Position numbers and translations under genes: made by a program
Notes under the pieces: generated by a model
Databases searched by the model: none
What the model was told of the DNA's origin: nothing
What the model saw: only the letters and a program-made list of their open reading frames with translations
IMG/VR virus record: IMGVR_UViG_3300021407_000013
Span: 11,146 to 75,145 of that record
Direction: 5' to 3' (one strand)
Origin: a virus
DNA: 64,000 nt
Shown here: positions 1 to 64,000 of the stretch, in pieces
How positions within the stretch are numbered: position 1 is the first letter of the stretch
Layout of the letters: the number at the start of each line of letters is the position of its first letter

Positions 1-809
1 ATGCCTATTAGGCTTACATCCAAACTATATTGAACAACAAAATTCAAAAAACCAATAATATCATTATTATCTACACCATATGTAGTTACTCTAACAGTAT
101 CACAAGCTAATTGGGTGCTTAGAGCAGTTTGACTAAGAAATGGAAAAGCCTGTAATGCTTTGGTTTCTTCTATATGAATCGAAGCATACGGAGGCGGCTC
201 ATTCTCAGGAACAAGAAATGAAGGAAACATATTCTTAATTGGACAAACAAGCCCGCCATTAAAATCTGGCAAATAATTTGGAAAAGATAACCAAATTGGT
301 AAAGAATTTGTAACAATCAATGCATTTGCTAAATTATTTAAAACATCAATATCATCTACAATCTGTGTACTCATTACAGAAGTAACAGCTACACCAAGAT
401 AATGCCATAAATCTGCTTGTTGAAAATACTTGCCTTGTGAACTAAATGTGAAACGAATACCCTTATATTCAGCTAAATAAAGAAATTGCGGCTCAATTTT
501 ATTAAATACATCGCATTGTGTCAATGCAGTAAACACAATAGTATTCATAGAAATAGTTGATTCTTCTTCTTGCTCAACTTCTACTGAGTAATGAAGCGCC
601 CCTTTAATTTGAAGACTCGCTGGAGGATCACCTGCTACTGGCATTACCAGATTGTAATTTACCCAAAAAAGAAAGCCATCTAGCGGAAGAACCATCCTCT
701 TATAAAGTGTAAAAGTAATAGTTTGGTTAGCATCAAGTGTATTTACACCTGCTTCAAGAATAGCTCCTAATGGAGGTTTTCCACCTACAGCTTCATTAAC
801 TGTGGGCAT
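1..809 (-). CDS. Virion structural protein, partial (runs off the left edge)
   Basis: ATG at 809 overlaps the stop of 809..1315; the frame (MPTVNEAVGG...FTLYKRMVLPLDGFLFW...) stays open to the window edge; lies in the head/neck operon. Confidence 0.7.
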   Translation of the reverse strand, partial: MPTVNEAVGGKPPLGAILEAGVNTLDANQTITFTLYKRMVLPLDGFLFWVNYNLVMPVAGDPPASLQIKGALHYSVEVEQEEESTISMNTIVFTALTQCDVFNKIEPQFLYLAEYKGIRFTFSSQGKYFQQADLWHYLGVAVTSVMSTQIVDDIDVLNNLANALIVTNSLPIWLSFPNYLPDFNGGLVCPIKNMFPSFLVPENEPPPYASIHIEETKALQAFPFLSQTALSTQLACDTVRVTTYGVDNNDIIGFLNFVVQYSLDVSLIG

Positions 810-1315
810 TATTTAATATCCGCCCAACATCTAAATGATACTCGATAGATACCAGATCGTTCAAACGATGGGCGCTGCCGAGTGCTTATGCCACGTTTGC
901 GCTTCTTGCCTCTTGAAACTTTCGTAGGAACACCAGACACCATTCCGTTCATTTCTTCTTGGTCAAGAAAGCCTCTAAACAGCTTTTCAATTTTATTCGT
1001 TTTAGAAGCCATAAACTTAACCATACGCGCGCTGGTAGGTTTTCGCACCTCAGATAGCGCATCTACCACAAAATTTTCAAATGTTTCTGTAACAATATCG
1101 GAAATTTCTTCATCATAAATATCTGTAAATGTACCAAGAATACCATATTTACTTTCTAAAATGTCACCTACATCTTCAGCAGTTCGTCTCGGACCTGAGT
1201 AACGACGACGCATTTTTGCTTCATGCGCTTTAACAGCAGCCACAGGTGCTGCCATATTCTTCAATGTATATGGAGTATTTAGAAACCCCATATGTATGAC
1301 AATATCTCTTGCCAC
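809..1315 (-). CDS. Putative neck/tail-completion protein
   Basis: 168 aa, translationally coupled within the structural operon, basic C-terminus. Confidence 0.55.
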   Translation of the reverse strand: MARDIVIHMGFLNTPYTLKNMAAPVAAVKAHEAKMRRRYSGPRRTAEDVGDILESKYGILGTFTDIYDEEISDIVTETFENFVVDALSEVRKPTSARMVKFMASKTNKIEKLFRGFLDQEEMNGMVSGVPTKVSRGKKRKRGISTRQRPSFERSGIYRVSFRCWADIK

Positions 1316-1542
1316 TAGAACAAATCCGCTCCGTTTTGTGGAGGAGGTTCTTCATTAACACGTTTTATAGTTGTTGATTGAGAATTTTCTGTTTCTTTAT
1401 GAGTTATCTCAAAATTGCCCCTGCCTTGAGGAGCAGGCATAGTGGAATTTTCATCAGATAAAGGCGGCGGATTATCAGCAATAACTACACCAAATCGTAA
1501 TTTGGCATTTGCTGCGCTAACATTTAGAAGGTGTTGTGGCAT
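1315..1542 (-). CDS. Hypothetical protein (ends GADLF)
   Basis: RBS-preceded ORF coupled to 809..1315. Confidence 0.55.
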   Translation of the reverse strand: MPQHLLNVSAANAKLRFGVVIADNPPPLSDENSTMPAPQGRGNFEITHKETENSQSTTIKRVNEEPPPQNGADLF

Positions 1543-1551
1543 AGTATCCTC

Positions 1552-1776
1552 TCATATTGCCCACTCATAGTCGTCAGCAAGTAAATCAGATTGCGTTGGC
1601 ATCCAAGCAACAAGTTTTTTACCCATTGTAATATAAATATATGGTTCTGTCATCTTAGAATTAGCATCTGGTTTTTGAATTGCAATACTCCAATCGGCGG
1701 GCCATGATATACGACGACATGGTTTACCAGCGCCGATAGTTGATTGCATATGAGCAATTGCCCAGCCTATATTCAT
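1552..1776 (-). CDS. DUF2829 / Tad2-like protein (putative anti-Thoeris nucleotide sponge)
   Basis: Pattern MNIGWAI..GK..RR.SW...PYIYI....[16 protein letters not shown] matches DUF2829 (W.xSQ.DLLA.DW). Confidence 0.7.
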
Positions 1777-2207
1777 GGTATAGTAACCGTATTGGTATTT
1801 ACTGGAGGATACTGTCTACCTTGAGCATTACTAACAATAACTTGGCAGAAGACTTCCGCTCCAGAATTTCCTGTTCCAAATAACCAAGTAGATCCTGTTG
1901 CGCCAATGGCTGCACCACCATTTAAGAACCATTGATAAGCATAGGCAGTAGGATAACCATTCCATAATCCACCAGTGCAAAGAACATAATTTGGATTAAG
2001 AGTGCATTGTGGTGGAATCATATTATATAATGGCATATTTAATGGCGGATTAGGCGTATTGCCTTGCGATAGCCAAACTTGATAAGCCTGCCAATCTGTA
2101 TTGGCAGGATCATTTGGAATAAACGCACCATCTGAGTTCCGAATAATTACATTCGGATCAATGGAGTTAGTCATATAACTCCAAACCTGCGTATAGCCTT
2201 GGTTCAT
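1773..2207 (-). CDS. Tail-fibre-assembly-like domain fused to an Ig-like domain
   Basis: N-terminal IIR.SDGAFIP.DP.N.DWQ.Y..WL.QGN.P is shared with 60900..61118; C-terminal G.W...P..YAYQW Ig-like repeat. Confidence 0.55.
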
Positions 2208-2575
2208 GGAATAACTATCCCGTTAGATGGAGGCGCGGCTGTAGTACCAATAGTATTTGTCGCTGAAACAATACAAGTCAATGTCGTTCCACTATCACCT
2301 GCTTGAATAGTGCGATCACCATTAGTTTGAGGCGCCCCAACATTAACACCATTTCGTTGCCATTGCCAAGCATAGGTGTCAACTAAATCGCCCATATTTT
2401 GCCAATTGCCATGCGTACAAAGAACTGTATCTCCAACTTCACCTGTTCCGCTTGTAACAGACAAATACGGAACATCAATATTAACAGGAGGATCTGTCTC
2501 TGGCGGAGGCGCAACATTAATATGCCACAACAATGCTGCTCTTTTTTGAGTCATTACCTGCGGATATTGCGGCAT
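2204..2575 (-). CDS. Ig-like domain virion protein
   Basis: PPVN...GNW...YAWQWQRNG...D.G..LTC.V.ATN..G repeat. Confidence 0.6.
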
Positions 2576-2584
2576 TTGAAACTC

Positions 2585-2944
2585 CTATGGGGTAGGAACG
2601 ACTACCCACGCGCCAGCTTGTCGCGCGTACATTTGCCCATCATTGGGCGCATCTTCAAGTCCGTCAGCTCCAGCTGGACCTGTAGCGCCCGGATCGCCAA
2701 CTGGACCCTGAGGCCCTTGTGATCCTGTAGCGCCTGTATTGCCAGGTGGACCCTGAGGACCCTCAGGTCCTTCAGGTCCTTCCGGTCCTTCAGGTCCTGG
2801 ATCACCCTGGGGTCCTTGTGGACCGGGAGGGCCTGCTGGACCTGCTGGACCGGGAACTCCAGGCGCTGCTGCCATTTGGAAGTGCTCCATACTTTCAGCA
2901 TATGCGATGCCGCCTCTGCTGCCGGGTCCTGGGCCATATGGCAT
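2585..2944 (-). CDS. Collagen-like fibre protein
   Basis: About 22 G-X-Y triplets followed by [18 protein letters not shown]. Confidence 0.8.
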
Positions 2945-2953
2945 CTAAGGCTC

Positions 2954-4057
2954 CTACGTCACATTAATAGTACAAGTGCTTGGAACACCTATACCTACAG
3001 AATTTTGAGCATAAAGGGTATAAGTATAAGTACCAACTTCTACGAAACTTGCATTAGCCACCGTAACTACACCTGAACCATCTATAGTAAATATACCATC
3101 TGGTGTACTACCAGTAGGAACAATAGCCCAAGCATCTGGACTATCTGTTCCAAAACATTGCCCAACAAAATCACCGTTAGATACTGGAAGAGCAATATCA
3201 AAATTTGCAGGATCAATAACAGGTTCAGTAGGAGGATTCACATAAACTTGATTAGATGTTGCTGTAGCAATACCACCACCTACGGCATTTGCTGCCTGTG
3301 CTACTCCACCAATATATGTTCCTTCATCAGCAGTTGTAGTAATATATGAATTGCTTGCTTGTCCACTAATAGACGAACCATTTCGTGTCCATCCATAATA
3401 GTAACCTGTCGGATTACCAGTCCAATTTCCGTTATTTAAACTTAATGTATCACCAACATTTACAGGTCCAACAGGAGTAATTGTTGGCGCAATGATATTA
3501 ACAGGCGGTCCAGCAATGGATACAGTGTTACTTGTAGGTTCTGCTGAACTTCTACCACCATCATTATCAGCTGCTACAGTCGCGCCAATTGTATTGTTTC
3601 TATCAGCAATAGTAGTCATATAAGTAATATTATTCGCACCAACAATAGGATTATTATTTCTAGTCCATTGAATATCAAATCCTACAGGATTATTAGTCCA
3701 AACACCTGTATTGAGTGTTAACAATGTTCCTGAATTTAATGTTCCAGTAGGGGTAATAGATGGCGGTGTTGTATTAACAGGAACAGGCGGAGGTCCAGGT
3801 GCTGTGTCCCATACAGGCATTGCATTGGGCGCCCCAGATATAACTACTGGAACAGCATTATTTGCATTTCCTTGGTCAGTACCAAATGGAGGCGTTCCTG
3901 CTCCAGCAGCGAAATATACTGGAATTGGACCTGAATAAACACCTGTTGGTCCTGATTCTATAGTAATTGGCATTGCTTTAGGTGACGAAGATAGAAAAAC
4001 TGGTATAGCACCAGCAGGATTTGTCCTGTCATTAGGGTATCTAATGGCAGAAGGCAT
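2954..4057 (-). CDS. Multi-Ig-like / cadherin-like virion decoration protein
   Basis: Two PVN..PP.ITP.G...G.W..NP..Y.W.RNG Ig-like repeats plus a cadherin-like C-terminus; start moved to ATG 4057, which overlaps the upstream TGA. Confidence 0.65.
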   Translation of the reverse strand: MPSAIRYPNDRTNPAGAIPVFLSSSPKAMPITIESGPTGVYSGPIPVYFAAGAGTPPFGTDQGNANNAVPVVISGAPNAMPVWDTAPGPPPVPVNTTPPSITPTGTLNSGTLLTLNTGVWTNNPVGFDIQWTRNNNPIVGANNITYMTTIADRNNTIGATVAADNDGGRSSAEPTSNTVSIAGPPVNIIAPTITPVGPVNVGDTLSLNNGNWTGNPTGYYYGWTRNGSSISGQASNSYITTTADEGTYIGGVAQAANAVGGGIATATSNQVYVNPPTEPVIDPANFDIALPVSNGDFVGQCFGTDSPDAWAIVPTGSTPDGIFTIDGSGVVTVANASFVEVGTYTYTLYAQNSVGIGVPSTCTINVT

Positions 4058-4542
4058 CAGGGTGTCCAACCCCACATAGAGCCGACGCTTTGGGCAATGC
4101 CCATATAGATGCGCCCCCAAGGAGTTTTCAACGTCTGCAAGTCCCCAAGCGTTAAATTCTCCATACTCTTTAGCAATTGCAATCCAGCACTCGTTCCTTG
4201 ATCTGCTGCATTATTCACAAGACCTGGAACAAAGCTATTAAGATTCAAACTGCCTCGTAAATCTGCCCAATATGTAGCCGCGTTATCAGGAGGCGGAACT
4301 GCATTTGGATCATCTTGTGCTATATTGACTAAGTAATCTCCAGCTAAATTATAGACTGCGACCGTAAAAACACCAGGATTTGCGCACCAAATGTATCTGT
4401 TAACAATTTCAAAAGCTATGTCATACGACATTTGAATATAAATACTATCCTCAGGGAGTACGTTATCTGGTACTCCCATCACAGAATAAACCCAAGCTGT
4501 ATAGCCCTCTATTGTTGGAGGAGCTAAGTCTTGGAGAGACAT
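4057..4542 (-). CDS. Head-tail adaptor/neck protein
   Basis: Position after the MCP; C-terminal LKTPWGR.Y motif typical of DUF4054-like adaptors. Confidence 0.65.
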   Translation of the reverse strand: MSLQDLAPPTIEGYTAWVYSVMGVPDNVLPEDSIYIQMSYDIAFEIVNRYIWCANPGVFTVAVYNLAGDYLVNIAQDDPNAVPPPDNAATYWADLRGSLNLNSFVPGLVNNAADQGTSAGLQLLKSMENLTLGDLQTLKTPWGRIYMGIAQSVGSMWGWTP

Positions 4543-5102
4543 TAGAATACTGACCTCTTAGCTTGTCCTGTTTTGAATAGGTCAGTAACAATACCTAACG
4601 GACCCCTTTCACTAGGGTCTTGAGGCGCACCGCGTTCTTTGGATCGGGTGATTGTGATTTTTTCGGCGATCTCAGGGTCGCGGTCTTTAGTTGGTTTCTC
4701 TGTGATCTCCATTTCAAAACTTGTAAGCTTCTCACCAGCATTTTCCTCGATCTGTGCATTGACAGCAATAGCTGCCTCAGCGCGAAGTCTTTCACCAGTT
4801 TTCTTGCTGACTTCTCGATTGCTGACAACAAGCTCAACAATCTTCTCAGCAGGGATAGGTTTATCAATTGAATACATATATGGGATAAAGTATCCTTTAA
4901 ATTGATCCAATTCCGTAACACGAACCATTCCATATTTTACGTGGAATTGTGCAATAATGTCAATCTGCTTCTGGTCTAATTCTCCAGAAAGCTTAATTTG
5001 ACCTCCAATAGGAATCATTTGTCTGCGATAATTTTTGAAATCAGGCAAACGATATTGGAAGTCTATATTTTGATGTGTGCCGTTAGCAACAAACATTTGC
5101 AT
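4542..5102 (-). CDS. Conserved virion morphogenesis protein
   Basis: 186 aa directly downstream of the MCP. Confidence 0.6.
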   Translation of the reverse strand: MQMFVANGTHQNIDFQYRLPDFKNYRRQMIPIGGQIKLSGELDQKQIDIIAQFHVKYGMVRVTELDQFKGYFIPYMYSIDKPIPAEKIVELVVSNREVSKKTGERLRAEAAIAVNAQIEENAGEKLTSFEMEITEKPTKDRDPEIAEKITITRSKERGAPQDPSERGPLGIVTDLFKTGQAKRSVF

Positions 5103-5200
5103 TTGGATTAATCCTTGCTACCAAGGGACGGCCGTGGGGTAGCAATCCACGACCGCCCAGGATCGTCCAGTTTCGAGAAAAAGATCCCTACAGCTGGAGA

Positions 5201-6229
5201 TTACTCGTACTGCATCGTGGCGATAACAATGCACTCAGGACGGACACCCCATCCCGAAGTGATGCGCCACTCGGACAGCACATCAATGGCGCCGCCGGCG
5301 AGCGGAGTGGGAATTTCACGAGGCGCTGCCATATCCGCGTACATCAAAGTGCAAGCCTCGATGCCAGGCGCAATTTTGGCAATTTCGTTCGTGTTGATCT
5401 TGCTGCCGACCGGCTTTTTGACTTCAGGCATAACGATTAGGACAACGTCATTGTTGCCACCGCCGACGCCCTTGCCGATCAAAGTATCATCATAAACCCA
5501 GGAAATAGTATCGCCGTTATTTCCCAGAACCGTCTCGAACATCCCCTTGGTTGACACAGAACCTGCGCCTTCGCGCTGGAACTGGACAACCTGGACGATG
5601 TTTTGATATTCCATCGCCGCTAGGGTTCTCTGCGGACCAAGAATTGTAAAGTGCCGCCCGATACCGAGTTGATTTGTCAAGGTCTTCAGCGCGCTGATCT
5701 GTGTGATAAGCCACACACCCAACTCGCCGTTGTCGTATGTCACAACGGTGTCATTTCCGTTGCTATCAGGCGGCAGCGATACGGCTGTGGCGCCCTGTGC
5801 GTTGAGAAGCCCTTCGCCGTTAATGGGATTCATCCCATATAGAAGAGCATTGCGAGCGAGTTGGAAATGGCCCTGTCTCATGCCGAGGCGTTGCGCCTCA
5901 ACCATGTTAAGGCCCCAATTGCCCATTGCCGCGGTGTCGTGATGATCATATTCCGCGCGCACCCTCAGAAGATAGCTGGCGGTAGAGATCATCGAGAGAG
6001 CGATGCTGACGCTCGGCAGCTGGTTGTAGGCAGCTTGCCCAGCAGCCATGCGCGTGCGAACGTCGAGACGCTTCATGTAAACATAAAGGTCTCCATCACT
6101 CAATCTGACAAGCGGTTCCTCGCCGGCCAAAGTGCTAAAAGCCCCTGATGCCTGGACATAAGGGAGAATGATCCCGGGTTCAACGAACGAAGGATTAACA
6201 ATGGCATATGACGGATTGACGCTACCCAT
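5201..6229 (-). CDS. Major capsid protein
   Basis: 342 aa, GC-shifted high-expression codon usage, NALLYG...EGLLN motif, follows protease and decoration genes. Confidence 0.85.
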   Translation of the reverse strand: MGSVNPSYAIVNPSFVEPGIILPYVQASGAFSTLAGEEPLVRLSDGDLYVYMKRLDVRTRMAAGQAAYNQLPSVSIALSMISTASYLLRVRAEYDHHDTAAMGNWGLNMVEAQRLGMRQGHFQLARNALLYGMNPINGEGLLNAQGATAVSLPPDSNGNDTVVTYDNGELGVWLITQISALKTLTNQLGIGRHFTILGPQRTLAAMEYQNIVQVVQFQREGAGSVSTKGMFETVLGNNGDTISWVYDDTLIGKGVGGGNNDVVLIVMPEVKKPVGSKINTNEIAKIAPGIEACTLMYADMAAPREIPTPLAGGAIDVLSEWRITSGWGVRPECIVIATMQYE

Positions 6230-6285
6230 GGAAGTTCACCTCATATTTTGAGAGGCGGGTTGCGCCTCAGTTGCACCGTTTTCGA

Positions 6286-6924
6286 TCAGATTTCGAGTAG
6301 AATTGTGTCACCTGAGCGGTTCCAAGTTGCGAAACCAGTCGTCGAATTGTAAACGACTGTCATCGAGTTTCCAAGATTGTACCCGATAACATTCATGCCA
6401 GCCGGCGGCAGAGCAATACCGCCAGCAGCAGTTGCCGTAACCCACTGGTTCGTAATATTGAAATACAGTGGGGCAGGTGCCAGTCCAACAGGAACTGGAT
6501 AACCTGGAGGCGCCAATTGTAGCAAGAGCGCCGGATCCATCGCCATAGGAATACGCGCACGGCTTCCAAAGCGATAGAAGTTCACAAGCATACCAACATT
6601 CGCTTGCGGAACTGGACTCGAAACGCTGTTGATCATAGCGTGATTCTGGTTGAACACGCTGATTCCGGTCGGTGCCACCGCCGCAGTCGCTCTCATGATA
6701 GAGTTCTGCAACGCTGGGTCCCAAAGGCTGCCAGTCGGCGGCAGATGCTCAGCAATTGGAACGCCGCCAAACATCGGCAGCGTTTCAGTCGGCGCCAATT
6801 GACCACCGGTCAACTGATACCGGATTGCGGGATCATCCATTGCCATACCCTGCATCATCCCGTCGAGCGAGATTTTGAAGGTACCACTGGCATTTGTGGT
6901 AAGAACAGGATTAATATTGATCAT
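6286..6924 (-). CDS. Capsid decoration/cement protein
   Basis: Lies between scaffold/protease and MCP, high-expression codon usage, FYRFGS.ARIP motif. Confidence 0.7.
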   Translation of the reverse strand: MININPVLTTNASGTFKISLDGMMQGMAMDDPAIRYQLTGGQLAPTETLPMFGGVPIAEHLPPTGSLWDPALQNSIMRATAAVAPTGISVFNQNHAMINSVSSPVPQANVGMLVNFYRFGSRARIPMAMDPALLLQLAPPGYPVPVGLAPAPLYFNITNQWVTATAAGGIALPPAGMNVIGYNLGNSMTVVYNSTTGFATWNRSGDTILLEI

Positions 6925-6962
6925 GACCCAAAAGCTCCTTAATGGTTAAGCCGACGACTCCC

Positions 6963-8762
6963 TCAGTTGTTGCTGTTTCGTATGCCAACAAGTTGGCGCT
7001 TCGGCGCAGCAAACTGACTCATCCACGCAGACGGTCTGCCGACGAAAGTGGAAATCGTGCGACCTGTGGAATCTTGGCTCTTGATCTCCCGTAGGAAGTC
7101 CTCACCCATATCTGCTGGGTGCAGACCGGCTTGTTCAGCATCGGAATAGATCGTATTCTCGATGTTGGCGAAGGCAGCATCATCCGCAATGACCTTAAGG
7201 TCAATATCCTTCCAGGCAGTGGAATGTTGCTTGAGGCCTGTGGCAAGACGACGGCGATACGCAATCAAGGTCTCCCCATCGAGCGGGCGCGGAGCTTTGC
7301 CTCCATGCATCAAATAGACGCGATCCGCCTTGACCTGCGAATCAGCCATTGCTGCATAGTCAGCGTCGGTCATCTGGCGCGGCAGTTTAGAGGCCACGTC
7401 AGCAACGCTTTTACGGAGCGTTTCAAGCTCGGCCGCATCAGCCTTTGCCTTGGCATCGGCCTTTTCTTTTTCCTCGGCATCCGTCTTGGCTTTGGCTTCC
7501 GCGTCCGCCTTGGCCTTGGCTTCTGCATCAGCTTTTTCGCGCTCGGCGGCGTCCATTTTGGCACGGGCGTCAGCCTTCTCCTTTTCGTCGGCGTCTGCCT
7601 TGGCTTTGTCAGCCTTCTCTTTCTCCTTCGCGTCCCAAGCATCGCTTACGGTCTGCTTGACTGAATCCTTGATAGAATCAGCGAAAGATGCAAAATAAGA
7701 ATCAAATCGGGCCTTGTCAGCCTTTTCCTTTTCTTCTGCATCAGCCTTTGCCTTGGCCTCATCTGTCTTGCGAGCGGCTTCAAGAGCCGCAGCTTTATCG
7801 TCGTCTGCCATAACAAGTTCCTTTTCTGCGGTTGACACGCCACTCGGCGATAGTCCTTTATCCCAAACACCCACAAAGCAAACCGCTATGTGGTCTAGCA
7901 ACCTTGGCTTACCTTCAATAAGTAATTTGTTACCATTCCTCAGTTTAATCTTTTGATCTTCGCCGGTAAGAACCACACAAGGCGAAGTGCTTAATTGATT
8001 TTCTGCCATTATCTTGGCAGCATGTTCATCCCAAACTTTGACAATAGCCCAAACTTCATCATCTTTAATATATGGAATAAACACAGAACCAATATTTCTA
8101 TCAAGATATTCTTTGGTATCTAAAGTTTTCGTACCTGGATGTTCAAAAATAACAGGAAGCCCATTGCAACGCTCAAGAAACTCTTGATTCAAATAAATCG
8201 ACTTGTCGCGCCACACATGCTCTTTAATACCACTTCGATACGATAATCCAGTGCCAGTAATACGAATATTGAACATCGTAAGGTTGGCATAACGCTGCGG
8301 TGATACTAGATCACCTGCTGCCATTAATTTGGCAATACCTAATTCGTCAGCATGTAATTTCTTTAAAGTAACAACCAAACCAGGATGTAATGGCTCGGGC
8401 GGCATTTCGAGTGGCGCCCACTTAAATCCTGTATGCTCTTCATCTAGTCTTGGAGGTACAAATTCGTCATCTACTTCTTGAATATAGGTCGTATAATCAA
8501 CTATTAAGCTTGGTCTATCACCGTTTCCTTCGTTTGTGGAGATGCGGCGAGAGAGTTCAAGTAATTCTCCAGAAGGGTAAAATCCAATTTCTTCAGAACA
8601 TTCTCTAATGGCTGCATCGACTGATGTTTCGTTTGCTTCCCGTTTTCCACCAGGTAGATCGTAAAATCCAGAATAATCTCCTGATTCTGAACGCTTAAGA
8701 AATAATGCCCTCTTGTCAGGTGTGACAAAGAGGATGCCGGAAGCATTGATTGTCTCCGTCAT
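6963..8762 (-). CDS. Nudix hydrolase - DUF2213 prohead protease - scaffold fusion
   Basis: Nudix box GGKREANETSVDAAIRECSEEIG; central GLPVIFEHP...LSTSP...LDHIAVC..GVWD; KADA-rich coiled-coil C-terminus. Confidence 0.8.
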   Translation of the reverse strand: MTETINASGILFVTPDKRALFLKRSESGDYSGFYDLPGGKREANETSVDAAIRECSEEIGFYPSGELLELSRRISTNEGNGDRPSLIVDYTTYIQEVDDEFVPPRLDEEHTGFKWAPLEMPPEPLHPGLVVTLKKLHADELGIAKLMAAGDLVSPQRYANLTMFNIRITGTGLSYRSGIKEHVWRDKSIYLNQEFLERCNGLPVIFEHPGTKTLDTKEYLDRNIGSVFIPYIKDDEVWAIVKVWDEHAAKIMAENQLSTSPCVVLTGEDQKIKLRNGNKLLIEGKPRLLDHIAVCFVGVWDKGLSPSGVSTAEKELVMADDDKAAALEAARKTDEAKAKADAEEKEKADKARFDSYFASFADSIKDSVKQTVSDAWDAKEKEKADKAKADADEKEKADARAKMDAAEREKADAEAKAKADAEAKAKTDAEEKEKADAKAKADAAELETLRKSVADVASKLPRQMTDADYAAMADSQVKADRVYLMHGGKAPRPLDGETLIAYRRRLATGLKQHSTAWKDIDLKVIADDAAFANIENTIYSDAEQAGLHPADMGEDFLREIKSQDSTGRTISTFVGRPSAWMSQFAAPKRQLVGIRNSNN

Positions 8763-8935
8763 TCTTTCTTACTCAAAGCACCAGTTCTTAGTTCTGAACG
8801 CTCGCTTTTATCTGAAAATGGTGCACAATTTTCCTTTTTGGCAGGATTTACAGTCACTGCTGCATCTTTTTTGGGCGCAAACAACGCATCCATCATTGAG
8901 TCCAATTTTGCCATATGTTCTTTGCTGCACGGCAT
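8759..8935 (-). CDS. Small hypothetical protein (58 aa, MPCSKEHMAKLDSMMD...)
   Basis: Read by hand; TAATG overlap with the portal stop and ATGA overlap with the protease start. Confidence 0.5.
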   Translation of the reverse strand: MPCSKEHMAKLDSMMDALFAPKKDAAVTVNPAKKENCAPFSDKSERSELRTGALSKKE

Positions 8936-10518
8936 TATTGAGCCTCAGTCGTTTGTTGTGACGGTAAACGCTGTCTTTCCTTGCGATGTTCAACTTCTTG
9001 AAGGTAATCTACCACCGCGCTTTCGAGTGCATCCACGCGCGTGGAACCTGAACGGCTTAATTCACCAAGTTTATAGTGTGGTTTTCCAGGTTGTCCTGCT
9101 GCGCCACCTTCTCCGCCTGGAGTTTCAATTGGAGGCTTAAATTTAGCCATTTTCTTGTAATCTAGGATCAACGGAGACGGGAACATAGCCTTCAAATCAT
9201 TAAAATTATCAGATGCCCACTCATAAAGTGTCTCTTTATTTTCATCATCTGCGAGTGGAAGTAGCAATTCAAGCATAGAAATCACACTTCTTAGCTTGAC
9301 ATTCGCTACTTTTATCTTTTCAGAGTCAGGTTCAGTCAACAAAGATGGCCAAACCGCAATAAAGTGGTCTGACCATTCTGTAAACGCCTGATTGTAGCTC
9401 TTTTTCTTGTATTCGTCAGGAAAATCGTTTTGAACTGTTTCGTAAAATTCCAAATTCCAGGCCCGATATTGCACAATTCGAGTGAAAAAATCATATAAAG
9501 GCTGCATTGACTCACGTAATTTATCAATATAGCGCGCTATCGCTTTGGCATCCTCCTCACCCTCAGCAAAGGCAACCGCCAATGTTTCTGAATTTACTAA
9601 TTTTGCTGGCATTCCAGCTGCTGCTGCTATATTTTCAAGTATGTTTTTTCGTGCTGTGCGTGATGAGTTGTCTATATTCTGTAGGTTTAAAGATTCAATA
9701 CTCTCATCGATTGAAATATTCATCACCGAGCCGGTCATTGCCTCCTTAAGCATACCACGCTTGATGCCAGCTATCTGTTGCATCACATTATTTATGATGC
9801 TGCCAGGTGCTTTCAATTTTGCTACGATGATTCCGGCCTTTTTAGTAACCAAATCATCTGTAATCATCGACTGTAGGAATGATTTAAGTGGATAAAGTGC
9901 GCGCTGATATACAGAGCGGCCAACATAACCCCAAGCTGAAGTAGTATAATCAAGATAAATTGGATCTTCATTCTGATAAATGCTAGTTCGCGTAAAATGA
10001 TACGATTGTCCTTGGACAGCAATCGTAATTGGCTTCAAAAATACAGGAGAATTTGGATTTTGGTTTAAAACCAAGCTTCCTGCGGTATTTAATGGATCAA
10101 AAACATTAAAAGTCATCGGTTTGTTGGCTAAAGTTGCAAAATCTAATGGTTTTGTAGGATCTTCTTTTGGAATCATCACCGCTACAGAGGAAATTCCATA
10201 AATTCTTGCTAATCTTACCACATTTGCAATGATTCTATCTGCATCTATGTTTTGCCACTCATCCGTAAACGCTTTTCTGACCCGATCTTCTGGTGATCCA
10301 GGGATGTTTATGGTGCGCCCCTGAGATTGCGCCAATTGAACCGGGGTATCTACCAGTTTTGCGCCGTAAGGATGGTAAGAATAGATGAGTTTGCAGAGTT
10401 CATACGACGCTGAAGATCCTAGCTCGATATTATCGGCCATTAGGATTTTCATAAGCGGCGTACCTAGTGGAGAGCCCCCAAACAAGCCTCCACCAGGTTC
10501 TATGACTGCTTCTGCCAT
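8935..10518 (-). CDS. Portal protein (DUF1073-like)
   Basis: 527 aa after TerL; LARIYG, GRSV and ENIAAAAGMPAKL motifs. Confidence 0.85.
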   Translation of the reverse strand: MAEAVIEPGGGLFGGSPLGTPLMKILMADNIELGSSASYELCKLIYSYHPYGAKLVDTPVQLAQSQGRTINIPGSPEDRVRKAFTDEWQNIDADRIIANVVRLARIYGISSVAVMIPKEDPTKPLDFATLANKPMTFNVFDPLNTAGSLVLNQNPNSPVFLKPITIAVQGQSYHFTRTSIYQNEDPIYLDYTTSAWGYVGRSVYQRALYPLKSFLQSMITDDLVTKKAGIIVAKLKAPGSIINNVMQQIAGIKRGMLKEAMTGSVMNISIDESIESLNLQNIDNSSRTARKNILENIAAAAGMPAKLVNSETLAVAFAEGEEDAKAIARYIDKLRESMQPLYDFFTRIVQYRAWNLEFYETVQNDFPDEYKKKSYNQAFTEWSDHFIAVWPSLLTEPDSEKIKVANVKLRSVISMLELLLPLADDENKETLYEWASDNFNDLKAMFPSPLILDYKKMAKFKPPIETPGGEGGAAGQPGKPHYKLGELSRSGSTRVDALESAVVDYLQEVEHRKERQRLPSQQTTEAQ

Positions 10519-10544
10519 TTTCTTCTTTTATTTGAAAATAGACT

Positions 10545-10571
10545 GCGGAGGGGGCTGTCAGTCCCCCTTGC
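10545..10571 (-). terminator. Hairpin terminator after the Pro-rich gene
   Basis: GC-rich inverted repeat followed by a weak T tract on the minus strand. Confidence 0.45.
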
Positions 10572-10615
10572 CAGTTCACAGAGTGTTAATTCACCCCGCC
10601 GCAATCATCCCAATA

Positions 10616-11524
10616 TTAACGCTTCGGTTGAGCAGGAGGCGTTCCAGGCGCAATCGGCTGGGTAGGCTGGCCGGCGCCAATCGGCGGCCGCGGAAGTGGC
10701 TGTCCAGGCTGCGGAGGACGCGCTGCTGAACCAGGAGGCCGTGGCTGAGTTGCTACAGGCGGACGCCCACCAGGAAGTCCCTGATCAGGATGCTCGCCAC
10801 CGGCGCCAGCGCCTTCATCGACACCGTAGTCAGGATCGGTTTCATGTTCCGGAATGGTGAACTTGCCATAACGGAGGCCGACGCCTTGGATCCAAACGAG
10901 GAACATATGCTCGCCAGTAGGTGCATCTGGCGGAAGCGGAGGCCAGATAGAGCCTGGAGGAAGATCCGGTGGTAGAGGATGACCAGCAACTGGCGGGATT
11001 GGATGCTCGGGATGCTCGCCTGGATCACCAGGAAGCGCGTTGTCTGGCTGCCCAGGAATGTGAATCGGATGCTCCGGCGTGTCGATTGGCGCATCAACAC
11101 CCCAATCCGGATCGGTCGGTCCCGGAGGCCATTCCGGCTTCGGCGGCTTGGGTTTGCCAGCCCACGGAGGACGATGACCAGGATGAAGATCGCCCTGTCC
11201 AAAGCCAGGATCGACAGGACGCCCAGGACGGGCAGGACCGCCGCCAACATGTGGAGGCCGCTCAGGACGATTGGGACCGCCAGGAAGACCCTGATCAGGA
11301 CGACCGCCTTCACCTACGCCCCAACCTGGATCGACAGGACGCCCAGGACGCGCAGGACCGCCGCCAACATGCGGAGGACGACCAGGAACGCCATATCCAG
11401 GATCGACAGGTAGACGACTTCCGCCAGGAAGACCCTGATCAGGATGCGCGCCTTCATCGACGCCGTAGTCAGGATCAGTCGGACGACCGCTCCTATCGAG
11501 GAATTGAATATATGCGAGAGGCAT
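10616..11524 (-). CDS. Pro/Gly-rich repeat protein
   Basis: Repeats (V/T)DP(G/D)(Y/W/F)G and PDQGLPG; AAGGAG RBS; GC-rich codon usage. Confidence 0.75.
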   Translation of the reverse strand: MPLAYIQFLDRSGRPTDPDYGVDEGAHPDQGLPGGSRLPVDPGYGVPGRPPHVGGGPARPGRPVDPGWGVGEGGRPDQGLPGGPNRPERPPHVGGGPARPGRPVDPGFGQGDLHPGHRPPWAGKPKPPKPEWPPGPTDPDWGVDAPIDTPEHPIHIPGQPDNALPGDPGEHPEHPIPPVAGHPLPPDLPPGSIWPPLPPDAPTGEHMFLVWIQGVGLRYGKFTIPEHETDPDYGVDEGAGAGGEHPDQGLPGGRPPVATQPRPPGSAARPPQPGQPLPRPPIGAGQPTQPIAPGTPPAQPKR

Positions 11525-11689
11525 CAGTTTCTCCTTAGACGGTTAGGTTTCTTCGTGGTCTGGCTATTTATACGCGTGGCGTCCCAGACAAAAGTGCAGG
11601 GTGGAATCCAATCGACGGGAGGCCGAGACCGCTCAATTGCCGCGAGTTGGGAGGTATTCTGCGACAATTTCACCCCTGCTGAAGTTTAT

Positions 11690-13195
11690 TTACCAAAGCT
11701 CTGAATCACCCAGAGAAGTACATACTCCGTAGCAAAAGCAATCAACCAAATCGTCTTCTTGGTCTGGCACGCCAACATTAAAACTATGAACTTGCTTAAT
11801 GAGATGATTAGCGTGTCTTTGTTTAAAATCCACAGTCTTGTTATAAGCTTGAGCAGAGTATTTCACCTTGCCAACGGAAACATATCCACTAGCATTGAGA
11901 GCACGCGGTTGTTTGCCAAGTTGTACCAACTTAGCGTCAATACCAGTTGCCAAAAAGTTGCGTCGATTACATTGTTGCAAAAGGACAATTCCAGAGCCCT
12001 TTTCTTCAATCAATGTTCCGATTGACCCTCGCCGCGCCCTACAAGTTCTGGCATATTCTTCAAGTTTCAAATAAATATTGGGTATCCAATCTATCAACAA
12101 ATCAGCAGGAACTTGCAATATATCATAATCAAGTATTGTTAAAGGATGCTCAAAACGCTCATTAATGGCCCAATAAATTACTGCGGTAGCATCATGTTTC
12201 GCGTCAGCTTTAATGCCAGTATCAATAGTGGCAAAGACGCAATCAGTCCACTCAGGAAAGTTGACAGGATGTCCGTCAATAAGTAAGTCTTTTTCGAGGA
12301 AAAACGTACCACCAGGCGGCTGCGGATTTTGCTGATAAAGCGATTCAAAATCTCTGATTCCCAGGATTGTTCGCTTTCGTTCCAAAGCCTGTGCGTCTTC
12401 CCATTTAGGCCAAAGTGCCTCTCCAACGGGGCGTTCCAAAGGATCATCAGCGGTTGCAAAGGCTGGAAGATTTATAACCGTCCATTGATCTCCGCCCTTT
12501 TCTGCTTCGTGAAGAAGCATCCCACCCAGATCTTCTAAATGCCATCTAGTCTGGATAAGGATAATTCTAGCATCTGGCTTAAGGCGCGTGACCAAATCCG
12601 ATTTGTACCATTCATAAGTTTTGGTGCGCACCGTTTCGGATTCAGCGTCCTCTCTGGACTTAACGGGATCATCAATAATTGCGAGATCAGCGCGTCTTCC
12701 AGTAATTGCGCCTCCCACTCCCGCCGCGTAATATTCACCTCCGTTTGTGGTTTCCCATCGAGAAGCGGCTCTGTTTGATTCATCTAGCGAATAGCCTAAA
12801 ATTGGTGCCTTCAGAAGTATTCTGTTACGCACCTTACGGCCAAAACGCTCAGCAAGCTCTCCTGTATGTGAACAACCAATTACGGAAGAACGTGGAAATT
12901 TTTTAAACCAATAAGGTGGTAGTAACTCTGATGTATAAGTAGACTTGGCGCTCCCAGGAGGAGCAAATATCATTAAGCGATCAATTTCTCCGGATATGAC
13001 CTTTTCGAGGGCTTTGATAATATGTTTATGATGACGTGCTGGTTCAAAACCAAAATCGTGTACGCACTCTTCACACCAAGAAAGTAAATCGCTCTGACAA
13101 GAACGACGCCAAGCTTCAGCACGGTATTTGTAAATTTGACGCTTTCGTATTGTGTCAAATTGGGATGGTTGTGAAGGTTCAAATCCCATTGACAC
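11690..13195 (-). CDS. terL: Terminase large subunit
   Basis: Walker A FAPPGSAKS, Walker B IIDDPVK, QTRWH, YQQNP, and C-terminal nuclease with IDT and DDLVD. Confidence 0.92.
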   Translation of the reverse strand: MSMGFEPSQPSQFDTIRKRQIYKYRAEAWRRSCQSDLLSWCEECVHDFGFEPARHHKHIIKALEKVISGEIDRLMIFAPPGSAKSTYTSELLPPYWFKKFPRSSVIGCSHTGELAERFGRKVRNRILLKAPILGYSLDESNRAASRWETTNGGEYYAAGVGGAITGRRADLAIIDDPVKSREDAESETVRTKTYEWYKSDLVTRLKPDARIILIQTRWHLEDLGGMLLHEAEKGGDQWTVINLPAFATADDPLERPVGEALWPKWEDAQALERKRTILGIRDFESLYQQNPQPPGGTFFLEKDLLIDGHPVNFPEWTDCVFATIDTGIKADAKHDATAVIYWAINERFEHPLTILDYDILQVPADLLIDWIPNIYLKLEEYARTCRARRGSIGTLIEEKGSGIVLLQQCNRRNFLATGIDAKLVQLGKQPRALNASGYVSVGKVKYSAQAYNKTVDFKQRHANHLIKQVHSFNVGVPDQEDDLVDCFCYGVCTSLGDSELW

Positions 13196-13198
13196 AAT

Positions 13199-13546
13199 TT
13201 AGAAACCTGAGCGAGAACCGCTTTCCTTGCGCTCTGTGGCGCTATCACTGGAAGGATTGCTGTCGCGATAGCGAGTCTGTTCAGACTCAGGATCGTCGAC
13301 CAAACCAGGTTCAACCTCGCCAATCGCCGCGGCAATAGCAGTTCGATACTTTTCAAATTGTGCTTGAGCTTGTCCCTGATTGCCCATATCGGAAGCTGGC
13401 AACATGCCAATAGATTGCGTCCCGATCAAATCGAGAGCATTGGCAAATGCAGGTTCATTGGGGAAACGAGACGAAAAATTCCTCAAAATAGAAATTTGTT
13501 CCTCAGTAACGAGGTAGACACGTAGGGCTCTTTGAGCTTCAGCCAT
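13199..13546 (-). CDS. Hypothetical protein at the usual TerS position
   Basis: First gene of the late operon; no motif recognised. Confidence 0.55.
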   Translation of the reverse strand: MAEAQRALRVYLVTEEQISILRNFSSRFPNEPAFANALDLIGTQSIGMLPASDMGNQGQAQAQFEKYRTAIAAAIGEVEPGLVDDPESEQTRYRDSNPSSDSATERKESGSRSGF

Positions 13547-13885
13547 TTATTCAAAATCCTTTATAGAGACACTTCGTCCAATCTGATTTTACAGTTTTGG
13601 GCCCTTATTTTGGCCTCGTTCCCTGCTTTAGCAGGACTGACTTAACTGGCGCAGTAGGCCAATGATAGAGCGCCTGGGCCCCACGGAGGGCGTCTGGGAG
13701 GCCCAGGCATTACTAAACCCCGTCACTAGGGGGACTGGAAACGGGGTTCGAGGCGGCCTCAAAGCACGCGACATGAGGAAAAGACGCGCTGAGAGACCTT
13801 TGAGCATGGGTGGTAATTGCGGTTTTTGTAGGGCATAGCAAGAATCGTGCCGCATTAAATTTTGTTAATGTTTACTCTGTTACCG

Positions 13886-13914
13886 TAGACTTCACAATCA
13901 TTTTGTGCTATACT
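13886..13914 (+). promoter_or_regulatory. Sigma70-like promoter
   Basis: TAGACT-N17-TATACT with TGC before the -10 box. Confidence 0.55.
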
Positions 13915-13935
13915 ATTTATTAAGAAAAGCAAGTT

Positions 13936-14475
13936 TTGGAGGTACCATTGCAAGACCTGTTCACGCCGCAAGCCCAAAATGACTTTAAGTGGGTAGTGGC
14001 AGTTTTCGCTAATACTGGAGCAACAGAAGCCATTAGAAAGGCTAATGAAGTACCACTTAAAACATTCTATCCAATACGATTTAATCACAAAGGACTACCA
14101 GTGCCTTTGTGGCGCCACTACTTATTCATTGAGTTCCGCAATTCCATAACAGCTCAAGTATGTCGGAGCACTACTAAATTCATTAAAGTCCTCACAATGC
14201 GCGATGAGGAAGGTATAGAATATCCAGTAATGGTACGTAAAAATGCTATTGATGAACATATGGGATTATTATTAGCTGGTAGATTCAATAGTAGATCAAC
14301 TGTTAGACGCTATTATGGAAGAGGATCATTAGTTAGAGTATTGGAAGGTAATTTTATTGACAAGAAAGTACGATTAGAATCAGCTGTAACACCAGATATG
14401 CCTGGTACCCGTAAGGTAGCCATAGATATAAATGGTTGGAAGGGTAGCATAGAAATCTGGAAGTTGGCGCTGTAA
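13936..14475 (+). CDS. NusG-family transcription (anti)termination factor
   Basis: NGN-like W.V..., PLW.HYLFIEF, FIKVL, plus KOW-like G.LVRVLEGNF. Confidence 0.7.
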   Translation: MEVPLQDLFTPQAQNDFKWVVAVFANTGATEAIRKANEVPLKTFYPIRFNHKGLPVPLWRHYLFIEFRNSITAQVCRSTTKFIKVLTMRDEEGIEYPVMVRKNAIDEHMGLLLAGRFNSRSTVRRYYGRGSLVRVLEGNFIDKKVRLESAVTPDMPGTRKVAIDINGWKGSIEIWKLAL

Positions 14476-14476
14476 A

Positions 14477-14626
14477 ATGTACGATCATAACGACGAAGAT
14501 GAAGATTTTCACGAATATCCTCCATTCACGCATCCTTGGCGTGAATTCTTTACTTTCATGTGTTTCCTAATAGCAATAATCTGGGTGCTATGGAAGGCTA
14601 TATCATGGCTAATACAAGCACTATAA
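14477..14626 (+). CDS. Small membrane protein (49 aa)
   Basis: Read by hand: MYDHNDEDEDF...FMCFLIAIIWVLW. Confidence 0.4.
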   Translation: MYDHNDEDEDFHEYPPFTHPWREFFTFMCFLIAIIWVLWKAISWLIQAL

Positions 14627-14814
14627 TCAAAGAGATCAGAGATAATATCAACTCTGCACTAGAGGGAGGGTTCACATTTGACGATTATACGGATGAAGAC
14701 CTTGCGGGTGATCTTATCGCGTATGCTGAGGACATGGAGAATAAGACGTTTGAACAAGTTCTTCAAGCAGTCAAAGCAGTCCGCGCTGAAGGAATAGCTT
14801 GTCAAAAGAGGTAG
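14605..14814 (+). CDS. Hypothetical protein
   Basis: ORF in a dense plus-strand operon. Confidence 0.5.
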   Translation: MANTSTIIKEIRDNINSALEGGFTFDDYTDEDLAGDLIAYAEDMENKTFEQVLQAVKAVRAEGIACQKR

Positions 14815-14817
14815 CAA

Positions 14818-15336
14818 ATGGATGACTCTTGGGAATACTGGGAGAAGAATCACTTCTTTATTTTAGTGGGAAAAATTGCAGTTCCATCTAATATGGAAGG
14901 TTGGTCTGCTTGGTTTGAAAAAGCCTACGGCACTAATGAAACCCAAGTAGCATTTACCAAAACAGATATTGTTGAAGTTTCAACTGTATTCCTAGGAATC
15001 AATCATAACTTCCGCTTCGATGGGAGCGCACCAATTCTGTTTGAGACTATGGCGTTCCATAAGCTCGATACTCCCAAGAATGTTCTAGGTCACGAAATAG
15101 AATGGGATGGTGAAGAATGTATGCGTTGTGGTACTTGGGAAGAAGCTGAGCTACAACATAAGATAATGGTAGCAGAAGTTATCAGTAATCATTATCTTGG
15201 TACTCCAGAACAGCTTAAAGAAATGGTAGAAAAAATCTTCAAGGAGAGCACAGAATGGCAAACGATCTCGGACCAATCGGACCCACCAACGACTATCCCA
15301 AAGGGAAACTCAACAATGAAGACGAAGGAGGATTGA
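14818..15336 (+). CDS. Conserved phage hypothetical protein
   Basis: VSTVFLG.NH.F...P.LFETM.F...R..TWEEA..QH motif common in phages. Confidence 0.65.
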   Translation: MDDSWEYWEKNHFFILVGKIAVPSNMEGWSAWFEKAYGTNETQVAFTKTDIVEVSTVFLGINHNFRFDGSAPILFETMAFHKLDTPKNVLGHEIEWDGEECMRCGTWEEAELQHKIMVAEVISNHYLGTPEQLKEMVEKIFKESTEWQTISDQSDPPTTIPKGNSTMKTKED

Positions 15337-15509
15337 TCACAGGCGTTAGTCATGATAAAGGAAATGTCATTATTAACTTCGGTAAACCAGTAGCATGGGT
15401 AGCATTTCCTCCAGAAATGGCATTTCAATTCGCTCGATCAATTGCCACACACGCCCATGCTGCTATGACTGATATTACGGAGACTACTGATGGGAACGAA
15501 AAAGGATGA
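15255..15509 (+). CDS. Hypothetical protein
   Basis: GPT.DYP.GKLN.EDEG...FGKPVAW; GGAG RBS. Confidence 0.6.
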   Translation: MANDLGPIGPTNDYPKGKLNNEDEGGLITGVSHDKGNVIINFGKPVAWVAFPPEMAFQFARSIATHAHAAMTDITETTDGNEKG

Positions 15510-15738
15510 GACTGTAATATGCTGTATGAGGGCCTCGCCAAAAGGCCCAAATACTGACAGCATCTTATCCAGTTGCAACAAATGTGGCCATCCTATCTGG
15601 ATCGCCAAAAGCACTCCAATCATTGAAGGTGCGCGCTTTCTGTGTATGCAATGCGTTCCATGGAACGAAGTGACAGATGTAGCACCGCCGACGATGGATC
15701 AAATGTCTGACGTTCTGAGATCCAAAAATAGCAGGTAA
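15490..15738 (+). CDS. Zinc-ribbon protein
   Basis: CNKC...CMQC. Confidence 0.55.
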   Translation: MGTKKDETVICCMRASPKGPNTDSILSSCNKCGHPIWIAKSTPIIEGARFLCMQCVPWNEVTDVAPPTMDQMSDVLRSKNSR

Positions 15739-15742
15739 CGAA

Positions 15743-16216
15743 ATGAAACTCTTAGAGGTAGCAAGCGAAGGTGACTTACGTTACTGGATCCAAGAATGGA
15801 TATTTGAATGTGAAGGGAGGCTTTCGTTAGAGTGGGTTGAACCTATGATGTATGGGAGCACTGTTGGCGCTCCAGATTGCAAAATCAAATTTGCCAATCA
15901 TACCATAGGATTAGAACTCAAATATCTATTGAGTACGAAGAAGGGCATAAAATGGACAGTGCGTCCAGCTCAAAGGCGCTACCATCATATGAACGTAAGA
16001 AATGGTGGTCGAAGTGCGTTATTAGCATGGATAGCAGCCAAAGAAGAACTTGTGCTAGTACGTGGCGATCATATACCACTACGAGACTACGCCTCAGATA
16101 AGGAGTCTGGTTGCGCCCACGGATTAGTCAAATTGGACTCATTTGGTATGTCAGATAAACAAGCCATATTTAGTTTAGAAAAATTGATCTTCAACGACGA
16201 GTATTGGGAGAGATAG
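15743..16216 (+). CDS. PD-(D/E)XK / VRR-NUC-like nuclease
   Basis: GAPD...LELK...RPAQ..YH motif. Confidence 0.6.
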   Translation: MKLLEVASEGDLRYWIQEWIFECEGRLSLEWVEPMMYGSTVGAPDCKIKFANHTIGLELKYLLSTKKGIKWTVRPAQRRYHHMNVRNGGRSALLAWIAAKEELVLVRGDHIPLRDYASDKESGCAHGLVKLDSFGMSDKQAIFSLEKLIFNDEYWER

Positions 16217-16462
16217 ATGGTTAAGATGATTCCGCCACAATACAAAAGAGGAGGATCACACGCCATGCCACCAAATGACAAGATCGCTCATCATACTCTG
16301 CACCAGAAGGTCCAGAAGCTCGATGGCTACAAATATCCAGGCATTATTGTGGCTATATTCACTACCACAGAAGGTCGAGTCCGTTACGTGGTGGAAGCTG
16401 ACCATCCCGATTTTCGTGGTATGCTTCATATATTCTCTGATTCTCAACTTGAGGAAAGGTAA
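16217..16462 (+). CDS. Hypothetical SH3-like protein
   Basis: V.K..GY.YPG.IV..F.T..G..RYVVE...G.LHIF. Confidence 0.55.
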   Translation: MVKMIPPQYKRGGSHAMPPNDKIAHHTLHQKVQKLDGYKYPGIIVAIFTTTEGRVRYVVEADHPDFRGMLHIFSDSQLEER

Positions 16463-16708
16463 ATGAAGTGCCAAGTTTGCCAAGGCAAAACATATCTTGA
16501 AAGATGGGCTTGCCCAGAATGTCTTGGCAGCGGCATAACGTCATGTTGTGAAGGAAACCCAAATACAAATAAGTGGTTTGAAGCGCCCATCTCAGACCGA
16601 TTAAAAGAAGCTGAAATATTGATTGTCAGTACAAAATTTGATAAAGATGGTAATTTAGTAAAAATCAAAACTCTCGTAGATCAAAAACAGGATGATAAAA
16701 ATGAATGA
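16463..16708 (+). CDS. DnaJ-type zinc-finger protein
   Basis: CQVCQG...CPECLGSG. Confidence 0.5.
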   Translation: MKCQVCQGKTYLERWACPECLGSGITSCCEGNPNTNKWFEAPISDRLKEAEILIVSTKFDKDGNLVKIKTLVDQKQDDKNE

Positions 16709-16913
16709 GCCAGAACGCCCGATGTTTGAGTGTGACGCAGAAGTCTATACATGCCCATATTGTATGAAAGCTGTTGTGGTATATGTAGAATTAGATGGCA
16801 GTGGTATCATTTCCAGACCTGAATATGATTTAATTGCTAATTGGGTTTATCATTCCGCGTGTTGGGATAAACAGATGAGAGAGCATCCGCCAGGAGAACC
16901 AAATGTCAAATGA
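16692..16913 (+). CDS. Zinc-binding hypothetical protein
   Basis: CPYC...H..C. Confidence 0.5.
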   Translation: MIKMNEPERPMFECDAEVYTCPYCMKAVVVYVELDGSGIISRPEYDLIANWVYHSACWDKQMREHPPGEPNVK

Positions 16914-17223
16914 TAAAGCAGAGCTCAGAGCGTTTCTCAAAGAGCGCGATGATTTATTCAAAAATCCAACACTAGAAGCAGCGCAATCTTGGTGGCTCAA
17001 GGCTGGTCATCCGCAATGGGCAAGAGAAGATGTACCACTAGCCGCGGTCCACAAGGCACGATTACAGTGGTTAGAATCCACAGATGCTATGATAGAAGAA
17101 TCTATCAAATGGCTACAAGAGCATGATTATTCAATCGAATGGCAAGGAGCGCCACCACTCACGCCAGAACGCCGCGATGCTGATAGAGTGTCTTTGGGCA
17201 AGAAACCGCTAGGTCAAACATGA
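16903..17223 (+). CDS. Hypothetical protein
   Basis: AGGAG RBS, overlapping operon structure. Confidence 0.6.
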   Translation: MSNDKAELRAFLKERDDLFKNPTLEAAQSWWLKAGHPQWAREDVPLAAVHKARLQWLESTDAMIEESIKWLQEHDYSIEWQGAPPLTPERRDADRVSLGKKPLGQT

Positions 17224-17405
17224 AGAGACTCATCATAGCTCTATTCACAGTGTGGTTTTTATTTGTCGCAGCAATGGTCTACTCAGTTTTGGCTTATGGA
17301 CCATCAGACCATTCTAATAGTGCTATGGACTATGATGAGTCACAATTCCTATTCTGGCACGTAATCATGCCAGTTCTGCACTCAAATATGAACTAGGAGG
17401 TCGCT

Positions 17406-17828
17406 ATGGGAGAAGCCAAACGTAAATATCTTCTTGTCAAAGTTGTATCCAAAAAACCTGAATTCCAAACGACAAGGCTCAGCACAGGCTGCAATTGTCT
17501 GAACTGTGGCATCTTGATTGACGCCGCCACCAGCGTTAACCATAAGCATACACCATACCCAGGTGCCATAGCCATCTGTATGATCTGCTCTCATATAATG
17601 GCATATGACGAGAGAATTCATCTGCGAGAGCTCAATGATGAAGAAATATTGTTAATAGCTGGTGACAAAGATATACTCTTCTTGATCAACGGCCTTGGTG
17701 GCGCCAAGAAAGAGTGGGAATCAAAACATGGCGAAGGATCGTGGGGTAAAACCAGCAGGGACCGGCTCGCACAAGCGCAAGCCAGAGTTGAAGCTAAACA
17801 GGAAGCGGCCAGGACTAAGGGAGAATGA
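17406..17828 (+). CDS. Zinc-binding hypothetical protein
   Basis: AGGAGG RBS; CLNC...CMIC. Confidence 0.6.
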   Translation: MGEAKRKYLLVKVVSKKPEFQTTRLSTGCNCLNCGILIDAATSVNHKHTPYPGAIAICMICSHIMAYDERIHLRELNDEEILLIAGDKDILFLINGLGGAKKEWESKHGEGSWGKTSRDRLAQAQARVEAKQEAARTKGE

Positions 17829-18027
17829 ATATGAATGCGCCGCCTGCCATAAGGTCTTCACCAAAGGAGTGTCGGATGAAGAAGCTCTGGCGGAAGCTGC
17901 GGTATTATTTCCTACTGTACCAATTGAAGAAACCAGTCTAGTCTGCGAGGACTGTTTTCAGGAAATGATGGCAGACATCAAAGCCAGGCCATGGGCCTAC
18001 CCACCTTTACCAGATGAGGATAAATAA
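17695..18027 (+). CDS. Zinc-binding hypothetical protein (true start probably further downstream)
   Basis: CAAC...CEDC. Confidence 0.45.
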   Translation: MVAPRKSGNQNMAKDRGVKPAGTGSHKRKPELKLNRKRPGLRENEYECAACHKVFTKGVSDEEALAEAAVLFPTVPIEETSLVCEDCFQEMMADIKARPWAYPPLPDEDK

Positions 18028-18665
18028 TGGCATATGACCTGTTTGATAAGGATGGCAAGCGCAAACGGCGTGAGGGCTCTGGGGTAGCGCCCAGACCACT
18101 CGATGAAGTAGAGCGTGAAATCGTCAGAGCCGACATGGCTGAGTTAATCGCCAGAGAAAAAGAAAATGGTGATTGGGCTAAGTGGGAGGAATCGCAGCGC
18201 CCAATTTCGCAACTGCGATCCCTTGACCGCGATATAGTACATATCACTGTTACACTGACAATTGACGGCCACATCATCCCAAACCCACCAGACACAGAAG
18301 ATGTAGTCAGACGTGAGATGGAATCACGCTTCCTCCGCTATGAGCGCCAAGAAATGCCCAGTCGCATTATGGCCCTCGAACATGACAGGAGGTTACATCG
18401 ACCTGCACCAGAGGTTGGTGATAGAGGAATATTCAATGGTTATATCGCACCAAGTTCTCCACGTTTCTATACGGGTCAGATTACTCCTGAGATCTGGGAA
18501 CTCTTTGTAGGGCGCGCTCCAGTCAATGATGACATAGAGCGCGCCAACTGCTACCAAGAAGGTATGCTTGGCCATCAAAGCTGCGGTTGGTGCCACGACT
18601 GCATGAAGCCACGCTATGCTTGCGGCCATCTATGTTTCCCAAGTAGTTCCACACCAAGTAGGTGA
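18027..18665 (+). CDS. Hypothetical protein with Cys-rich C-terminus
   Basis: DDIERANC...GH..CGWC..C..PRY.C. Confidence 0.6.
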   Translation: MAYDLFDKDGKRKRREGSGVAPRPLDEVEREIVRADMAELIAREKENGDWAKWEESQRPISQLRSLDRDIVHITVTLTIDGHIIPNPPDTEDVVRREMESRFLRYERQEMPSRIMALEHDRRLHRPAPEVGDRGIFNGYIAPSSPRFYTGQITPEIWELFVGRAPVNDDIERANCYQEGMLGHQSCGWCHDCMKPRYACGHLCFPSSSTPSR

Positions 18666-18668
18666 CTC

Positions 18669-18971
18669 ATGAAAAAGAAAACCAAGAAAATAATCAAACT
18701 CAGAAAACTCATCCGCGAAACCATTAGTGAGTCTATGGACTACAACTTCCACGGCCCTAGAGGCGCCACTGGTCCGCAAGGTCCAATGGGTCCTCAAGGT
18801 CCGCCAGGCCCACCAAACACTTCAATTCATGGCCTAGCCGAAGAACTGGCATGGTTGAAGAATGAAGTAGCTCTGATGAAGTCAGAGATTGACGATCGCG
18901 CACCACGCCCATCCAAACGTAAAGTCAGGGAGTTTACACATGAAAATAAAGGACTACCACCCAAAAACTGA
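18669..18971 (+). CDS. Short collagen-repeat/coiled-coil protein
   Basis: Seven G-X-Y triplets. Confidence 0.55.
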   Translation: MKKKTKKIIKLRKLIRETISESMDYNFHGPRGATGPQGPMGPQGPPGPPNTSIHGLAEELAWLKNEVALMKSEIDDRAPRPSKRKVREFTHENKGLPPKN

Positions 18972-19155
18972 AGAAGAGGCCGTCGGTTGGTTGATGGAAG
19001 AATCATGCGAAGTGGTTCTCACTATAGGTCGCTGCATGAGGTTTGGAATTGAAACTGTGCATGAGGGCCGCACCAATCGTCAGATTCTCCTCGATGAGAT
19101 GAATGACCTTCGCAATGCCCTGTTTGAGGCTGAGACATGGATAGCGAGGAAGTGA
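18940..19155 (+). CDS. MazG-like nucleotide pyrophosphohydrolase
   Basis: LMEES.E.....R..RFG...N...L.DE..D helical acidic pattern. Confidence 0.5.
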   Translation: MKIKDYHPKTEEEAVGWLMEESCEVVLTIGRCMRFGIETVHEGRTNRQILLDEMNDLRNALFEAETWIARK

Positions 19156-19334
19156 TGACTAAGGAGCAAATCAAAATGACTAGTTGCGCCCAGTGCAAGA
19201 AAGAGTTCCAGCCTAAGACACCACAGCATAGGTTTTGTTCAATGGACTGTTCCAAACGGTTCTATCGCCAACTACGAATGTTAAAGCGAGATGAAAGATG
19301 GCAGAAGATTAATGGATTGAATTTACGTGAATAA
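19155..19334 (+). CDS. CxxC..FCSxxC zinc-finger protein
   Basis: CAQCKKEF...RFCSMDC. Confidence 0.55.
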   Translation: MTKEQIKMTSCAQCKKEFQPKTPQHRFCSMDCSKRFYRQLRMLKRDERWQKINGLNLRE

Positions 19335-19640
19335 TCTGTAGTAATGAGGGTGAGTGAATTTTTGAGGGATAAATTCTGACGGTCACCACCAAAGGTGGCC
19401 CTGAAACAGGTAAAACAGTAGACGGCCCCGACCTTTCGGCTGACCAGAAAACGCGCATAAACGACCGTACACGGGCGCGGACGCGCGGACGCATATTCCC
19501 TAGCGCGAATAGTCCGAGGGCAATGGGCCAGCCTCTAATGCGATTTAAACGCATATCGCAAACGAGCGCATAGGCGACACATAGGCGACAAGCCTGTCAG
19601 TACATTACAAAAAATTAATGTTCGCAAACGTCGTTTGCGC

Positions 19641-19670
19641 TTGTATCGCACAAGCTAACGTGCTTTATAG
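19641..19670 (+). promoter_or_regulatory. Putative early promoter
   Basis: TTGTAT-N14-TGC-TTTATA, same spacing as the other promoters. Confidence 0.4.
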
Positions 19671-19743
19671 GCGTTGCACCGCAAAACGCGGTGCGGGCGG
19701 CAGCTATGCGCTCCGGCCCTTTTCTAGCAAAAGGTCTAGTACA

Positions 19744-20238
19744 ATGCAAAACGACAAGGTTAAGACTGCGGACGCTATCGCGCAAGTTAGCGCGGAAAAC
19801 GCGGAATTGCGCGCTAGCGTTATTGCGCTCGTTAGTGCAATGCCTGCCGCTATCGCGGACGCCGTTAAGGCGGCAATCCCTGCCCCGACAACGCGCGCGC
19901 CTCGCACGGCTCGCGTTGCGGTGCAAATGTCCCCTGCGGACGCGGACGCCGCTATGTGCGGTTTCGTTAAGAAAGGGCCGCGTCGCGATTTCTTTCTTGC
20001 GTTGCGCGGTCTCGCGGACGGCGTATATCCTTTGTCCGATTTCGCGGGCGTTTCGCTCGCGGACGCACAAGTTGTGTATCGTCGCCTTAGCGGCAATCGG
20101 ACGGGCGGGCGCGTTACGGAAAGCTTTTTCGACCGATTAGGCTTTTCGCTCGCAATCGACAACGAAACGCGCGGCAAGGCGGACGTTATCGTTACGCGCA
20201 AGGCGGACGAAAAGGCGGCTGACGAGGTCGTCGCCTAA
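19744..20238 (+). CDS. Ala-rich hypothetical protein with anomalous GC-rich composition
   Basis: Has its own promoter, AAGG RBS and terminator; almost no TGR/YCA trinucleotides. Confidence 0.7.
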   Translation: MQNDKVKTADAIAQVSAENAELRASVIALVSAMPAAIADAVKAAIPAPTTRAPRTARVAVQMSPADADAAMCGFVKKGPRRDFFLALRGLADGVYPLSDFAGVSLADAQVVYRRLSGNRTGGRVTESFFDRLGFSLAIDNETRGKADVIVTRKADEKAADEVVA

Positions 20239-20246
20239 CGCGAAAC

Positions 20247-20277
20247 GGGCGGGCGCGCAAGCGCCCGCTCTTTTCTT
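20247..20277 (+). terminator. Rho-independent terminator
   Basis: GGGCGGGCGC-GCAA-GCGCCCGCTC followed by TTTTCTT. Confidence 0.8.
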
Positions 20278-20303
20278 GCCCTCTAACTTCAGGACCAACA
20301 AAC

Positions 20304-20579
20304 ATGTCACGATCATTCTTCATAGGCGTCGCTGTGGTAGGCTCACTGATGGCGCACCAAGTGGACCGAGCTCATGCTCAACTCACTCACATTCAACCGA
20401 GCGAACTGGTTGACGACTCAGTAGCTCAAGGCCATTTCAGGGAATGTTTGAGAACCAGAAAGGACATTCACGGAAACGTGGACGCTTTTGGATGCAATCA
20501 GATACTCAAAACTGAGACCAGGAATCCCACCTGGAGTTGCTCCAACAATCTGTCCATCCAGACCTGCGATCAGGACTAA
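20304..20579 (+). CDS. Secreted hypothetical protein
   Basis: Signal peptide ending AHA; four Cys. Confidence 0.55.
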   Translation: MSRSFFIGVAVVGSLMAHQVDRAHAQLTHIQPSELVDDSVAQGHFRECLRTRKDIHGNVDAFGCNQILKTETRNPTWSCSNNLSIQTCDQD

Positions 20580-20582
20580 CTG

Positions 20583-20604
20583 ATGGGGCGCAAGCCCCAT
20601 TTTT
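20583..20604 (+). terminator. Rho-independent terminator
   Basis: ATGGGGC-GCAA-GCCCCAT followed by TTTT. Confidence 0.75.
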
Positions 20605-20906
20605 CATGCCCAGTTCGTTCAAACCATGACTTGAGTTTGATGATGATGAGTCCATGACTGTCAACCCATGATTTGAATTTGATTCAAAGATCATTCACCA
20701 TGGTCATTTTCATCCATTGACTGGTGATATCATGAGTGTCATTGGCTGATGGCTGTGCACCAACGTAGATTGATGATGATGATTTCATGGTGACCATTGG
20801 CTGATGGGAGCGCCAAATCATGGTCTGAAAATGTCACCGACGTCGTCACTACCATTGATCTACTGAAATTCCGAAATTGACCAGAAGCGCCCCATACTAT
20901 CCTATT

Positions 20907-21068
20907 TGTCCTGTTTGTCTTATTTCAATAAAAATAAACAGGACACGAAAAGCGCAACGATTACAAGGGGTTACCACTGATTGTCCGGTTTGTCCGGTTT
21001 GTCCGTTTATTTTTCATACCTTTCGCGCGAAGCCTGATATACAGCTAACTGCCCCACGCAAACAGGAC
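20907..21068. repeat. Iteron-like repeats (candidate replication origin)
   Basis: TTGTCCG(G/T)T x3 in tandem at 20981-21007; TGTCCTGTTT/AAACAGGACA inverted pair at 20907/20936; AAACAGGAC at 21060. Confidence 0.5.
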
Positions 21069-21153
21069 TCAATTGGTGAGCCCGAAAACCCTTATATCCC
21101 AGTAACTTACGCTCGTCTGTTAATGTAAAACATTAACCGTACAATTCTACTGA

Positions 21154-22725
21154 TCAGAAACGTACATGGCCACTCATGATACTGGTCTCTGTAAAAGTAG
21201 GATATTCCCACTCTTGGCTACCATTACCATAATCATATTCTGTTTTGATTCTAAAATTCATCAATTCTCTACAGACTACCAATTTCGGAATAACATGCAC
21301 ATTCATTCGCTCGCTATTACCTGGGCTACCACTGGTATATTTATCACTACCAACAATATTGAGTGGTCTACCATTTTTAGAATATTGTATCAAACCATTA
21401 ACTACTAATGGCATCAATTCTTTAAATTGGATACCAAATTCACGCTCATTTAATTTATGTCTGAATTGGGCAGTAGCATTATAATCCATCAATAGTTTCT
21501 CCTTGATAACCAAATAGCCCTTGTCCTCGTAATATTTGACAAATGGTAATTTACCTGAACATAGAATATCAAACCACCATCGCTCTACACCAGCCATGGA
21601 CGCTGTTTTTTGGTCAATTTGCGCCTCAGTAACGAGGGCAGTTCTGAGATTGACATCAATTTTATAATTCAATAGATAATGCATGAGCGCTTCAAGACCG
21701 TCATTATTGAGCATTTCATATTCTAATGAATCAAAATACTCTTTCATATCTTTCTGGGCACTACTGACATTCAATACAAAGAACCTACGCTCATCATGAG
21801 ATGCTGGTACTATCCAATCAGCATTACCTATAATGATAGATCTGATATAATTTATGACACTGCGACCTGGCAAGTTCTTTGGATTGATAAATAGACTATC
21901 TCCAGTAATAATATGTTTCAATGTGGACTCATGGGCTTTATCACCAGCCCAAATGGCTTCTTCCAGACATAACAATATGACCTTCTCAAGATGATCATTA
22001 TGATTGCCAAATATGCTATTCTTATTATCAATTGGGAGATATAATTTTGTCTTACGCTCATTATTCTTTCCATTCATCAACCTGCCTAATATGAGGGCGA
22101 AATATGATTTGCCAATACCTTTGAGACCTTTCAACACAACTGATGTGCCGAGTTTATTCCACGGCTCTTGTATTAACTGGGCGCACCAACACATAAGCCA
22201 ATGATAATGGGTTTCGTTACCGCTGCATATGATATTCTTCACATAATCCAAAAATAATACACATGAACCTTCTTTTGGATCAATTGCAAATCCTGGCCAT
22301 GTATTATATACACCAGATCGCATTGTTTTGGAATCAAATTTATATTTGGGATCGAATACTATTCCACGCTCATACGTGCGCCTCATGTGGTATTCCAACC
22401 ACAATTTGCTTACTGGAAATGGCTTTGCATTTCCTTCATCATCTTTGGTAACAATCTTAACATTTTCCAATGAATCTATAAAATCCTTCTTGGTCATTAA
22501 ATAGTATTCACCATCTATCCTCTCATTTAGAATCATAAATTTGCCTAATACCAATATGATAGCGTAATGTTGATCTACCCAATCAATAGCTCCTTGTTTG
22601 GAATCTAATTTGGGCGCGCCATGACTGGTTGTTTGGCTCGTTTGAAATCTAGGATCATCAACGATCTTTTTGATGCGTTCTGAATTTGGGAATAGGTCTT
22701 CATCAGCCATGGTGCGCCCGCCCAT
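21154..22725 (-). CDS. SF3 / DUF5906 primase-associated helicase
   Basis: Walker A GLKGIGKS, Walker B LCLEEA, IIIGN and ERRFFV. Confidence 0.8.
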   Translation of the reverse strand: MGGRTMADEDLFPNSERIKKIVDDPRFQTSQTTSHGAPKLDSKQGAIDWVDQHYAIILVLGKFMILNERIDGEYYLMTKKDFIDSLENVKIVTKDDEGNAKPFPVSKLWLEYHMRRTYERGIVFDPKYKFDSKTMRSGVYNTWPGFAIDPKEGSCVLFLDYVKNIICSGNETHYHWLMCWCAQLIQEPWNKLGTSVVLKGLKGIGKSYFALILGRLMNGKNNERKTKLYLPIDNKNSIFGNHNDHLEKVILLCLEEAIWAGDKAHESTLKHIITGDSLFINPKNLPGRSVINYIRSIIIGNADWIVPASHDERRFFVLNVSSAQKDMKEYFDSLEYEMLNNDGLEALMHYLLNYKIDVNLRTALVTEAQIDQKTASMAGVERWWFDILCSGKLPFVKYYEDKGYLVIKEKLLMDYNATAQFRHKLNEREFGIQFKELMPLVVNGLIQYSKNGRPLNIVGSDKYTSGSPGNSERMNVHVIPKLVVCRELMNFRIKTEYDYGNGSQEWEYPTFTETSIMSGHVRF

Positions 22726-22731
22726 ACGTGA

Positions 22732-22911
22732 TTAGTTATTGGTTATATTAACTTTCACATTCTTAAGTTTTTCTCTCAAATCATCTTTTGTTATTATTTT
22801 ATTATGCTTCATATCAATAACACATTCTTTGCCTTTGATAATAACAGTGGCGTAACGCTCATTCATCCATTCCATAGCTTCTTTTTGTGATTTGAAGATG
22901 ATATCTGGCAT
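22732..22911 (-). CDS. 59-aa paralogue of the helicase N-terminal domain
   Basis: Read by hand: MPDIIFKSQKEAMEWMNERYATVIIKGK...TKDDLREKLKNVKV; GGAGG RBS. Confidence 0.6.
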   Translation of the reverse strand: MPDIIFKSQKEAMEWMNERYATVIIKGKECVIDMKHNKIITKDDLREKLKNVKVNITNN

Positions 22912-22926
22912 TGCTACCTCCCATTA

Positions 22927-23115
22927 TTATGCTGCGAATAGGTCACGCTTCTTGGGCGCCTCAGCCTCTTTTTTAGCTTTTTTGGCCTTCCAATAGAAGC
23001 GCCCTCTGCATGGATCTGAACAAAATCTTTGTGTTGGTTGAACTTTAACAAATTCAGTGCCACAATAGGCACATTTAACGATGAATTTGCTCATATCTAA
23101 ATCTGACATCATCAC
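22927..23115 (-). CDS. CxxC..FCSxxC zinc-finger protein (ends KRDLFAA)
   Basis: CAYCG.EF...RFCSDPC; AGGAGG RBS. Confidence 0.65.
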   Translation of the reverse strand: MMMSDLDMSKFIVKCAYCGTEFVKVQPTQRFCSDPCRGRFYWKAKKAKKEAEAPKKRDLFAA

Positions 23116-23136
23116 CTCCTGCTACCGGGAACGGAC

Positions 23137-23165
23137 AGAATAGCGCAATTCGCGACGTTAGGCAA
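23137..23165 (-). promoter_or_regulatory. Sigma70-like promoter
   Basis: TTGCCT-N17-TATTCT. Confidence 0.55.
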
Positions 23166-23241
23166 GAAGAATCGTATTTACGTCTTAATTATGTTGATTA
23201 TCAGCCTTAATTTCGCCGCAATTCTCAGATATAATATTGAT

Positions 23242-23532
23242 ATGTCCGAAGATTCACCCGAGACAGCCAGACAGCGCGCCACAAGGATCTGGCGGAATGC
23301 GTGGATTCAAGGCCGTACTGAGACTCAAGATCAGGAAGAAGAATTAGCCAAAGTAATTGAGCAAGAGAGGTTACTCAATCAGGGGCGGACTGCTCTCATT
23401 AGAGCTATTACAAAGGTGATATCTGAGCAGAGGCACTCATTCAATTTGGTACATTATAAGTCAATGATTAGTAGGCGGAAGCGGAAATTATTGGAAGAGA
23501 AATTGAGGCGGTTGGAGGCTGAGAATGACTAA
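23242..23532 (+). CDS. Hypothetical protein
   Basis: Coupled to the TerS-like gene. Confidence 0.5.
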   Translation: MSEDSPETARQRATRIWRNAWIQGRTETQDQEEELAKVIEQERLLNQGRTALIRAITKVISEQRHSFNLVHYKSMISRRKRKLLEEKLRRLEAEND

Positions 23533-24169
23533 TCCAATACATGACATAGATCCAGAACCTACTGTCATGTGGGAAGAGGACTATGAACGCCTCAAGAAAC
23601 GACAGAAAATGGACGCTGCAATTGAGCGCTCCAATAAGGAGAAAGCTGACGCTATTGCTCGTGAATTATATAAAGAGCAATTGAAGATCAAAGATAAGAT
23701 TGAATATACAGAAGAGTTGGCGACAGAGATTTGTGAGAGGATCAGTGCTGGTGAGCTATTGATCAACATATGTCGTGATTCACATATGCCAACCGTGCGC
23801 CGCTGTTCAGCATGGCTCAAATCTGAAGCTGATTTCCAAGCACTCTATAATATGGCTATTGCAGATAGATTGACTATATTTGAAGAGGAAGTGATCTCAA
23901 TTGCTGATGATGCAGCACGTGATATGAAAGAAATACAGAAATCTGGGAAAACGATTAGAGTTCAAGATGCTGAGGTCATTGCGCGAGCGAAGCTCAGAGT
24001 TGAGGTGCGCTTCAGGCATTTGAAAGCTGGGCGACCTGGTAAATGGGGTGATAGCACCACTCTCATCACTAAATCAGAAGATGAAAATATTGCTGAGATG
24101 CCATTGTCTGAGCTGGAAAAGAAGATTGCTGAACTTGAACACAAGGATCGGGTGGTCAAGGCAGTGTGA
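23525..24169 (+). CDS. Terminase small subunit-like protein (Sf6 gp1-type HTH)
   Basis: YTEELA.EICERI..GE.L..IC....MP......WL....F...Y..A...IADD pattern. Confidence 0.7.
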   Translation: MTNPIHDIDPEPTVMWEEDYERLKKRQKMDAAIERSNKEKADAIARELYKEQLKIKDKIEYTEELATEICERISAGELLINICRDSHMPTVRRCSAWLKSEADFQALYNMAIADRLTIFEEEVISIADDAARDMKEIQKSGKTIRVQDAEVIARAKLRVEVRFRHLKAGRPGKWGDSTTLITKSEDENIAEMPLSELEKKIAELEHKDRVVKAV

Positions 24170-24170
24170 T

Positions 24171-24191
24171 GGGGGCGCCACAAGCGCCCCC
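24171..24191. terminator. Hairpin between convergent genes
   Basis: GGGGGCGC-CACAA-GCGCCCCC. Confidence 0.6.
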
Positions 24192-24196
24192 TGTTA

Positions 24197-24436
24197 TTAT
24201 AGTGATTTTGCCTTTTCAACAAAATCTGATAGTAATTTTTTGCCAGATATATCTTCTTTGATATAATTCTCCTTTAGCTCTTGGAGAATATCAGATGCCC
24301 ATTTGAGATGTCTCTCTGCATTATTCAATGCAGCTACATCTAATGGTTCTGATTTTGAAAATCTAAGAGCATTTCTCAGATTTTCCCTTAGTTCAGTAGT
24401 ATAATATTGAGTATCACGCACTGTTTTGGTTGCCAT
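24197..24436 (-). CDS. Hypothetical protein
   Basis: GGAG RBS. Confidence 0.55.
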   Translation of the reverse strand: MATKTVRDTQYYTTELRENLRNALRFSKSEPLDVAALNNAERHLKWASDILQELKENYIKEDISGKKLLSDFVEKAKSL

Positions 24437-24490
24437 ATTATTCTCCGTTCATTTGGCAAAATTGCCTATCAAATGAATTGAGTATCATGG

Positions 24491-24511
24491 TGTTACACTT
24501 GTACACTTTTT
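24491..24511. repeat. Left copy of the 21-bp inverted repeat flanking the DUF3631 gene
   Basis: TGTTACACTTGTACACTTTTT. Confidence 0.85.
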
Positions 24512-24523
24512 CGGTCGATTTTC

Positions 24524-25525
24524 TTATGCATATCTCTCCCACATCTCAGCAAAGTCTTCTTTAAAATACCATCTTGCTAATTTTCCTTCGTGTCTTTGAA
24601 CTCTATTCTCGATCTCAAAATCTCTGAGTATTCGAGCAAGTTTGCCTGTTGACAATTTATAGTCTGACCAATTTACATCGCTAAAATCTGAATTTATCAA
24701 AAACTCTACTAATTGATTATTGGTAATTGCGTCTTTCTTGCTATTGGTGAATATCTCTTGAACATCAGATAGCAACGACTCTCTGACATCTGGAATAACT
24801 CTTTCTTTATAGAAATCAGCCATTGCCTCATATGCAGTCTTCGCACGATCTACGGCATGGCCTATCGCAATGAGTGGGCGCCACTTGTCTGCGTAGCGCC
24901 CTATAATTTGTGGAGGCATTAATGGATTTGGATTGAGATTTACACCTTCTGCCCATCGCGCAACCTCTGCGTGATAAAAAGCCTCTCTTGGATTAAATAT
25001 CTCCATTTGTTTATTTGAGCGATGCATTTTAACCATTATGGATCTACTCATAAGCGATACTGGTAAATGGCCTATACTTGCAAGAGCGAGTGGGCCATAT
25101 ACAGGAGTTAATATGACTTCTTTACCTATTTTCCTGGGTACACTTCCTCCAATTTCGTGTCCTGCATTTAGAATGGCTTTCATACTTCTTACTATGGACA
25201 TATTATCTACTTCATCAATTAGCAATGTATGACTATTAGCTAGAGCAAATGCAGTAGCTGGAGTTGGATCTATTACTTTCTCTGGGCGCCACACAATTGA
25301 GTTTAAAATATTGAGTACAGAACTTTTACCGCAGTTTGGTAATGGGCTGAAAATTAGCAGTCTAGGTGATTTATCATATCTTCTATGTATGTGGGTATGT
25401 AGCGCCCAGAGACCTAGACCTACAATATGATGTGGTTTTGCGTCTATACATCTGGCAAAAGCACCGCATACTTGGTCAAGAATGTTAGTATCAGCGTGCA
25501 ATTTGGTTGATGATAACGTGGGCAT
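24524..25525 (-). CDS. DUF3631-containing P-loop replication protein
   Basis: PRL.I.SP..NCGKS, LLIDEVD, ILNAGH, SRSI, D.WRPL.AI motifs. Confidence 0.75.
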   Translation of the reverse strand: MPTLSSTKLHADTNILDQVCGAFARCIDAKPHHIVGLGLWALHTHIHRRYDKSPRLLIFSPLPNCGKSSVLNILNSIVWRPEKVIDPTPATAFALANSHTLLIDEVDNMSIVRSMKAILNAGHEIGGSVPRKIGKEVILTPVYGPLALASIGHLPVSLMSRSIMVKMHRSNKQMEIFNPREAFYHAEVARWAEGVNLNPNPLMPPQIIGRYADKWRPLIAIGHAVDRAKTAYEAMADFYKERVIPDVRESLLSDVQEIFTNSKKDAITNNQLVEFLINSDFSDVNWSDYKLSTGKLARILRDFEIENRVQRHEGKLARWYFKEDFAEMWERYA

Positions 25526-25543
25526 TAGCCTTCTCCTTGTCGA

Positions 25544-25564
25544 AAAAAGTGTACAAGTGTAACA
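25544..25564. repeat. Right copy of the 21-bp inverted repeat
   Basis: AAAAAGTGTACAAGTGTAACA, the reverse complement of 24491-24511. Confidence 0.85.
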
Positions 25565-25580
25565 TTCATCTTTCTTCTCC

Positions 25581-25814
25581 TCAATTCATTCGTTTCTGCA
25601 TGTATAATGAAGCTTCTTCCTTGGTTAAATCTTGCGCTACTATTCCAACCAAAGGTTTATTTTCTTCAGCTATATCTTTTGCAAGAACTTCAATTGCTTT
25701 TTCTCCCATATGCATATTGAAATGCAAGCCTTCTTCAATTTCTCCTTCTCTCATACCTGTAAATACAGGTGTACCATTATATCGTAGTACCTCGTAAATA
25801 AACCATTTGGACAT
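25581..25814 (-). CDS. Hypothetical protein
   Basis: AGGAG RBS. Confidence 0.55.
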   Translation of the reverse strand: MSKWFIYEVLRYNGTPVFTGMREGEIEEGLHFNMHMGEKAIEVLAKDIAEENKPLVGIVAQDLTKEEASLYMQKRMN

Positions 25815-26031
25815 TTTTCTCTCCTAGTTGATCTCGTCAGGTAGTGTATTACACTACTATTATCAGCTCATAATTATAGCGTAAGCTGATAATTTCGATC
25901 TCAGGAAACGACGCAACCATTTTGGTAGTTACTTAACCGCATGGCATTCTTCTAATACCAGGTTTGTGTCGCTTTTCGTCGAAATGACTGCGCCCGAGTT
26001 TTCTCTCGGGTGAAATTCCTGCTTACAACCT

Positions 26032-26060
26032 ATAGTAGCACATTTTCGTTGCCAAAGCAA
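26032..26060 (-). promoter_or_regulatory. Sigma70-like promoter
   Basis: TTGCTT-N14-TGC-TACTAT. Confidence 0.65.
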
Positions 26061-26134
26061 GTCTTTTTTATTATTGAATGAGATGATACGTTGAAACCCT
26101 TGCAGCACTGGGTGGCGCTGCAAGGGGATTATGG

Positions 26135-26428
26135 TTAGTTGGTCATACCCGGCTGTTCGCGCCGTTCCATATTGTAGTATGCCTTGAGAGAGCTATATGG
26201 AGACCTGTTAAGTTCCTTGATCAAATAACGATCCGAGGCGTCTTGACTTTCTAGCATCATGCGCTCGCCTCTGGCAGATTGCTCTTCTCTGATAAGCTCG
26301 ATCTTTCTATGAAAACGTGATGCAATGCGCTCCCGAGCTTGAGCAATCTCGTCTATTCTATAGTTGATGTCGTTGACTTTATCGTAATTTTCTGTCTTGA
26401 CCATATCTAACTCCTTCTGTATGGGCAC
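26135..26428 (-). CDS. Hypothetical protein
   Basis: Downstream of promoter 26444-26472; AAGGAG RBS before MVKTE. Confidence 0.55.
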   Translation of the reverse strand: MPIQKELDMVKTENYDKVNDINYRIDEIAQARERIASRFHRKIELIREEQSARGERMMLESQDASDRYLIKELNRSPYSSLKAYYNMERREQPGMTN

Positions 26429-26443
26429 TCGCCCTTACCTGCT

Positions 26444-26472
26444 ACCCTAGCACTTTTTCCGAAAGAAAGCAA
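26444..26472 (-). promoter_or_regulatory. Sigma70-like promoter
   Basis: TTGCTT-N14-TGC-TAGGGT. Confidence 0.55.
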
Positions 26473-26623
26473 GCATTTTCTTTTTATCAAAATCACCATT
26501 CCTCATTCATTGGCTGAATAATGGCTGATGAAATCATTTCATTCAACATTTGAAGCTTCATGGGTCAGTGATAATCATGGTATTTTCCCCTTTTGTTCCC
26601 TTAAAGTTCTGCTTTTGTTCCCC

Positions 26624-26652
26624 TTGCTTTCTTTTCCGGGACGTGCTACGGT
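26624..26652 (+). promoter_or_regulatory. Sigma70-like promoter for the ribozyme-containing early region
   Basis: TTGCTT-N14-TGC-TACGGT; the spacer shares TCTTTTCCGG with promoter 41485-41513. Confidence 0.6.
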
Positions 26653-26907
26653 TTTCTTTCCGCGGAGGAAACCGCGGCGCAGCCTGAGACTTGGCGAAAA
26701 GCGAAACAAACCCGGCAAGATGACTCGCCGAGCGGTTAAGTAAGTGGTTAGGCAGTCTCTCCCCAAAGGGCAATAAGCACCAGGGAGAAAAACCGGCCAT
26801 TTGCGTCGTTTCGGCGGACGGAAATATCCGCCTGAGATAACAACACAGAGCACAGCGCCCTGAGAAGGGTGCTGTGTTCGCTGGAGTTATTTCTAGCAAG
26901 GAAAAGT

Positions 26908-27291
26908 ATGATGTCTAGTAAAAAACGCGCATTGATAAGGCATATGAAGGCAAATCCGTTAGATAGTGTGAGATCTGCACATAAAAATATGGACATTACT
27001 CCGAAGCGGATGACATATCGAATTGATCCGAATAAAGAATTGAAGGAACGGGACGAAAAACCGCTTGAAGAAGTAAAGATTAATCAGAATTACGATATTT
27101 GGAGAGTAGACGTAAAAATATTAAAAAGATCTGGTAAGAAAGTTATAAAATATGTGAAGAATAATCCGCCTGGAAAGCGGTATTATCCTCTATCTGAGTC
27201 TAAAATAGCGAAAGGTGATCAGATAGAAGGCAAAACGGTGACAGGAACTACGTTTGCTGATTACAACAACAAGCGTAAAAGTGAGGAGTAA
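26908..27291 (+). CDS. Lys-rich basic hypothetical protein
   Basis: AAGGA RBS. Confidence 0.5.
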   Translation: MMSSKKRALIRHMKANPLDSVRSAHKNMDITPKRMTYRIDPNKELKERDEKPLEEVKINQNYDIWRVDVKILKRSGKKVIKYVKNNPPGKRYYPLSESKIAKGDQIEGKTVTGTTFADYNNKRKSEE

Positions 27292-27459
27292 GGGTTATGT
27301 CAGAGCGTAAATTGAAAGATAGGAGCATTTTCAGGAAACAGCCAAAAATGCCGCCACTACAGCGATTGTTTGTCAGCGCAGCAACTGGACATGCCAATCG
27401 CAGCAAAAAACTAAAAGTCTCAGTTGCACCTATGCAATTCACCAAACAGGAGAAGAAAA

Positions 27460-27792
27460 ATGACGAAGATGTTTAACCAGGAAGTACATGACAACCTCAT
27501 TGCTCTCGGATACACGTATCTATTCAGATACAAGAATAGATACGATGAGTATAACCATCCTATTAACGACGACTGGATTAGCATAGACAAAGTTGGGCGT
27601 GTAGATTTCCCAGATATATGCTCCTATATTGATACTCCAAAGCATAAAGCTAAAATCCAGAGGGATATGACACCTGCTATGGCATTAAGAATAGCAGTTA
27701 ATATGAAGAAAATATTTGAACAAAAGAATTTGCCATACCAATTAGATATAGATGGTCATAAAATAAAATTAGGAATAATGACTCAACATTAG
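27460..27792 (+). CDS. Hypothetical protein
   Basis: AGGAG RBS; its TAG overlaps hammerhead 1. Confidence 0.65.
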   Translation: MTKMFNQEVHDNLIALGYTYLFRYKNRYDEYNHPINDDWISIDKVGRVDFPDICSYIDTPKHKAKIQRDMTPAMALRIAVNMKKIFEQKNLPYQLDIDGHKIKLGIMTQH

Positions 27793-27855
27793 ACCGAAAC
27801 TGGTGCGCCATATAGGGCGTTCCAGTCCTAGCGTGAGGCGCTAGCTGACGAGGTC
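27792..27855 (+). ncRNA. Type II hammerhead ribozyme HH1
   Basis: GACC-GAAA-CTGG..CCAG-TC^-CTAGCG(TGAGG)CGCTAG-CTGACGA-GGTC; predicted cleavage after C27827. Confidence 0.93.
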
Positions 27856-27874
27856 AGTAACAGGAGAAAGTACA

Positions 27875-28096
27875 ATGGCACGGGTAATTGTTCAGGTTAA
27901 GCTTGCAGACATCAATGGAAACGAATACACGGAAGGTGAGTTGCTTCGTGAATTTACAGTAGTAACCAAAGGTCGCGGTGCAATAAATATACAGTCGATG
28001 GCATCAATTATACAAGGTACAATCGAAGCTTATGAGGACAAATTTAGGGTTGAAAATACCAAAACATATTCAGTAACAAATCGCCGAACTGGTTAA
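27875..28096 (+). CDS. Hypothetical protein, the only gene between HH1 and HH2
   Basis: AGGAG RBS just after the ribozyme. Confidence 0.7.
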   Translation: MARVIVQVKLADINGNEYTEGELLREFTVVTKGRGAINIQSMASIIQGTIEAYEDKFRVENTKTYSVTNRRTG

Positions 28097-28099
28097 CCA

Positions 28100-28158
28100 G
28101 GCCGAAACTGGCAGGTGCGATCTGCCAGTCCTAGCGTAAATCGCTAGCTGACGAGGTC
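28100..28158 (+). ncRNA. Type II hammerhead ribozyme HH2
   Basis: GGCC-GAAA-CTGGCAG..CTGCCAG-TC^-CTAGCG(TAAAT)CGCTAG-CTGACGA-GGTC; cleavage after C28130. Confidence 0.93.
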
Positions 28159-28177
28159 AGTAACCAGGAGAACTAAA

Positions 28178-28465
28178 ATGGCACAGATAGAAGATGAGCA
28201 ATTACTCGCGATGTATTCGCGGGATTTTACCACTGATAAGTCCTATGGACAGCTCAGTGTTGTCTCCATACTCACAGAGAGTGTGGAGCAACTAACAGAT
28301 CTCATACCAGAGATCGCTACGCTCCCAGTTGAGCGTAAGGCACAGATTGAAGAGCAGATTGTGCTCTTCACTCTTTCGCTCTACCACGAAGGTAGATTGC
28401 GCGGTGAAGCTGCGGAGCGTTCCACACAAGAGGCTGATTCTGATCGCCTCTCAAATTACGAGTGA
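28178..28465 (+). CDS. Hypothetical protein
   Basis: AGGAG RBS. Confidence 0.65.
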   Translation: MAQIEDEQLLAMYSRDFTTDKSYGQLSVVSILTESVEQLTDLIPEIATLPVERKAQIEEQIVLFTLSLYHEGRLRGEAAERSTQEADSDRLSNYE

Positions 28466-28473
28466 GGTAGCAA

Positions 28474-28713
28474 ATGACAACCATTACAATCGAACTAGAG
28501 ATAGTTCAGGCCCAAGAACTTGCCGCAGTAGCACGTGGCAAAGCTAAGGGCATCGACTGGGTTCTGGAGAATAAACCTCCAATTCCCAAGAAGGCGTTAG
28601 AGCTTGATGAGCGAGCTAAGGTGCTCATACAAGCAGCCACTACCATTGAGACAGCGCTCCATGCAAGGGCGCTCTCCAATGTCGTTCCGTTGGGAGGTAA
28701 AAATGCCGGCTGA
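28474..28713 (+). CDS. Hypothetical protein
   Basis: GAGGTAGCA leader. Confidence 0.6.
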   Translation: MTTITIELEIVQAQELAAVARGKAKGIDWVLENKPPIPKKALELDERAKVLIQAATTIETALHARALSNVVPLGGKNAG

Positions 28714-28999
28714 TCCCTGGATCGTATGCCCAGTCTGCGATGGCGAAGGCAAGACTGTCAATCCGAACATTGATTCGAACGGATTGACCAGAGAAGACTT
28801 CGATGAAGACCCAGACTTCAGAGAAGATTATATGAGCGGCGTATATGATATTACGTGCGCTGCTTGCTCTGGGAAGCGTGTTGTGAAAGCAGCACGTATC
28901 GAGGAGCTTCAACAAAATGCTGAAGATCGACGCCTCGCCGCTCGTGAGAACGGTGATTATGAATCATACTGCGGTGCAGGCGACTGGAGGTATGGGTAA
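28703..28999 (+). CDS. DnaJ-type zinc-finger protein
   Basis: CPVCDGEG...CAACSG; GGAGG RBS. Confidence 0.65.
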   Translation: MPADPWIVCPVCDGEGKTVNPNIDSNGLTREDFDEDPDFREDYMSGVYDITCAACSGKRVVKAARIEELQQNAEDRRLAARENGDYESYCGAGDWRYG

Positions 29000-29238
29000 T
29001 GGACAAGCAAATAGAAAATCGCGCCAAGTACCCATACATCTGCGCTTGGGGTATGCGACTTGGTTCTTTTCAATATTATATCGACGGAGAAATTAAAAGA
29101 GCCATCGAGGACGGCGCTCCTGAGCGTGCCATTTACAAGAGCGGTTCAGGAGAGTGGCGCACCATTGATGATTGTGCGAACCCCAATGCTAAAGAAGAAT
29201 GTGAGGCGTGGGTAGCTAAAAAATACCCTGGCAAATAG
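28999..29238 (+). CDS. Hypothetical protein
   Basis: TAATG coupling; its TAG overlaps HH3. Confidence 0.65.
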   Translation: MDKQIENRAKYPYICAWGMRLGSFQYYIDGEIKRAIEDGAPERAIYKSGSGEWRTIDDCANPNAKEECEAWVAKKYPGK

Positions 29239-29294
29239 ATCGAAACTGGCAGTGCGATTGCCAGTCGCGTTGTAATGCAACGCCTGACGAGGTC
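29238..29294 (+). ncRNA. Type II hammerhead ribozyme HH3
   Basis: GATC-GAAA-CTGGCA..TGCCAG-TC^-GCGTTG(TAATG)CAACGC-CTGACGA-GGTC; cleavage after C29266. Confidence 0.93.
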
Positions 29295-29319
29295 AGTTAC
29301 CCAAACCAGGACTACGAAA

Positions 29320-29532
29320 ATGGCTATCCAAAATACAACATTATATGAGGATAACTATGGCTTCTACTGTGTAGAGGAGCCAGATGAAGAAGCCTTCTAC
29401 GTCCACATCGTAAAGCAGAGTGTGGCGAAGAAGTGCTCGCGTTGCCAAAAGAAGGTGCGCTTGTTGAAGCATATCAAAATGTGCGCTTCGTGTTCTAATG
29501 CCATCGAGTTTGGCGCATCGGAGTCAATATAA
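29320..29532 (+). CDS. Zinc-ribbon protein
   Basis: CSRC...CASC; start placed after the ribozyme. Confidence 0.6.
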   Translation: MAIQNTTLYEDNYGFYCVEEPDEEAFYVHIVKQSVAKKCSRCQKKVRLLKHIKMCASCSNAIEFGASESI

Positions 29533-29816
29533 TGTCAAACGAAATTTTAGAAGCTGTGCCAGACACAGAAGCCAAGCCGCGTATGGTTAAGATACAGGTG
29601 TGGTGTTGGAAGACCTATACCAAAAAATACAAAGATGAAGTTGTTAGCTTCATGTCAGAAGAATACAGCGCTGATGCTTACAAGTCGGAAGGTGACATTA
29701 TAAATCATCATCTTACAAACGGCCACTACCAATTGCATCGTATTGATTGCTTCTACACTTTAATACATGAAGGTGGTTCTACTGATATACTGCAATGGAG
29801 GTTCGAGCAGTCATGA
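29532..29816 (+). CDS. Hypothetical protein
   Basis: TAATG coupling. Confidence 0.6.
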   Translation: MSNEILEAVPDTEAKPRMVKIQVWCWKTYTKKYKDEVVSFMSEEYSADAYKSEGDIINHHLTNGHYQLHRIDCFYTLIHEGGSTDILQWRFEQS

Positions 29817-30115
29817 AAGAAGGTAATCACATCATTACCATTGAAGAGCTATTTTTATTATCTGTCATGCTTCGACAGTTCCAAGAAAAAGTAGAAGCAA
29901 TTGACAAAGACAAAACAATTTCATCTTTCGTTGCCTTGTTTCCATTGGAGCAAGACAAGTCAGAAGATCCACATGAAATTGCTAAAGTTTCTCTCCAGAA
30001 TTTATTGGAGGGATTCGAGAAAACCGAGCGTCAAATTCGCGATACAAACTACCAGTTGTTCAAAGTTAGAACATTTCTGGAAGCCCTAAAGGATGGCGCC
30101 TCAGATTGGAAATAG
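29813..30115 (+). CDS. Hypothetical coiled-coil protein
   Basis: ATGA coupling; its TAG overlaps HH4. Confidence 0.6.
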   Translation: MKEGNHIITIEELFLLSVMLRQFQEKVEAIDKDKTISSFVALFPLEQDKSEDPHEIAKVSLQNLLEGFEKTERQIRDTNYQLFKVRTFLEALKDGASDWK

Positions 30116-30181
30116 ATCGAAACTATGGGGCGCACCAAAAGCGTTCCATAGTCGCGGCGTTACTCGCCGCCTGACGAGATC
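30115..30181 (+). ncRNA. Type II hammerhead ribozyme HH4
   Basis: GATC-GAAA-CTATGG..CCATAG-TC^-GCGGCG(TTACT)CGCCGC-CTGACGA-GATC; cleavage after C30153. Confidence 0.93.
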
Positions 30182-30200
30182 AGAAAAAGGAGTAGGTAGC

Positions 30201-30410
30201 ATGACGAAAGTAGATCCAAAATCTGCCTTTGAAGGGGACACCATTACTCCCATCGAAAAGCCCAAAACAAGGCAACAGAAAATTGTTGAGTATAGAGCAG
30301 CTCACGAAGCTGAGTATCGTAAGGCGTGCCACGAAGAGCAATGCACCTGCACACCAACGCGGGCGCAAATGCTCATTATGGAGAATTACAACCATCCACC
30401 GATCGACTAA
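30201..30410 (+). CDS. Hypothetical protein
   Basis: AAGGAG RBS just after HH4. Confidence 0.6.
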   Translation: MTKVDPKSAFEGDTITPIEKPKTRQQKIVEYRAAHEAEYRKACHEEQCTCTPTRAQMLIMENYNHPPID

Positions 30411-30427
30411 GAAAATTTATTGAACTT

Positions 30428-30452
30428 AGTGGGGCTTCGGCCCCATTCTTTT
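30428..30452 (+). terminator. Rho-independent terminator
   Basis: AGTGGGGC-TTCG-GCCCCATT followed by CTTTT. Confidence 0.75.
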
Positions 30453-30486
30453 AGGTCATTTAAGGCCACTAACCAGGAGAGTAAAA

Positions 30487-30783
30487 ATGGAAATCCACGA
30501 CAATCTTCACTATACTGATTCTACATACGGAAACCCAGAACGTAAATGGCAGATGCGTTCTGATCACATTCTCAAGCTGTTCGATCTACCACCGAATGGT
30601 CCAATTCCTCCTGATCATTTCGATTCTAGGGTTATTGGCAATGTGCAGGTTATGATCGTTCCGCGCGGTTATTTCAAAATCAAGCGTCGTGTGGTCGCGT
30701 ATTGCCCCAAGTGCAAGAAAATTGTGTGCGCTGGTCATTTAATGCAGCACATGAAGGTCCACAAGAAGGACCAGGAGATTTAA
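30487..30783 (+). CDS. C2H2-like zinc-finger protein
   Basis: CPKC...L.QHM.VH. Confidence 0.6.
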   Translation: MEIHDNLHYTDSTYGNPERKWQMRSDHILKLFDLPPNGPIPPDHFDSRVIGNVQVMIVPRGYFKIKRRVVAYCPKCKKIVCAGHLMQHMKVHKKDQEI

Positions 30784-30928
30784 GATGACTCAATTAGATT
30801 TTCATTCCGCCTGTATTTTGGTCCTCGGTCTTGGAGGCTTCGCCAATACCGTTGCCAATTATCTGCTATCAAAACGAGTCCGCTATTTGGAGCATAAACG
30901 CAAGGTTATGTTCTGGGAAAGGGAGTAA

Positions 30929-31156
30929 ATGACCGAACAGGAAGAAGCATTTGATCTATGGAAATCCAGAGTAGACGTTTATCTGGAGCAGATGGTTAAA
31001 AAGCTAAGTGGAGATTTTCGTTACGATTTTTTGAAAGACTTCAACGATAAGGTTCCACCTAGCGTAACAGCAACCAGAGTTGTTAAAAGTCAATACAAAG
31101 GAGCTAGAAATGGCAGAGTACGAAGTCAAATCAAACGGGAAGAAGCTCCTCGATGA
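30929..31156 (+). CDS. Hypothetical protein
   Basis: GGGAG RBS. Confidence 0.55.
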   Translation: MTEQEEAFDLWKSRVDVYLEQMVKKLSGDFRYDFLKDFNDKVPPSVTATRVVKSQYKGARNGRVRSQIKREEAPR

Positions 31157-31340
31157 GTATCGAGGAGACCGCGTTTTTGGAGATTGTTATGTCATTCTTA
31201 AGGATGGAAAGGAATCGTATGAAGTCGTCCTTTCTACCATAGTTGACAGTTGCAATTGCCCAGGATTTACACATCACGGGCATTGTAAGCATATTGATAT
31301 GACTTACGAGAAAGCATTTGTTTCTGAAGTAGATCAATAG
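31110..31340 (+). CDS. SWIM zinc-finger protein
   Basis: CNCPGF....HCKHI; its TAG overlaps HH5. Confidence 0.7.
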   Translation: MAEYEVKSNGKKLLDEYRGDRVFGDCYVILKDGKESYEVVLSTIVDSCNCPGFTHHGHCKHIDMTYEKAFVSEVDQ

Positions 31341-31404
31341 ACCGAAACTTGGTGCGCCACAAAGGCGTTCCAAGTCGTGCTGTTAGGCAGCACCTGACGA
31401 GGTC
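31340..31404 (+). ncRNA. Type II hammerhead ribozyme HH5
   Basis: GACC-GAAA-CTTGG..CCAAG-TC^-GTGCTG(TTAGG)CAGCAC-CTGACGA-GGTC; cleavage after C31376. Confidence 0.93.
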
Positions 31405-31428
31405 AGAAATGCCAAGGAGGTAGCACGT

Positions 31429-31575
31429 ATGGGTGACCCAGAAGAGCATAAAGACGAAGAGTTGAGCGTAAAGGCTGATACTCCTGCTCCAAAGGAGGAA
31501 GGTCCGTCTGAACCAAAAGAACCAGAAGCGGATCCAATCCGTAAAGGTGAAGGCGATCAGCCTGAAGTAGCGTAA
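31429..31575 (+). CDS. 48-aa acidic Pro/Glu-rich peptide
   Basis: Read by hand: MGDPEEHKDEELSVKADTPAPKEEG...EVA; AAGGAGG RBS; bounded by HH5 and a terminator. Confidence 0.6.
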   Translation: MGDPEEHKDEELSVKADTPAPKEEGPSEPKEPEADPIRKGEGDQPEVA

Positions 31576-31580
31576 GCATA

Positions 31581-31617
31581 GGCCGCTCCCATTTGGGAGG
31601 ATGGGAGCGGTTTCTTT
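31581..31617 (+). terminator. Rho-independent terminator
   Basis: CCGCTCCCAT..ATGGGAGCGG followed by TTTCTTT. Confidence 0.75.
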
Positions 31618-31632
31618 AACCAGGAGAACAAA

Positions 31633-31821
31633 ATGCCTAAAAGTGAAGCGTTAAAATATATATCAGTACCTCGTAACGAATATCAAATTCTTACAAGCGC
31701 CATGCGTATCTATGTGGCTCTTCTCACAGAGGAATACGGCAATCAGCCTTCTTCTGAGAGGAAAACCGCTATGGAAGATGCGATCTCTTTATTGACAAGG
31801 ATGAAAAATGGCAAACTTTAA
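31633..31821 (+). CDS. Hypothetical protein
   Basis: AGGAG RBS. Confidence 0.55.
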   Translation: MPKSEALKYISVPRNEYQILTSAMRIYVALLTEEYGNQPSSERKTAMEDAISLLTRMKNGKL

Positions 31822-32008
31822 AGACCATCCTCCGTTAAAGCCGTGCCATTGCGGCTCTGGTCTGGAGCGCCACGCAGAAAAAGATGCTCGTGGTATCTTT
31901 CTTTGCTATGTCTGTGAGAAATGCAGAGATGAGAAGCTCTCTCATTATCGACCAGACGTTCTTACTGACCCAAACTATTGGCACGACGAGCCAATCGACG
32001 AGCCATAA
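31808..32008 (+). CDS. Zinc-binding protein (SEC-C-like CxCGSG)
   Basis: PCHCGSG...C..C. Confidence 0.55.
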   Translation: MANFKDHPPLKPCHCGSGLERHAEKDARGIFLCYVCEKCRDEKLSHYRPDVLTDPNYWHDEPIDEP

Positions 32009-32217
32009 AATGCAAACAATCCTCTTGTTTCTCATTCTTATGGCACTTTCGCCTAGATTGGCGCGAGCGTTCGGCAAGTTCATCGTCATGCTTGTGTTGT
32101 TTTTCATCGGCATACTGGTTTTAGCAGCATGGCCGCATGTAGGGCATCCGTAATGCATGGCTTCATTGTCTTTTTGCTCGTGATCATTATTCTAATGCTC
32201 ATGTGCAAATGAGTTAA

Positions 32218-32387
32218 GGCGCGGTAACAGCGCCAGCCGCCAAAGACTAGCCATCCACAGCCCCCCGTTCGGATGGCATTTTTATCAATTTAGCGAACCC
32301 TCTGGTCATTTAGAATCGCCCCCCGGTTCCTATGGGCCAGAGGTAGACTTGCCGCTCCACTCCCCACAAGAGTGGAGCGGCCCTTTT
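32218..32387 (+). ncRNA. Candidate sRNA with four hairpins and C-rich loops
   Basis: Non-coding gap; two loops share GCCCCCCG(G)TTC; ends in a 12-bp hairpin followed by TTTT. Confidence 0.4.
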
Positions 32388-32422
32388 AGGCAATTTAGCC
32401 ACAAACTAGGATTTAAAATGTC

Positions 32423-33436
32423 ATGTACCTTATGGATCACATCGTAGAAACAGTTCATCAAGCGAAGAAACGAAAGTTGATGCAACATCCTGTTGTCAGA
32501 ATCTTTCCAGAATTGGAAGAGAAACTGAAAGGATGCCCGCGTTTCTTGTTTGACGAGAACGCAATCAGAACGGCTGTGGAACTTACTCTGGGGCGCCCCA
32601 AGGTGCTTAGGGAAGCCATGGCACATCTTACCATTCCATACACTAAGTTGTGGGTAGAATGGCCAGAAAGCGGCAGAGAAAAATTGAGACAGACGTTCTC
32701 AATCGACTCTTACGAGTATCCTGAGCGCCCATTACCAACTCGTTTGGGCTTTCTGCTAGAGACAGATGAGTCTGGTAGAAAAGGTCAGGTTACTTGGGTT
32801 TGGAGTAATCATTTTATCAAGAAAGGTGAGCCTCCGAATGTTGGTCCAATATCTGCGTTCTTTGATTTGGATTTTAACTATAGCAAGTTGGTAAGCCCGA
32901 GCTTTGTGAAAAGTTTTTTGGATGCTAACCTAGCGCATATCTGGAAGGACAACAAAATCCAACTGGAGGCGCTCCTTAGTATTTGGGATACATCTTATCA
33001 TCAACCGTCCGAATGGGGACAGAAGTTTCTGAAAATTCCTGTTCCAGGATCGCCGTATGGTAACGATGATCAACGTGTAGCCAATTTCTATGCGGACGTT
33101 TATGGCGAATACATTATGGTTTGGTCTTGCTTGTTACTGTTGACATCTTCCAAGAAGATTGTAAATTTGGAAGAAGTTGATATGTCTCCGCTCAATAAAA
33201 TACGCAGGCGGATGGATAAGCCTCAAAAACTAGATCATACCATTGTTAGCATGTATATAAATGAAGAAACTCGTATGCACCAACAAGGTATGCCTCTTGG
33301 GTATACCAGAAAGAGTCCACGTATCCATATGGTTGGGTCATATCTTAACAGACGTGGCGATAAACATTGGATAGTTCAGCCTTTCTGGCGAGGCGAAGGC
33401 GAAGTTATCAGCAGACACGTAAAAGTGAAAGGATAG
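32423..33436 (+). CDS. Conserved phage hypothetical protein
   Basis: 337 aa; C-terminal SPRIH.V..Y.....W...PFWRG. Confidence 0.7.
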   Translation: MYLMDHIVETVHQAKKRKLMQHPVVRIFPELEEKLKGCPRFLFDENAIRTAVELTLGRPKVLREAMAHLTIPYTKLWVEWPESGREKLRQTFSIDSYEYPERPLPTRLGFLLETDESGRKGQVTWVWSNHFIKKGEPPNVGPISAFFDLDFNYSKLVSPSFVKSFLDANLAHIWKDNKIQLEALLSIWDTSYHQPSEWGQKFLKIPVPGSPYGNDDQRVANFYADVYGEYIMVWSCLLLLTSSKKIVNLEEVDMSPLNKIRRRMDKPQKLDHTIVSMYINEETRMHQQGMPLGYTRKSPRIHMVGSYLNRRGDKHWIVQPFWRGEGEVISRHVKVKG

Positions 33437-33439
33437 CAC

Positions 33440-33655
33440 ATGCCATCACATTACTATTCACTTCTCGGAATAGTAAGAGCTACTCCAATAAAGCACGGAT
33501 GGAACGTCGAAGTATCCTACAAGGATGAAGATGTCCATTCCGGTCCTTACAAGACTACCACTAAATGGCATCCTGTAAAGGAAGTCACTACTGTTGACGA
33601 GTTAAATGATCTTGTTCTAAAACTATGCAGTGAGGAGACTAAACGTGAAACGTAG
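33440..33655 (+). CDS. Hypothetical protein
   Basis: ORF in operon. Confidence 0.5.
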   Translation: MPSHYYSLLGIVRATPIKHGWNVEVSYKDEDVHSGPYKTTTKWHPVKEVTTVDELNDLVLKLCSEETKRET

Positions 33656-34019
33656 CCTAATCATAATGGCGCTGCTCATATCAGGTAGCGCCCAAGCAGA
33701 GATGTGTGACTTTGAGCACAAATGTTACCCAGATCAGCCTTATTACGATCTGCAAGGAAAAAGAATTCCACCACCAGCACCGCAATATCCACAGCCTAAG
33801 CCATTACCAACACCATCTGCACAAGTTACCATTAATTCAAACATTTGCAAGTTGGCGAAGATCAGAGTTTCCCCTGAGGCGCCACAAACGATAATTGAAA
33901 TCTGTACCATGTCAGATGACGAAGAAAGAATGTATCGTCAGCGGCAGAGAGATCATCAAATCTCAATTCCACAGATGTATATGAAGAACTATCTCGTACC
34001 ACCGGAAGGGAACTACTAA
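33645..34019 (+). CDS. Secreted Pro-rich protein
   Basis: Signal peptide ending AQA. Confidence 0.55.
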   Translation: MKRSLIIMALLISGSAQAEMCDFEHKCYPDQPYYDLQGKRIPPPAPQYPQPKPLPTPSAQVTINSNICKLAKIRVSPEAPQTIIEICTMSDDEERMYRQRQRDHQISIPQMYMKNYLVPPEGNY

Positions 34020-34303
34020 TGGGTAAGTTTGAACCGTCTATTGATGAAACGGAAAGGCTTACGTTCTTTCCAGACGGAACCGCTATGGTTATACGTTACT
34101 CAGTGTTAACTGGCAAATTCAACAAATGTACGTTGAATCTTACCCAACAGCAATACGACGATTGGAAAATTAGGCGTCGTCTAATCCAAGATGTCATGCC
34201 TCATTTGGATAAAGATGAACGCGAGTTTCTTATGACAGGCTATACGCCAGAAGATTGGGCTAAAATGTTCCCTCCAGAGAAAGGGGATGAAGATGCCATC
34301 TGA
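34019..34303 (+). CDS. Conserved phage hypothetical protein
   Basis: LIQD..PHL..DEREFLMTG.T.E.W motif. Confidence 0.65.
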   Translation: MGKFEPSIDETERLTFFPDGTAMVIRYSVLTGKFNKCTLNLTQQQYDDWKIRRRLIQDVMPHLDKDEREFLMTGYTPEDWAKMFPPEKGDEDAI

Positions 34304-34670
34304 GCATAAGCTACCAAAAAAGTCTAAGATGGAGTTCCCGAAAGCGCCAGCTACTGGCAGTTATATGTATATCATTAAACCTACTGATACTACATATGCT
34401 GAAGGTAAGGTGCTCACAACATTACCAACACTCGATATGTTGGTTTTTGGTGTCGAAGGTCATATAGAGATCGTACCACGCTTTCATAAATTTGGCGGCC
34501 GTACTTGTGTGGCTTTTTGTAATGAAGAAGGCAAAATGCAAGGCAAACTCCCAAATCATCTAGCCCAGATTTTATGGGAAGAGAATGTGGGGCGCATCAT
34601 AAACGAGGATCAACTCGTTGGTAACATAGTAATCATCGTTGCTGATCCCAGCTTTCTAGCGAGGATGTGA
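34287..34670 (+). CDS. DUF3846-like protein
   Basis: V.G.IE.V...CNEEGK....PN..A...LVGN. Confidence 0.65.
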   Translation: MKMPSEHKLPKKSKMEFPKAPATGSYMYIIKPTDTTYAEGKVLTTLPTLDMLVFGVEGHIEIVPRFHKFGGRTCVAFCNEEGKMQGKLPNHLAQILWEENVGRIINEDQLVGNIVIIVADPSFLARM

Positions 34671-34957
34671 TGAAGACTCTCTCAGTTGTAGCACTAACCA
34701 TAGGTATGATAAATGCAGCGGACGCTCACTGTTATTCTCGCTGGTACTATCCGTATCCTCAGAAATGTGGAGGAGTTTATTCTCGTCAAAGTAACAGACC
34801 TCCAATTGTACGTAGCGTTAATTTCAATCCTCCTCTTCCTCCTGATCCTAGCGATATTCCACTCCCGGATCTAAGTGCGAATTGGGGAGGCACACTTGAC
34901 ACGCAATTGGAACTCCAGTTGCGCCTCAGAGCATTAGGCTACCAAACTGATCGTTAG
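34667..34957 (+). CDS. Secreted hypothetical protein
   Basis: Signal peptide; CYSRWYYP.PQ.C. Confidence 0.55.
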   Translation: MMKTLSVVALTIGMINAADAHCYSRWYYPYPQKCGGVYSRQSNRPPIVRSVNFNPPLPPDPSDIPLPDLSANWGGTLDTQLELQLRLRALGYQTDR

Positions 34958-34979
34958 GCACTTTGCCAAGGAGACTATT

Positions 34980-35309
34980 ATGAAAAAAGAGAACCTGAAA
35001 ATTCTCAAGGATGCTATCCAAGTCCTTACTGATCAAAATCACAAGTTCGACACTCTTGTTGCTGATACCATAGGTATCATTGACAAGGAGCTAGAGAACA
35101 TTGGAAATCTAGCGGACAATCTTCAATCTGAATTCGACGATATGTCTGAGAAGCAGCAGGAGAGTGATAAGGGTTCTGAACTTGAGGAAGCTATCAGCAA
35201 GGTAGATGAAATCAAGACGGAACTTGAAGAGCTTAAGGATGAACTCGACGATGCACCATTCGACGATCTCATTACTAAGCTAGAGGAATTGGATCCAGGG
35301 TCCAAGTAA
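34980..35309 (+). CDS. Highly acidic coiled-coil protein
   Basis: D/E-rich; AAGGAG RBS; hairpin at 35317-35342 downstream. Confidence 0.65.
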   Translation: MKKENLKILKDAIQVLTDQNHKFDTLVADTIGIIDKELENIGNLADNLQSEFDDMSEKQQESDKGSELEEAISKVDEIKTELEELKDELDDAPFDDLITKLEELDPGSK

Positions 35310-35359
35310 AAAATTTTGGGCGCTGCTTTCTGTGGCGCCCAATCTCTCAGGAGTGTACA

Positions 35360-35560
35360 ATGGCTAATAGAGAGATATCAGTCGATAGTAAATCTTGGGA
35401 TCTTGCAGAATATTTTTTGGAAGAAGAACCTATTAAAGATGAAGATAGAAAAAGAGTCACAGATATGTTAGCTCAAGAAATACAACAATGCGTTGAAGAC
35501 TTTATCTATTTAACTATGCCACATCTAGGAGTGTTGAAAGATGCCGACAGGTCCAGGTAA
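35360..35560 (+). CDS. Hypothetical protein
   Basis: AGGAG RBS. Confidence 0.55.
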   Translation: MANREISVDSKSWDLAEYFLEEEPIKDEDRKRVTDMLAQEIQQCVEDFIYLTMPHLGVLKDADRSR

Positions 35561-35774
35561 ATATGACGCAGAAGCCTCATTCGTGCAGGCACGCACTCAA
35601 GCACAAGGCGTATTATTGATAATATTAGAAGGAACTAAAGGTAATGGTTTTTCAATAGCTACTTTCGATATTCAAGCAACTCTTGAAATTACATTATCTT
35701 TGCCAAAATTACTTAGAGAAATGGCAAATCAAATAGATGCTGATATAAAGGAACAAGGTCTTGGCCAAACCTAG
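35541..35774 (+). CDS. Hypothetical protein
   Basis: GPGKYD...G.GFS...LP..LR..A.QI motif. Confidence 0.6.
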   Translation: MPTGPGKYDAEASFVQARTQAQGVLLIILEGTKGNGFSIATFDIQATLEITLSLPKLLREMANQIDADIKEQGLGQT

Positions 35775-35994
35775 TAATCAAGAAGTACAATTCAGATTAT
35801 TGCAAATGCCATGTTGCGGCATATTGATCTGCTGGGTCAACCCGAGGCGTCCAATGCGCTGTCCTGAGTGCGGAGAGCGCGTTTTTCATGCTTTCCCTAA
35901 AGCTAGATGGGAAGAGCAATATTCAAAAGCTTGGTTGCGCGTCGAAGATTATGACAAAGCAACCTGGGTGAATTTGCCTGACGTACCAGCCTGA
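35761..35994 (+). CDS. Zinc-ribbon protein
   Basis: MPCCG..ICWVNPR.P..CPECG. Confidence 0.6.
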   Translation: MAKPSNQEVQFRLLQMPCCGILICWVNPRRPMRCPECGERVFHAFPKARWEEQYSKAWLRVEDYDKATWVNLPDVPA

Positions 35995-36122
35995 GGGGGC
36001 GACCCCCGCCCAGCACACCAGGAACTGGCGTCTATTGGAAGCAGCTAGACGAAAGTCAAGGCAAGGGTGGGAGGGTGAGTCCGCAAAGTCACTCTCCCAC
36101 TTTCCTCTAAATAGGAACGGAT

Positions 36123-36380
36123 ATGAAAAGGTCTAAGCAGTCAAAAGAAGAGCATGAAAAAACCTGCTTTCGTTGCAGACTTCATGCATTAGTTGAAGAA
36201 TTGTATCCCAACGGAGTAACTGACGAATCTGAGGGGCGCTTCATTTTAGTCGCACTAGCTGAAGCAGCAGGTCAGATGTTAGCTGATTATGATGTGCAAG
36301 AATTCATGCTATTTATGACAGCTGTATCGAAATTTCACAACGATAAATGTGAAGAAGACGCGTCTGAAACTAAACACTAA
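36123..36380 (+). CDS. Hypothetical protein
   Basis: ORF in operon. Confidence 0.55.
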   Translation: MKRSKQSKEEHEKTCFRCRLHALVEELYPNGVTDESEGRFILVALAEAAGQMLADYDVQEFMLFMTAVSKFHNDKCEEDASETKH

Positions 36381-36398
36381 CCAGGAGAGGTAGCACTC

Positions 36399-36740
36399 AT
36401 GGAATTTTCAGAAGAGAAAATCGAAAACGCCCTTCAACTAAAACGCATACCAGAACGTATGCACCCTGGTATAATTAAATGGATTCTAGTAGGACAAATG
36501 CCAGGACATTTTTTAAGCGCAGTCATTAAAAATGATTTGCGAGAATGTATTGAGAAAGCAGATGATGAAAATATACTATTGCTTTCGGCATATATTCAAT
36601 TCTTTTATAATCATTCTCCAACAGGTTGTTGGGGATCGAAAGAGAAAGTCTTGCAATGGGAGCAAGCTGGAGGTCTGAGAAAAGTAAAGTCAGTACCTCT
36701 AAGATTAGTTGACGGAGACATATTTGACGACGGAGAATAA
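36399..36740 (+). CDS. Conserved phage hypothetical protein
   Basis: PG.FL.AV..NDL......AD..N.......P..CWGS.E.V..W. Confidence 0.65.
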   Translation: MEFSEEKIENALQLKRIPERMHPGIIKWILVGQMPGHFLSAVIKNDLRECIEKADDENILLLSAYIQFFYNHSPTGCWGSKEKVLQWEQAGGLRKVKSVPLRLVDGDIFDDGE

Positions 36741-36741
36741 A

Positions 36742-36951
36742 ATGAAATCTTCTCCGTACAATGCAAAACTTCATTCCTTTTTATTGAAGAAGGGATATAA
36801 ATATACTGAGAATATACGTTATGATAGATACGATCACGCTGGGGATGGCGTAACAGTATTCTACTATATCAATAGTTATATAATGATATTGGACCGCAAT
36901 GGGGAACCCGCGTCTAAACATGTGACTCGTGAAATCGAGAAAGCTCTTTAG
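36742..36951 (+). CDS. Hypothetical protein, possibly a paralogue of 27460..27792
   Basis: YN..LH..L...GY.Y....RYD.Y resembles FN..VHD.L...GY.Y....RYD.Y. Confidence 0.5.
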   Translation: MKSSPYNAKLHSFLLKKGYKYTENIRYDRYDHAGDGVTVFYYINSYIMILDRNGEPASKHVTREIEKAL

Positions 36952-36960
36952 GAGAACCAG

Positions 36961-37164
36961 ATGCCGCGTATGACAATAAACATCAATCAGCCGAATGTTG
37001 AAGTTCTCGAATATTCGGCCGAAGTGATTAACAAATGGATAGAGAGAGAAAATTTCCAAGACGAGATACAGACTAAGTTTGAACATGCTATGGACGAAGC
37101 GCAAGCAGACATAGCGAATGGTAGCACGGACGTTCAATATGTCATAATAAAAATCACAAAATAG
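36961..37164 (+). CDS. Hypothetical protein
   Basis: AGGAG RBS. Confidence 0.55.
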   Translation: MPRMTININQPNVEVLEYSAEVINKWIERENFQDEIQTKFEHAMDEAQADIANGSTDVQYVIIKITK

Positions 37165-37173
37165 GGGCGCTCC

Positions 37174-37449
37174 ATGTACGGTATCATAACATTCGTGGGA
37201 GACTTTCCGGTGGAAGGTCAACCGGAATGGACAACAGAATATCTCTCAATAGTAGAAGCAATTGGTGCTGCCTCAAAGCAGCACCAAGAGCTAAAAGATT
37301 CGGAAAATGATCAACACTATACCGTAGTTTTGGACTTAGATCCTAACGTAGATGATGACGTAAAATGGATCATCTATCAAGACAAGGAAACGGTAGGTGA
37401 AGAAGCGCAAATGCTAGCTGACAAGTTAGCATACGGAGAGGTGCCATGA
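37174..37449 (+). CDS. Acidic hypothetical protein
   Basis: ORF in operon. Confidence 0.55.
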   Translation: MYGIITFVGDFPVEGQPEWTTEYLSIVEAIGAASKQHQELKDSENDQHYTVVLDLDPNVDDDVKWIIYQDKETVGEEAQMLADKLAYGEVP

Positions 37450-37646
37450 AAGAAGACTATGAATACTATCCACACCAGATCGACGAAGATCACTGGGTAG
37501 TATTCAAAGTCAATACATATCATTATAAGGAACCTGAGAAAGTGTATGTAATAAAACGTTGGGGAGGCGAGATGCACTGTGATTGCCCAGCAGGAGGGCG
37601 CTGCAAGCATTTAAGTATGATACAACCAAAGAAAGAACTATTCTGA
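37446..37646 (+). CDS. SWIM zinc-finger protein (ends KKELF)
   Basis: CDCPAGGRCKHL. Confidence 0.65.
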   Translation: MKEDYEYYPHQIDEDHWVVFKVNTYHYKEPEKVYVIKRWGGEMHCDCPAGGRCKHLSMIQPKKELF

Positions 37647-38152
37647 TGCGCAAGTGTGGTGAATGTACTTTATGTTGTAAGCTAGTTCCAGTTAAGGAGA
37701 TTGATAAGCCTGCTAATACACGTTGTAAGCATCAACGTCAAATTAAGGGCTGTCTAGTTTATCATACTAAACAAATGCCATTTTCTTGTCATGTTTGGAA
37801 TTGTCGTTGGCTAGTTAATAATGACACAGCCAATATGGCGCGCCCAGATAGGTCGCATTTCGTCATCGACGTTATGCCTGACTTTGTTATTGCTTTGGAA
37901 GGCGATAAGAAAATCCAAATTCAAGTTGTGCAGATTTGGTGCGACGCTAATTATCGTGATGCTTGGAAGACTCCTAGTATGCACGATTATATGATGCGTC
38001 GTGGTTCAGAAGGCATTGCATCTATGATTCGTTATAGTTCGGATGATGCCATAATTGTTTTTCCGCCTAATATGACACTTGAAAAGCAGTGGATTATTAG
38101 GTCAGGAAATATGAAAGAAAAAGAGGAGCTTTATAAAATTCTGGAGGAGTAA
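37646..38152 (+). CDS. YkgJ-like CxxCxxCC cysteine-cluster protein
   Basis: CGECTLCCK...C.H...GC.VY...P..C..W.C.WL. Confidence 0.7.
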   Translation: MRKCGECTLCCKLVPVKEIDKPANTRCKHQRQIKGCLVYHTKQMPFSCHVWNCRWLVNNDTANMARPDRSHFVIDVMPDFVIALEGDKKIQIQVVQIWCDANYRDAWKTPSMHDYMMRRGSEGIASMIRYSSDDAIIVFPPNMTLEKQWIIRSGNMKEKEELYKILEE

Positions 38153-38155
38153 ACT

Positions 38156-38356
38156 ATGGATGTTAGCGAGCGTGAGAAACGTATTTGGGATATTGCAGAG
38201 AAATTGAATCTTTATATCATTGATTTAGATGAGTGGCCAAATCCTGTATCAGAAGGATATTGCGCCTCATTCAGTTCATTAGACGTAACAGGAAATGGAG
38301 CAACTCCAGAATTAGCTCTTGAAGATTTAATTGTTAAATTGGAACAAAGGGATTAG
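38156..38356 (+). CDS. HicB-like-fold small protein
   Basis: Y.A.F..L...G.G.T.E.AL.DL. Confidence 0.4.
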   Translation: MDVSEREKRIWDIAEKLNLYIIDLDEWPNPVSEGYCASFSSLDVTGNGATPELALEDLIVKLEQRD

Positions 38357-38409
38357 TGGTGTAACCCCTCGCCACTAATAAAACTCTCACAGGGGTCTTG
38401 GAGTACACA

Positions 38410-38799
38410 ATGGAAAGCACTGAGCTTACTTGGCACTTGCCGAGGGTACTTCCCGAGGTGAGTAATCCACGGAGTTTTCTGGATCATGTTCACTCGATCT
38501 TGAAGAAACTGTGGTCAAACGACGAATTTTATCAGTACATCGATGGTGTGACTAACAAGCTGTCGGTTACTGGTAACTTTCTTGTTGATCGAGGGTTTGC
38601 TGCAAGGCAGATTCAAGATGTAGCCAAGGAGGATGGCATTGCTGATGTTGCGACATGCAAATTGTCGAAGATCATGCGTGCCATCGAGACCATCCTGCGC
38701 CGCCCTGAGTATGCCATGGGCAGAAAGGAGCGCCTCGTTAACCTCAAGTTGTTGGAGGCGCAGCAGGCGACGCAAGAAGCTCAAGTTGCTGCTGAGTAA
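38410..38799 (+). CDS. Hypothetical protein with high-expression codon usage
   Basis: Structured leader upstream; 10-bp hairpin at 38814-38839 downstream. Confidence 0.65.
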   Translation: MESTELTWHLPRVLPEVSNPRSFLDHVHSILKKLWSNDEFYQYIDGVTNKLSVTGNFLVDRGFAARQIQDVAKEDGIADVATCKLSKIMRAIETILRRPEYAMGRKERLVNLKLLEAQQATQEAQVAAE

Positions 38800-38859
38800 G
38801 GCGTAGCGTAAACGGGGGCCAGGGTAAAACCTGGCCCCCACCCAACTAGGAGAATAAAA

Positions 38860-39393
38860 ATGGATGTCACTGTTGTGGAAAAGAACACAAACGTGAAGAT
38901 TTATGATGCACTTATATTTATTCAGGCTTATGAGACAGATAAAAATGAACTGCCTACAATAAATCAAATCGCTAAAGCTGTAGGTTGTTCCAAAAGCACA
39001 GCATCAGAAGCATTACATGAAAATAAAAGTTTGCAAGCTGGATTGCTAGGTCCAGTCAAATTAAGCAAAGCACAAGAATATCATATCAATGCGATAATAG
39101 CTAGAAGAAAAAGGGAATTTGAAACAGAATTTAATGAGCGTGTCAGACTAGCTATGTTGGAGCATAACGAAAGTTATAGGGCTGGATTAGAAAAGCTCAA
39201 AATAGAGGCGCAAAAGAAATTTGATCTGTACGAAAAATTGGTTAACAAGCATAAGCCATTATTTACGGAGGCAGAATTTACGATGATTATCACGTGTTTA
39301 CATCCAGATAATGTAGCATCAAAAGAGAAGCGTGACGAAGCATTTAAGCTCGTCAATCTTAACAAACTCGCACTAATGGGAAAGGGAAAGTGA
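38860..39393 (+). CDS. HTH DNA-binding protein
   Basis: PTINQIAKAVGCSKSTASEAL. Confidence 0.65.
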   Translation: MDVTVVEKNTNVKIYDALIFIQAYETDKNELPTINQIAKAVGCSKSTASEALHENKSLQAGLLGPVKLSKAQEYHINAIIARRKREFETEFNERVRLAMLEHNESYRAGLEKLKIEAQKKFDLYEKLVNKHKPLFTEAEFTMIITCLHPDNVASKEKRDEAFKLVNLNKLALMGKGK

Positions 39394-39394
39394 A

Positions 39395-39985
39395 ATGGAA
39401 ACAACCAGATTTTATACAACTGCTGACGGAGTAAAATTTCCGCTATATGAAGCAATGTATGACTATCACTTTACTGTCCATAAAGTTGATTGTGTAAAAG
39501 CCAAAATCGCAGACCCTGAGGGTTGTTTATTGGCTTTAGGTATCAAACATGATAAGAAAGTTTTGGCAGCATATATTGGCAGTGGCAGAGATGCTTATAT
39601 TATCTTCAAGGCCAGACCTGGTGCTCCACATTCTTTTCAACATGTGGCACATGCTGTGCATTTTATGATACCAACTACTTCTGGTAGAGTACGTGACTAT
39701 TTCGATGCCCATGAAGGTAAAGAAATTTTAGCATTGAAACTAACTCCACCTACTGCTACTCAAACAAAAGACGCAAAAGCAACTTATGATAAAGTTCGTG
39801 CTGAAAGAATTAAAAATGGAGAAATTGTACCTGTTCCAAGAAGACAACCTAGAAGTACAAGAATTACCAGATTAGGTGTTCCGCATCGGCCAAAGGCAAT
39901 AATTTCAAGAGAAGGAGTAACTGTTCCTGAAAGAGCAGATACTCTAAGAGACAGTGACATTGTAGACAATGTTATGAATAACTAA
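39395..39985 (+). CDS. Hypothetical protein
   Basis: 196-aa ORF. Confidence 0.6.
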   Translation: METTRFYTTADGVKFPLYEAMYDYHFTVHKVDCVKAKIADPEGCLLALGIKHDKKVLAAYIGSGRDAYIIFKARPGAPHSFQHVAHAVHFMIPTTSGRVRDYFDAHEGKEILALKLTPPTATQTKDAKATYDKVRAERIKNGEIVPVPRRQPRSTRITRLGVPHRPKAIISREGVTVPERADTLRDSDIVDNVMNN

Positions 39986-41220
39986 CCAAATAAATCCTTA
40001 TCAGTTTGAGAGATAGATGTTTTCTGTCTCTCAAGTTCTTCTTTCATTTTGATGTAGTCTTCTTCCCACATGACTTCACCTATCCACGGCGGCTTAAATC
40101 CATTTTCCTTTGCTGCCCAAATAAGACCTCCAAGACTTTTAGTCCCATTTCTAGGAAATTCTGGGCGATGCGATTTCCACTGTCGCATGAAGTAGCCCTG
40201 TCCGCGACCCAATACACCGTATCTGGCGCCGCCAGAAACTGCTTCAAGAAATAGCTCTGTGGCTTCATCTATCGTTAGATTATTTGCCTCGTTTTCATCA
40301 TGTATTGCACCTATTAATGGTAACATTACATGAAGTGTATACCATTCGTTTGTATCTGCCAACCCTTCGTCTCTAATGAACTCTATACATGCCAACGCTT
40401 TCTTATACGCTGTCCACTTAGAATCTTTGCGAGGTATAAATGGTTGTCTCTGCGACTGTGCGCGAGTTGGCGTTATATGTGGCACTATTGATCTCAATAC
40501 ATCAATGCTATATTTACAACAATAATTTTTGGCTATGTATGCTAACGCTACTTGCTGGCCTTTGGTTTGCTTCTCTAGTTTTGGATAATTTACCGTTCCT
40601 GGAAGACGCATCACTCGGTCTACGTTGGACATATTATCAACTTTAACTGGAAGGTGCGCTACCTTGGAGCGCAAGAACGTCTCGAAATCATGCCCAAGAT
40701 TAGTAACGAATGAGCGCATCTTAATGGCCCATTGGTTTTCTTCTTTCTTCTTCTCAGTATCTGCTGGAAGATGTAATCTGATTCCTTCCCTTCTATCAAG
40801 TAGATAGATAAGATGGAAACCACCGCCTGTGTTAATGACTAGCGATGGTTTTAATCCAAGTTCTTTATCTATAAAATCCAAAACTTTTTCTTGATCTCTT
40901 TCAAAAGATGTAAAATCTATATCAAACGCTAAGGCTCTAATGCCTATGATATCATCTATGTTATTTTTGCCACCTTTGCCTTGTCTGTCATAAATATGAC
41001 AAGGTATGTTGACACTATAATATACATTGGATTTGCGAGCTTGGCGCTTCTTGATGTCTGCTATGAGCAAGTCTCTTTGTTGCGCCTCAAAAGTGCGTCC
41101 AGCTTCCCAAACGGGTCCGTTATCAGGCCCTCCGAATGGTGCTTCAGAAGCAATCGTGTGGCGCCCATTAGGTTCTAGGATGTCAAGAAACTGAAGAGCT
41201 TGTTCTATTTTGAGTTCCAT
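39982..41220 (-). CDS. RepB/AEP-like DNA primase
   Basis: VYYSVN, AFDID, TGGGFHLIY and RVMRLPGTVNYP. Confidence 0.75.
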   Translation of the reverse strand: MELKIEQALQFLDILEPNGRHTIASEAPFGGPDNGPVWEAGRTFEAQQRDLLIADIKKRQARKSNVYYSVNIPCHIYDRQGKGGKNNIDDIIGIRALAFDIDFTSFERDQEKVLDFIDKELGLKPSLVINTGGGFHLIYLLDRREGIRLHLPADTEKKKEENQWAIKMRSFVTNLGHDFETFLRSKVAHLPVKVDNMSNVDRVMRLPGTVNYPKLEKQTKGQQVALAYIAKNYCCKYSIDVLRSIVPHITPTRAQSQRQPFIPRKDSKWTAYKKALACIEFIRDEGLADTNEWYTLHVMLPLIGAIHDENEANNLTIDEATELFLEAVSGGARYGVLGRGQGYFMRQWKSHRPEFPRNGTKSLGGLIWAAKENGFKPPWIGEVMWEEDYIKMKEELERQKTSISQTDKDLFG

Positions 41221-41221
41221 T

Positions 41222-41455
41222 TTATTCTCCTTTCTTTACGGATTTGATTTGTATTGATCTTAGGTTCTTGGCTGTTTTAATTGTCTTAGATTGTTGATCG
41301 CTAAATTCTTTATATGATTCAGTAAGTTCCGAAAATTGATGCTTTAACATGATGTAAATTGCATCATATAAACGAATAGTCTCATCGTAATTTTCCTTAG
41401 CTTTCTCCCATCTATTTTTAGCGCGTTCGTATTCATCCGTAAACAGATCTGGCAT
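41222..41455 (-). CDS. Hypothetical coiled-coil protein
   Basis: GGGAG RBS; downstream of a promoter. Confidence 0.55.
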   Translation of the reverse strand: MPDLFTDEYERAKNRWEKAKENYDETIRLYDAIYIMLKHQFSELTESYKEFSDQQSKTIKTAKNLRSIQIKSVKKGE

Positions 41456-41484
41456 AATTTCTATTTCTCCCTATTACTTGCGTA

Positions 41485-41513
41485 AGCATAGCATAAACCG
41501 GAAAAGAAAGCAA
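41485..41513 (-). promoter_or_regulatory. Sigma70-like promoter
   Basis: TTGCTT-N14-TGC-TATGCT. Confidence 0.65.
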
Positions 41514-41564
41514 CACACGAAAATGTTACCTGCTAAATCATCCAAACCCAAGAGGAACGTATAA

Positions 41565-41903
41565 ATGGCGAGCTTCACTTACAAATCCTACAATTTTGTG
41601 GATAAAGATCCTATAATTGATGAAATCCGAACTGTCTATCAAGACAGCGGAGTCAATTATAAATGGATAGAAGATAACAGTGGCGTAGGCGCAAAGACGC
41701 TATCGAATTGGTTTAGCGGCAAGACTAAAAAGCCACAAGCTGCAACTATCAATGCTGTACTTAGATCATTAGGTTACAAGCTAGGCATTGTTGAATATGG
41801 TAAACAAGTTAAAGTATTTCCAATAATGGAACAACCTAAGCCAGTTAAAACATCTGTACGCCATGTCGTGCAGATGAGCAAATACAAAAAGAGACACAAG
41901 TGA
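41565..41903 (+). CDS. XRE-family HTH regulator
   Basis: SGVG.KTLSNWFSGKTKKPQ..T..AV. Confidence 0.7.
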   Translation: MASFTYKSYNFVDKDPIIDEIRTVYQDSGVNYKWIEDNSGVGAKTLSNWFSGKTKKPQAATINAVLRSLGYKLGIVEYGKQVKVFPIMEQPKPVKTSVRHVVQMSKYKKRHK

Positions 41904-42118
41904 ATCCCACGGAGGATACAACCCCAGCAGCGGTCGCGTGACAACCGGCTAGTGATGGACCCTTAGTAAATGGCCTGCAAGCAAGGCTATATTGAACGGG
42001 AGTTTTGGCACTACAAGACATGATTCAGGTCCTCTCGTGGGGTTAGACATTGCCTGTGAAATCATGTAACGTCGCGTATTGAGGCTGTCGCCGGAATGGG
42101 CCGGTGGCAGCCTCTCTT
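41903..42118 (+). ncRNA. Candidate structured ncRNA (about 215 nt, multi-stem with possible pseudoknot)
   Basis: 41903-41916 pairs with 42030-42044; long hairpin 41950-42013; 42018-42029 pairs with 42053-42067; terminal 14-bp hairpin 42081-42114. Confidence 0.55.
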
Positions 42119-42141
42119 ATTACTCAAACAGGAGAAGAAAG

Positions 42142-42567
42142 ATGAAGTACAAAGTAGAGTTTTCAGGTAACGCAGAAATCATGTTTGCTATGATGGCAAA
42201 GCTTTTGCCAGACGAACTTAATGTTCATGTCGAAGAACTGCCTGAACCCAAAGAAGAACATTTCTCTAAAGTGGCGCAACTCGTATCTAATAACCAAAAA
42301 CTAATGGCTCCTCCAAAGATAAAGCCAAAACGTATGGAGCATTATAAACATCCAAGCGGCAAGACTGTTCAAGATTTTGTCATTGAGTTTCTTAAGACCC
42401 GCCCATCAGCAACATGGGCAGAAATGAGCAAATATACTGTAGAGATTGGTTATAATAAAAGCTCAATCAATAATGCAGTAACTAGATTGATGTACAAAAA
42501 GGTTCTTGAGAAGGTGGCACCTGGAGTATATAGACTCACAAAGAAATCACACGATAAACAAGTATAA
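42142..42567 (+). CDS. Winged-helix DNA-binding protein
   Basis: C-terminal SINNAVTRL...LEKV..GVYRL. Confidence 0.6.
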   Translation: MKYKVEFSGNAEIMFAMMAKLLPDELNVHVEELPEPKEEHFSKVAQLVSNNQKLMAPPKIKPKRMEHYKHPSGKTVQDFVIEFLKTRPSATWAEMSKYTVEIGYNKSSINNAVTRLMYKKVLEKVAPGVYRLTKKSHDKQV

Positions 42568-42576
42568 ATTTTTCGT

Positions 42577-42605
42577 TTGCTTTCGTGCCGAAAATGTGCT
42601 ATGCT
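42577..42605 (+). promoter_or_regulatory. Sigma70-like promoter of the replication operon
   Basis: TTGCTT-N14-TGC-TATGCT. Confidence 0.65.
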
Positions 42606-42617
42606 TAACAGTAGAGG

Positions 42618-43772
42618 ATGAATTTGATGTTGCTAGACTGGATATACAAAAAAGATGTCTCAGGTAATACAAGAATATGGCAAGCAGAGGTTGGGGAAGG
42701 AGAATGGGAAGGTTGCTGGAGATCGCATTACGGTACTTTGGGTGGTCAAATAATAACAACAGAATGGACCCAAGTAGAGTTGAAATCACAATCATCTATA
42801 ATGGAGCAAGCTATATTTTATGCCAATGCGGAAATGAAAAAGAAATTGAAAATAGATTATAAGCTCAATATAGCAGATATAAATGAAGCTCGTCAAAGTT
42901 TTATTAAGCCGATGCTTGCCCAAAAATATGTAGGCTGGCAGCGCCCTTGTTTTGCTCAACCTAAGTTAGATGGTGTGCGCTGTTTGGCGAACGTAGATGG
43001 ACTATGGACGCGCACCAATAAACAAATCATTTCTACGCCTCATATCGAAGCAGAATTGAAGGCGTTCTTTGAAGAACATCCGCACATTATTTTGGACGGA
43101 GAATTGTATAATCACGATCTAAGTGATAATTTCAATAAGATAATTTCTTTGGCTAGGAAAACTAAGCCAGAATTTGCTGACCTAGAAGAATCAGCAGAAC
43201 TTATCGAATATTGGATTTACGATATGTTTGATTTAGATAATCCAGAAACTATATATGAAGAAAGATGGGATTATATACATGATAATTTATTCAATATAGA
43301 TCATAATATAAATATGACAAAGGCAGTTCCAACCAAATTTGTTACAACCGAAGATGAATTGGATATATACAATCAAGAACTCTTATTGGCAGGATATGAA
43401 GGGCAAATGGTACGCCACAATGTCGCGTATCAACAGAAGCGCACAGATAAACTTCTCAAGCGCAAAGAGTTCGTTGACGAAGAATATGAGCTTAAGTCGA
43501 TTGAGGAAGGAGCAGGACAGTGGAGCGGCTATGCCAAAATAGCTGTTTGCCAACTACCTGATGGCAGAGAGTTTAGAGCAGGCATTTCTGGAACACAAGA
43601 GTTCACATTACAGCTTTTGGAGGAAAGAGAGCAATATCATTCTGTTACGATTAAGTATCAAGCGTTAACACCGGATGGAATTCCTCGTTTCCCAATCGCT
43701 ATAAAATTTTGGGAAGAAATGTTCGATAGACTAGACGAAGTGATCAAACCAAAACGCGATCTTTTCGCATAG
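42618..43772 (+). CDS. ATP-dependent DNA ligase
   Basis: QPKLDGVRC, LDGELY, EGQMVR, LLKRK and G.PRFP. Confidence 0.92.
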   Translation: MNLMLLDWIYKKDVSGNTRIWQAEVGEGEWEGCWRSHYGTLGGQIITTEWTQVELKSQSSIMEQAIFYANAEMKKKLKIDYKLNIADINEARQSFIKPMLAQKYVGWQRPCFAQPKLDGVRCLANVDGLWTRTNKQIISTPHIEAELKAFFEEHPHIILDGELYNHDLSDNFNKIISLARKTKPEFADLEESAELIEYWIYDMFDLDNPETIYEERWDYIHDNLFNIDHNINMTKAVPTKFVTTEDELDIYNQELLLAGYEGQMVRHNVAYQQKRTDKLLKRKEFVDEEYELKSIEEGAGQWSGYAKIAVCQLPDGREFRAGISGTQEFTLQLLEEREQYHSVTIKYQALTPDGIPRFPIAIKFWEEMFDRLDEVIKPKRDLFA

Positions 43773-43781
43773 GAGCGCCAA

Positions 43782-44600
43782 ATGAACGAAGTGCAAACAA
43801 CACCCCAACGTAGTCTAGCACTAGATGATGAACTCTTGTCACTTGGCGGCATGGGTACTGAGAACGTAAAATCCAAAGACGTTCTTATTCCACGCCTAGT
43901 TATTCTTCAAGCTCTGTCTCCTCAATTGAATAAGAAAAAAGCAGAATATATTGAGGGTGCAGAGATTGGTGATTTCTGCAATGTGGCAACAGGTGACATC
44001 TATAAGGAATCAGTTGTTGTTGTTCCTTGCCATTTTGCGACAGACTATATTGAGTGGACAAAGAACCGTGGTGGTCTAGCGCAGAACTACGGAGATGACG
44101 CAACTATCCTGAAGCAGACTGTTAAGAATGACAAGAACGAAAACATCTTGCCAAATGGAAATAGCGTCCAAGAGACGGCACAGTGGTATTGCCTTCTGCA
44201 AGATGGCGCTTCTTGGTCAAGAATTTTCTTTCCGCTAAAATCAACTAACCTAAAGCACTCACGTAAATGGCTTACGTTGTGTAGAGCTGAAGTAGTGCAA
44301 CTTCCGAATAACGAGCTTTGGAAGCCACCTCTTTTTTGGCGTTCTTGGAAATTGGATATTGTCAGCGATGGCAATGACCAAGGCGACTGGTACACTTTTA
44401 GACCAGTTAAGGGTGAACTCATCATGGATGTCGATCCAAGTAAGCAACTAATTAGACTATGCAAATCATTCCACGAAGATATTCGTACCAATGTTGTTCG
44501 TCCTGATATTGAAACAACTCAGGATGAAAGTCAAGGCCCCATAATTGAAGGGAGGGTTAATCGGAAAACAGATCCAAATGATAAGGATATACCATTCTAA
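43782..44600 (+). CDS. Single-stranded DNA-binding protein
   Basis: D..IPRL.ILQ.LSPQ N-terminus; acidic SSB tail DKDIPF. Confidence 0.7.
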   Translation: MNEVQTTPQRSLALDDELLSLGGMGTENVKSKDVLIPRLVILQALSPQLNKKKAEYIEGAEIGDFCNVATGDIYKESVVVVPCHFATDYIEWTKNRGGLAQNYGDDATILKQTVKNDKNENILPNGNSVQETAQWYCLLQDGASWSRIFFPLKSTNLKHSRKWLTLCRAEVVQLPNNELWKPPLFWRSWKLDIVSDGNDQGDWYTFRPVKGELIMDVDPSKQLIRLCKSFHEDIRTNVVRPDIETTQDESQGPIIEGRVNRKTDPNDKDIPF

Positions 44601-44609
44601 GGAGAAGAC

Positions 44610-45059
44610 ATGAGCTTTATTGAAAACGATCCGCATGATCCACATGGCGCAACTCGTGCTATTGAAGAGAAATTGCGTGAAGATGTTAGGCCAAGGTTGT
44701 TGAGGCCAGTAATGCCTCGACAACCGGAACCTGAACCGGAACCTGTTGTGGAACAAACTCCATTGCCAGAACCAGTTAAAATAGATCATACATTAATTCC
44801 TATCGACGCACTTGAAGAAGTGAGTCGGGCTCTTATGTATGGAAGAGAAAAGCATGGCGCTTGGGGTTGGGTTGAAAATCCAAAGACCTATACTGAGCTG
44901 TTAGCTAAAACGCAGCGCCACATCTTCGAGTTTCAACGCGGAGTAACGGTTGATCCTACTACGCAGTTGTCACATATAGCTTGCGCTATTTGTGACCTCA
45001 TGTTCCTACAGTCCAATATCTTAAAGGGACGTGGAACAGACGACAGATTGAAGAGTTAA
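44610..45059 (+). CDS. dATP/dGTP diphosphohydrolase-like protein (DUF5664)
   Basis: LIP..ALEEV.R...YG..K.G..W...RH....DP.T.L.H...A.C...FL. Confidence 0.7.
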   Translation: MSFIENDPHDPHGATRAIEEKLREDVRPRLLRPVMPRQPEPEPEPVVEQTPLPEPVKIDHTLIPIDALEEVSRALMYGREKHGAWGWVENPKTYTELLAKTQRHIFEFQRGVTVDPTTQLSHIACAICDLMFLQSNILKGRGTDDRLKS

Positions 45060-45257
45060 TAGCTTGGCGCGATCCAGCACAGAGCTTGGGTACAATGGCT
45101 TTTCCATCGAAGCTAATATCTGATGGTGCATGTGATGGCATCCCTGATGACGCGCCAATTTAGACCCTGGGCAAAGGGAAGGTTCAAGTGGTCCGGTAGA
45201 AGTCCGGTGAAAGGCCCTGCATCGAGCCCCGCCACATTTATTGAAAAGGAAGAAGTT

Positions 45258-45533
45258 GTGGACGCTAGAGAATTTGATTGTATAGATTGCAATTCCCATG
45301 TTTATACTTGGTCAGATGACACAAGAGAACGCTGTGCCGTTTGCACATGGATTCATAATTTGCCAGATTTAACACAGGCAGAAATTGACGAAATACGTGT
45401 ATTGACTGCCACTCCTATACTTCAAAAATATAGGGATGATAGTTTCCCAGAAAGAAATTGTGACTACTGCGGGAACCTATACAAAGGTCCAGCAGTTTAT
45501 TGCAGTCATGTATGTGCTCTGAAGGACGCATAA
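45258..45533 (+). CDS. Zinc-finger protein
   Basis: CIDC..CAVC..CDYC..YCS..C; GTG start after an RBS. Confidence 0.55.
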   Translation: MDAREFDCIDCNSHVYTWSDDTRERCAVCTWIHNLPDLTQAEIDEIRVLTATPILQKYRDDSFPERNCDYCGNLYKGPAVYCSHVCALKDA

Positions 45534-45534
45534 G

Positions 45535-46089
45535 ATGAATGAAGATGTCCGTGATATGTTTGGTTTTGTAGCGCCATCGCAAGAGCAATTGACGTCCATA
45601 TCGAAATGGGCGAGCAAGGCTTTAGAGCTACAAGCTGAGATTGAGCAAGTTGAGGCGCACCTAAAAGAATTGAATAGAGAATTAGCTCAAATCGAAGAAG
45701 TCGATTTACCCAGAGCTATGATGTCTGCTGGCTCCGAAGAATTTACTATGACCGGAGGCGGTAAGATTTCAATAGACGATGTTATCCAGGGCAGTCTCGC
45801 TAAAGGTGAAGAAAAGCGGGAATATGCGATCCAGTGGGTGGCAGAAAATGACGGCCAAGAAATTATAAAAAGGCATTTCGAGATAGACTACACCAGAGGT
45901 CAACATAGCTACGCTATGGCTTTGCGTAAACTGCTAGAAGAAAATCAAGTACACTTCGACGAATTTGAGAGTATTCATACAAGTACCTTCAAAGCATTCT
46001 TACGTGAGAAGTTGCGTAAGAATATCATGCCTCCGTTTGATAAGATGGGCTTTAGGTTCTTCAAAAAAGCCATCATTAAGCCGAAGTAA
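45535..46089 (+). CDS. Conserved phage replication-module protein
   Basis: Coiled coil, LP..M, IH..T.KAF.RE motif. Confidence 0.65.
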   Translation: MNEDVRDMFGFVAPSQEQLTSISKWASKALELQAEIEQVEAHLKELNRELAQIEEVDLPRAMMSAGSEEFTMTGGGKISIDDVIQGSLAKGEEKREYAIQWVAENDGQEIIKRHFEIDYTRGQHSYAMALRKLLEENQVHFDEFESIHTSTFKAFLREKLRKNIMPPFDKMGFRFFKKAIIKPK

Positions 46090-46093
46090 GAAC

Positions 46094-46975
46094 ATGACAG
46101 AGATTCAAATCATAGGCGCTGGTATGGCAGGATTATTGGCTGCCAATATCTTGAGGCGCCACAGAGTAACGGTCTTTGAAAAGCAGGCAGAACTGCCAAA
46201 TAATCATCACGCAGTCTTGCGATTTAAAAACCCAGAAATAGGCAATCTTTTGGGTATTCCTTTTAAAAAAGTTAATATGATTAAAACTTACATGCCATCT
46301 ATGAATGTAGTAGCTGACAGTCTTACATATTCAAAGAAAGTAACTGGTAAGTATCTATCAAATAGATCCATTATAGAAGGTACTGTTCAAGCAGAACGGT
46401 ATATTGCGCCAACAAATCTAATTGAACAAATGGCACAGAACGTGCTAGTTAGTTATGGCACAGATTTCAAACCATTGCAAAATAAAGCGAATATTCCAAT
46501 CAAAGTTATTTCAACTATACCTATGCCAACATTAATGGCACTGCTAGAATACGAACATGAGATTGATTTCGAGAGCAGACCTGGAATAGTATTCACAGGT
46601 AGAGTGTTGAACTGTGATGCTTATGTTTCTGTTTTATTTCCAGGTGGAGAACCTTATAGTCGCGCCACTATAACAGGCGACCAGCTAATGATAGAGTTTC
46701 CAAATACGACAGAACTTCCTGAAACTATTGATATAGCTCGCGCCTATTGGGCATTAGGTCTTTCAGATTCAGTTGTTTTAGACGCTGATTTTAAAAAACA
46801 AGGCTACTTCAAAATCAGCGAGATAGATGAAGCTGAACGCAAGGCGTTTATGCGTTGGGCAACTGTCACGCACGGTATCTATTCTCTGGGGCGCTACGCG
46901 ACTTGGCGACCAAAACTGTTATTGGACGATCTAGTCCACGATATTCGCAAGATAGAAGGATGGATCTGTAAATGA
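46094..46975 (+). CDS. FAD/NAD(P)-binding oxidoreductase
   Basis: IIGAGMAGLLAA..VFE Rossmann motif; C-terminal SLGRYATW. Confidence 0.8.
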   Translation: MTEIQIIGAGMAGLLAANILRRHRVTVFEKQAELPNNHHAVLRFKNPEIGNLLGIPFKKVNMIKTYMPSMNVVADSLTYSKKVTGKYLSNRSIIEGTVQAERYIAPTNLIEQMAQNVLVSYGTDFKPLQNKANIPIKVISTIPMPTLMALLEYEHEIDFESRPGIVFTGRVLNCDAYVSVLFPGGEPYSRATITGDQLMIEFPNTTELPETIDIARAYWALGLSDSVVLDADFKKQGYFKISEIDEAERKAFMRWATVTHGIYSLGRYATWRPKLLLDDLVHDIRKIEGWICK

Positions 46976-47247
46976 AAAAGCCACCGCCTTTAGGTGATCA
47001 AGCAATACAACCAGAATACAAAGAGAAGATGATAGCTCTAGCGCAAGCTGTCGATGAACTCTTTAATGGAGAAGCCAAAGGCAAAGACAAAAAAGTTGGC
47101 TTTGTATTGCTCGTATTTCCATTTGGAAACGAAGATGGGCGCTGCAATTATATCAGCAACGGTGCTGATAGAAAAGACATTGTTGTTATGATGAAAGAGC
47201 AGATTAAACGATTTGAAGGCCAAAAAGAAGAAGTTGGGAGAGCATAA
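46972..47247 (+). CDS. Conserved phage hypothetical protein
   Basis: GFVLLVFPFG....CNYISNG. Confidence 0.6.
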   Translation: MKKPPPLGDQAIQPEYKEKMIALAQAVDELFNGEAKGKDKKVGFVLLVFPFGNEDGRCNYISNGADRKDIVVMMKEQIKRFEGQKEEVGRA

Positions 47248-47990
47248 TGAAAGTCACACTAATCGACGGAACAGGTTTTGGATCTCCAAATCCAAGTCGT
47301 TATGCTGCAAATATGATCGCATATACTCGATCAACAAGACTCAATATGTCTCCAGGATTACTTGCTGAAATACAAGCCAAAGAGGATTATGAAGTCCTTA
47401 AAGAACTAGAATTGGCAGCAGGTACTATTCCATCTAGTTGGGAGTTCGTGCAATTTACATTCGTCATAGAGAAGGTGACGCGAGCATTCACCCATCAATT
47501 GGTGCGTACCAGACACGCCTCATATGCCCAACAAGCTATGCGTATTGTTGAGATGAAAGATTTTGAGTACGCAACAGGTCCAACATTAACTGGACATTAT
47601 AAAGGCATGTATGAAGATACTATGAAGAAAATAGCAGAGACATATGAATTTCTTGTTGATACAGAAGGAGTAGCTGCTGAAGACGCTCGTGGATTATTGC
47701 CAACAAATATTCTCACCAATATCTGTATGCACATCAACATGCGTAATTTTGTTAATTTGACAAGAAAGCGTGTCAGCAAACGAGTGCAAGATGAGTACAG
47801 GAATGTGCTTGATGCCTCAATAATGGAGGTCGAGAAAGTATATCCGTGGTTCTATCTTTTTTATAAGAACGACGGTTTCAAAGCCAGAGTAGATCTGCAA
47901 AATATGATCTATGACAACAAGAAACTATCTTCTGAAGAAAAGGTTGACATGGTTAAGAAATTGGATATAATAGGAGGGCAAGAACTATAA
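47247..47990 (+). CDS. thyX: Flavin-dependent thymidylate synthase-like protein (divergent motif)
   Basis: E...FTF.IE.VTRAFTHQLVRTR.ASYAQQAMR and EDARGLLP. Confidence 0.8.
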   Translation: MKVTLIDGTGFGSPNPSRYAANMIAYTRSTRLNMSPGLLAEIQAKEDYEVLKELELAAGTIPSSWEFVQFTFVIEKVTRAFTHQLVRTRHASYAQQAMRIVEMKDFEYATGPTLTGHYKGMYEDTMKKIAETYEFLVDTEGVAAEDARGLLPTNILTNICMHINMRNFVNLTRKRVSKRVQDEYRNVLDASIMEVEKVYPWFYLFYKNDGFKARVDLQNMIYDNKKLSSEEKVDMVKKLDIIGGQEL

Positions 47991-48175
47991 TGGAACTCAA
48001 ACTTAGCTGGGCAGAAGAAATAGCCCTAGATGTCTCAATGTGTTATCAACAAGGTAAAACTGCGCGACAGAGAGGTGAGAGTAGATTTACCAATCCCTAT
48101 ACCAAAGTAAAGTTCACTTACGAGCAAGCTTGGGATACAGGTTGGACTGACGAGGACGGCCTTATAAACCAATGA
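47990..48175 (+). CDS. Small RMF/CrpP-like protein
   Basis: Y.QG..A..G....NPY.......AW..GW. Confidence 0.45.
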   Translation: MELKLSWAEEIALDVSMCYQQGKTARQRGESRFTNPYTKVKFTYEQAWDTGWTDEDGLINQ

Positions 48176-48618
48176 TTGTAGTAGTTGATCTCGATCATAC
48201 TGTGTCTGACGCGTTTTGGCGCGACAGTATGATTGGCATCAATCCTTGGGATGAATATTACGAAAATGCTAAGTATGATAAGCCATTTAAGAATGTAGCC
48301 AATTTAATTAATTCTCTTTCTGCTATGAATTATGAGATTATAGCATTTACTGGAAGGCCGGAAAAATTCAGAACACTAACTGTTAGTTGGTTAGTGCGGA
48401 ATAGAATTGACATAGACACTATCTTGATGCGCCCAGACGAGGATTATACCAAAAACAGCGAATTGAAACTTAGAATGATCAAAGATCATTTTAAGGGTAT
48501 TTATCATCAAATTCATTTTATTATAGATGATAACGAAGAATCAGTATTAGAGTTTTACAAATTGGGAATACCTACTCTGCAAATCAGAAATGTAAGACCA
48601 AAGGATCTGTTTGCATGA
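48172..48618 (+). CDS. HAD-family phosphatase (T4 PNKP phosphatase-like)
   Basis: DLDHT, TGRPE, LMRP and IDDN. Confidence 0.8.
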   Translation: MIVVVDLDHTVSDAFWRDSMIGINPWDEYYENAKYDKPFKNVANLINSLSAMNYEIIAFTGRPEKFRTLTVSWLVRNRIDIDTILMRPDEDYTKNSELKLRMIKDHFKGIYHQIHFIIDDNEESVLEFYKLGIPTLQIRNVRPKDLFA

Positions 48619-48902
48619 CAACAGAAACAGAACGCGCCATAATGTTAGCTGAGACATTAATAGGAATTATGAAAGAGCGCGAAAAGAAATATGGTAGCAA
48701 TGAAAGTAAAACAGCCCAGATATTGATGATATTATTTCCAGATGGATTCAAAATTGAACATGAGGAGGCAGCGGCAAAATTCAAACTCTTAATCTATGTC
48801 ATAGATAAACTTAGTAGATATTCAAAAGAAGGAGACGTAGATTCATTATTAGATTTAGCTGGTTATGCGTTAAGACTAGCAGCGTTTGATCCACGGGAGT
48901 AG
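48615..48902 (+). CDS. DUF6378/Nmad1-like helical nucleotide-modification-associated protein
   Basis: ER.K.YG...KL.R......DS.LDLAGYA. Confidence 0.55.
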   Translation: MTTETERAIMLAETLIGIMKEREKKYGSNESKTAQILMILFPDGFKIEHEEAAAKFKLLIYVIDKLSRYSKEGDVDSLLDLAGYALRLAAFDPRE

Positions 48903-48907
48903 TAGCC

Positions 48908-49183
48908 ATGCCTGTAGCTGATAAGACACTAGCATACGTCAAATCTCTTCCGAATATGGAAGATGTGGAACTCATCGATCAATTTTTTAAAAAGAAAGGC
49001 CCAATTTCTAGGGCTGAAGTAGCTCTTCAAGTTGAAAGAAAAGCTAGCATCCAAAGCAAAAAACATTTAATTTGGATGCGTGATGCATTATTGGCAGCGT
49101 TTCCTTTACAACCGCCTCGATCCATACAACTACATGAACGAAATCAAGCACCAATATACAAAGCATTTGATACAAATAAATGA
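48908..49183 (+). CDS. Hypothetical protein
   Basis: ORF in operon. Confidence 0.5.
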   Translation: MPVADKTLAYVKSLPNMEDVELIDQFFKKKGPISRAEVALQVERKASIQSKKHLIWMRDALLAAFPLQPPRSIQLHERNQAPIYKAFDTNK

Positions 49184-49713
49184 TAGCTACAGTCTTTGAC
49201 ACAGAAACAACGGGGTTAATCATTAACCCCGCTCGTAAATTGGATACGCAGCCAGAAATTATATCGCTGGCTATGCAATCATTAATTGTGCCTAGTGGTG
49301 AATTACAAGTATCATATTATAAAGTCTTCAAACCAAAGAAGCCTATCCCTGAAGAGATTACGAAAATAACTGGATTCACTAATGACTCCGTCTCTGAGGC
49401 GCCACCAATTAAAGATCACTTGGATGATATAATTGTTTTCTTAGAAACATCAGAATTAATTATTGGCCAAAACCTCGGCTTCGATATGAGTATGATAGAA
49501 TTAGAATGCCAAAGAGAAAACAGAAAAATTAAATGGCCAAGAAAACTTGATCTTGTTGCCAGCACTATACACCTCAAAGGTTATCGTTTGAGTCTTAAGA
49601 ACCTTCATACAGAATTGTTTGGAGTTGCGTTTGAAGATTCACATACCGCAGATGCAGACGTTGCAGCAACCGTGAGATGCACTGTGGAATTATATAAGCG
49701 CGGCTTGTTATGA
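49180..49713 (+). CDS. dnaQ: DEDDh 3'-5' exonuclease (DnaQ/epsilon-like)
   Basis: FDTETTG, GQN..FD and H.A.ADV. Confidence 0.88.
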   Translation: MIATVFDTETTGLIINPARKLDTQPEIISLAMQSLIVPSGELQVSYYKVFKPKKPIPEEITKITGFTNDSVSEAPPIKDHLDDIIVFLETSELIIGQNLGFDMSMIELECQRENRKIKWPRKLDLVASTIHLKGYRLSLKNLHTELFGVAFEDSHTADADVAATVRCTVELYKRGLL

Positions 49714-49976
49714 AGAAGGTGAAGTATTACGTGTCCAGATACAACAAGCAGGAAGCTGAAATCCCAGAGACATGGGAAGAGGCACATGAAATGCTAGAGC
49801 ACGTAATGAGAAATTATAATAGCCATCGAGGCGGCAATAATGAGCGCCTCTCAGTTGCATGTCGTGTTGCATTTGGTATGTTTAATAGAGATAATTTAAT
49901 ACCAGATCCAACACATGCCTTAATGTTTTTGATGTTAAAGATTTGTGAACGCAAAGGAGCAGGGCTTGACAAATGA
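49710..49976 (+). CDS. Hypothetical protein
   Basis: ATGA coupled on both sides. Confidence 0.55.
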   Translation: MKKVKYYVSRYNKQEAEIPETWEEAHEMLEHVMRNYNSHRGGNNERLSVACRVAFGMFNRDNLIPDPTHALMFLMLKICERKGAGLDK

Positions 49977-52879
49977 GAATCAAGTCAGAATATAGCTTTC
50001 GTCACGCATACGGAAAGATTGAAGACGTTCATAATCGGGTGCTTCAATGCGACTGGCTAGCAGCGCCCATCTCAGATCGTTTAAGCACATTTGGGTTTAC
50101 AGATTGGGAAAAACTGTGCGACGAAGTTAAAGTTAAACCAGTGTTTGGTGTAGAGCTTGGAGTGACACCAATTCTAGGCCAGAAGAAACCGCCAGTGTCT
50201 TACTGGACCTTTTTCGCCACGAGCAAGCTCCGCACCATTAATGAATTAGTTCTCAAAGCTACATCCAAGACAGGCTATTATCCAGTCCTATCTTATGAAG
50301 AAGCTACTTCTACTCCAATAGAAGATGTCATAATAATTGTTGACAATAAAGTATTGCTAGAACAATTGGCTTTTTGTAATCATCCAAATAATCTATATAT
50401 AGCATTATCTCCATCTACTCCAATTGGATTATTTAGAGAGGCAAAGAAATGGGGCTATAGATTTATTGCATCTTCAGATAATGTTTTTACATACCCAGAT
50501 GACAAGCTGCCATATCATACGTTAATAGGAAAGAATTCTGAAACATCTTTGTTTCCTCAATACATTCTAACAGATGATGAATGGCGTGAGGCGCTACCAT
50601 ATGTAGTAACTGACGAAGATGCCCAAATGGCTATTATCAATAGAGATTTTGCATTGGACGTATGCAATGCAAAATTGCTTAAGGCTGACATATTCCGATC
50701 TACTCATAACTATTCATTAAGACAGATGTGCGAAGATGGCGCAGCAAAGTTGGGAATAGATCTAAACGATCCAGTCTATGCAGAACGATTGGATAGAGAA
50801 ATTCAATTAATTGAAGAAAAGAAATTCCAAGACTATTTCTTTATTGTGGCAGATTTGGTTGCTTATGCCAAAGAACACATGATAGTGGGGCCTGGTCGTG
50901 GATCTTCATCTGGTTCTCTGCTCTGTTACCTTTGTGGTATTACAAACGTCAATCCTATTAAATTTGGCTTACTCTTCGAGAGATTTATCGACGTCACAAG
51001 GGCGGACCTTCCTGACATTGATCTTGACTTTAGCGACGCTAAACGGCATTTGGTATTTGATTATATCAAAGATAAATATGGGATAGAACATGTGGCGCGT
51101 CTAGGCTCAGTAATGAGCTATAAGCCAAGATCAATTCTCAATACGGCAGGACAGTCTTTGGGTATACCAAAATGGCTGTGCGACAAAGTAGCTGACACAC
51201 TTATTGAGCGATCATCAAAAGATTCTCGGGCGCTACAATCATTTGAGGAGACTTTCTCTGACACAGAAATCGGAAGGAAACTACTCACGGAATATCCAGA
51301 GATTTCAGCAGTTTTTGAAGCTGAAGATCATGCAACTAATGCTGGCCAGCATGCAGCCGGTATCGCCATTACTAGTGGTGAAGTATTGGACTATGTTGCT
51401 ATTGATGGTCGGACTGGCGGAATCATGGCAGATAAATATGATGCAGAAGTTCTCAACATTCTTAAAATTGATATTTTGGGCCTATCTCAATTATCCGTTT
51501 TTGAACGAGCTTTAGAACTAATAGGTGAGGAACCCAAGAACGGCTTTCTTGAGGCGCTCCCATTAGATGATCAAAAGGCGTTCGATGTATTGAATAAGAA
51601 ACAGTTCTCAGGTATCTTCCAGGCGAATGGAAAGAGCTTGCAGATTTTGTTTCAATCTATTCATACGGATAGATTAGGAGATTTGGTAGCTATCACTTCT
51701 TTGTCGCGCCCAGGTCCAGTTGCTGCTGGTGGGGCAGTCCGTTGGACACGTAAGAGGATGGGAACAGAGCCAGCTACATATCATCATCCTATGTTAATTC
51801 CATTTTTGGAAGTTACATATGGCGAAGTAGTTTATCAAGAGCAGGTTATGAGTATTTGTCGCGATGTTGGTAAGATGGATTTTCGCGGCGTTACTAAAAT
51901 CAGAAAAGCTATGTCCAAATCTTTGGGCGTAGAAGAAATGAAGACTTTAGGCGAACCTTTTATGAAGGGTGCGCTTGAGAATGGATTAGATCAAAAAACG
52001 GCAGATACTATTTGGGCAGAACTAATCCAAATGGGTGCTTGGTCGTTTAATCTATCACATGCGCTTTCATATTCACTTATAACGTATTGGTGTTGCTGGC
52101 TTAAGGCATATCATCCTGTCGAGTTCGCAGCAGCCACTTTAGATAATGAGTACGAGCCTATGAAGCAACTCAGATTGCTTCGAGAGCTAGACATGGAAGG
52201 TATCAAATATAAGCCGTTAGATATTGAGGCATCTACCGATAGATGGAACATTAAAGTAGAGAATGACAAAAAGATCCTAGTTGGTCCTCTTACGAATATC
52301 AAAGGTGTCGGTCCAGTTACGGTGCGGAAGATATTAGAATCACGCAAACCTGGTGGCGCACCATTAACTCCTGCCATAATGGCTAAGCTAGAAACTGCGT
52401 CAACTAAGATAGATTCACTCACTCCGATTAGGGATGCAATCAATAAGATACATCCAGATTTGAGCAAGATCAATATTATATCAGAGCCTACTCCTATATG
52501 TGATCTCTATGCAGGGTTGAATGATCAATATACAATACTTGGGCTTGTCAAAAAGATACAGCCTCGGGATGAGAATGATCTTCATTCGTTAGCAAAGAGA
52601 GATGGCAGAAGAATAGAAGGTCCATCTTGGAGTCTCAATCTGTTCGTGCATGACGATACAGATGAGATATTATGTAAGATTGATAGATATGATTATTCAA
52701 CTTCCGGTAAGAAAATTGAAGAGATTGCTGGTGCAGGCGACTCTTTGTATGCCATTCGAGGGCGCATCCCAAGAGGCTTTAGAATGATTTTAATTTCAAA
52801 TATAAGATATTTGGGTAAAATGTCTGATCTTGAAATTAAGGCGCAACCAAAACTGAAGTATAGAGACCTGTTTGCATGA
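49973..52879 (+). CDS. dnaE: DNA polymerase III alpha subunit
   Basis: GPGRGS, LLFERF, PDIDLDF, HAAG, KIDILGL, YQEQVM and SFN.SHA. Confidence 0.95.
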   Translation: MRIKSEYSFRHAYGKIEDVHNRVLQCDWLAAPISDRLSTFGFTDWEKLCDEVKVKPVFGVELGVTPILGQKKPPVSYWTFFATSKLRTINELVLKATSKTGYYPVLSYEEATSTPIEDVIIIVDNKVLLEQLAFCNHPNNLYIALSPSTPIGLFREAKKWGYRFIASSDNVFTYPDDKLPYHTLIGKNSETSLFPQYILTDDEWREALPYVVTDEDAQMAIINRDFALDVCNAKLLKADIFRSTHNYSLRQMCEDGAAKLGIDLNDPVYAERLDREIQLIEEKKFQDYFFIVADLVAYAKEHMIVGPGRGSSSGSLLCYLCGITNVNPIKFGLLFERFIDVTRADLPDIDLDFSDAKRHLVFDYIKDKYGIEHVARLGSVMSYKPRSILNTAGQSLGIPKWLCDKVADTLIERSSKDSRALQSFEETFSDTEIGRKLLTEYPEISAVFEAEDHATNAGQHAAGIAITSGEVLDYVAIDGRTGGIMADKYDAEVLNILKIDILGLSQLSVFERALELIGEEPKNGFLEALPLDDQKAFDVLNKKQFSGIFQANGKSLQILFQSIHTDRLGDLVAITSLSRPGPVAAGGAVRWTRKRMGTEPATYHHPMLIPFLEVTYGEVVYQEQVMSICRDVGKMDFRGVTKIRKAMSKSLGVEEMKTLGEPFMKGALENGLDQKTADTIWAELIQMGAWSFNLSHALSYSLITYWCCWLKAYHPVEFAAATLDNEYEPMKQLRLLRELDMEGIKYKPLDIEASTDRWNIKVENDKKILVGPLTNIKGVGPVTVRKILESRKPGGAPLTPAIMAKLETASTKIDSLTPIRDAINKIHPDLSKINIISEPTPICDLYAGLNDQYTILGLVKKIQPRDENDLHSLAKRDGRRIEGPSWSLNLFVHDDTDEILCKIDRYDYSTSGKKIEEIAGAGDSLYAIRGRIPRGFRMILISNIRYLGKMSDLEIKAQPKLKYRDLFA

Positions 52880-54603
52880 TACGTGTAATTACAGAATCAA
52901 ACTACCTAATGATCCACGGGCCATTTCCTCTTGAGTTCCTCAAGATACTCTCACGCCTATCTGGACCAAAAATACGCTATTCATCTAAATCCATTAGATA
53001 TGATATGTCTGCATGGAATGTTAAGGTTCTCAAAGAAAGCGGATTTGAAATTGAATGGGAAGATACTGCGGCTGAGATAACACAGCTAGATGAGATTCAA
53101 TCTATTAAAGAAATGATGGATGATATTAAACCAATCAAATTTAATTACCATCCTAAATATGATCTTAAAGATCATCAAATAGAAGGACTCAATCTAAGCA
53201 CATATCGAAAAGCATTTGCTTGGTTCCTAGAGATGGGATTAGGCAAAACAGCTATGGCTATCGCCAACTTCTGTATCCTATACATGGAACAGAAAATTGA
53301 TGCTGTTCTTGTTCTGTCGCCAAAAGGCGTACACAAACAATGGATAGCAGAGGAAATTCCAAAGCACATAGATCCATCTGTTCCTTTAAATATGACGTTA
53401 TGGCATAGCGGCGGTTCATATGAATCTATTGACTTAAGGCAACAAGGTTCGCTCAATATATTTTCTTTGAACATAGATTCAGTCAATACAAAGGATGGCT
53501 GGTTTGCTATTCAGCAATTCTTTCGTTTGTTTGGTGCTCAATTTGACATAAGATATACCAAGAAAGGCGTAAGAGTATATGAAAACATAAAGCGCAAAGC
53601 TAAGATAATGATGATTATAGATGAGTCTCATCAAATAGGAAATTACACTTCAGGAAGAACTCAAGAGACAATAGATTTTGGAAGATTGGTAGAGTATCGC
53701 AGGATATTGACAGGCACTCCTATTGCCACTAGCCTACTTAATATTTGGTGTCAATTTATGTTTCTTGATCCTAAGATTATTGGATATAATTATGTTACTC
53801 CATTTAAGTCACATTTCTGCGAGCTTGGAGGATATACAGGTCAAGAGGTTGTTGGCAGCAAGAATGTTGAAGAGTTCTATAGTATCATTGCGCCACATTG
53901 CTTTAGAAAAACCAAAAAAGAATGTCTCGATCTTCCTGATAAGATTTACTCCAAACGCACTTATATGCTAGGTAATGAGACACGTTGGCATTACGAAAAT
54001 ATCAAACATGCATTTATGACACAACTGAAGTCAGGCAATTTAGTTGCGCCAAAGAATGCGCTGGCCGCAATGGTGCGCCTCCAGCAGATCTGTTCTGGCT
54101 TCTTGCCTGACGATGATGAGAATGAGACTGCGAGTAAGAGAGTATATGAAATCTTCTCTTACGAACGTGCCATCATTGCTTTAGACATGGTAAAGCAAAT
54201 TGAAGGGCAAGTTATCATCTGGGCGCGCTTCATCCCAGATATCAAATGTATCTCACATACATTTAAGAAAGAATTTGGTAACGATATATGTTTAATGGAA
54301 GAAAATCATTTATTTAAAACTGGTAAGAAAAAGATACTTTTATCAAATCAAGCTAAAGGAATTGGTGGCAATCTGCAAGAGTCAGGTTGCACATCTATGA
54401 TATACTATAATAATTCATACAATCTAATTCATAGACTTCAGTCAGAAGATCGTGTCCACAGAATGGGTATGCGTGGTGCGCTAACGATCTGGGATATAGT
54501 TGCTGACAAAACTGTTGACAAAGGCATAGCAGATAATTTGAAGGCTAAGAAAGACTTAGCTCAATTCGCTTTGGATGATATAAGGCAGCTTATCGAAGAC
54601 TGA
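52876..54603 (+). CDS. SNF2-type SF2 helicase
   Basis: EMGLGKT, IIDESH, LTGTP and QSEDRVHRMG. Confidence 0.9.
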   Translation: MIRVITESNYLMIHGPFPLEFLKILSRLSGPKIRYSSKSIRYDMSAWNVKVLKESGFEIEWEDTAAEITQLDEIQSIKEMMDDIKPIKFNYHPKYDLKDHQIEGLNLSTYRKAFAWFLEMGLGKTAMAIANFCILYMEQKIDAVLVLSPKGVHKQWIAEEIPKHIDPSVPLNMTLWHSGGSYESIDLRQQGSLNIFSLNIDSVNTKDGWFAIQQFFRLFGAQFDIRYTKKGVRVYENIKRKAKIMMIIDESHQIGNYTSGRTQETIDFGRLVEYRRILTGTPIATSLLNIWCQFMFLDPKIIGYNYVTPFKSHFCELGGYTGQEVVGSKNVEEFYSIIAPHCFRKTKKECLDLPDKIYSKRTYMLGNETRWHYENIKHAFMTQLKSGNLVAPKNALAAMVRLQQICSGFLPDDDENETASKRVYEIFSYERAIIALDMVKQIEGQVIIWARFIPDIKCISHTFKKEFGNDICLMEENHLFKTGKKKILLSNQAKGIGGNLQESGCTSMIYYNNSYNLIHRLQSEDRVHRMGMRGALTIWDIVADKTVDKGIADNLKAKKDLAQFALDDIRQLIED

Positions 54604-54645
54604 GAAAAACATGTCTGATCAGTTAAATAAAAGCAAAGATTTTGC

Positions 54646-54674
54646 TTGCAATCGACGGCGGAATGTGCTATCTT
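54646..54674 (+). promoter_or_regulatory. Sigma70-like promoter
   Basis: TTGCAA-N14-TGC-TATCTT. Confidence 0.6.
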
Positions 54675-54714
54675 GTACCAGGTGCTACATCCAGCACCGT
54701 CAAGGAGAGCACGT

Positions 54715-55557
54715 ATGTCAAAACTTTACCAAGTGCGTTACACGGTAGGCGACAAGACTGTGGCGCATGAACACTATACTGAGAAGGGCGCCAAGATGGA
54801 CGCCAAGTCTCTTTCCAAGGCTGTAGGCAACGCCGTTATTGGCGAGATCGAAATCAACGACGAAAGCCACGAGCAGTCACTTGTGCGAGTTTGGGAGTTT
54901 GCTGGCGGCGAGAGCGGCAAGCCAGTTAAAAAGGATGGTGCGCCACCTTCCGCGGTGGAAATCCTCAAGACTGCCGACGAGACGCGCCTCCAGGAGACCG
55001 TGAAGGAGAAGAAGCCCAAGTCTCCGAAGCTCACGGACGAGGAGAAAATCCAAAAGATCGCGGACGACGCAAGGGCCAAACTCGAACAGATCGAAGCTGG
55101 CACTTATGTTCTTCCCACTCGCGGTCGCAAGGCGGCAACTGACGAGACGGGCGAGCCCAAGAAGAAGAAGGCAGAGGTCAACAAGGTCGATAAAATCGTT
55201 GAGACTTTGGGTTGCAGCGAACATGCTGCGGAAGTTCTCAACGAGATTGGAACGACGGCAGTTTCCCGTCGCGCCAAGGTTGCAGCGTTCATTATCGACG
55301 GCAATGGACCTGTTGCTGCATCTGCCATCGTCGAGAAGCTCAACGCAGATCCCGACGAGAGCGACATCACGATCAAGAAGGTCGTGTCAGCCGCCAACTT
55401 CGACAACTATCTCTTCTCCAAGCACGAGCAACCTTGGAGGTTTACGATTAAGGCCAAGGGTGAGGATACGATCTTCAACTTCGTTCCGGTCAAGATCGAG
55501 TACCAGGGCGGGGCTGAAGACGAGCCCACGGACGAGCAGCAAGCCGCTGCTGAGTAA
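54715..55557 (+). CDS. Highly expressed Lys/Glu-rich protein
   Basis: AAGGAG RBS, GC-shifted codons, own promoter and terminator. Confidence 0.75.
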   Translation: MSKLYQVRYTVGDKTVAHEHYTEKGAKMDAKSLSKAVGNAVIGEIEINDESHEQSLVRVWEFAGGESGKPVKKDGAPPSAVEILKTADETRLQETVKEKKPKSPKLTDEEKIQKIADDARAKLEQIEAGTYVLPTRGRKAATDETGEPKKKKAEVNKVDKIVETLGCSEHAAEVLNEIGTTAVSRRAKVAAFIIDGNGPVAASAIVEKLNADPDESDITIKKVVSAANFDNYLFSKHEQPWRFTIKAKGEDTIFNFVPVKIEYQGGAEDEPTDEQQAAAE

Positions 55558-55563
55558 ATAAAT

Positions 55564-55593
55564 AGGGCGCTCTCAGGAGCGCCCTTTCTCTTT
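55564..55593 (+). terminator. Rho-independent terminator
   Basis: AGGGCGCTC-TCAG-GAGCGCCCT followed by TTCTCTTT. Confidence 0.75.
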
Positions 55594-55607
55594 GTGAGTA
55601 CAGCGAT

Positions 55608-55871
55608 ATGATGAAAGATAAGGTCAGATATTCTCCGCTAGAGCAGAGGATTTTAGATGCCATTCCTATGGACGGAAGTCACATCAATACGCTAGAATTG
55701 GTTAGCATGGTTTACGATGCAGGAGAGGCTCCACGAAATGCGCGTCAATCAATTCTCCACACAGCCAATTGTCTCATTGCTAAATCTGACGAAAACGAAG
55801 AGGATTGGGAGATCTTCAAGTCAACCTCCAAACCCGCATACTTTTGGCGTAAACCAAGAGGTTCCGAGTAG
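55608..55871 (+). CDS. Winged-helix-like hypothetical protein
   Basis: S.LEQRILD......I...EL...VY. Confidence 0.5.
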   Translation: MMKDKVRYSPLEQRILDAIPMDGSHINTLELVSMVYDAGEAPRNARQSILHTANCLIAKSDENEEDWEIFKSTSKPAYFWRKPRGSE

Positions 55872-56037
55872 GCAGGTCCGCGGCGGCTCCGATCGCAGGC
55901 CTGGGAGGCTGTTGGATAGCCCATAGGAGGCTCTAGGGCAGGCAAGGGCGGCTTAATCGTTTGTGTCCGGTATATCGGCAACCCCCTAGAAACGATTAGG
56001 GTTTTTCTGAAAATCACAAAATAACAGAGGTAGCAAA

Positions 56038-56349
56038 ATGCCTACTCTGAAAGGAACCATACTTGAAAGAACAGGAAAATGTTTATATTGTGGCAGATAT
56101 TCACATAGTTTAATAGGTGGTTATTGTTCTCCAGTTTGCGATTCTAAAGCACAAATTTACGGTGATAATGCTGAAAAACAGAAATCTAAAAAAGCTAGAA
56201 ATTGTCTCAAATGTGGAAAGGAATATATACCTTATCAAGATCGTCAAAAGTTTTGTTCACCAAAATGTCGTTCAGCAAGTACCAATCAAAGAAACAGAGA
56301 TAAAGTTAAATCTCGTAATTTGGCTCATCCAAAGGTGGAACTATTCTAA
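56038..56349 (+). CDS. Double CxxC..CSxxC zinc-finger protein (ends KVELF)
   Basis: CLYCG..YCSPVC and CLKCG..FCSPKC. Confidence 0.65.
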   Translation: MPTLKGTILERTGKCLYCGRYSHSLIGGYCSPVCDSKAQIYGDNAEKQKSKKARNCLKCGKEYIPYQDRQKFCSPKCRSASTNQRNRDKVKSRNLAHPKVELF

Positions 56350-56584
56350 AATCCAAAACTTCTAACCAAGCTATCAAAGTATCTGCGCGTGGTAGAGTAT
56401 GTTTGTTCTCCCAACGATGTATCTCATTAGTATGTACGCCAATTAATACAGCTAAGGTTTGTTGAGACCAACATCTCTTTATTCGTTCAGCTCTTAATTT
56501 ATGAATTAATTCGTCACTATGAGATAGTTCGTGTCGAGAATTGGCTTCTGCGACTCTATCCATCGTAAGGGGATTCCATGTCAA
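56306..56584 (-). CDS. XRE-family HTH regulator
   Basis: LR.ER.....SQ..LA..IGV....I.RWE....P. Confidence 0.7.
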   Translation of the reverse strand: MTWNPLTMDRVAEANSRHELSHSDELIHKLRAERIKRCWSQQTLAVLIGVHTNEIHRWENKHTLPRADTLIAWLEVLDFRIVPPLDEPNYEI

Positions 56585-56777
56585 AAGGTGCCCAGCGCTT
56601 ATTTCTAGGATTGTTCATTTTGTTCTTGTCATGGATCATGTTCAAGGTAACTTCGAGTGTTTTAGAATGGGCAATATTGTTTCTACCTGGCGCTGCCATT
56701 ATTCTTTATGGACTTTATCTTGTTTTTATCAAACAGGATTTTTGATTTTCACATAATAAATTTGTACCTAAACTGTC

Positions 56778-56806
56778 TTGCTTTTGTTGCAATGCGGTGC
56801 TAAGAT
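56778..56806 (+). promoter_or_regulatory. Sigma70-like promoter
   Basis: TTGCTT-N14-TGC-TAAGAT. Confidence 0.6.
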
Positions 56807-56914
56807 TAAATTTCCGTAATGTTCCCTGAACAACTGAATAGTTGAGAGTGTGTATGTGCTCTCCAGCTATGCGTAGCGTACATGCGTCCAGATCTGGAAA
56901 CTAAGGAGAACTGA

Positions 56915-57490
56915 ATGATTAAGTATCTACTTATGGGAGTGGCAGCCGCTGCTCTCTTTGGTGCGCCACAGGCCAATGCGGCCACCGTCGTGGTTGAGAA
57001 TGTCGGAAGTGTTATCAATGAGAGCAAGGCGCTCCCAGCTGAGGCAACTCCGGGTGTGGGCGTATCGTTCGCTCAGTTCTTTGAGTTCTCGTTGCCGACT
57101 ACGGAGAGCGTCACTGCATCCGTCAGCGACAGCGGCGTTGGCTCACTGGCTGTTCTCGGCGGTGTTCTCAATTTGAACTTCCACACCACGACTGGGGTTG
57201 GACCGTTGTTCATCCCTGCCGGTGCGTTGATCGACAGCTCACCGTTCACCAACACTCCTGGCGGACAGGAAGCAACGGTGGGGCCGCAAATCCTCACCGC
57301 TGGTAACTACTTTGTCGATGTGACCGGAACGAGCGGCGCTTCGCCAATTCATTTGGCGATCGACGGGACTGTCACTGCTTTGGCGACGCCAGAGCCTTCC
57401 ACCTGGGCTATGCTTGGCCTCGGATTTGGTCTCATGGCATTCTTGGGCGTTCGCACCAAGCGCAAGGATCGTCTCAGCGTAGCGATCTAA
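56915..57490 (+). CDS. PEPxxWA-CTERM sorting-signal surface protein
   Basis: Signal peptide; TPEPSTWAMLGLGFGLMAFLG-VRTKRK. Confidence 0.88.
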   Translation: MIKYLLMGVAAAALFGAPQANAATVVVENVGSVINESKALPAEATPGVGVSFAQFFEFSLPTTESVTASVSDSGVGSLAVLGGVLNLNFHTTTGVGPLFIPAGALIDSSPFTNTPGGQEATVGPQILTAGNYFVDVTGTSGASPIHLAIDGTVTALATPEPSTWAMLGLGFGLMAFLGVRTKRKDRLSVAI

Positions 57491-57500
57491 ACTACAAAAG

Positions 57501-57526
57501 AGAAGGGGGGCTATTGGCCCCCTTCT
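57501..57526. terminator. Bidirectional terminator-like hairpin
   Basis: AGAAGGGGG..CCCCCTTCT between convergent genes. Confidence 0.6.
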
Positions 57527-57831
57527 TACCTCGGTGGATGGGGTCTCCCAAGCCAATAAGCAATTACAGCTCCAAATGATGCGACTAAACCACCTACAAC
57601 GGCAGATGTAATTTCATCATTAGGAATAGTAAAAAATAAACAAAATGCCACCGTTCCTATAAATGCTAATACTACTAACAATGATATAGTTAAAGGTCCA
57701 CCAGTAGGATCAAATTTAGTAGCAACCAATAATAATATACCAGTGAATATACAGCCAAACAGAGCTGTCATAAGTCCTGGATAATCCAAAATTCTAGGAA
57801 TTGGCGGAAAACGATCCGTCGGGCTATTCAT
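57526..57831 (-). CDS. Three-TM membrane protein (holin candidate)
   Basis: Three hydrophobic helices, VIAYWLG, in the lysis cluster. Confidence 0.6.
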   Translation of the reverse strand: MNSPTDRFPPIPRILDYPGLMTALFGCIFTGILLLVATKFDPTGGPLTISLLVVLAFIGTVAFCLFFTIPNDEITSAVVGGLVASFGAVIAYWLGRPHPPR

Positions 57832-58064
57832 TTTCCTAAGACCTTTGATACACCATAAACGCCGTATAGCCCTATTGCCATACCGCCTATTTCAAGAGCA
57901 GTTCTGAAGATGTGTTCTGGTGCACAAAGATCAGACGCAGCGATTCCACTATGGGCTAGAGAGAAACATTGTGATACGGCATAGAAATCCATTATGGCAA
58001 AGATAGTGAGGATAAATATTGCGCCACAAAGCGCAGTAAAACTGATTAAATTATTGCCTGTCAT
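57828..58064 (-). CDS. Two-TM membrane protein
   Basis: Hydrophobic; in the lysis cluster. Confidence 0.5.
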   Translation of the reverse strand: MTGNNLISFTALCGAIFILTIFAIMDFYAVSQCFSLAHSGIAASDLCAPEHIFRTALEIGGMAIGLYGVYGVSKVLGK

Positions 58065-58317
58065 GATTGAAAATATCTACTGTAGGACTTTGACCTTTTC
58101 TGTATGGTATAGTAAAAGCATTTTGATGTACGTCAGGCAGACATCTATCAAATATTTTAATCATAACTTGCGATGTATCATCTTGTTGTTTGGATAAATA
58201 ATAGCTACCAGCCGCTATGAAAACAGCATTTAAAACAACCATAACAAGAAGAATTGGAGAACCTTTCAGCGCTCCAATTGTGTTATTTGCAACTCCAGTG
58301 ATTCCACTTTCACTCAT
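58051..58317 (-). CDS. Single-TM protein
   Basis: LK.SP.LL..VVLN motif. Confidence 0.55.
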   Translation of the reverse strand: MSESGITGVANNTIGALKGSPILLVMVVLNAVFIAAGSYYLSKQQDDTSQVMIKIFDRCLPDVHQNAFTIPYRKGQSPTVDIFNHDRQ

Positions 58318-58673
58318 TTAATAAAGTTTTTGATTAACCCTGCTGGAGGAAATACCATTGCAGCCGCGCCCAAAATCATGTCTTTGACGTCAATAGAATT
58401 GTAACCTTCAGCCTTAACAGGACCATTAAGATCAGATATGATCTTAGTAACGGCTTCTGTCAATGCTTCTGGATTATCAATCTTGCCAGTTGTGACGAGC
58501 TTGCCTGCTTCAGTTAGCGCGGCATTTCTGATTTCTGCTTCGTTGGAATCACTCTCCTTGATTCCAAGATAGGTCCGCAGCCAAGCGAACAGATAAACAA
58601 CCAGCGCCGTTATGGCGGCGCCAGCTGCACTCAAGCAGATCTTTTGAAGCTCTGCGAGTATAGTATCAAACAT
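58314..58673 (-). CDS. Holin-like single-TM protein
   Basis: N-terminal TM helix; directly after the endolysin. Confidence 0.55.
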   Translation of the reverse strand: MFDTILAELQKICLSAAGAAITALVVYLFAWLRTYLGIKESDSNEAEIRNAALTEAGKLVTTGKIDNPEALTEAVTKIISDLNGPVKAEGYNSIDVKDMILGAAAMVFPPAGLIKNFIK

Positions 58674-59346
58674 CGGGCTGCTCCACTGTAGATGGATCAG
58701 GCATTGGTGGCGCCTCAGGAAGATCTGGCAATTCATCTTCGTACATTACTTCTGGGGCAGGAATTTGTTTGAGAGCAGGTTTGAACTTCCAATAGTAACC
58801 TGCAATAAGATCCATCTTATCCGTGCCATTAACAATGCGGCGTGCATTGCGTGGATCTTCAACGGTTGAATTAAAATATTTAGGCAAACCTACGCCAGTA
58901 AACCAGCCATAGATCATGCCATCGTAAGACACGAGTGCTGATATTTCATGCATTAATGCTTCAGAAGCATTTGGATAGATATTACACTTGACATTATATC
59001 TATCCAAAAGGAATTGCTGTCCATTTTTGTAGTTTGTTTCCCAAGTCAACTGCACATAGCCACGCCCATAGTAACATTGACCATGCGGCCCAGCAGGCTT
59101 GCCATAAGATTTTCCGGAACCTTTCCCATATTCTTCGATGGGTTCCATACGCTCGGCAGTCTCGTGGAAGAACGTAGCTAGGGCATATGCCAGCCATTTA
59201 GTTCCATCGCGAGGATTTGGCTCCTCAAAGTGGCGCTCCCAAATAGCAAGCAGATAGTTCATACCATCTACTTGTGCTTGGGTAAGCGTACCGCGAAAAA
59301 GATCTTTTCTGACGGTATCAAAGAAATGCTTGCGATCATACGGCAT
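58666..59346 (-). CDS. Endolysin, GH19 chitinase-like
   Basis: AYALAT.FHET, YYGRGYVQLTW..NY and ARRIVNGTD. Confidence 0.9.
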   Translation of the reverse strand: MPYDRKHFFDTVRKDLFRGTLTQAQVDGMNYLLAIWERHFEEPNPRDGTKWLAYALATFFHETAERMEPIEEYGKGSGKSYGKPAGPHGQCYYGRGYVQLTWETNYKNGQQFLLDRYNVKCNIYPNASEALMHEISALVSYDGMIYGWFTGVGLPKYFNSTVEDPRNARRIVNGTDKMDLIAGYYWKFKPALKQIPAPEVMYEDELPDLPEAPPMPDPSTVEQPDV

Positions 59347-59355
59347 AGCTACCTC

Positions 59356-59544
59356 CTAGAATGGAAACATACCAGATAAGAGTACAACGAGAAGAACAAT
59401 GATAAGTATGCCTACAAGGCCAATGCCACCAGTTCCATAGCCATAGCCGCGCCCCCATTGATAGGGTCCAACACCGCCAGAGACGCCTCCCAATAAGATA
59501 ATGACTAGAATGACTATTAAGATGATGCCTATTGGGCTATGCAT
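59356..59544 (-). CDS. DUF3309-like small membrane protein
   Basis: Two TM helices around a Gly/Tyr-rich loop. Confidence 0.55.
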   Translation of the reverse strand: MHSPIGIILIVILVIILLGGVSGGVGPYQWGRGYGYGTGGIGLVGILIIVLLVVLLSGMFPF

Positions 59545-59546
59545 GA

Positions 59547-60890
59547 TTATAACTCCGAAGTTGCTGTTCCATTAAATGAGCAATACGCAGTAGCTGATGT
59601 TTGTGCTGTATTAGCAGTCAACATAGCATTTAAATTGGTAATTCCAGATGATTGTAATCCTCCAACAAAACCTCCACCAGGAGTAGTATTAACTACAATT
59701 GTTGGTGGTGCACGCATATATGAAGAAAAGAAAAGATTTGCAATAGTTCCAAAATAAGAACCGTTTGCTGTGATGGTAGCAATACCTCCAGAAAAAGAGC
59801 AAAAATATCTTAAACAATCAGCATATTTCTTTGCTTGTGTTTGACGATTAAAATCAGTAGCAATTCTACCAACTTCTAGTTTGACATTACTAATAAATAA
59901 GTTGCCATTATTAACAACTTGGACTGTTCCAGTTGCACCATTATAAATACCTGTGACCCATGCACCTGCTGGCGCGCGTAAATTGGCACCACAACCAAGA
60001 TCGAAATTTAACCAAAGTCCACCACTAATTCCTTGCGTAACCCAAGTCCCAGCAATATCTCCAGGAATAGTAATAGTAAATTTATACCAAATCCCAACTG
60101 CTGGAATATTAAATGCAAATGGATATGATCGTGTACTGGCTCCTTGATTATAACTTTGAATAGATCCACCATATGGTCCAGCAGAGGCATTAGAAGTTGC
60201 CCAAAATGATAAAGTGACTGGCTGGGCAGTAGTTTGCCCCCAAGCAAAATCAGCAATTAAATCTGCCTCAATTGCTTGTGAAATAGAAAAACTATCAGTT
60301 GCTAAAGGCGTATAAGCGCCTGCGGCTTGAGCATTTAAATAATAGCCAATACCATTTTGAATAGCTGCTGTTCCAGCAGCAGCGCGATTTATAGTTAATC
60401 TACTAGCTTGACTATAAAAAAGTGCCCATCTGTCAAGCGTATAAACATTACCAGATCCTGCTGGAGTAAAAATTGTGCCCCGTTGACAAACCCACATATC
60501 TCCATTAATAATACGATTGTCATTTAATGCACTATTATCAACATATTGTTTTGTAGCCGCGCCCATGTTATTAACTGGATCGGCAGCAAGCATAAGCGGT
60601 CCTGATAGGTTACCTCCAACAAGAGGTAAATATGTTCCGCCAAATCCTTGATTTGTCGCAGATACCCATTGTGTAGAGTTACCGTCATTAAACCAAATAT
60701 ATAATTGTCCACCAATGCTATCCCACCATAGTGCCCCTACTGTAGGATTGGCTGGAGGCGCTGGGCTGATAGAAATGAAGGGACTGCCAGCAATGGAACT
60801 CATGTTCCATTTGATGCCATCCCAAACCCATGTTACTCCGGCAGCCGTGAAGGTTTGATTGACTGCCGGACTATCAGGGAAATTAATCAT
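59547..60890 (-). CDS. Tail fibre / receptor-binding protein, paralogue 3
   Basis: FP..P....FTAAGVTW.WDG.KW, NRIINGDM and KLE.G..AT.F. Confidence 0.75.
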   Translation of the reverse strand: MINFPDSPAVNQTFTAAGVTWVWDGIKWNMSSIAGSPFISISPAPPANPTVGALWWDSIGGQLYIWFNDGNSTQWVSATNQGFGGTYLPLVGGNLSGPLMLAADPVNNMGAATKQYVDNSALNDNRIINGDMWVCQRGTIFTPAGSGNVYTLDRWALFYSQASRLTINRAAAGTAAIQNGIGYYLNAQAAGAYTPLATDSFSISQAIEADLIADFAWGQTTAQPVTLSFWATSNASAGPYGGSIQSYNQGASTRSYPFAFNIPAVGIWYKFTITIPGDIAGTWVTQGISGGLWLNFDLGCGANLRAPAGAWVTGIYNGATGTVQVVNNGNLFISNVKLEVGRIATDFNRQTQAKKYADCLRYFCSFSGGIATITANGSYFGTIANLFFSSYMRAPPTIVVNTTPGGGFVGGLQSSGITNLNAMLTANTAQTSATAYCSFNGTATSEL

Positions 60891-60899
60891 TTCTTAATC

Positions 60900-61118
60900 T
60901 CAAAATTTTGGAGCAGATTTCTGAAGCGGTTGTTCAGCCTGCACTGCTGGTTGCGCATCGTGCGCGTGAGGACTGTTACCTTGTTTTAGCCATTCCATAT
61001 ATTCCAGATAGTCAATATTGCCTTCATCAAATGGAATGAAAGCACCGTCATATTCGCGTTTGATCATACCGTCGTGAACTTGACCTTTTATATGATCATA
61101 CACTTCTTGATATGCCAT
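60900..61118 (-). CDS. Tail fibre assembly chaperone-like protein
   Basis: DGAFIP.D..N.DY.EY.EWL.QGN.P. Confidence 0.65.
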   Translation of the reverse strand: MAYQEVYDHIKGQVHDGMIKREYDGAFIPFDEGNIDYLEYMEWLKQGNSPHAHDAQPAVQAEQPLQKSAPKF

Positions 61119-61119
61119 G

Positions 61120-62349
61120 TCAAAGCTCCGCACTTGCATTTATTACAGTCGCGAATATTCCACCAGTTGTTGTTGTGGAACAAACGCGGGAGTCGCACAC
61201 AAAGGTGTTGGAATTTGCTCCACCAGATAAAGTTCCAATTGCATTAGGAAATGCAGGAGCACCGATTTGAGATATGCCATTTAAAGTTGGTGCTGCTCTT
61301 GGAGTAACAGGAAGCCATCCAATAGCATAATATGTACTTCCAGAAGAAGCATTACCGCTCCAATATGCCGAAACAATTTGATAATATCGTTGGCAATCAG
61401 CCAATCTCTTTGCTAATGAATCACAATTAAATGGCGTAGCTACAGAACCGATTTCTAGCTTGACGCCAGTAAAATAGAAACTGGCGCCATTGACGGCAAC
61501 AATGCTCTGTGTTCCAGCAACGCCAATATAATTTGCTGACGCCCACACATTAGCAGGTCCATGGAAGTTCGCGCCGGAACCAAAATCAAATTGAAGTACT
61601 AATGATCCAGCATTACCGCTCATTACCCATGAACCACCAGTATCACCAGGAATAGTAATAGCGATCTTTGTCCAAACAGCAGCTGGAAGTGTATAAATAA
61701 ATGGATATGAACGGTTTACACCGTATTGCTTAATTGAGCCACTAAATGTTCCTGATAAACTAGAATATGCCCAAAATGACAATGTAACTGGTCGCGCGTT
61801 AGGAGTTCCCCACTGGAAATCACTAATCATATCAGCTTCAATTGCTTGATAGATTTGGAATTGATCAGTCGCTAATGAAGTATATGCTGATATTGAACCG
61901 ACACCGAGATAATATGGAAATCCTGGTGATGAACTAGGGTTAGTTTGTAACCAATTCGCCTTACCTGCTTGTGATGCAGCAATCCACCATCTGTCCACCG
62001 TGTAGGCATTAGGCACGGCTGCACTCGTTACGCCACGTTGATTTATCCGCATATCACCATTTATAATACGGTTACTATTTAATGGATAATTTGCAGGAAT
62101 TGATGCAGTAATTGATGCAGCAGTTGCTATATCACCAGCATCAACATATTCTTTAGTTGCAGCTTCCAAAGCAACTTGAGGATCTTCAAATAGAAGAAGT
62201 GGACCTGCCATAGTTGCGCCACTCAATGGTACAAATGGACCACTCGCCGTCGCGCTAGGCTCCCATTTAGAACCATCCCAAACCCAAGTTACACCAGACG
62301 CAGTATAAGTCGCGCCAGGATTAGGGGAGCTTGGAAAATCTAATGCCAT
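61120..62349 (-). CDS. Tail fibre / receptor-binding protein, paralogue 2
   Basis: Same modules as its neighbours; DCQRYYQ. Confidence 0.75.
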   Translation of the reverse strand: MALDFPSSPNPGATYTASGVTWVWDGSKWEPSATASGPFVPLSGATMAGPLLLFEDPQVALEAATKEYVDAGDIATAASITASIPANYPLNSNRIINGDMRINQRGVTSAAVPNAYTVDRWWIAASQAGKANWLQTNPSSSPGFPYYLGVGSISAYTSLATDQFQIYQAIEADMISDFQWGTPNARPVTLSFWAYSSLSGTFSGSIKQYGVNRSYPFIYTLPAAVWTKIAITIPGDTGGSWVMSGNAGSLVLQFDFGSGANFHGPANVWASANYIGVAGTQSIVAVNGASFYFTGVKLEIGSVATPFNCDSLAKRLADCQRYYQIVSAYWSGNASSGSTYYAIGWLPVTPRAAPTLNGISQIGAPAFPNAIGTLSGGANSNTFVCDSRVCSTTTTGGIFATVINASAEL

Positions 62350-62352
62350 TAA

Positions 62353-63945
62353 TTAATACTCCGCGCTTATGGTTGCATTAAAATTGCAGGTTGTACCAGC
62401 ACCACTCGCAGTAACTACCATATTGGATCTGAACCCATATAGATCCGTTTGAGGGATACCTAGAGTGGACCCGTTGGTATAAATTTGATTGGAAGGTGTT
62501 ATTGTTGGTGCTGCCCGCATTGTTGTGGGCAATGTATATGAGGTATAAATTATACCACCTGCAACATTATAACCAGCTGTTAAAAACACAAAAGCGGGTT
62601 GTTGATAGTATCGCTGGCAATCAATCAAACTTTCAGAAAGAGATTTACGATTAAATGGTGTAGCGACAGAGCCAATTTCTAGTTTAAGACCAGTAATATA
62701 GAATGATGTATTAGCATTGGAAACAATGCTGTACGCACCATTTGCACCAAGAAAATTGCCATTTTGCCATGCACCAGGTGTAGCGGCATTACGCCAATTT
62801 GTACCACAACCAAGATCAAAAGATACAGATAATCCTCCACCACTACCACTTAATATCCATGTTCCGGTAGTATCTGGTGGAATTGGAATAATTATTTTAG
62901 TCCAAGTGTTACTACCAGGAAGTGCAAAATTAAATGGATATGAACGATTTGGAGTAGTAGCAGATGTATTGCGAAGTGATCCACTATATGTTCCAGCATT
63001 TGTAGATGCTGCCCAAAATGATAATGTTGCAGGTTGCGCGTTGGCACTACCACTACAAAAATCACTTATCATATCAGCTTCAATCATCTGATAAAGATAG
63101 AAAAATTCAGTTGCTAAAGGAGTATATGGTGTCGCTGGGCATGTCCAAGACATATAATATGGAAAACCAATTGCTGCGGCACCTACTCCTGATCCACGAG
63201 CGAAACTGATTTTCGCAGGTTGAGACGCACCGTAACCAATACGGTCAACAGTATATCCAACGGTATTACCACCGGCGGTCGCAATACCGCGCTGATCAAT
63301 TCTCATATCACCATTTATAATTTTATTTGGATTGGCAATCTGTTGAAGAGTGGGAACTCCTAATGGAATTGTAGCATTAGCGCCTAATGTCAATGTGCTA
63401 GATAATGTAACTGCACCAGTAGAGCGATTAATAATTACTGGTATCGCAAGTTGCGCTCCAGCATCATTATAAGAAATTAATTCAAAATTGGATCCAGAAT
63501 TAGATCCTAATTCAGCATCAGAATTGGCTAATTGCAGTTCCCAACGTGTTACACCAGAACTTGTTGAAAACAAGCTACGAGGATTTCCACTATTACCATT
63601 TATAGTATTACCAGTAACTCCTATAATTGGACCAGACATATTACCGCCAGATAATGACAGATACAATCCACCTAGCCCTTGGTTAACAACTGTAACCCAT
63701 TGAGATGAACTACCATCATTGTACCAAACATACAATTGACCATTAGCACTATTAAACCATAAGCTTCCTTGAATTGGATTATTTGGAGGAGTATCAGCAA
63801 CTGTTATTGAGGCGCCACCAGAACCGCCGCCACCGCCCGCGATAGCAGACATGATCCATTTGGAACCATCCCAAGTCCATGTAACACCAGCGGCTGTGAA
63901 GGATGAGCCTGTAGCTGGGTTTGATGGAAAATCAATAGCGGCCAA
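62353..63945 (-). CDS. Tail fibre / receptor-binding protein, paralogue 1
   Basis: Same modules plus an extra ~90-aa insert. Confidence 0.75.
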   Translation of the reverse strand: MAAIDFPSNPATGSSFTAAGVTWTWDGSKWIMSAIAGGGGGSGGASITVADTPPNNPIQGSLWFNSANGQLYVWYNDGSSSQWVTVVNQGLGGLYLSLSGGNMSGPIIGVTGNTINGNSGNPRSLFSTSSGVTRWELQLANSDAELGSNSGSNFELISYNDAGAQLAIPVIINRSTGAVTLSSTLTLGANATIPLGVPTLQQIANPNKIINGDMRIDQRGIATAGGNTVGYTVDRIGYGASQPAKISFARGSGVGAAAIGFPYYMSWTCPATPYTPLATEFFYLYQMIEADMISDFCSGSANAQPATLSFWAASTNAGTYSGSLRNTSATTPNRSYPFNFALPGSNTWTKIIIPIPPDTTGTWILSGSGGGLSVSFDLGCGTNWRNAATPGAWQNGNFLGANGAYSIVSNANTSFYITGLKLEIGSVATPFNRKSLSESLIDCQRYYQQPAFVFLTAGYNVAGGIIYTSYTLPTTMRAAPTITPSNQIYTNGSTLGIPQTDLYGFRSNMVVTASGAGTTCNFNATISAEY

Positions 63946-64000
63946 GATTATATCTCCGCATTCAAAGATGTAATTGATAAGGTACCATAAAATCCACCAA

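Follow-up and report, generated by a model that had tools for sequence, protein, structure and literature searches.

Even spacing of a three-base word in a soil phage genome, its absence from one gene cassette and its density beside an origin-like region

What kind of process would strip a three-base word from one phage promoter and gene, and fill the adjoining non-coding DNA with the same word? The question is raised by an uncultured soil phage with a 75-kb record, 64,000 nt of which form the window. The word is TGR (TGA or TGG) with its complements YCA (TCA or CCA), both strands being counted together. The first-pass annotation reported none of the four triplets from about 19600 to 20219, and the exact span is 19598-20219 (622 nt, 0 words); the word-free gap runs from 19597 to 20220, or 623 nt, as compared to 107 nt for the window's second-longest gap. 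The tract at 20581-20880, for which about 58 words were reported, holds 59, whereas shuffles give 41.5±2.8 and never more than 50. The observation is confirmed as real, and is larger than first reported. The features in and next to the word-free span are the following.

19445-20288, no strand: TGR/YCA-poor island, 4 words in 844 nt, GC about 0.60, CpG-rich
19538-19554, no strand: palindrome ATGCG-N7-CGCAT, conserved in the alignment, upstream of the promoter
19598-20219, no strand: zero-word core, within the 623-nt gap
19641-19666, plus strand: predicted promoter-like motif TTG-N16-GTGCTWY, with four further members of its class in the window
19744-20238, plus strand: cassette gene, encoding a protein of 164 aa and lacking Trp, TCA and CCA codons
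20247-20280, plus strand: predicted intrinsic terminator of the cassette, a 10-pair stem (20247-20270) with 9 GC pairs, then a T run
20304-20579, plus strand: variable slot for a 91-aa gene, filled by unrelated genes in the related loci L005, L007 and L008

The island contains upstream control DNA, predicted promoter, gene and terminator, the promoter and terminator having both been anticipated by the first-pass annotation. Dinucleotide-preserving shuffles of the core retain 17.3±3.2 words, with a minimum of 8 among 2000, whereas the gene holds 1 word as compared to 13.5±2.5 by synonymous-codon permutation (minimum 5 among 5000) and 20.6±3.2 in codon-order shuffles. Because all shuffles exceed the observed count, GC content, dinucleotides, amino acids and codon usage do not account for the desert, and the explanation by composition that was to be checked by shuffling fails.

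The depletion is also specific to the word. In a scan of all 32 strand-symmetric trinucleotides over four islands, CCA/TGG is present at 0.09 and TCA/TGA at 0.13 of expectation, with the next at 0.57. The CCA/TGG gap (19528-20295, 767 nt) coincides with the TCA/TGA gap (19597-20220), the two being among the three most extreme gaps in 32 word classes, and on the given strand of the island TGA, TGG, TCA and CCA are depleted to an equal degree. The words gained inside the island are CGC/GCG and GCA/TGC, not CGR, and the CpG observed/expected ratio is about 1.8. Four other candidates were considered and rejected. A general purge of palindromes is not seen, as GCGC, CGCG, TCGA and TGCA occur about as often as expected (0.77-1.21) and GATC, CCGG and CATG alone are low, with small counts. 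A motif longer than TGR does not emerge, the excess in flanking genes being spread across many TGR-containing 4- and 5-mers. Genes overlapping in other frames are not supported, since the alternative reading frames are mostly open but their stop positions vary among relatives, and the Chi-like word GCGGACG is frequent in the window's island, yet replaced in L008.

Both the desert and the dense tract are kept in six related metagenome loci (L003-L008) at 72-84% protein identity. In five relatives the cassette gene carries 0-4 words, as compared to 15-23 under synonymous permutation, and the tract retains a density of 0.17-0.21 words per nt. In the case of L008, the tract is 65% identical and shares 36 of 58 sites, such that about 40% of sites have turned over with density kept. 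A more distant locus, L012, keeps the ATGCG/CGCAT palindrome one base shorter, with an N6 spacer. In G001, a diverged 80-kb relative, the positional counterpart of the cassette has a 727-nt gap without TGA/TCA, and its gene has 0 of these words vs 5.5 expected (P 4e-4); the counterpart retains TGG/CCA (12 vs 14), and so is not fully site-free. No similar DNA was found in the phage collection and no relatives in bacterial genomes, and DNA encoding the distant protein relatives P0010, P0011 and P0013 was not found among viral contigs.

Away from the cassette locus, the four words recur at ruler-like intervals, one about every 13 bases. The gap CV of TGR/YCA, 0.574, is the lowest of 496 word pairs (median 1.005, second lowest 0.757), as compared to 0.85-0.90 for each word class alone and 0.97 for TGY/RCA. 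Under a geometric model with a 2-nt refractory gap, 392 gaps of more than 30 nt and 151 of more than 40 nt are expected, with 78 and 16 observed. Inside genes, the CV is 0.554 vs 0.780±0.010 after codon permutation, and 56 gaps exceed 30 nt, as compared to 311±12; gaps of at least 40 nt are mostly intergenic. The word autocorrelation is negative as far as lag 11, and word positions show neither helical or 12/24-bp periodicity nor any spectral peak at 4-60 nt. The both-strand union of words is far more even than either strand alone. The ruler was sought in lambda, M6 and CAjan and is absent there (CV 0.82-0.84), and it is replicated in G001 (CV 0.611, rank 1), where both words are used. Palindromes of 6 nt are avoided genome-wide (0.60-0.64), and the four that contain TGR/YCA are not spared.

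Departures from the ruler are found at a class of promoter-like motifs. The motif TTG-N16-GTGCTWY has 5 matches in the window vs 0.63 expected, all five in site-free gaps, with the cassette as the sole case where an entire unit is free. The other four gaps are as follows.

26014-26051, no strand: site-free interval of 38 nt round the centre of the promoter-like motif at 26035-26060 (minus strand), which has one TGR/YCA word inside it
26581-26684, no strand: site-free gap of 104 nt round the promoter-like motif at 26624-26649 (plus strand)
42550-42618, no strand: site-free gap of 69 nt round the promoter-like motif at 42577-42602 (plus strand)
54622-54677, no strand: site-free gap of 56 nt round the promoter-like motif at 54646-54671 (plus strand)

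The five copies with 20 nt on either side hold 6 words vs 25.3 expected (P 5e-6), and four divergent intergenic regions likewise hold 6 vs 25.2. In G001, the strict motif is present in a single copy. The first-pass annotation had proposed that an early gene was kept free of the word for the benefit of host RNA polymerase. For the promoters, the proposal is consistent with the five site-free gaps; however, the genes behind the other four motifs have normal TGR density, and polymerase access therefore fails to explain the purged gene body of the cassette.

The opposite departure is an excess of the word round a region that looks, from its sequence, like a replication origin.

15400-24450, no strand: word-enriched domain of about 9 kb, whose genes exceed synonymous-codon permutation, with the cassette as a hole within it
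20592-20886, no strand: TGR/YCA-saturated non-coding tract, about 1 word per 5 nt
20638-20649, plus strand: first (TGA)4 run, read from the sequence, in repeat D3
20771-20782, plus strand: second (TGA)4 run, read from the sequence, in repeat D3
20900-21068, no strand: iteron block of TTTGTCC-type repeats at 9-nt spacing in two groups (D1, D7, I3, I5, I6)
21154-22725, minus strand: helicase-type replication protein (DUF5906), matching the C-terminal half of phage primase-helicase families

Within the domain, the TCA/TGA ratio is 1.22 (z 7.4) and the CCA/TGG ratio 1.17 (z 5.8), as compared to 1.03 and 1.07 elsewhere in the genome. Each of the four words is over-represented on the sense strand, symmetrically for both strands, and CGA/TCG (0.64) and CCG/CGG (0.63) drop by about as much as TGR/YCA rises. 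The enrichment is kept in L005, L007, L008 and L012, and the 91-aa gene slot is itself word-rich, with 35 vs 26.2 expected. The peak is the dense tract, where the 200-nt window at 20623-20822 holds 46 words, as compared to a genome mean of 15.3±3.4 and 28 in the next best window. The tract has three 31-nt repeats, and 9-nt inverted repeats (ATGGGGCGC / GCGCCCCAT) at its two ends. It adjoins the iteron block, which has an A+T-rich centre and inverted AAACAGGAC boxes and is separated by ~90 nt from the DUF5906 stop codon, an arrangement conserved in the alignment of relatives. A repeat array with an A+T-rich segment beside an initiator or helicase gene, the mark of an iteron-type origin, is found at 20900-21068, and the block and adjoining tract look origin-like. 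Cumulative GC skew and transcription both change direction at this region. The tract gave no support for structured RNA (z -1.5 and -0.8), and Rfam gave 0 matches at gathering score in the whole window, with chance-level matches only at this locus. The idea that the tract is a hypervariable target was rejected, since its divergence among close relatives is no higher than that of its flanks. With 31-nt repeats and (TGA)4 runs beside iterons and a helicase gene, the tract offers no support for the earlier suggestion of an injection stop, insulator or decoy.

The duplex DNA of this phage lineage is under selection for the TGR/YCA word. Almost throughout, the word is required about every 13 bp, is rarely more than 30 bp and seldom less than ~11 bp from the last, is ~20% denser over the ~9 kb round the origin-like region, and reaches 1 per 5 bp in the 295-bp tract. 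Two settings exclude it: the DNA round a single class of promoter-like motifs, and the whole transcription unit of the 164-aa cassette. The even spacing, the word-free cassette and the packed tract together suggest that a strand-blind reader acts along the whole DNA, and some DNA-level reader of TGR very probably exists. Such a factor would read duplex TGR irrespective of strand, occupying or altering about one helical turn per site, and its action there would be incompatible with promoter use. The context-specific process at 5'-TGR-3' that was originally postulated, with hypermodification or protein binding offered as its nature, is supported by purifying selection at codon junctions, equal depletion on both strands, depletion upstream of the predicted promoter, conservation, and genome-wide even spacing.

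One candidate for the reader is the product of the cassette. The structure model of the 164-aa protein has a long N-terminal helix and a C-terminal winged-helix-like domain, with a pLDDT of about 80-90 over residues 60-150. By VIA-align, the model matches OmpR/PhoB-type and PurR winged helices weakly (Z 5.0-5.6, rmsd 3.1-3.9, 69-82 residues), and the best Foldseek match is Fur, at E 0.11. The protein has no Pfam match at E<=0.01 (Trans_reg_C and the like included) and no NCBIfam family, and a search of the ESM Atlas gave no usable match. Its sole PHROG match is to a family of unknown function (E 0.0015), and an HMM search of 1.8 billion proteins yielded only 5 related clusters. The codon usage of the gene groups with that of GC-rich structural genes (r 0.52), not with the genome bulk (r -0.02).

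With a probability of roughly one in three (about 0.35), the reader is a DNA-binding protein that coats the genome non-covalently and leaves no covalent mark. The coat would nucleate on the dense tract beside the origin-like region, and its prime candidate would be the cassette's own 164-aa product, because of the long helix, the winged-helix-like domain, and the GC-rich codon usage that it has in common with structural genes. Further candidate DNA binders of the domain are a TerS-like 214-aa protein and small Zn-finger proteins. The cassette gene, left naked, could then be transcribed while the remaining DNA is coated. TGA would seem a stronger site than TGG.

A number of observations sit less easily with a coat. 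The fold match (Z 5-5.6) behind the predicted binding role of the 164-aa protein is weak and comes without a sequence family. A 3-bp site is of very low specificity for a winged-helix protein, transcription factors rarely call for the removal of each and every half-site, and helical or 12/24-bp periodicity is lacking. The cassette counterpart in G001 keeps TGG/CCA, though the G001 ruler uses both words. The naked gene body is unexplained, given the normal density of the genes behind the four other motifs, and a cluster of nucleotide-metabolism genes would fit a base modification.

A covalent mark, whereby a phage enzyme modifies a base in the TGR context, for instance T as in TG/TC-specific thymidine hypermodification, is only slightly less probable than a coat. 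The even spacing would then serve gap-free coverage by the mark, with promoters and cassette left unmarked as the adduct hinders promoter recognition. Short-context marks have been published: T at TG/TC is hypermodified in phages M6, ViI and phiW-14 (PMC6449724), phage T-dioxygenases prefer NTG or NTC (PMC13229309), and CAjan carries preQ0 at GA and GGC (PMC7544227). A mark would agree with a signal that is strand-blind, 3 bp long and extends into non-transcribed DNA, and with promoter-like motifs in site-free gaps. Beside the phage's own replicase (DnaE/DnaQ) are genes of predicted function for a ThyX-family protein (83.8 bits, below the NCBIfam cut-off of 87.9), a MazG-like dNTP diphosphohydrolase (dGTP_diPhyd_N), a HAD phosphatase (HAD_PNKP) and a flavoprotein. 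However, an enzyme for the base hypermodification suggested by the first-pass annotation was not recovered: the three families searched by name, PF12851 (TET/JBP), PF02195 (ParB_N) and PF01702 (TGT), gave nothing across the 75-kb record at E<=1, and a scan of about 60 proteins revealed no further modification enzyme. M6 and CAjan, which carry known short-context marks, show no ruler for their motifs, and the strong avoidance of palindromes suggests DNA that is still exposed to restriction. That word-holding 6-mer palindromes are not spared is also at odds with a protective mark.

The remaining explanations are much less probable. Immunity to a frequent cutter or nickase, where a host or phage nuclease or defence system recognises TGR and the site-free cassette enters or acts first, is improbable. 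Enzymes with 3-nt recognition sites are encountered in chlorella viruses, and the hole is a self-contained unit of promoter, gene and terminator; yet harmful sites should be depleted everywhere, whereas the word is evenly maintained and is enriched round the cassette, and the predicted fold of the product resembles a DNA binder, not an inhibitor or nuclease. The island also lies about 30 kb from the contig ends (G000), leaving the earlier suggestion of a first-injected genome end unsupported; compared with G000, G001 seems to be offset by about 3.1 kb, with a match at one end only of these assembled contigs. A comparably small chance attaches to a reader in replication, with TGR/YCA as the template triplet of an AEP-type primase or the loading triplet of a helicase, and it is just as hard to credit that the word is spread evenly for priming and densest at the origin. 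Primases read trinucleotides, a primase-polymerase-like gene of AEP type is present at 39982-41220, the dense tract adjoins iterons and helicase gene, and the strand-blind signal agrees with lagging-strand synthesis on both templates. Priming nonetheless needs far fewer sites than one per 13 nt, does not account for promoters and one gene that lack the word, and leaves the exclusion within 11 nt unexplained. Slighter still are the prospects of a context-dependent mutation or repair bias between CGR and TGR (for instance, CpG deamination outside the island only) with no selection on the word. The reciprocal change of CGA/TCG and CCG/CGG in the enriched domain and the CpG-rich island speak for it, but a bias cannot yield even spacing (CV 0.55-0.57), cannot hold a zero count at codon junctions through 27% protein divergence, and does not predict an island that gains words other than CGR. 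An RNA-level cause, be it a MazF-like UGG/UGR endoribonuclease, a ribozyme core (CUGANGA) or a translation effect of UGA/UGG/UCA/CCA codons, is very improbable. Three-base mRNA interferases exist, and the hole coincides with a transcription unit; on the sense strand, however, the four words are depleted to the same degree, and this holds for every frame and for DNA lying upstream of the predicted promoter, and strand symmetry, including the greater evenness of the two-strand union, disfavours it. Least credible is an artefact of composition, with a GC-rich gene of recent acquisition lacking the words by accident of its bases, codons and amino acids. The island GC of 0.60 vs 0.43 for the genome, and codon usage resembling that of the phage's other GC-rich genes, are in its favour, but all shuffles reject it, other GC-rich genes have normal word counts, the hole is kept in six loci, and the artefact is regarded as refuted.

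Known systems share parts of this arrangement. The p6 protein of Bacillus phage phi29 is a genome-coating, histone-like early protein that nucleates near replication origins and reads a periodic bendability pattern (12/24 bp). The proposed coat would likewise be a small, abundant early protein on the whole genome, nucleating beside an origin and affecting replication and promoter use; unlike p6, it would read a 3-bp word with no periodicity, and the 164-aa protein, with no family match, has no sequence relation to p6. We know of no word-free gene in phi29. Phages with hypermodified DNA have in common with this one a 2-3-bp, strand-blind context that a phage enzyme reads genome-wide, but TET/JBP, ParB or TGT-type enzymes were not found here and the M6 and CAjan motifs are not evenly spaced. 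The first-step-transfer DNA of T5 is free of restriction sites and, like the cassette, is a self-contained early region purged of a recognition word; here, however, the word is a 3-bp non-palindrome that is positively maintained elsewhere, and the region is not at a known genome end. Restriction-site avoidance concerns 4-8-bp enzyme sites, mostly palindromic, whereas TGR/YCA is not a 4-8-bp palindrome and is neither neutral nor avoided elsewhere. Another parallel is provided by the GATC clusters of oriC and the dnaA promoter, which Dam and SeqA read, in that a short word, several-fold over-represented at an origin and read on the duplex, couples replication with promoter occlusion; GATC differs in being 4 bp, palindromic and not evenly spaced genome-wide, and no word-free gene is known to us in GATC systems. 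By analogy only, vertebrate CpG islands are promoter and gene-start islands that are the inverse of the bulk and stay free of a genome-wide mark, but they arise by the mutational decay of methylated CpG, as opposed to a word removed by selection in a ruled bulk.

Codon order across almost all genes of a 75-kb phage is held in check by a three-letter word, with a single gene and a single promoter class exempt, which implies a genome-wide DNA reader that, to our knowledge, is unlike the restriction, Chi, KOPS or GATC systems. It is possible, if speculative, that phage genomes carry an 'accessibility code', with words that differ between lineages. In such a code, a 3-bp word selected at even intervals through all genes would let a coat or mark cover the whole DNA, word-free windows would define open DNA (one promoter class and one master cassette), and a super-dense array beside the origin would seed the system. 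Ranking the gap CV over all word pairs is a cheap screen of viral databases for such systems, and a selective force on synonymous sites throughout these genomes would find its explanation once the reader, be it a coat or a novel base modification, is identified.

The first-pass annotation had described a stretch free of TGA, TGG, TCA and CCA (the TGR/YCA words) beside a non-coding tract loaded with about 58 of them, and counting bears out both observations. No word occurs between 19597 and 20220 (623 nt, with 17.3±3.2 expected from dinucleotide-preserving shuffles), the second-longest gap in the window being 107 nt, and the depletion remains under synonymous-codon permutation, with 1 word in gene 19744-20238 against 13.5±2.5 (minimum 5 in 5000 permutations). 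The word definition proved exact, since an unbiased scan of 32 strand-symmetric trinucleotides over four islands returned CCA/TGG (0.09) and TCA/TGA (0.13) as the sole outliers, and on the given strand the depletion is the same for each of the four words. When the longest gap of each of the 32 classes is ranked, CCA/TGG (767 nt) is first and TCA/TGA (623 nt) third, both coinciding at the island. The locus is arranged as follows:

19445-20288, word-poor island
from 19641, predicted promoter-like motif TTG-N16-GTGCTWY, from a motif search
19744-20238, cassette gene for a 164-aa protein
20304-20579, gene between cassette and tract
20592-20886, word-saturated tract

Long gaps in other words are found elsewhere. 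The interval 54823-55443 (~600 nt) lacks GTA/TAC and CTA/TAG, and lies within a GC-rich 303-aa gene of unassigned function (54646-55557) that begins at one of five promoter-like motifs; it could represent another word desert, or merely TA depletion in a GC-rich gene. Long gaps for TAA/TTA (666 nt), ATA/TAT and AAA/TTT occur at 10869-11535 within a GC-rich structural gene, probably a composition effect.

The saturated tract has 59 words in 20581-20880 compared with 41.5±2.8 in shuffles, and no other 200-nt window of the genome holds as many words as its core (46 versus 15.3±3.4). It is a 295-nt non-coding stretch flanked by a 9-nt inverted repeat, in which a 31-nt repeat occurs three times and a (TGA)4 run twice; no stable RNA structure was found in it. 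On its 3' side lies a block of TTTGTCC-type iterons spaced 9 nt apart, which also has an A+T-rich centre and inverted AAACAGGAC boxes and ends ~90 nt from the stop of a helicase-type gene; judged by sequence, this is the anatomy of a putative iteron origin. From 20572 to 20901 both AGG/CCT (a 329-nt gap) and TAA/TTA are absent, and since no word is more over-represented in the island than AGG/CCT, the inverse relation of island and tract extends beyond the TGR/YCA words.

Within the cassette, a conserved palindrome and additional conserved boxes precede the promoter-like motif, followed by the gene and a strong intrinsic terminator. Nine close homologues of the 164-aa protein were identified, and it matched no known family. 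In its structural model a 40-residue helix is joined by a disordered linker to a winged-helix-like domain (pLDDT 80-90 in the latter) with a weak predicted resemblance to OmpR/PhoB-type and PurR domains (Z 5.0-5.6). Codon usage follows that of the remaining GC-rich genes in the phage (r 0.5-0.6, versus about 0 with the bulk), and thus high GC is a property of the class, while the word purge is this gene's alone. Within the gene, the purge is brought about through codon arrangements yielding GCG/CGC and TGC/GCA at junctions, an effect that probably adds to the high CpG. The N-terminal 30 residues (19744-19850) are mosaic among relatives, with two versions discordant with overall similarity (alignment A1), an arrangement that suggests recombination within the word-free island. 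Upstream, the word CCTGTCAG (19593-19600), which contains one of the island's few residual TCA sites, is retained 5' of the promoter both here and in L007, a related metagenome locus (about 2780-2790), though not at the same position, and so may be an operator.

Six non-identical, although non-independent, related loci (72-84% protein identity) also have an island of 620-770 nt poor in the words and, after it, a tract with roughly double the background density; their cassette genes have 0-4 words versus 15-23 under permutation. The gene between cassette and tract is a swap slot, with unrelated genes in L005, L007 and L008, and terminators, tract and iterons are retained where it has been exchanged. 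Word density of the tract is likewise maintained, with ~40% of individual sites turned over in L008, and in all clades the tract is most enriched for TCA/TGA (2.3- to 3.7-fold), ATG/CAT and CCA/TGG. In the more distant clade L012/L013, corresponding to the diverged 80-kb relative G001, the helicase is 62% identical and a GC-rich gene with a weak profile match to the cassette family (hhalign E 0.057) occupies the cassette position; it avoids TGA/TCA (0 versus 5.5, P 4e-4) but not TGG/CCA (12 versus 14.1).

With this locus left out, the words are evenly spaced throughout the genome (mean gap 13.0 nt), with a gap CV of 0.574, the lowest among 496 trinucleotide-class pairs (runner-up 0.757, median 1.005). 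The CV is 0.85-0.90 for each class alone, 0.79-0.84 for each strand alone and 0.97 for TGY/RCA, meaning that the four words fill one another's gaps irrespective of strand. Gaps of >30 nt (78 versus 392 expected), of >40 nt (16 versus 151) and of 3-5 nt are all under-represented; the autocorrelation stays below zero up to lag 11 and shows no helical peak. Within genes the CV is 0.554 compared with 0.780±0.010 after synonymous permutation, indicating that even spacing shapes codon order across the genome. The same regularity ranks first in G001 (CV 0.611), and was not found in lambda or in M6 and CAjan, phages with published short-context modification (CV 0.82-0.84, ranks 4-12); nor are the known modification motifs of the latter two evenly spaced.

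Even spacing lapses in 22 gaps of at least 40 nt, the majority intergenic. Five copies of the promoter-like motif lie in the window (0.63 expected), and these predicted promoters are centred in site-free intervals of 620, 38, 104, 69 and 56 nt, one copy having a word near the edge. Across the motifs together with 20 nt on either side there are 6 words versus 25.3 (P 5e-6), and four divergent intergenic regions have 6 versus 25.2.

The window covers bases 11146-75145 of a single 75,145-bp viral record classed as linear by IMG/VR and estimated as 94% complete by CheckV, with related contigs from soil metagenomes. Minus-strand structural genes fill the left third, and a run of small genes on the plus strand (13.9-20.6 kb) terminates at the cassette/tract locus, to the right of which lie the helicase-type gene (DUF5906) and a TerS-like gene. 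Farther right are small-gene operons, a ligase, a ThyX-family/MazG-like/HAD/flavoprotein cluster, DnaQ, DnaE and an SNF2 helicase, with lysis and tail-fibre genes at the right end. With 83.8 bits, the ThyX-family protein (47247-47990) narrowly misses the NCBIfam equivalog threshold of 87.9, which would fit a diverged function. In GC-rich gene 56915-57490, a PEP-CTERM sorting signal (E 1.3e-6) hints at a Gram-negative host with exosortase, and the strong avoidance of six-base palindromes in the whole record (observed/expected 0.60-0.64) suggests exposure to host type II restriction. No Rfam family, hammerhead ribozymes included, reached gathering score in 1-64000.

Around the locus, genes on both strands (~15.4-24.4 kb) carry all four words above the synonymous-permutation level (TCA/TGA 1.22, z 7.4; CCA/TGG 1.17, z 5.8; elsewhere 1.03 and 1.07), with CGA/TCG and CCG/CGG correspondingly depressed. 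On the sense strand this excess is symmetric; it is distributed across many longer words, and flanks in relatives are likewise enriched. An Sf6-type small-terminase-like gene (23525-24169), distant from the structural module and beside replication genes, lies in this domain with one of the largest excesses seen (z 5.3).

The strand-blind behaviour, the action at codon junctions, the reach into untranscribed DNA and the positive and negative selection on one word argue together for a reader acting on duplex DNA, in preference to one acting on RNA, a mutation bias or a harmful nuclease site. The context-specific process at TGR proposed in the first-pass annotation is thereby upheld. Its suggested link to RNA polymerase fares less evenly: the promoter-like motifs in site-free gaps favour it indirectly, whereas word density is ordinary in the genes that follow the other four motifs. 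An injection stop found no support, nor did a first-injected end, the island being ~30 kb from the contig ends; a related record matches the start of the 75-kb record ~3 kb from its own end, as a shifted assembly would, with one end matched only.

Either of two kinds of reader would fit: a coat bound non-covalently, or a covalent mark placed at TGR. For the mark, short-context marks are published and a nucleotide-metabolism cluster adjoins the phage's own replicase; however, TET/JBP, ParB and TGT genes are absent, and six-base palindromes bearing the word are avoided like others, such that the DNA seems unprotected from restriction. These same two observations favour a coat, which we tentatively prefer by a slight margin over the mark, at a probability of about 0.35, as do the DNA-binder-like product of the cassette, its GC-rich codon class shared with structural genes, and the super-dense array adjoining the origin-like region within the enriched domain. 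Neither coat nor mark accounts for this single gene body being word-free, or for the G001 cassette purging TGA/TCA only; TGA would be the stronger site. Either reader would require one site per ~30 bp or less, would benefit little where sites lie less than one helical turn apart, and would not be tolerated at promoters. If the reader is a coat, the super-dense array beside the origin-like region, inside the enriched domain, would serve as its nucleation site.

Follow-up and report, generated by a model that had tools for sequence, protein, structure and literature searches.

A cluster of hammerhead elements among small phage genes

The window (the whole 64,000-nucleotide stretch of viral DNA that was analysed) lies within the genome of an uncultured 75-kb tailed phage that encodes portal, terminase, primase, polymerase and helicase genes. 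A megablast search with positions 24000-34000 and a tblastn search with a 337-aa protein returned no match among cultured phages, and the DnaE-like polymerase shares less than 35% identity with its counterpart in any cultured phage. The elements described here are located in clusters of small genes of the early type. Comparison of 20 or more flanking small proteins with PHROGs and Pfam yielded nothing usable, only sub-threshold zinc-ribbon hints; a 333-aa flanking protein matched DUF3631 in these searches. Because the flanking genes carry no assigned function, the term "early" is a guess from the layout.

A first-pass annotation of this DNA had described an array of five type II hammerhead ribozymes. 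All five are found exactly where it placed them, each with a complete type II core and three helices; the count was incomplete, as a sixth copy on the minus strand had been overlooked. The six elements fall within 5.6 kb of the phage genome, the kind of clustering that characterizes phage arrays:

Hammerhead 1: 27792..27855, plus strand, type II; predicted cut after C27827; next ATG 27875; 87.5 bits
Hammerhead 2: 28100..28158, plus strand; predicted cut after C28130; next ATG 28178; 73.7 bits
Hammerhead 3: 29238..29294, plus strand; predicted cut after C29266; next ATG 29320; 72.8 bits
Hammerhead 4: 30115..30181, plus strand; predicted cut after C30153; next ATG 30201; 81.9 bits
Hammerhead 5: 31340..31404, plus strand; predicted cut after C31376; next ATG 31429; 89.1 bits
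Hammerhead 6: 25900-25830, minus strand; H17 is A; predicted cut after A25858; next ATG 25814; 70.4 bits

The order of parts was also read correctly in that annotation: a stem II strand, GAAA, the stem III hairpin, U-H17, the stem I hairpin, CUGANGA and the second stem II strand. The cut sites that it predicted after 27827, 28130, 29266, 30153 and 31376 agree with the core numbering. A loose pattern search returned 5 matches against 0.29 expected, a number reached in none of 100 shuffles, and a covariance model (R1) gave exactly six matches in the whole 75-kb genome, with scores of 70-89 bits and E-values of 1e-16 to 1e-21. Individual copies differ in detail: the TAG upstream of hammerhead 1 overlaps its stem II, hammerhead 2 has stem I and the 3' half in common with hammerhead 1, and stem II of hammerhead 3 includes one G-U pair. 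A separate CUGANGA...GAAA match at 20219 was rejected as a hammerhead: a gene ends there and a terminator follows.

Conservation of the catalytic core and covariation of the stems

In the six window copies the core reads C3 U4 G5 A6 N7 G8 A9, G12 A13 A14 and A15.1-U16.1, with C or A at H17, and all core-adjoining pairs are intact. Three helices surround this core with pairs 10.1-11.1, 1.1-2.1 and 15.1-16.1 preserved, and the topology is that of type II in all copies, with stem II open and stems I and III closed by loops. The hammerhead rule leaves N7 free, and across 39 distinct family copies N7 is the only varying core position (C, U or G), the core bases being unchanged in 39 of 39; H17 is C in 37 of these copies and A in 2. 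Judged by sequence, the array looks like a real and conserved set of textbook self-cutting type II hammerhead RNAs between small phage genes. The minimum-energy fold is the three-way junction for hammerheads 1, 2, 4 and 5 (4/6), with z-scores of -3.0 to -5.4, while stem II is folded differently in hammerheads 3 and 6. For hammerhead 3 this fold favours an alternative 3' hairpin, which counts against the self-cutting assignment.

The conservation of position among relatives, which the first-pass annotation had proposed to survey, is borne out in the related phages, all uncultured: in 11 of the 12 related loci there are 3-7 copies, always on the gene strand. The covariation of the stems noted earlier is likewise upheld, as 99.8% of cells are paired and 90 are compensatory (34 distinct rows, 13 modelled pairs), a level matched in none of 500 shuffles, whereas slid controls are only 22-42% paired. 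A wider set of 88 distinct sequences, taken from 74 additional loci on other viral contigs, has 99.4% of cells paired and 320 compensatory. Within stem II, pairs 10.3/11.3 and 10.4/11.4 are almost invariant, and stem I is free to vary. Model scores drop from 47 to 19 bits with no values between, so that no decayed copies were found; the 19-bit match, present in loci L019, L022, L024 and L025, was rejected as a hammerhead because its core is broken.

A type II subgroup without the pseudoknot is missed by Rfam

The first-pass annotation had offered a search with the Rfam hammerhead models as a check, and by this measure its elements fail: none of the six was reported when the whole window was searched at the gathering score. 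Searches at E <= 10 on stretches of 5.5 kb, 396 nt and 77 nt returned no hammerhead family, and RF02276 (Hammerhead_II, gathering threshold 37 bits) found nothing when run directly on the genome. The catalytic core of RF02276 and its circular permutation, with stem II open and stems I and III closed, are both shared by the window copies, and yet none of them is matched by the model at E <= 10; it likewise fails at E <= 10 on 12 other viral loci that carry the subtype. Since the defining core and helices are present, we read the silence of Rfam as a limit of its models, and the likely cause is the longer stem III (23-43 nt) together with a missing pseudoknot. Rfam matches to NmsRb, SPRY4-IT1_2, speF and freshwater-2 were far under their thresholds and were dismissed.

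The missing pseudoknot concerns a contact between loop I and the 3' tail, which the first-pass annotation had considered compatible with its elements. Its description of loop I as U-N-A-N-N is correct within the window; family-wide, the first U is kept in 39 of 39 distinct copies and the A at position 3 in only 28 of 39. Similarly, the AG start of the tail is common in these copies (A in 36, G in 31) and not universal. The contact itself finds no backing, as the longest complementary run between loop I and tail averages 2.28 nt, not beyond the 2.44 obtained with permuted partners, with at least 4 nt reached in 2 of 39 copies and no support from covariation. The published type II pseudoknot, in which at least 4 pairs join loop I to nucleotides just 3' of stem II, is absent here. 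In Perreault et al. 2011 (PMC3088659), the type II consensus has this pseudoknot in the majority of members, not in all; there it gives fast cleavage, and its absence here is a point against the cutting reading where the rate at cellular Mg2+ is concerned. The tail sequence also recurs at 30470-30479 and 31618-31627, ahead of ribozyme-free genes, and the tail is thus largely the usual ribosome-binding context of this phage.

Copies of the pseudoknot-less subgroup occur in at least 119 IMG/VR stretches, in arrays of up to seven. The existence of a widespread viral type II subgroup that is invisible to the Rfam model means that routine annotation undercounts such ribozymes.

Position at gene junctions and proposed transcript processing

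The elements have a conserved position relative to genes: across the family the distance from the upstream stop codon to stem II is -1 to +4 nt, the two overlapping or abutting in nearly all copies, and the next ATG lies 17-24 nt 3' of stem II in the window and 15-24 nt for most of the family. With sequence, fold, covariation, core conservation and conserved junction position all observed, cutting of the transcript at the gene junctions is plausible. Our preferred reading, to which we give a probability of roughly 0.7, is that the six canonical type II hammerheads would cut the transcript at gene junctions into mRNAs of gene or block length.

Each element would fold during transcription and cut after H17. 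The upstream piece would retain its stop codon and extend some 35 nt beyond it, terminating in the stem III hairpin with a 2',3'-cyclic phosphate end. From their location at gene junctions it also follows that each downstream piece would begin with the stem I hairpin, bearing a 5'-OH and succeeded by a Shine-Dalgarno sequence, as the first-pass annotation predicted, and by an ATG 17-24 nt after stem II. Because the products would be joined by the 4-bp stem II alone, they should separate, making the cut effectively irreversible, and the likely outcome would be gene- or block-length mRNAs whose stability and translation are independent of their neighbours. RiboJ, an engineered type III hammerhead, serves as an insulator in synthetic biology, and the RNase III sites that process the early genes of T7 rely on a host protein nuclease; the elements here would resemble both, by analogy only, in that a cut just 5' of a ribosome-binding site uncouples the gene and leaves a hairpin end.

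Whether the cuts would act on one long RNA depends on the transcription units, for which the following candidate signals were identified:

26624..26649, plus strand: candidate promoter motif, which could start a unit carrying hammerheads 1-4
26035..26060, minus strand: candidate promoter motif, upstream of the minus-strand hammerhead
30428..30447, plus strand: terminator-like GC hairpin with U tract, between hammerheads 4 and 5
31583..31610, plus strand: terminator-like hairpin with U tract, beyond the first gene downstream of hammerhead 5
32351-32381: terminator-like hairpin with U tract, completing the set of three inside or after the array

The promoter motif matches the window 6 times, where 1.6 matches are expected, and 2 of 100 shuffles also reach 6. 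As first proposed, the array would belong to a single early polycistronic mRNA, which is uncertain: the terminator-like hairpins argue against a single uninterrupted operon, and some junctions may already be transcript ends because such hairpins stand inside the array. The hairpin at 30428-30447 may divide the array between different transcription units, or its role may be to stabilise a 3' end. Hammerhead 6 belongs to a divergent minus-strand unit and, being about 125 nt downstream of a candidate promoter, is probably within a 5' leader. This promoter-proximal copy offers a simple natural test case for cleavage that insulates a gene from its 5' context.

Gene-cassette turnover and alternative roles

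Comparison of close phage relatives shows that the hammerheads also mark points in the DNA at which cassettes are gained and lost. The window is 97% identical to locus L012 and, relative to it, carries an extra unit consisting of a 73-aa gene and a hammerhead; at that site L012 carries just one hammerhead, a hybrid in which the 5' half is that of hammerhead 1 and the 3' half that of hammerhead 2. Conversely, L012 carries an extra 1.6-kb unit of a hammerhead and a 320-aa gene where the window has hammerhead 5 alone. In this pair 4 of 6 inner breakpoints lie in a hammerhead or no more than 26 nt from one, and in the comparison of L019 with L021 a hammerhead marks the point where homology starts, while one indel has its end at a hammerhead. 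Cassettes whose two ends lie in hammerheads, with one hybrid junction, tie the elements to gene turnover besides RNA processing.

These events raise the alternative that selection acts mainly on a DNA-level role, the elements serving as homology patches of about 60 nt for the insertion, deletion and swapping of cassettes between related phages, with RNA cleavage secondary or merely making each cassette independent of context. The extra units, the hybrid ribozyme and the breakpoints in both pairs of loci fit this alternative, as does the near-constancy of the 3' half and of stem II (pairs 10.3/11.3 and 10.4/11.4) beside a freely varying stem I. However, compensatory changes in stems I and III around an untouched catalytic core point to selection on RNA rather than on a DNA repeat, and one of the three differences between the window and L012 (29530-29822) is not at a hammerhead. 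Moreover, few clean events were observed, and conserved islands draw alignment ends in diverged pairs, inflating the apparent link. We regard a primarily DNA-level role as possible, if rather doubtful.

Transcript cutting and cassette exchange could also be combined. In this more speculative proposal, which we hold to be unlikely, the hammerheads would also serve as universal linkers in a cassette system whose unit is a ribozyme, a ribosome-binding site, one or more genes and a stop codon. Given the near-constant 3' half and stem II, recombination within the ribozyme could add, remove or exchange any unit between phages, and the expression of that unit would stay independent, since the same joint is where the RNA is cut. 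If true, the array would be a module for both recombination and expression, through which accessory genes turn over fast.

Less probable again is that the elements are regulated or deliberately slow switches instead of constitutive cutters, with either a ribosome terminating at the stop codon over stem II or an alternative hairpin, in which the CUGAN box pairs with NUCAG 3' of it, deciding whether cutting occurs. The proximity of stop codon and stem II would suit such control, and may equally be genome economy. In the phage family, 94.7% of cells allow the alternative 5-bp hairpin, with N7 pairing to position 10.2 in 30 of 34 rows (C-G in 20, U-A in 10); it is the minimum-energy fold of hammerhead 3, and the stabilising pseudoknot is absent. 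In the broader viral set, though, the hairpin is formable in 91.8% of cells against a shuffled expectation of 90.4%, barely higher, and it could just as well arise only after cleavage, as a 5' cap structure.

Finally, it is very improbable that excised gene-length RNAs are rejoined, with a 5' end of stem I plus one stem II strand and a 3' end of the other stem II strand plus stem III re-forming a hammerhead over a shared stem II and being ligated into circular or spliced RNAs: stem II is near-identical among copies, so that neighbouring ribozyme halves are mostly compatible, but a stem II of 4 bp makes a weak clamp, the combination of hammerheads 4 and 5 has an A-C mismatch, no RtcB or RNA ligase family was detected in the phage genome, and Perreault et al. 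2011, who raised the idea, sought such products and found none (PMC3088659).

Relation to known hammerhead systems

Transcript processing remains the reading we favour, and the layout has precedents. The first-pass annotation had not recognised a gene-punctuating array as a described system, a claim of novelty that does not hold: in Perreault et al. 2011 (PLoS Comput Biol, PMC3088659), multiple hammerheads flank single genes or short blocks in prophages, long phage transcripts are proposed to be processed by the clustered hammerheads, and cleavage of triple arrays is demonstrated both in vitro and in E. coli. The processing idea was repeated in a 2019 review (PMC6765202). Like those arrays, the present one has several copies within a few kb between small phage genes of non-conserved identity, and type II topology and a proposed role in producing gene-length mRNAs from long transcripts are common to both. 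The array layout has accordingly been known since 2011, its biological purpose being a proposed one; our case adds a clean, fully canonical example.

Several features nevertheless set the present array apart from those arrays. The arrays tested there had three copies, compared with six here and up to seven in relatives; the loop I/3'-tail pseudoknot of their type II consensus is lacking, and the Rfam model derived from it misses our copies; and a hybrid ribozyme where a cassette has been deleted does not appear to be reported there. The additions made here are the Rfam-missed subgroup, the stop codon over stem II, cassette turnover with a hybrid ribozyme, and terminator-like hairpins in the array. 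In Desulfovibrio vulgaris, cyPhyRNA-seq has shown in vivo cleavage by type II hammerheads located near phage-like genes (PMC8782182); unlike the array here, these are three dispersed single copies, and they are likened to it by description, not by sequence.

Six type II hammerheads at phage gene junctions

The window spans bases 11146-75145 of a virus record of 75,145 bases, rated 94% complete. It contains genes for a portal protein and a large terminase and, among replication proteins, for a primase, a helicase, an ATP-dependent ligase and a DnaE-type polymerase whose exonuclease subunit is separate, a gene content that marks the virus as a tailed phage. Its polymerase is less than 35% identical to the polymerase of any cultured phage, no nucleotide match to the hammerhead region was found among cultured phages, and neither RtcB nor an RNA ligase was detectable in the phage. 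Because the genes flanking the hammerheads are all of unknown function, the label 'early' for this region is taken from layout alone. Small proteins encoded within the array (28703-28999 and 29320-29532) have paired CxxC motifs, with below-threshold Pfam matches to a DnaJ CXXCXGXG domain and a zinc ribbon.

The first-pass annotation placed five hammerheads in this region; all five were confirmed at exactly those positions, and a sixth copy found by reading the opposite strand corrects the total.

Hammerheads in the window
27792-27855, plus strand, HH1
28100-28158, plus strand, HH2
29238-29294, plus strand, HH3
30115-30181, plus strand, HH4
31340-31404, plus strand, HH5
25900-25830, minus strand, hammerhead 6, with A at H17

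The annotated order of stem II strand, GAAA, stem III hairpin, U-H17, stem I hairpin, CUGANGA and stem II strand was likewise recovered, and matches to a loose pattern numbered five against a chance expectation of 0.29. All hammerhead-defining positions are in place (C3 U4 G5 A6 N7 G8 A9, G12 A13 A14, A15.1-U16.1, and an H17 that is not G), with the core-adjacent base pairs intact. A covariance model of 13 base pairs, built from the six window copies, returned exactly those six from the whole genome at 70-89 bits. When each element was folded alone, the three-way junction was the minimum-energy structure for HH1, HH2, HH4 and HH5; a small alternative hairpin replaces stem II in HH3, and the stem II register is shifted in the minus-strand copy. 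Judged from sequence, the six elements are genuine conserved type II hammerheads at phage gene junctions, for which the known hammerhead cleavage mechanism is plausible.

Conservation and covariation among related phages

Using the 337-aa protein encoded just downstream of the array (32423-33436) as query, we identified 12 related viral loci. The model gave 51 good matches (47-87 bits) in the 12 loci, each lying on the gene strand, upstream of the 337-aa protein. Related phages carry three to seven hammerheads each by the covariance model, which found none in the most distant of the 12 loci (50% identity). Across 34 distinct rows, standard pairs fill 99.8% of cells and both sides change at 9 of 13 pairs (90 compensatory cells), levels of pairing and compensation reached by 0 of 500 shuffles, while slid controls pair at 22-42% only. 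The catalytic bases are invariant in 39 of 39 distinct copies, among which N7, the sole core position unconstrained by the hammerhead rule, is C, U or G. No decaying copies were seen in the 12 related loci, where no model score lies between 47 and 19 bits. The covariation, invariant core, free N7 and score gap together suggest that selection maintains an active ribozyme rather than a hairpin or DNA repeat.

One copy in the related locus L019 (5764-5841; also in L022, L024 and L025) has an extra T between core A9 and G10.1, which a close homologue in L021 lacks, and as a ribozyme it may be weakened or dead. The stem III tips recur as a few types, among them a loop of 7 nt (GUGCGAU) and a GC-rich upper stem capped by a CACAA-type loop (for example window 28112-28122 and 29250-29258, and copies in L012-L021); this conservation exceeds the needs of a passive stem and may reflect a protein site or tertiary contact.

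Relation to known prophage hammerheads

The suggestion that such an array is undescribed was wrong, as clustered prophage hammerheads were reported by Perreault et al. 2011 (PMC3088659), who found single genes or short gene blocks of varying identity often flanked by multiple hammerheads and proposed that long phage transcripts are thereby processed into gene-length mRNAs. Three-ribozyme arrays in that study cleaved in vitro, one also in E. coli, and spliced or circular products were sought and none found. A 2019 review repeated the processing idea and called the purpose unresolved (PMC6765202), and in vivo cleavage by type II hammerheads near phage-like genes is reported in Desulfovibrio vulgaris (PMC8782182). 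The value added here is modest: an Rfam blind spot, a hybrid ribozyme where a cassette is deleted, and a leader-embedded copy.

A subtype overlooked by Rfam

Rfam searches did not recover the elements: no family reported any of them in the window at gathering thresholds, or in stretches of 5.5 kb, 396 nt and 77 nt at E <= 10. Run directly, RF02276 (Hammerhead_II) had no match on the whole genome, nor on 12 further loci rich in copies of this kind. In the published type II consensus, a pseudoknot joins loop I to the 3' tail (PMC3088659). The corresponding contact envisaged at first pass did not emerge here, complementarity (2.28) not exceeding that of permuted partners (2.44), and stem III is long. 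We read the elements as a subgroup beyond the reach of the Rfam model, whose silence would then not be evidence against hammerhead identity. The first base of loop I is U in 39 of 39 copies, while stem II is flanked by A on its 5' side in 38 of 39 (the exception being a mis-parse) and on its 3' side in 36 of 39; a U-A tertiary contact in the pseudoknot's place would fit these bases.

An exact-pattern scan found the same subtype in at least 119 IMG/VR stretches from many samples. The covariance model located 99 copies in 74 of the IMG/VR loci, in arrays of up to six, with pairing in 99.4% of cells, 320 of them compensatory. Arrays of this pseudoknot-less type II subtype occur in unrelated viral contigs, with six copies in L078, four each in L066 and L068, and three each in L105, L048 and L062, none of which Rfam reports at gathering thresholds.

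Anatomy of the junctions

Placement relative to the flanking genes is conserved, with a gap of -1 to +4 nt from stop codon to stem II across the family. At four plus-strand junctions the G of the upstream TAG is also part of stem II, and at the fifth the two are 3 nt apart. A Shine-Dalgarno sequence separates stem II from the next ATG, which lies 17-24 nt past stem II in the window and 15-24 nt past it in most relatives. Cleavage would leave an upstream RNA that retains its stop codon and ends in the stem III hairpin, and a downstream RNA that starts with the stem I hairpin, the two held together by the 4-bp stem II alone. The conserved sequence that trails stem II is found ahead of ribozyme-less genes too (30470-30479 and 31618-31627), which argues that it is mostly the phage's usual translation start context and not a ribozyme feature.

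A 5-bp hairpin beside stem I can form when the CUGAN box pairs with a NUCAG sequence made up of the last bases of stem II and the AG tail. Within the phage family this pairing holds in 94.7% of cells, and N7 matches stem II position 10.2 in 30 of 34 rows (C-G 20, U-A 10, other 4); in the broad viral set it scarcely exceeds the shuffled level. Tentatively, the hairpin could represent an off-state or a 5' structure that forms after cleavage.

Transcription units

The region had been annotated as one polycistronic mRNA, but the array is probably not a single unbroken operon, given three hairpins of terminator type.

Terminator-like hairpins with U tracts
30428-30447
31583-31610
32351-32381

After two of these (30428-30462 and 32351-32397), the short motif TTTTAGG, 2 nt, ATTTA lies ahead of the next gene, and hairpin plus motif may constitute another kind of junction, made of terminator and promoter, that takes the place of a ribozyme in the array.

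The window contains six instances of a promoter-like motif (TTGCTT, 13 nt, GTGCTAC-like), where 1.6 are expected; most lie in divergent intergenic regions, and the sites are candidate phage or host promoters.

Promoter-like motifs
26035-26060, minus strand, hammerhead region
26447-26472, minus strand, hammerhead region
26624-26649, plus strand, hammerhead region
41488-41513, minus strand
42577-42602, plus strand
56778-56803, plus strand

If the motifs are promoters, HH1-HH4 would lie on one transcript starting near 26660, and hammerhead 6 about 125 nt into a 5' leader, which its cleavage would strip from the mRNA of a 77-aa gene. A leader-like stretch downstream of matching promoter-like motifs is present as an inverted partial duplication (25892-25978, minus; 26695-26825, plus); the minus copy leads straight into hammerhead 6, and in the plus copy a small hairpin is inserted and there is no ribozyme.

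Cassette gain and loss at hammerheads

The nearest relative, L012, matches the window at 94-97% identity across most of the array region, and the two differ at three points. At the first, the window has an added unit of one 73-aa gene and one hammerhead, where L012 has a single hybrid hammerhead with the 5' flank and stem III of HH1 and the tail and downstream gene of HH2, the crossover falling within the 3' half, which is almost identical between HH1 and HH2. At the second, L012 carries an added 1.6-kb unit that begins with a hammerhead, the window having only HH5 there; at the third, one gene is replaced (29530-29822) without a hammerhead at the ends. Comparison of L019 with L021 gives two more breakpoints at hammerheads. 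These breakpoints, few as the clean events are, indicate that the ribozymes are also joints where cassettes come and go.

A segment of a DUF3631 gene (window 24996-25426) is inverted in the window, L019 and L021 relative to L012-L014, so the minus-strand unit with hammerhead 6 may have arisen by inversion.

What the first reader, a model, noticed from the sequence alone, without database searches (positions are those of the whole stretch)
27790..31343. Upstream stop codons are built into ribozyme stem II, suggesting translation-coupled cleavage
Seen: in HH1, HH3, HH4 and HH5 the G of the upstream TAG is the first base of the 4-bp stem II (TAGAYC-GAAA at 27790, 29236, 30113, 31338). HH2 starts 3 nt after a TAA. 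Most other genes here end in TAA or TGA, so four TAGs at these junctions is notable. Inference: a terminating ribosome would cover stem II, GAAA and part of stem III, so cleavage could depend on how heavily the upstream gene is translated. Stem II closes 7-12 nt before the next RBS.
Basis: partly seen in the sequence, partly recalled or inferred. Interest (0 to 1): 0.7.

Follow-up and report, generated by a model that had tools for sequence, protein, structure and literature searches.

The report
Stop codons fused to phage hammerheads
In four of six self-cutting hammerhead RNAs between small phage genes, the previous gene's TAG stop overlaps the ribozyme's first base pair, but comparison with about 100 related phage ribozymes points to tight genome packing, not to a proven link between translation and RNA cutting.

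Summary
The window, from a 75-kb tailed-phage record, holds six perfect-core type II hammerheads: the five reported and one on the minus strand. At HH1, HH3, HH4 and HH5 the in-frame TAG of the upstream ORF ends on the first G of the 4-bp stem II. HH2 starts 3 nt after a TAA.

Four TAGs in five junctions exceeds the window's TAG use of about 16-19% (p about 0.003-0.005).

The pattern is general. Among 101 related phage type II hammerheads with a coding-like upstream ORF, 47 have a stop codon that shares the base before stem II. Another 28 stop 1-5 nt further upstream.

That base (-1) is A in 88% of copies, and in 80% even where no stop uses it. Stem II usually starts with G. So TAG is the only stop that can overlap stem II, and one-base deletions turn TAA-G or TGA-G into TA-G.

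Ordinary gene junctions in the same phages are equally tight. About a quarter of relatives, plus HH2 and the minus-strand copy here, lack the overlap.

A terminating ribosome must exclude the active fold while it sits on the stop, but nothing indicates an evolved control device. This scan reached the same verdict before on other genomes.

The parts
27790..27855 (+). HH1. TAG stop 27790-27792; stem II 5' strand GACC 27792-27795; GAAA 27796-27799; stem III hairpin to 27826; C17 at 27827 (predicted cut 27827|27828); stem I hairpin 27828-27844; CUGACGA 27845-27851; stem II 3' strand 27852-27855.
28094..28158 (+). HH2. TAA stop 28094-28096; CCA spacer; stem II GGCC 28100-28103; GAAA 28104-28107; predicted cut 28130|28131; stem I hairpin 28131-28147; CUGACGA 28148-28154; GGTC 28155-28158. 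No overlap with the stop.
29236..29294 (+). HH3. TAG 29236-29238; stem II GATC 29238-29241 (one G-U pair with GGTC 29291-29294); GAAA 29242-29245; predicted cut 29266|29267; CUGACGA 29284-29290.
   Evidence: the minimum-energy fold of the isolated RNA prefers a competing 3' hairpin
30113..30181 (+). HH4. TAG 30113-30115; stem II GATC 30115-30118; GAAA 30119-30122; predicted cut 30153|30154; CUGACGA 30171-30177; GATC 30178-30181.
   Evidence: the orthologous junction in L072 keeps the in-frame TAG
31338..31404 (+). HH5. TAG 31338-31340; stem II GACC 31340-31343; GAAA 31344-31347; predicted cut 31376|31377; CUGACGA 31394-31400; GGTC 31401-31404.
25830..25900 (-). Sixth hammerhead (HH0), minus strand. 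Stem II GATC 25900-25897; GAAA 25896-25893; cleavage triplet UA with A17 (predicted cut 25858|25857); stem I 25857-25841; CUGACGA 25840-25834; GATC 25833-25830. It is preceded by TGA, but that is not the stop of any ORF of 30 aa or more. The nearest upstream ORF ends in TAA at 25931-25929.
27424..27792 (+). Upstream ORF ending in the HH1 TAG. The other ORFs ending on ribozymes are 28999-29238, 29795-30115 and 31080-31340. ORF 27875-28096 ends in the TAA before HH2. All are small ORFans.
   Evidence: no PHROG or Pfam family
27856..27877 (+). Tail AGTAAC, ribosome-binding site AGGAGA and ATG (27875) after HH1. The same layout follows the other copies, with starts at 28178, 29320, 30201, 31429 and, on the minus strand, 25814.
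   Evidence: across 113 relatives the next start lies a median 21 nt after stem II

Best explanation
These are six type II hammerhead ribozymes that fill whole intercistronic gaps, from stop codon to ribosome-binding site, in the small-gene (early-type) operons of a tailed phage.

They most likely cut the long transcript between genes. Each upstream piece would then end in the stem III hairpin, and each downstream piece would begin with the stem I hairpin followed by its own ribosome-binding site.

The stop-codon overlap is a packing effect set by ribozyme sequence constraints. The base before stem II is a conserved A, and stem II starts with G. The furthest an ORF can run without entering the ribozyme is therefore U-A-G on those two bases.

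One-base deletions that do not change the protein convert TAA-A-G to TAA-G, and TAA-G or TGA-G to TA-G. Deletion bias would therefore funnel junctions into the TAG overlap, which is the end state.

The terminating ribosome does exclude the active fold for as long as it sits on the stop. This is a side effect, not a demonstrated control.
For: The ribozymes are real:
- All six have perfect cores and compensatory stem I changes.
- The hammerhead fold is the minimum-energy structure for four of five.
- My structure-aware finder gave 113 hits in 2.0 Mb of viral loci and none in the same sequences reversed.

The overlap is general (n = 101). The stop begins:
- at -2 in 31 copies (29 of them TAG);
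- at -3 in 16 (TAA or TGA);
- at -4 to -8 in 28;
- further upstream in 22;
- past the first base of stem II in only 4, and those are doubtful ORF calls.

The A at -1 is an RNA feature and the U at -2 is not:
- A(-1) occurs in 104 of 118 copies, and in 57 of 71 where no stop uses it.
- T(-2) occurs in only 15 of those 71.
- TAG at -2 is the true ORF stop in 30 of 38 cases, against one third expected (p = 1e-8).

The packing null fits:
- Among 817 junctions without a ribozyme in the same loci, 33% overlap and 53% have a spacer of 15 nt or less.
- In this operon the plain junctions are TAATG-type overlaps or gaps of 0-8 nt.
- The counts fall -2 > -3 > -4 (31, 16, 6), as a deletion ratchet predicts.
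- TAG is 35% of stops at ribozyme junctions and 19% elsewhere (Fisher p = 4e-4).

Overlap is not required:
- HH2 and HH0 lack it.
- The orthologue of HH5 in L072 has a different upstream gene ending in a flush TAA.

Clustered hammerheads flanking phage genes and proposed to process long transcripts are described in PMC3088659.
Against: The deletion ratchet is my inference and was not tested on orthologous pairs.

The strong excess of -2 over -3 (29 TAG to 16 TAA/TGA, against 19% background TAG use, p = 2e-11) could also reflect selection for merging the stop with the ribozyme. So could the bias of the upstream reading frame relative to the ribozyme (45:30:11, p = 4e-5).

In TAG junctions the base at -4 is A in 24 of 31 copies. 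Packing alone does not explain this.

Gene calls were made with a crude ORF and codon-usage heuristic.

Copies within a phage are not fully independent.
Confidence: 0.62

Rival explanations
1. Translation-coupled cleavage as an evolved device. Ribosomes terminating on the fused stop keep stem II and GAAA unpaired, so heavy translation of the upstream gene delays or lowers cleavage and tunes the downstream gene.
For: The geometry is real. The stop uses A(-1) and the first stem II base. About 80% of relatives (70 of 92 outside this phage and L072) have the stop within 12 nt, inside a ribosome footprint. Junctions prefer the maximal overlap.
Against: The overlap is not obligatory: HH2, HH0 and 22 of 101 relatives lack it. 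Plain junctions are equally tight. The stop type and position follow from the fixed A-G plus deletions. By inference, termination takes about a second or less, cleavage is irreversible, and the ribozyme can refold between ribosomes, so at most a modest rate change is expected. No paper found describes such coupling.
Confidence: 0.12
2. Ribosome as insulator or chaperone, with the opposite sign. The 3-4 bp stem II is fragile. Translation running right up to the ribozyme edge keeps upstream RNA from pairing with the 5' strand, so translation promotes correct folding and cleavage.
For: The predicted probability of stem II falls from 0.72 for the ribozyme alone to 0.23 with 60 nt of naked native upstream RNA (117 copies). 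For HH1 and HH2 it falls from above 0.9 to below 0.02, through small local hairpins that include the stop codon.
Against: Shuffled upstream RNA interferes as much (0.15; Wilcoxon p = 0.12), so there is no evolved signal. The energy model ignores tertiary contacts and co-transcriptional folding. Energy differences are only 0.5-5 kcal/mol.
Confidence: 0.13
3. Portable junction module. The stop, the ribozyme and the ribosome-binding site travel together as the boundary of exchangeable gene cassettes. The TAG would then be inherited with the ribozyme's 5' half through recombination between hammerhead copies.
For: Comparison with the close relative L072:
- Gene 27875-28096 plus one ribozyme is absent there, leaving an HH1/HH2 hybrid.
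- A 1.66-kb block bounded by two hammerheads sits where this phage has the single HH5.
- Gene 29532-29816 is replaced.

HH1 and HH2 share an identical stem I and 3' tail. The flank AAC-TAG-ACC recurs in about nine different loci. HH2 is flanked by the direct repeat TAACCAGG.
Against: Recombination inside the ribozyme keeps each upstream gene with its own 5' edge, so it does not explain how a new gene acquires a flush in-frame stop. T at -2 is not conserved when it is not a stop. This reading is compatible with the packing explanation and does not replace it.
Confidence: 0.13

Closest known systems
Clustered type II hammerhead ribozymes flanking genes in prophages and phages (Perreault et al. 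2011, PMC3088659)
   Same: Type II topology with stems I and III capped and stem II open. Several same-strand copies lie between single genes or short gene blocks of a phage. The proposed role is cutting long transcripts into gene-length mRNAs.
   Different: These copies have a 4-bp stem II, a 6-bp stem I and a 5-nt U-N-A-N-G loop. They lack the loop I / 3'-tail pseudoknot that the paper reports for most type II examples. The paper never mentions stop codons (0 occurrences).
Rfam Hammerhead_II (RF02276)
   Same: Same catalytic core and the same circular permutation.
   Different: The model gives no hit on this genome even at E <= 10. In the same session it scored pseudoknot-type copies in L148, L166 and L229, and three L240 copies, above its cut-off. 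It gave no hit in L072, L032, L068 or L136, which hold copies with a 4-bp stem II.
Overlapping stop/start junctions of compact phage operons (TAATG, ATGA)
   Same: Adjacent functional elements share bases and there is no free spacer. Overlapped states are commoner than merely flush ones.
   Different: Here the stop shares bases with a ribozyme helix and its flanking A, not with a start codon.
Synthetic ribozyme insulators such as RiboJ
   Same: A hammerhead placed just before a ribosome-binding site gives the downstream gene a defined 5' end with a hairpin, independent of upstream context.
   Different: RiboJ is an engineered type III hammerhead at a promoter junction. These are natural type II copies between translated genes.

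Membership tests
Hammerhead ribozyme, type II | Conserved core: CUGANGA, GAAA, an A15.1-U16.1 pair, H17 at the cleavage site and a G10.1-C11.1 pair | tested here: met
   All six copies have every core position. H17 is C in five copies and A in the minus-strand copy.
Hammerhead ribozyme, type II | Three helices around the core, with stems I and III closed by loops and stem II formed by the 5' and 3' ends | tested here: met
   The structure-aware search finds stem II of 4 bp, stem III of 5-12 bp and stem I of 6-7 bp. The minimum-energy fold reproduces this for HH1, HH2, HH4 and HH5. Stem I sequences differ between copies with full compensation.
Hammerhead ribozyme, type II | Pseudoknot between loop I and the 3' tail (present in most type II examples per PMC3088659) | tested here: not met
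   The best loop/tail helix is 1-4 bp in the six copies. It averages 2.7 bp against 2.5 for shuffled tails in the 51 relatives with a 4-bp stem II and a 5-nt loop. The 3-bp stem II class gives 4.9 against 3.7. The paper says not all type II copies have the pseudoknot, so this marks a sub-architecture and does not exclude membership.
Hammerhead ribozyme, type II | Score above the gathering threshold of Rfam RF02276 (37 bits) | tested here: not met
   No match at the gathering score or at E <= 10. A positive control on other loci worked.
Hammerhead ribozyme, type II | Self-cleavage at the predicted site | not testable with these tools
No wet-lab assay is available.
Clustered phage hammerheads that process polycistronic mRNA | Several same-strand copies in intergenic gaps of a phage genome, each followed by a gene with its own ribosome-binding site | tested here: met
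   Five plus-strand copies lie within 3.6 kb, with one more on the minus strand. The phage carries portal, large terminase, DNA polymerase, helicase, primase and tail fibre genes. Relatives L072, L032, L068, L136 and L240 hold 5-9 copies each.

The most novel reading that the evidence does not exclude
The stop codon is merged with the ribozyme on purpose. The conserved A before stem II, probably a tertiary-contact base, and the first stem II pair are read by the release factor. The ribozyme could then reach its active fold only after the ribosome has left. Cutting would be timed to, or throttled by, termination on the upstream gene, or ribosomes would act as the chaperone for a fragile closing helix. 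This would be a natural ribosome-gated ribozyme common to many phages.
Probability: 0.12. Interest if true: 0.6.

Novelty: new member of a known kind. Interest (0 to 1): 0.3.

Why it matters
Arrays of hammerheads in phage operons have been known since 2011, but their biological role is still unproven.

The useful result here is a rule. About half of phage type II hammerheads share a base or two with the previous gene's stop codon, because the position before stem II is a conserved A. That explains a local excess of the otherwise rare TAG stop. It also warns gene callers and RNA-family models: Rfam's type II model misses this whole sub-architecture.

If translation did gate cleavage, this would be a simple natural link between two core processes. 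The present evidence does not favour that.

Tried and rejected
- **Rfam:** a scan of the whole window at gathering scores and of 20-40 kb at E <= 10 gave no hammerhead hit. RF02276 against the whole phage record gave none.
- **Cultured phage relatives:** blastn of 27400-31600 against 50,697 phage records gave no match.
- **Functions of the flanking small genes:** PHROGs found nothing. Pfam gave only a weak DnaJ zinc-finger-like hit for 28703-28999, plus DUF3631 for 24524-25525.
- **Stem II extended by a pair between -2 and +2 across an A-A mismatch:** no covariation, 58 pairs seen against 51 expected. Rejected.
- **UAG as a purely structural motif used by chance:** rejected, because T at -2 is not conserved when it is not the stop, and TAG is in frame in 30 of 38 cases.
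- **Evolved anti-ribozyme pairing in the upstream coding RNA:** native and shuffled upstream sequences do not differ.
- **First automated ORF choice (longest open frame):** it mis-called the L072 orthologue of HH4, as the alignment showed. A codon-usage score replaced it.
- **Literature:** searches for hammerheads overlapping stop codons or gated by ribosomes in bacteria or phages found no such report.
Full report
**What is there**

The window is bases 11146-75145 of a 75,145-bp viral record rated 94% complete. It encodes a portal protein, large terminase, DNA polymerase, helicase, primase and tail fibre, so it is a tailed dsDNA phage. No cultured phage matches the region.

Between 25.8 and 31.4 kb lies a block of small ORFan genes with no PHROG or Pfam family. 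Within it, a structure-aware search finds six type II hammerheads. Five are on the plus strand, with GAAA-to-CUGACGA spans of 27796-27851, 28104-28154, 29242-29290, 30119-30177 and 31344-31400. One is on the minus strand (25896-25834).

Every core position is present in all six. The 6-bp stem I has a different sequence in most copies, with full compensation. Four of the five plus-strand copies fold into the hammerhead junction as their minimum-energy structure, with z-scores of -3 to -5.4.

Rfam finds none of them, even at E <= 10. The same model did score pseudoknot-type copies in other loci. These six belong to a sub-architecture:
- stem II of 4 bp;
- stem I of 6 bp;
- a 5-nt loop with consensus U-N-A-N-G (U at position 1 in 50 of 51 relatives, A at position 3 in 42 of 51);
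- no loop I / 3'-tail pseudoknot.

**Check of the observation**

The four TAGs at 27790, 29236, 30113 and 31338 are the in-frame stops of ORFs 27424-27792, 28999-29238, 29795-30115 and 31080-31340. In each, the G is the first base of stem II. HH2 begins 3 nt after the TAA at 28094. The minus-strand copy has no overlapping stop.

With TAG at 16-19% of stops in the window, four of five junctions being TAG has p = 0.003-0.005.

**Relatives**

Two pattern scans of viral contigs specified nothing upstream of GAAA. They gave 234 loci, about 2.0 Mb. The finder recovered 113 hammerheads in 69 of those loci, and none in the same sequences reversed.

I chose each upstream ORF by a per-locus codon-usage score. 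That left 101 copies with a coding-like upstream ORF. The first base of the stop, relative to the first base of stem II, lies at:

| Position | Copies |
|---|---|
| -2 | 31 (29 TAG) |
| -3 | 16 (12 TAA, 4 TGA) |
| -4 to -8 | 28 |
| -9 to -15 | 7 |
| further upstream | 15 |
| apparently inside the ribozyme | 4 (doubtful ORF calls) |

Leaving out this phage and its close relative L072, 39 of 92 share a base and 70 of 92 have the stop within 12 nt. The next start codon lies a median 21 nt after stem II. Filling the whole gap from stop codon to ribosome-binding site is thus the norm for these ribozymes.

**Why TAG**

The base before stem II is A in 104 of 118 copies, and still in 57 of 71 where no stop codon uses it. 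T at -2 occurs in only 15 of those 71. So the A is an RNA feature and the U is there only as part of a stop.

From general knowledge of hammerhead tertiary contacts, this A sits where the last base of loop II would be in capped forms. Loop I begins with an invariant U. I therefore infer a loop-to-flank contact, which I did not test.

TAG at -2 is the true ORF stop in 30 of 38 cases, against one third expected by frame (p = 1e-8). It is a working stop, not a structural motif.

With A(-1) and G(0) fixed, the only stop that can reach stem II is TAG, and a flush stop must be TAA or TGA. TAG makes up 35% of stops at ribozyme junctions and 19% at 817 other junctions in the same loci (p = 4e-4).

**Packing or coupling**

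Plain same-strand junctions in the same loci overlap in 33% of cases and have 15 nt or less of spacer in 53%. In this operon they are TAATG-type overlaps or gaps of 0-8 nt. Flush ribozyme junctions are therefore what packing predicts.

The counts fall steadily: -2 (31), -3 (16), -4 (6). The upstream reading frame relative to the ribozyme is also biased, 45:30:11 (p = 4e-5).

A deletion ratchet explains this without any function for the overlap. Removing one base turns TAA-A-G into TAA-G, and TAA-G or TGA-G into TA-G. None of these steps changes the protein, and TA-G cannot be shortened further. This is my inference. Selection for merging cannot be excluded.

One item remains unexplained: in TAG junctions the base at -4 is A in 24 of 31 copies.

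**Does translation matter?**

By established footprint geometry, a ribosome with the stop in its A site covers roughly nine further bases. That is stem II, GAAA and the start of stem III. The active fold is excluded while the ribosome is there.

Several points argue against a dedicated device:
- HH2, the minus-strand copy and about a fifth to a quarter of relatives lack the overlap.
- The orthologue of HH5 in L072 has a different upstream gene ending in a flush TAA.
- The L072 orthologue of HH4 keeps its TAG.

Thermodynamic folding shows the short stem II is fragile. Its predicted probability falls from 0.72 for the ribozyme alone to 0.23 with 60 nt of naked upstream RNA. Shuffled upstream RNA does the same (0.15, p = 0.12). 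There is no sign of an evolved switch. If anything, ribosome cover of the upstream RNA would help folding, not hinder it.

The direct test, RNA reads, was not available.

**Comparison with what is known**

Perreault et al. 2011 (PMC3088659) described type II hammerheads, their clustering around genes in prophages, and the idea that they cut long phage transcripts. They do not mention stop codons. A 2019 review still lists the bacterial role as unresolved (PMC6765202). I found no paper on ribosome-gated hammerheads in bacteria or phages.

This scan has met the same stop-ribozyme fusion on several other genomes and judged it a packing effect. My independent census agrees.

**Verdict**

This is a new member of a known kind, with a modest added rule: the conserved A plus G makes TAG the terminal packed state. 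It also exposes a gap in the Rfam model.

Noticed in passing
window 27822-28184 and 31339-31349, against L072 (reverse strand) 4113-4207 and 7414-9158: Gene cassettes bounded by hammerheads differ between this phage and its 95-97% identical relative L072. Gene 27875-28096 plus one ribozyme is missing in L072, leaving an HH1/HH2 hybrid. L072 has a 1.66-kb extra block between two hammerheads where this phage has the single HH5. Gene 29532-29816 is replaced. This looks like recombination between ribozyme copies.
   Followed up: partly
window 28094-28101 and 28161-28168: HH2 is flanked by the 8-nt direct repeat TAACCAGG. The upstream copy holds the TAA stop. The downstream copy runs into the ribosome-binding site. 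It could be a trace of how the ribozyme or cassette was inserted, or it could be chance.
   Followed up: no
window 25830-25900, minus strand: A sixth type II hammerhead, not in the finding, with a UA (A17) cleavage site. It sits at the head of the leftward small-gene transcript, about 30 nt after the nearest ORF stop.
   Followed up: yes
window 27790-31404; loci L072, L032, L068, L136: Rfam RF02276 gives no hit in these sources, whose hammerheads have a 4-bp stem II (most with a 6-bp stem I, a U-N-A-N-G loop and no pseudoknot). A dedicated covariance model would recover many phage copies.
   Followed up: partly
window 30428-30447, plus strand: A GC-rich hairpin followed by CTTTT lies after gene 30201-30410. 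It is a terminator-like site inside the ribozyme-punctuated operon, between HH4 and HH5.
   Followed up: no
loci with TAG at -2 (for example L017, L027, L029, L032, L062, L075, L094, L116): The last sense codon before the fused TAG is strongly A-rich. Position -4 is A in 24 of 31 copies, and the flank AAC-TAG-ACC recurs in unrelated contigs. Whether the cause is RNA constraint, termination context or shared ancestry is unresolved.
   Followed up: partly
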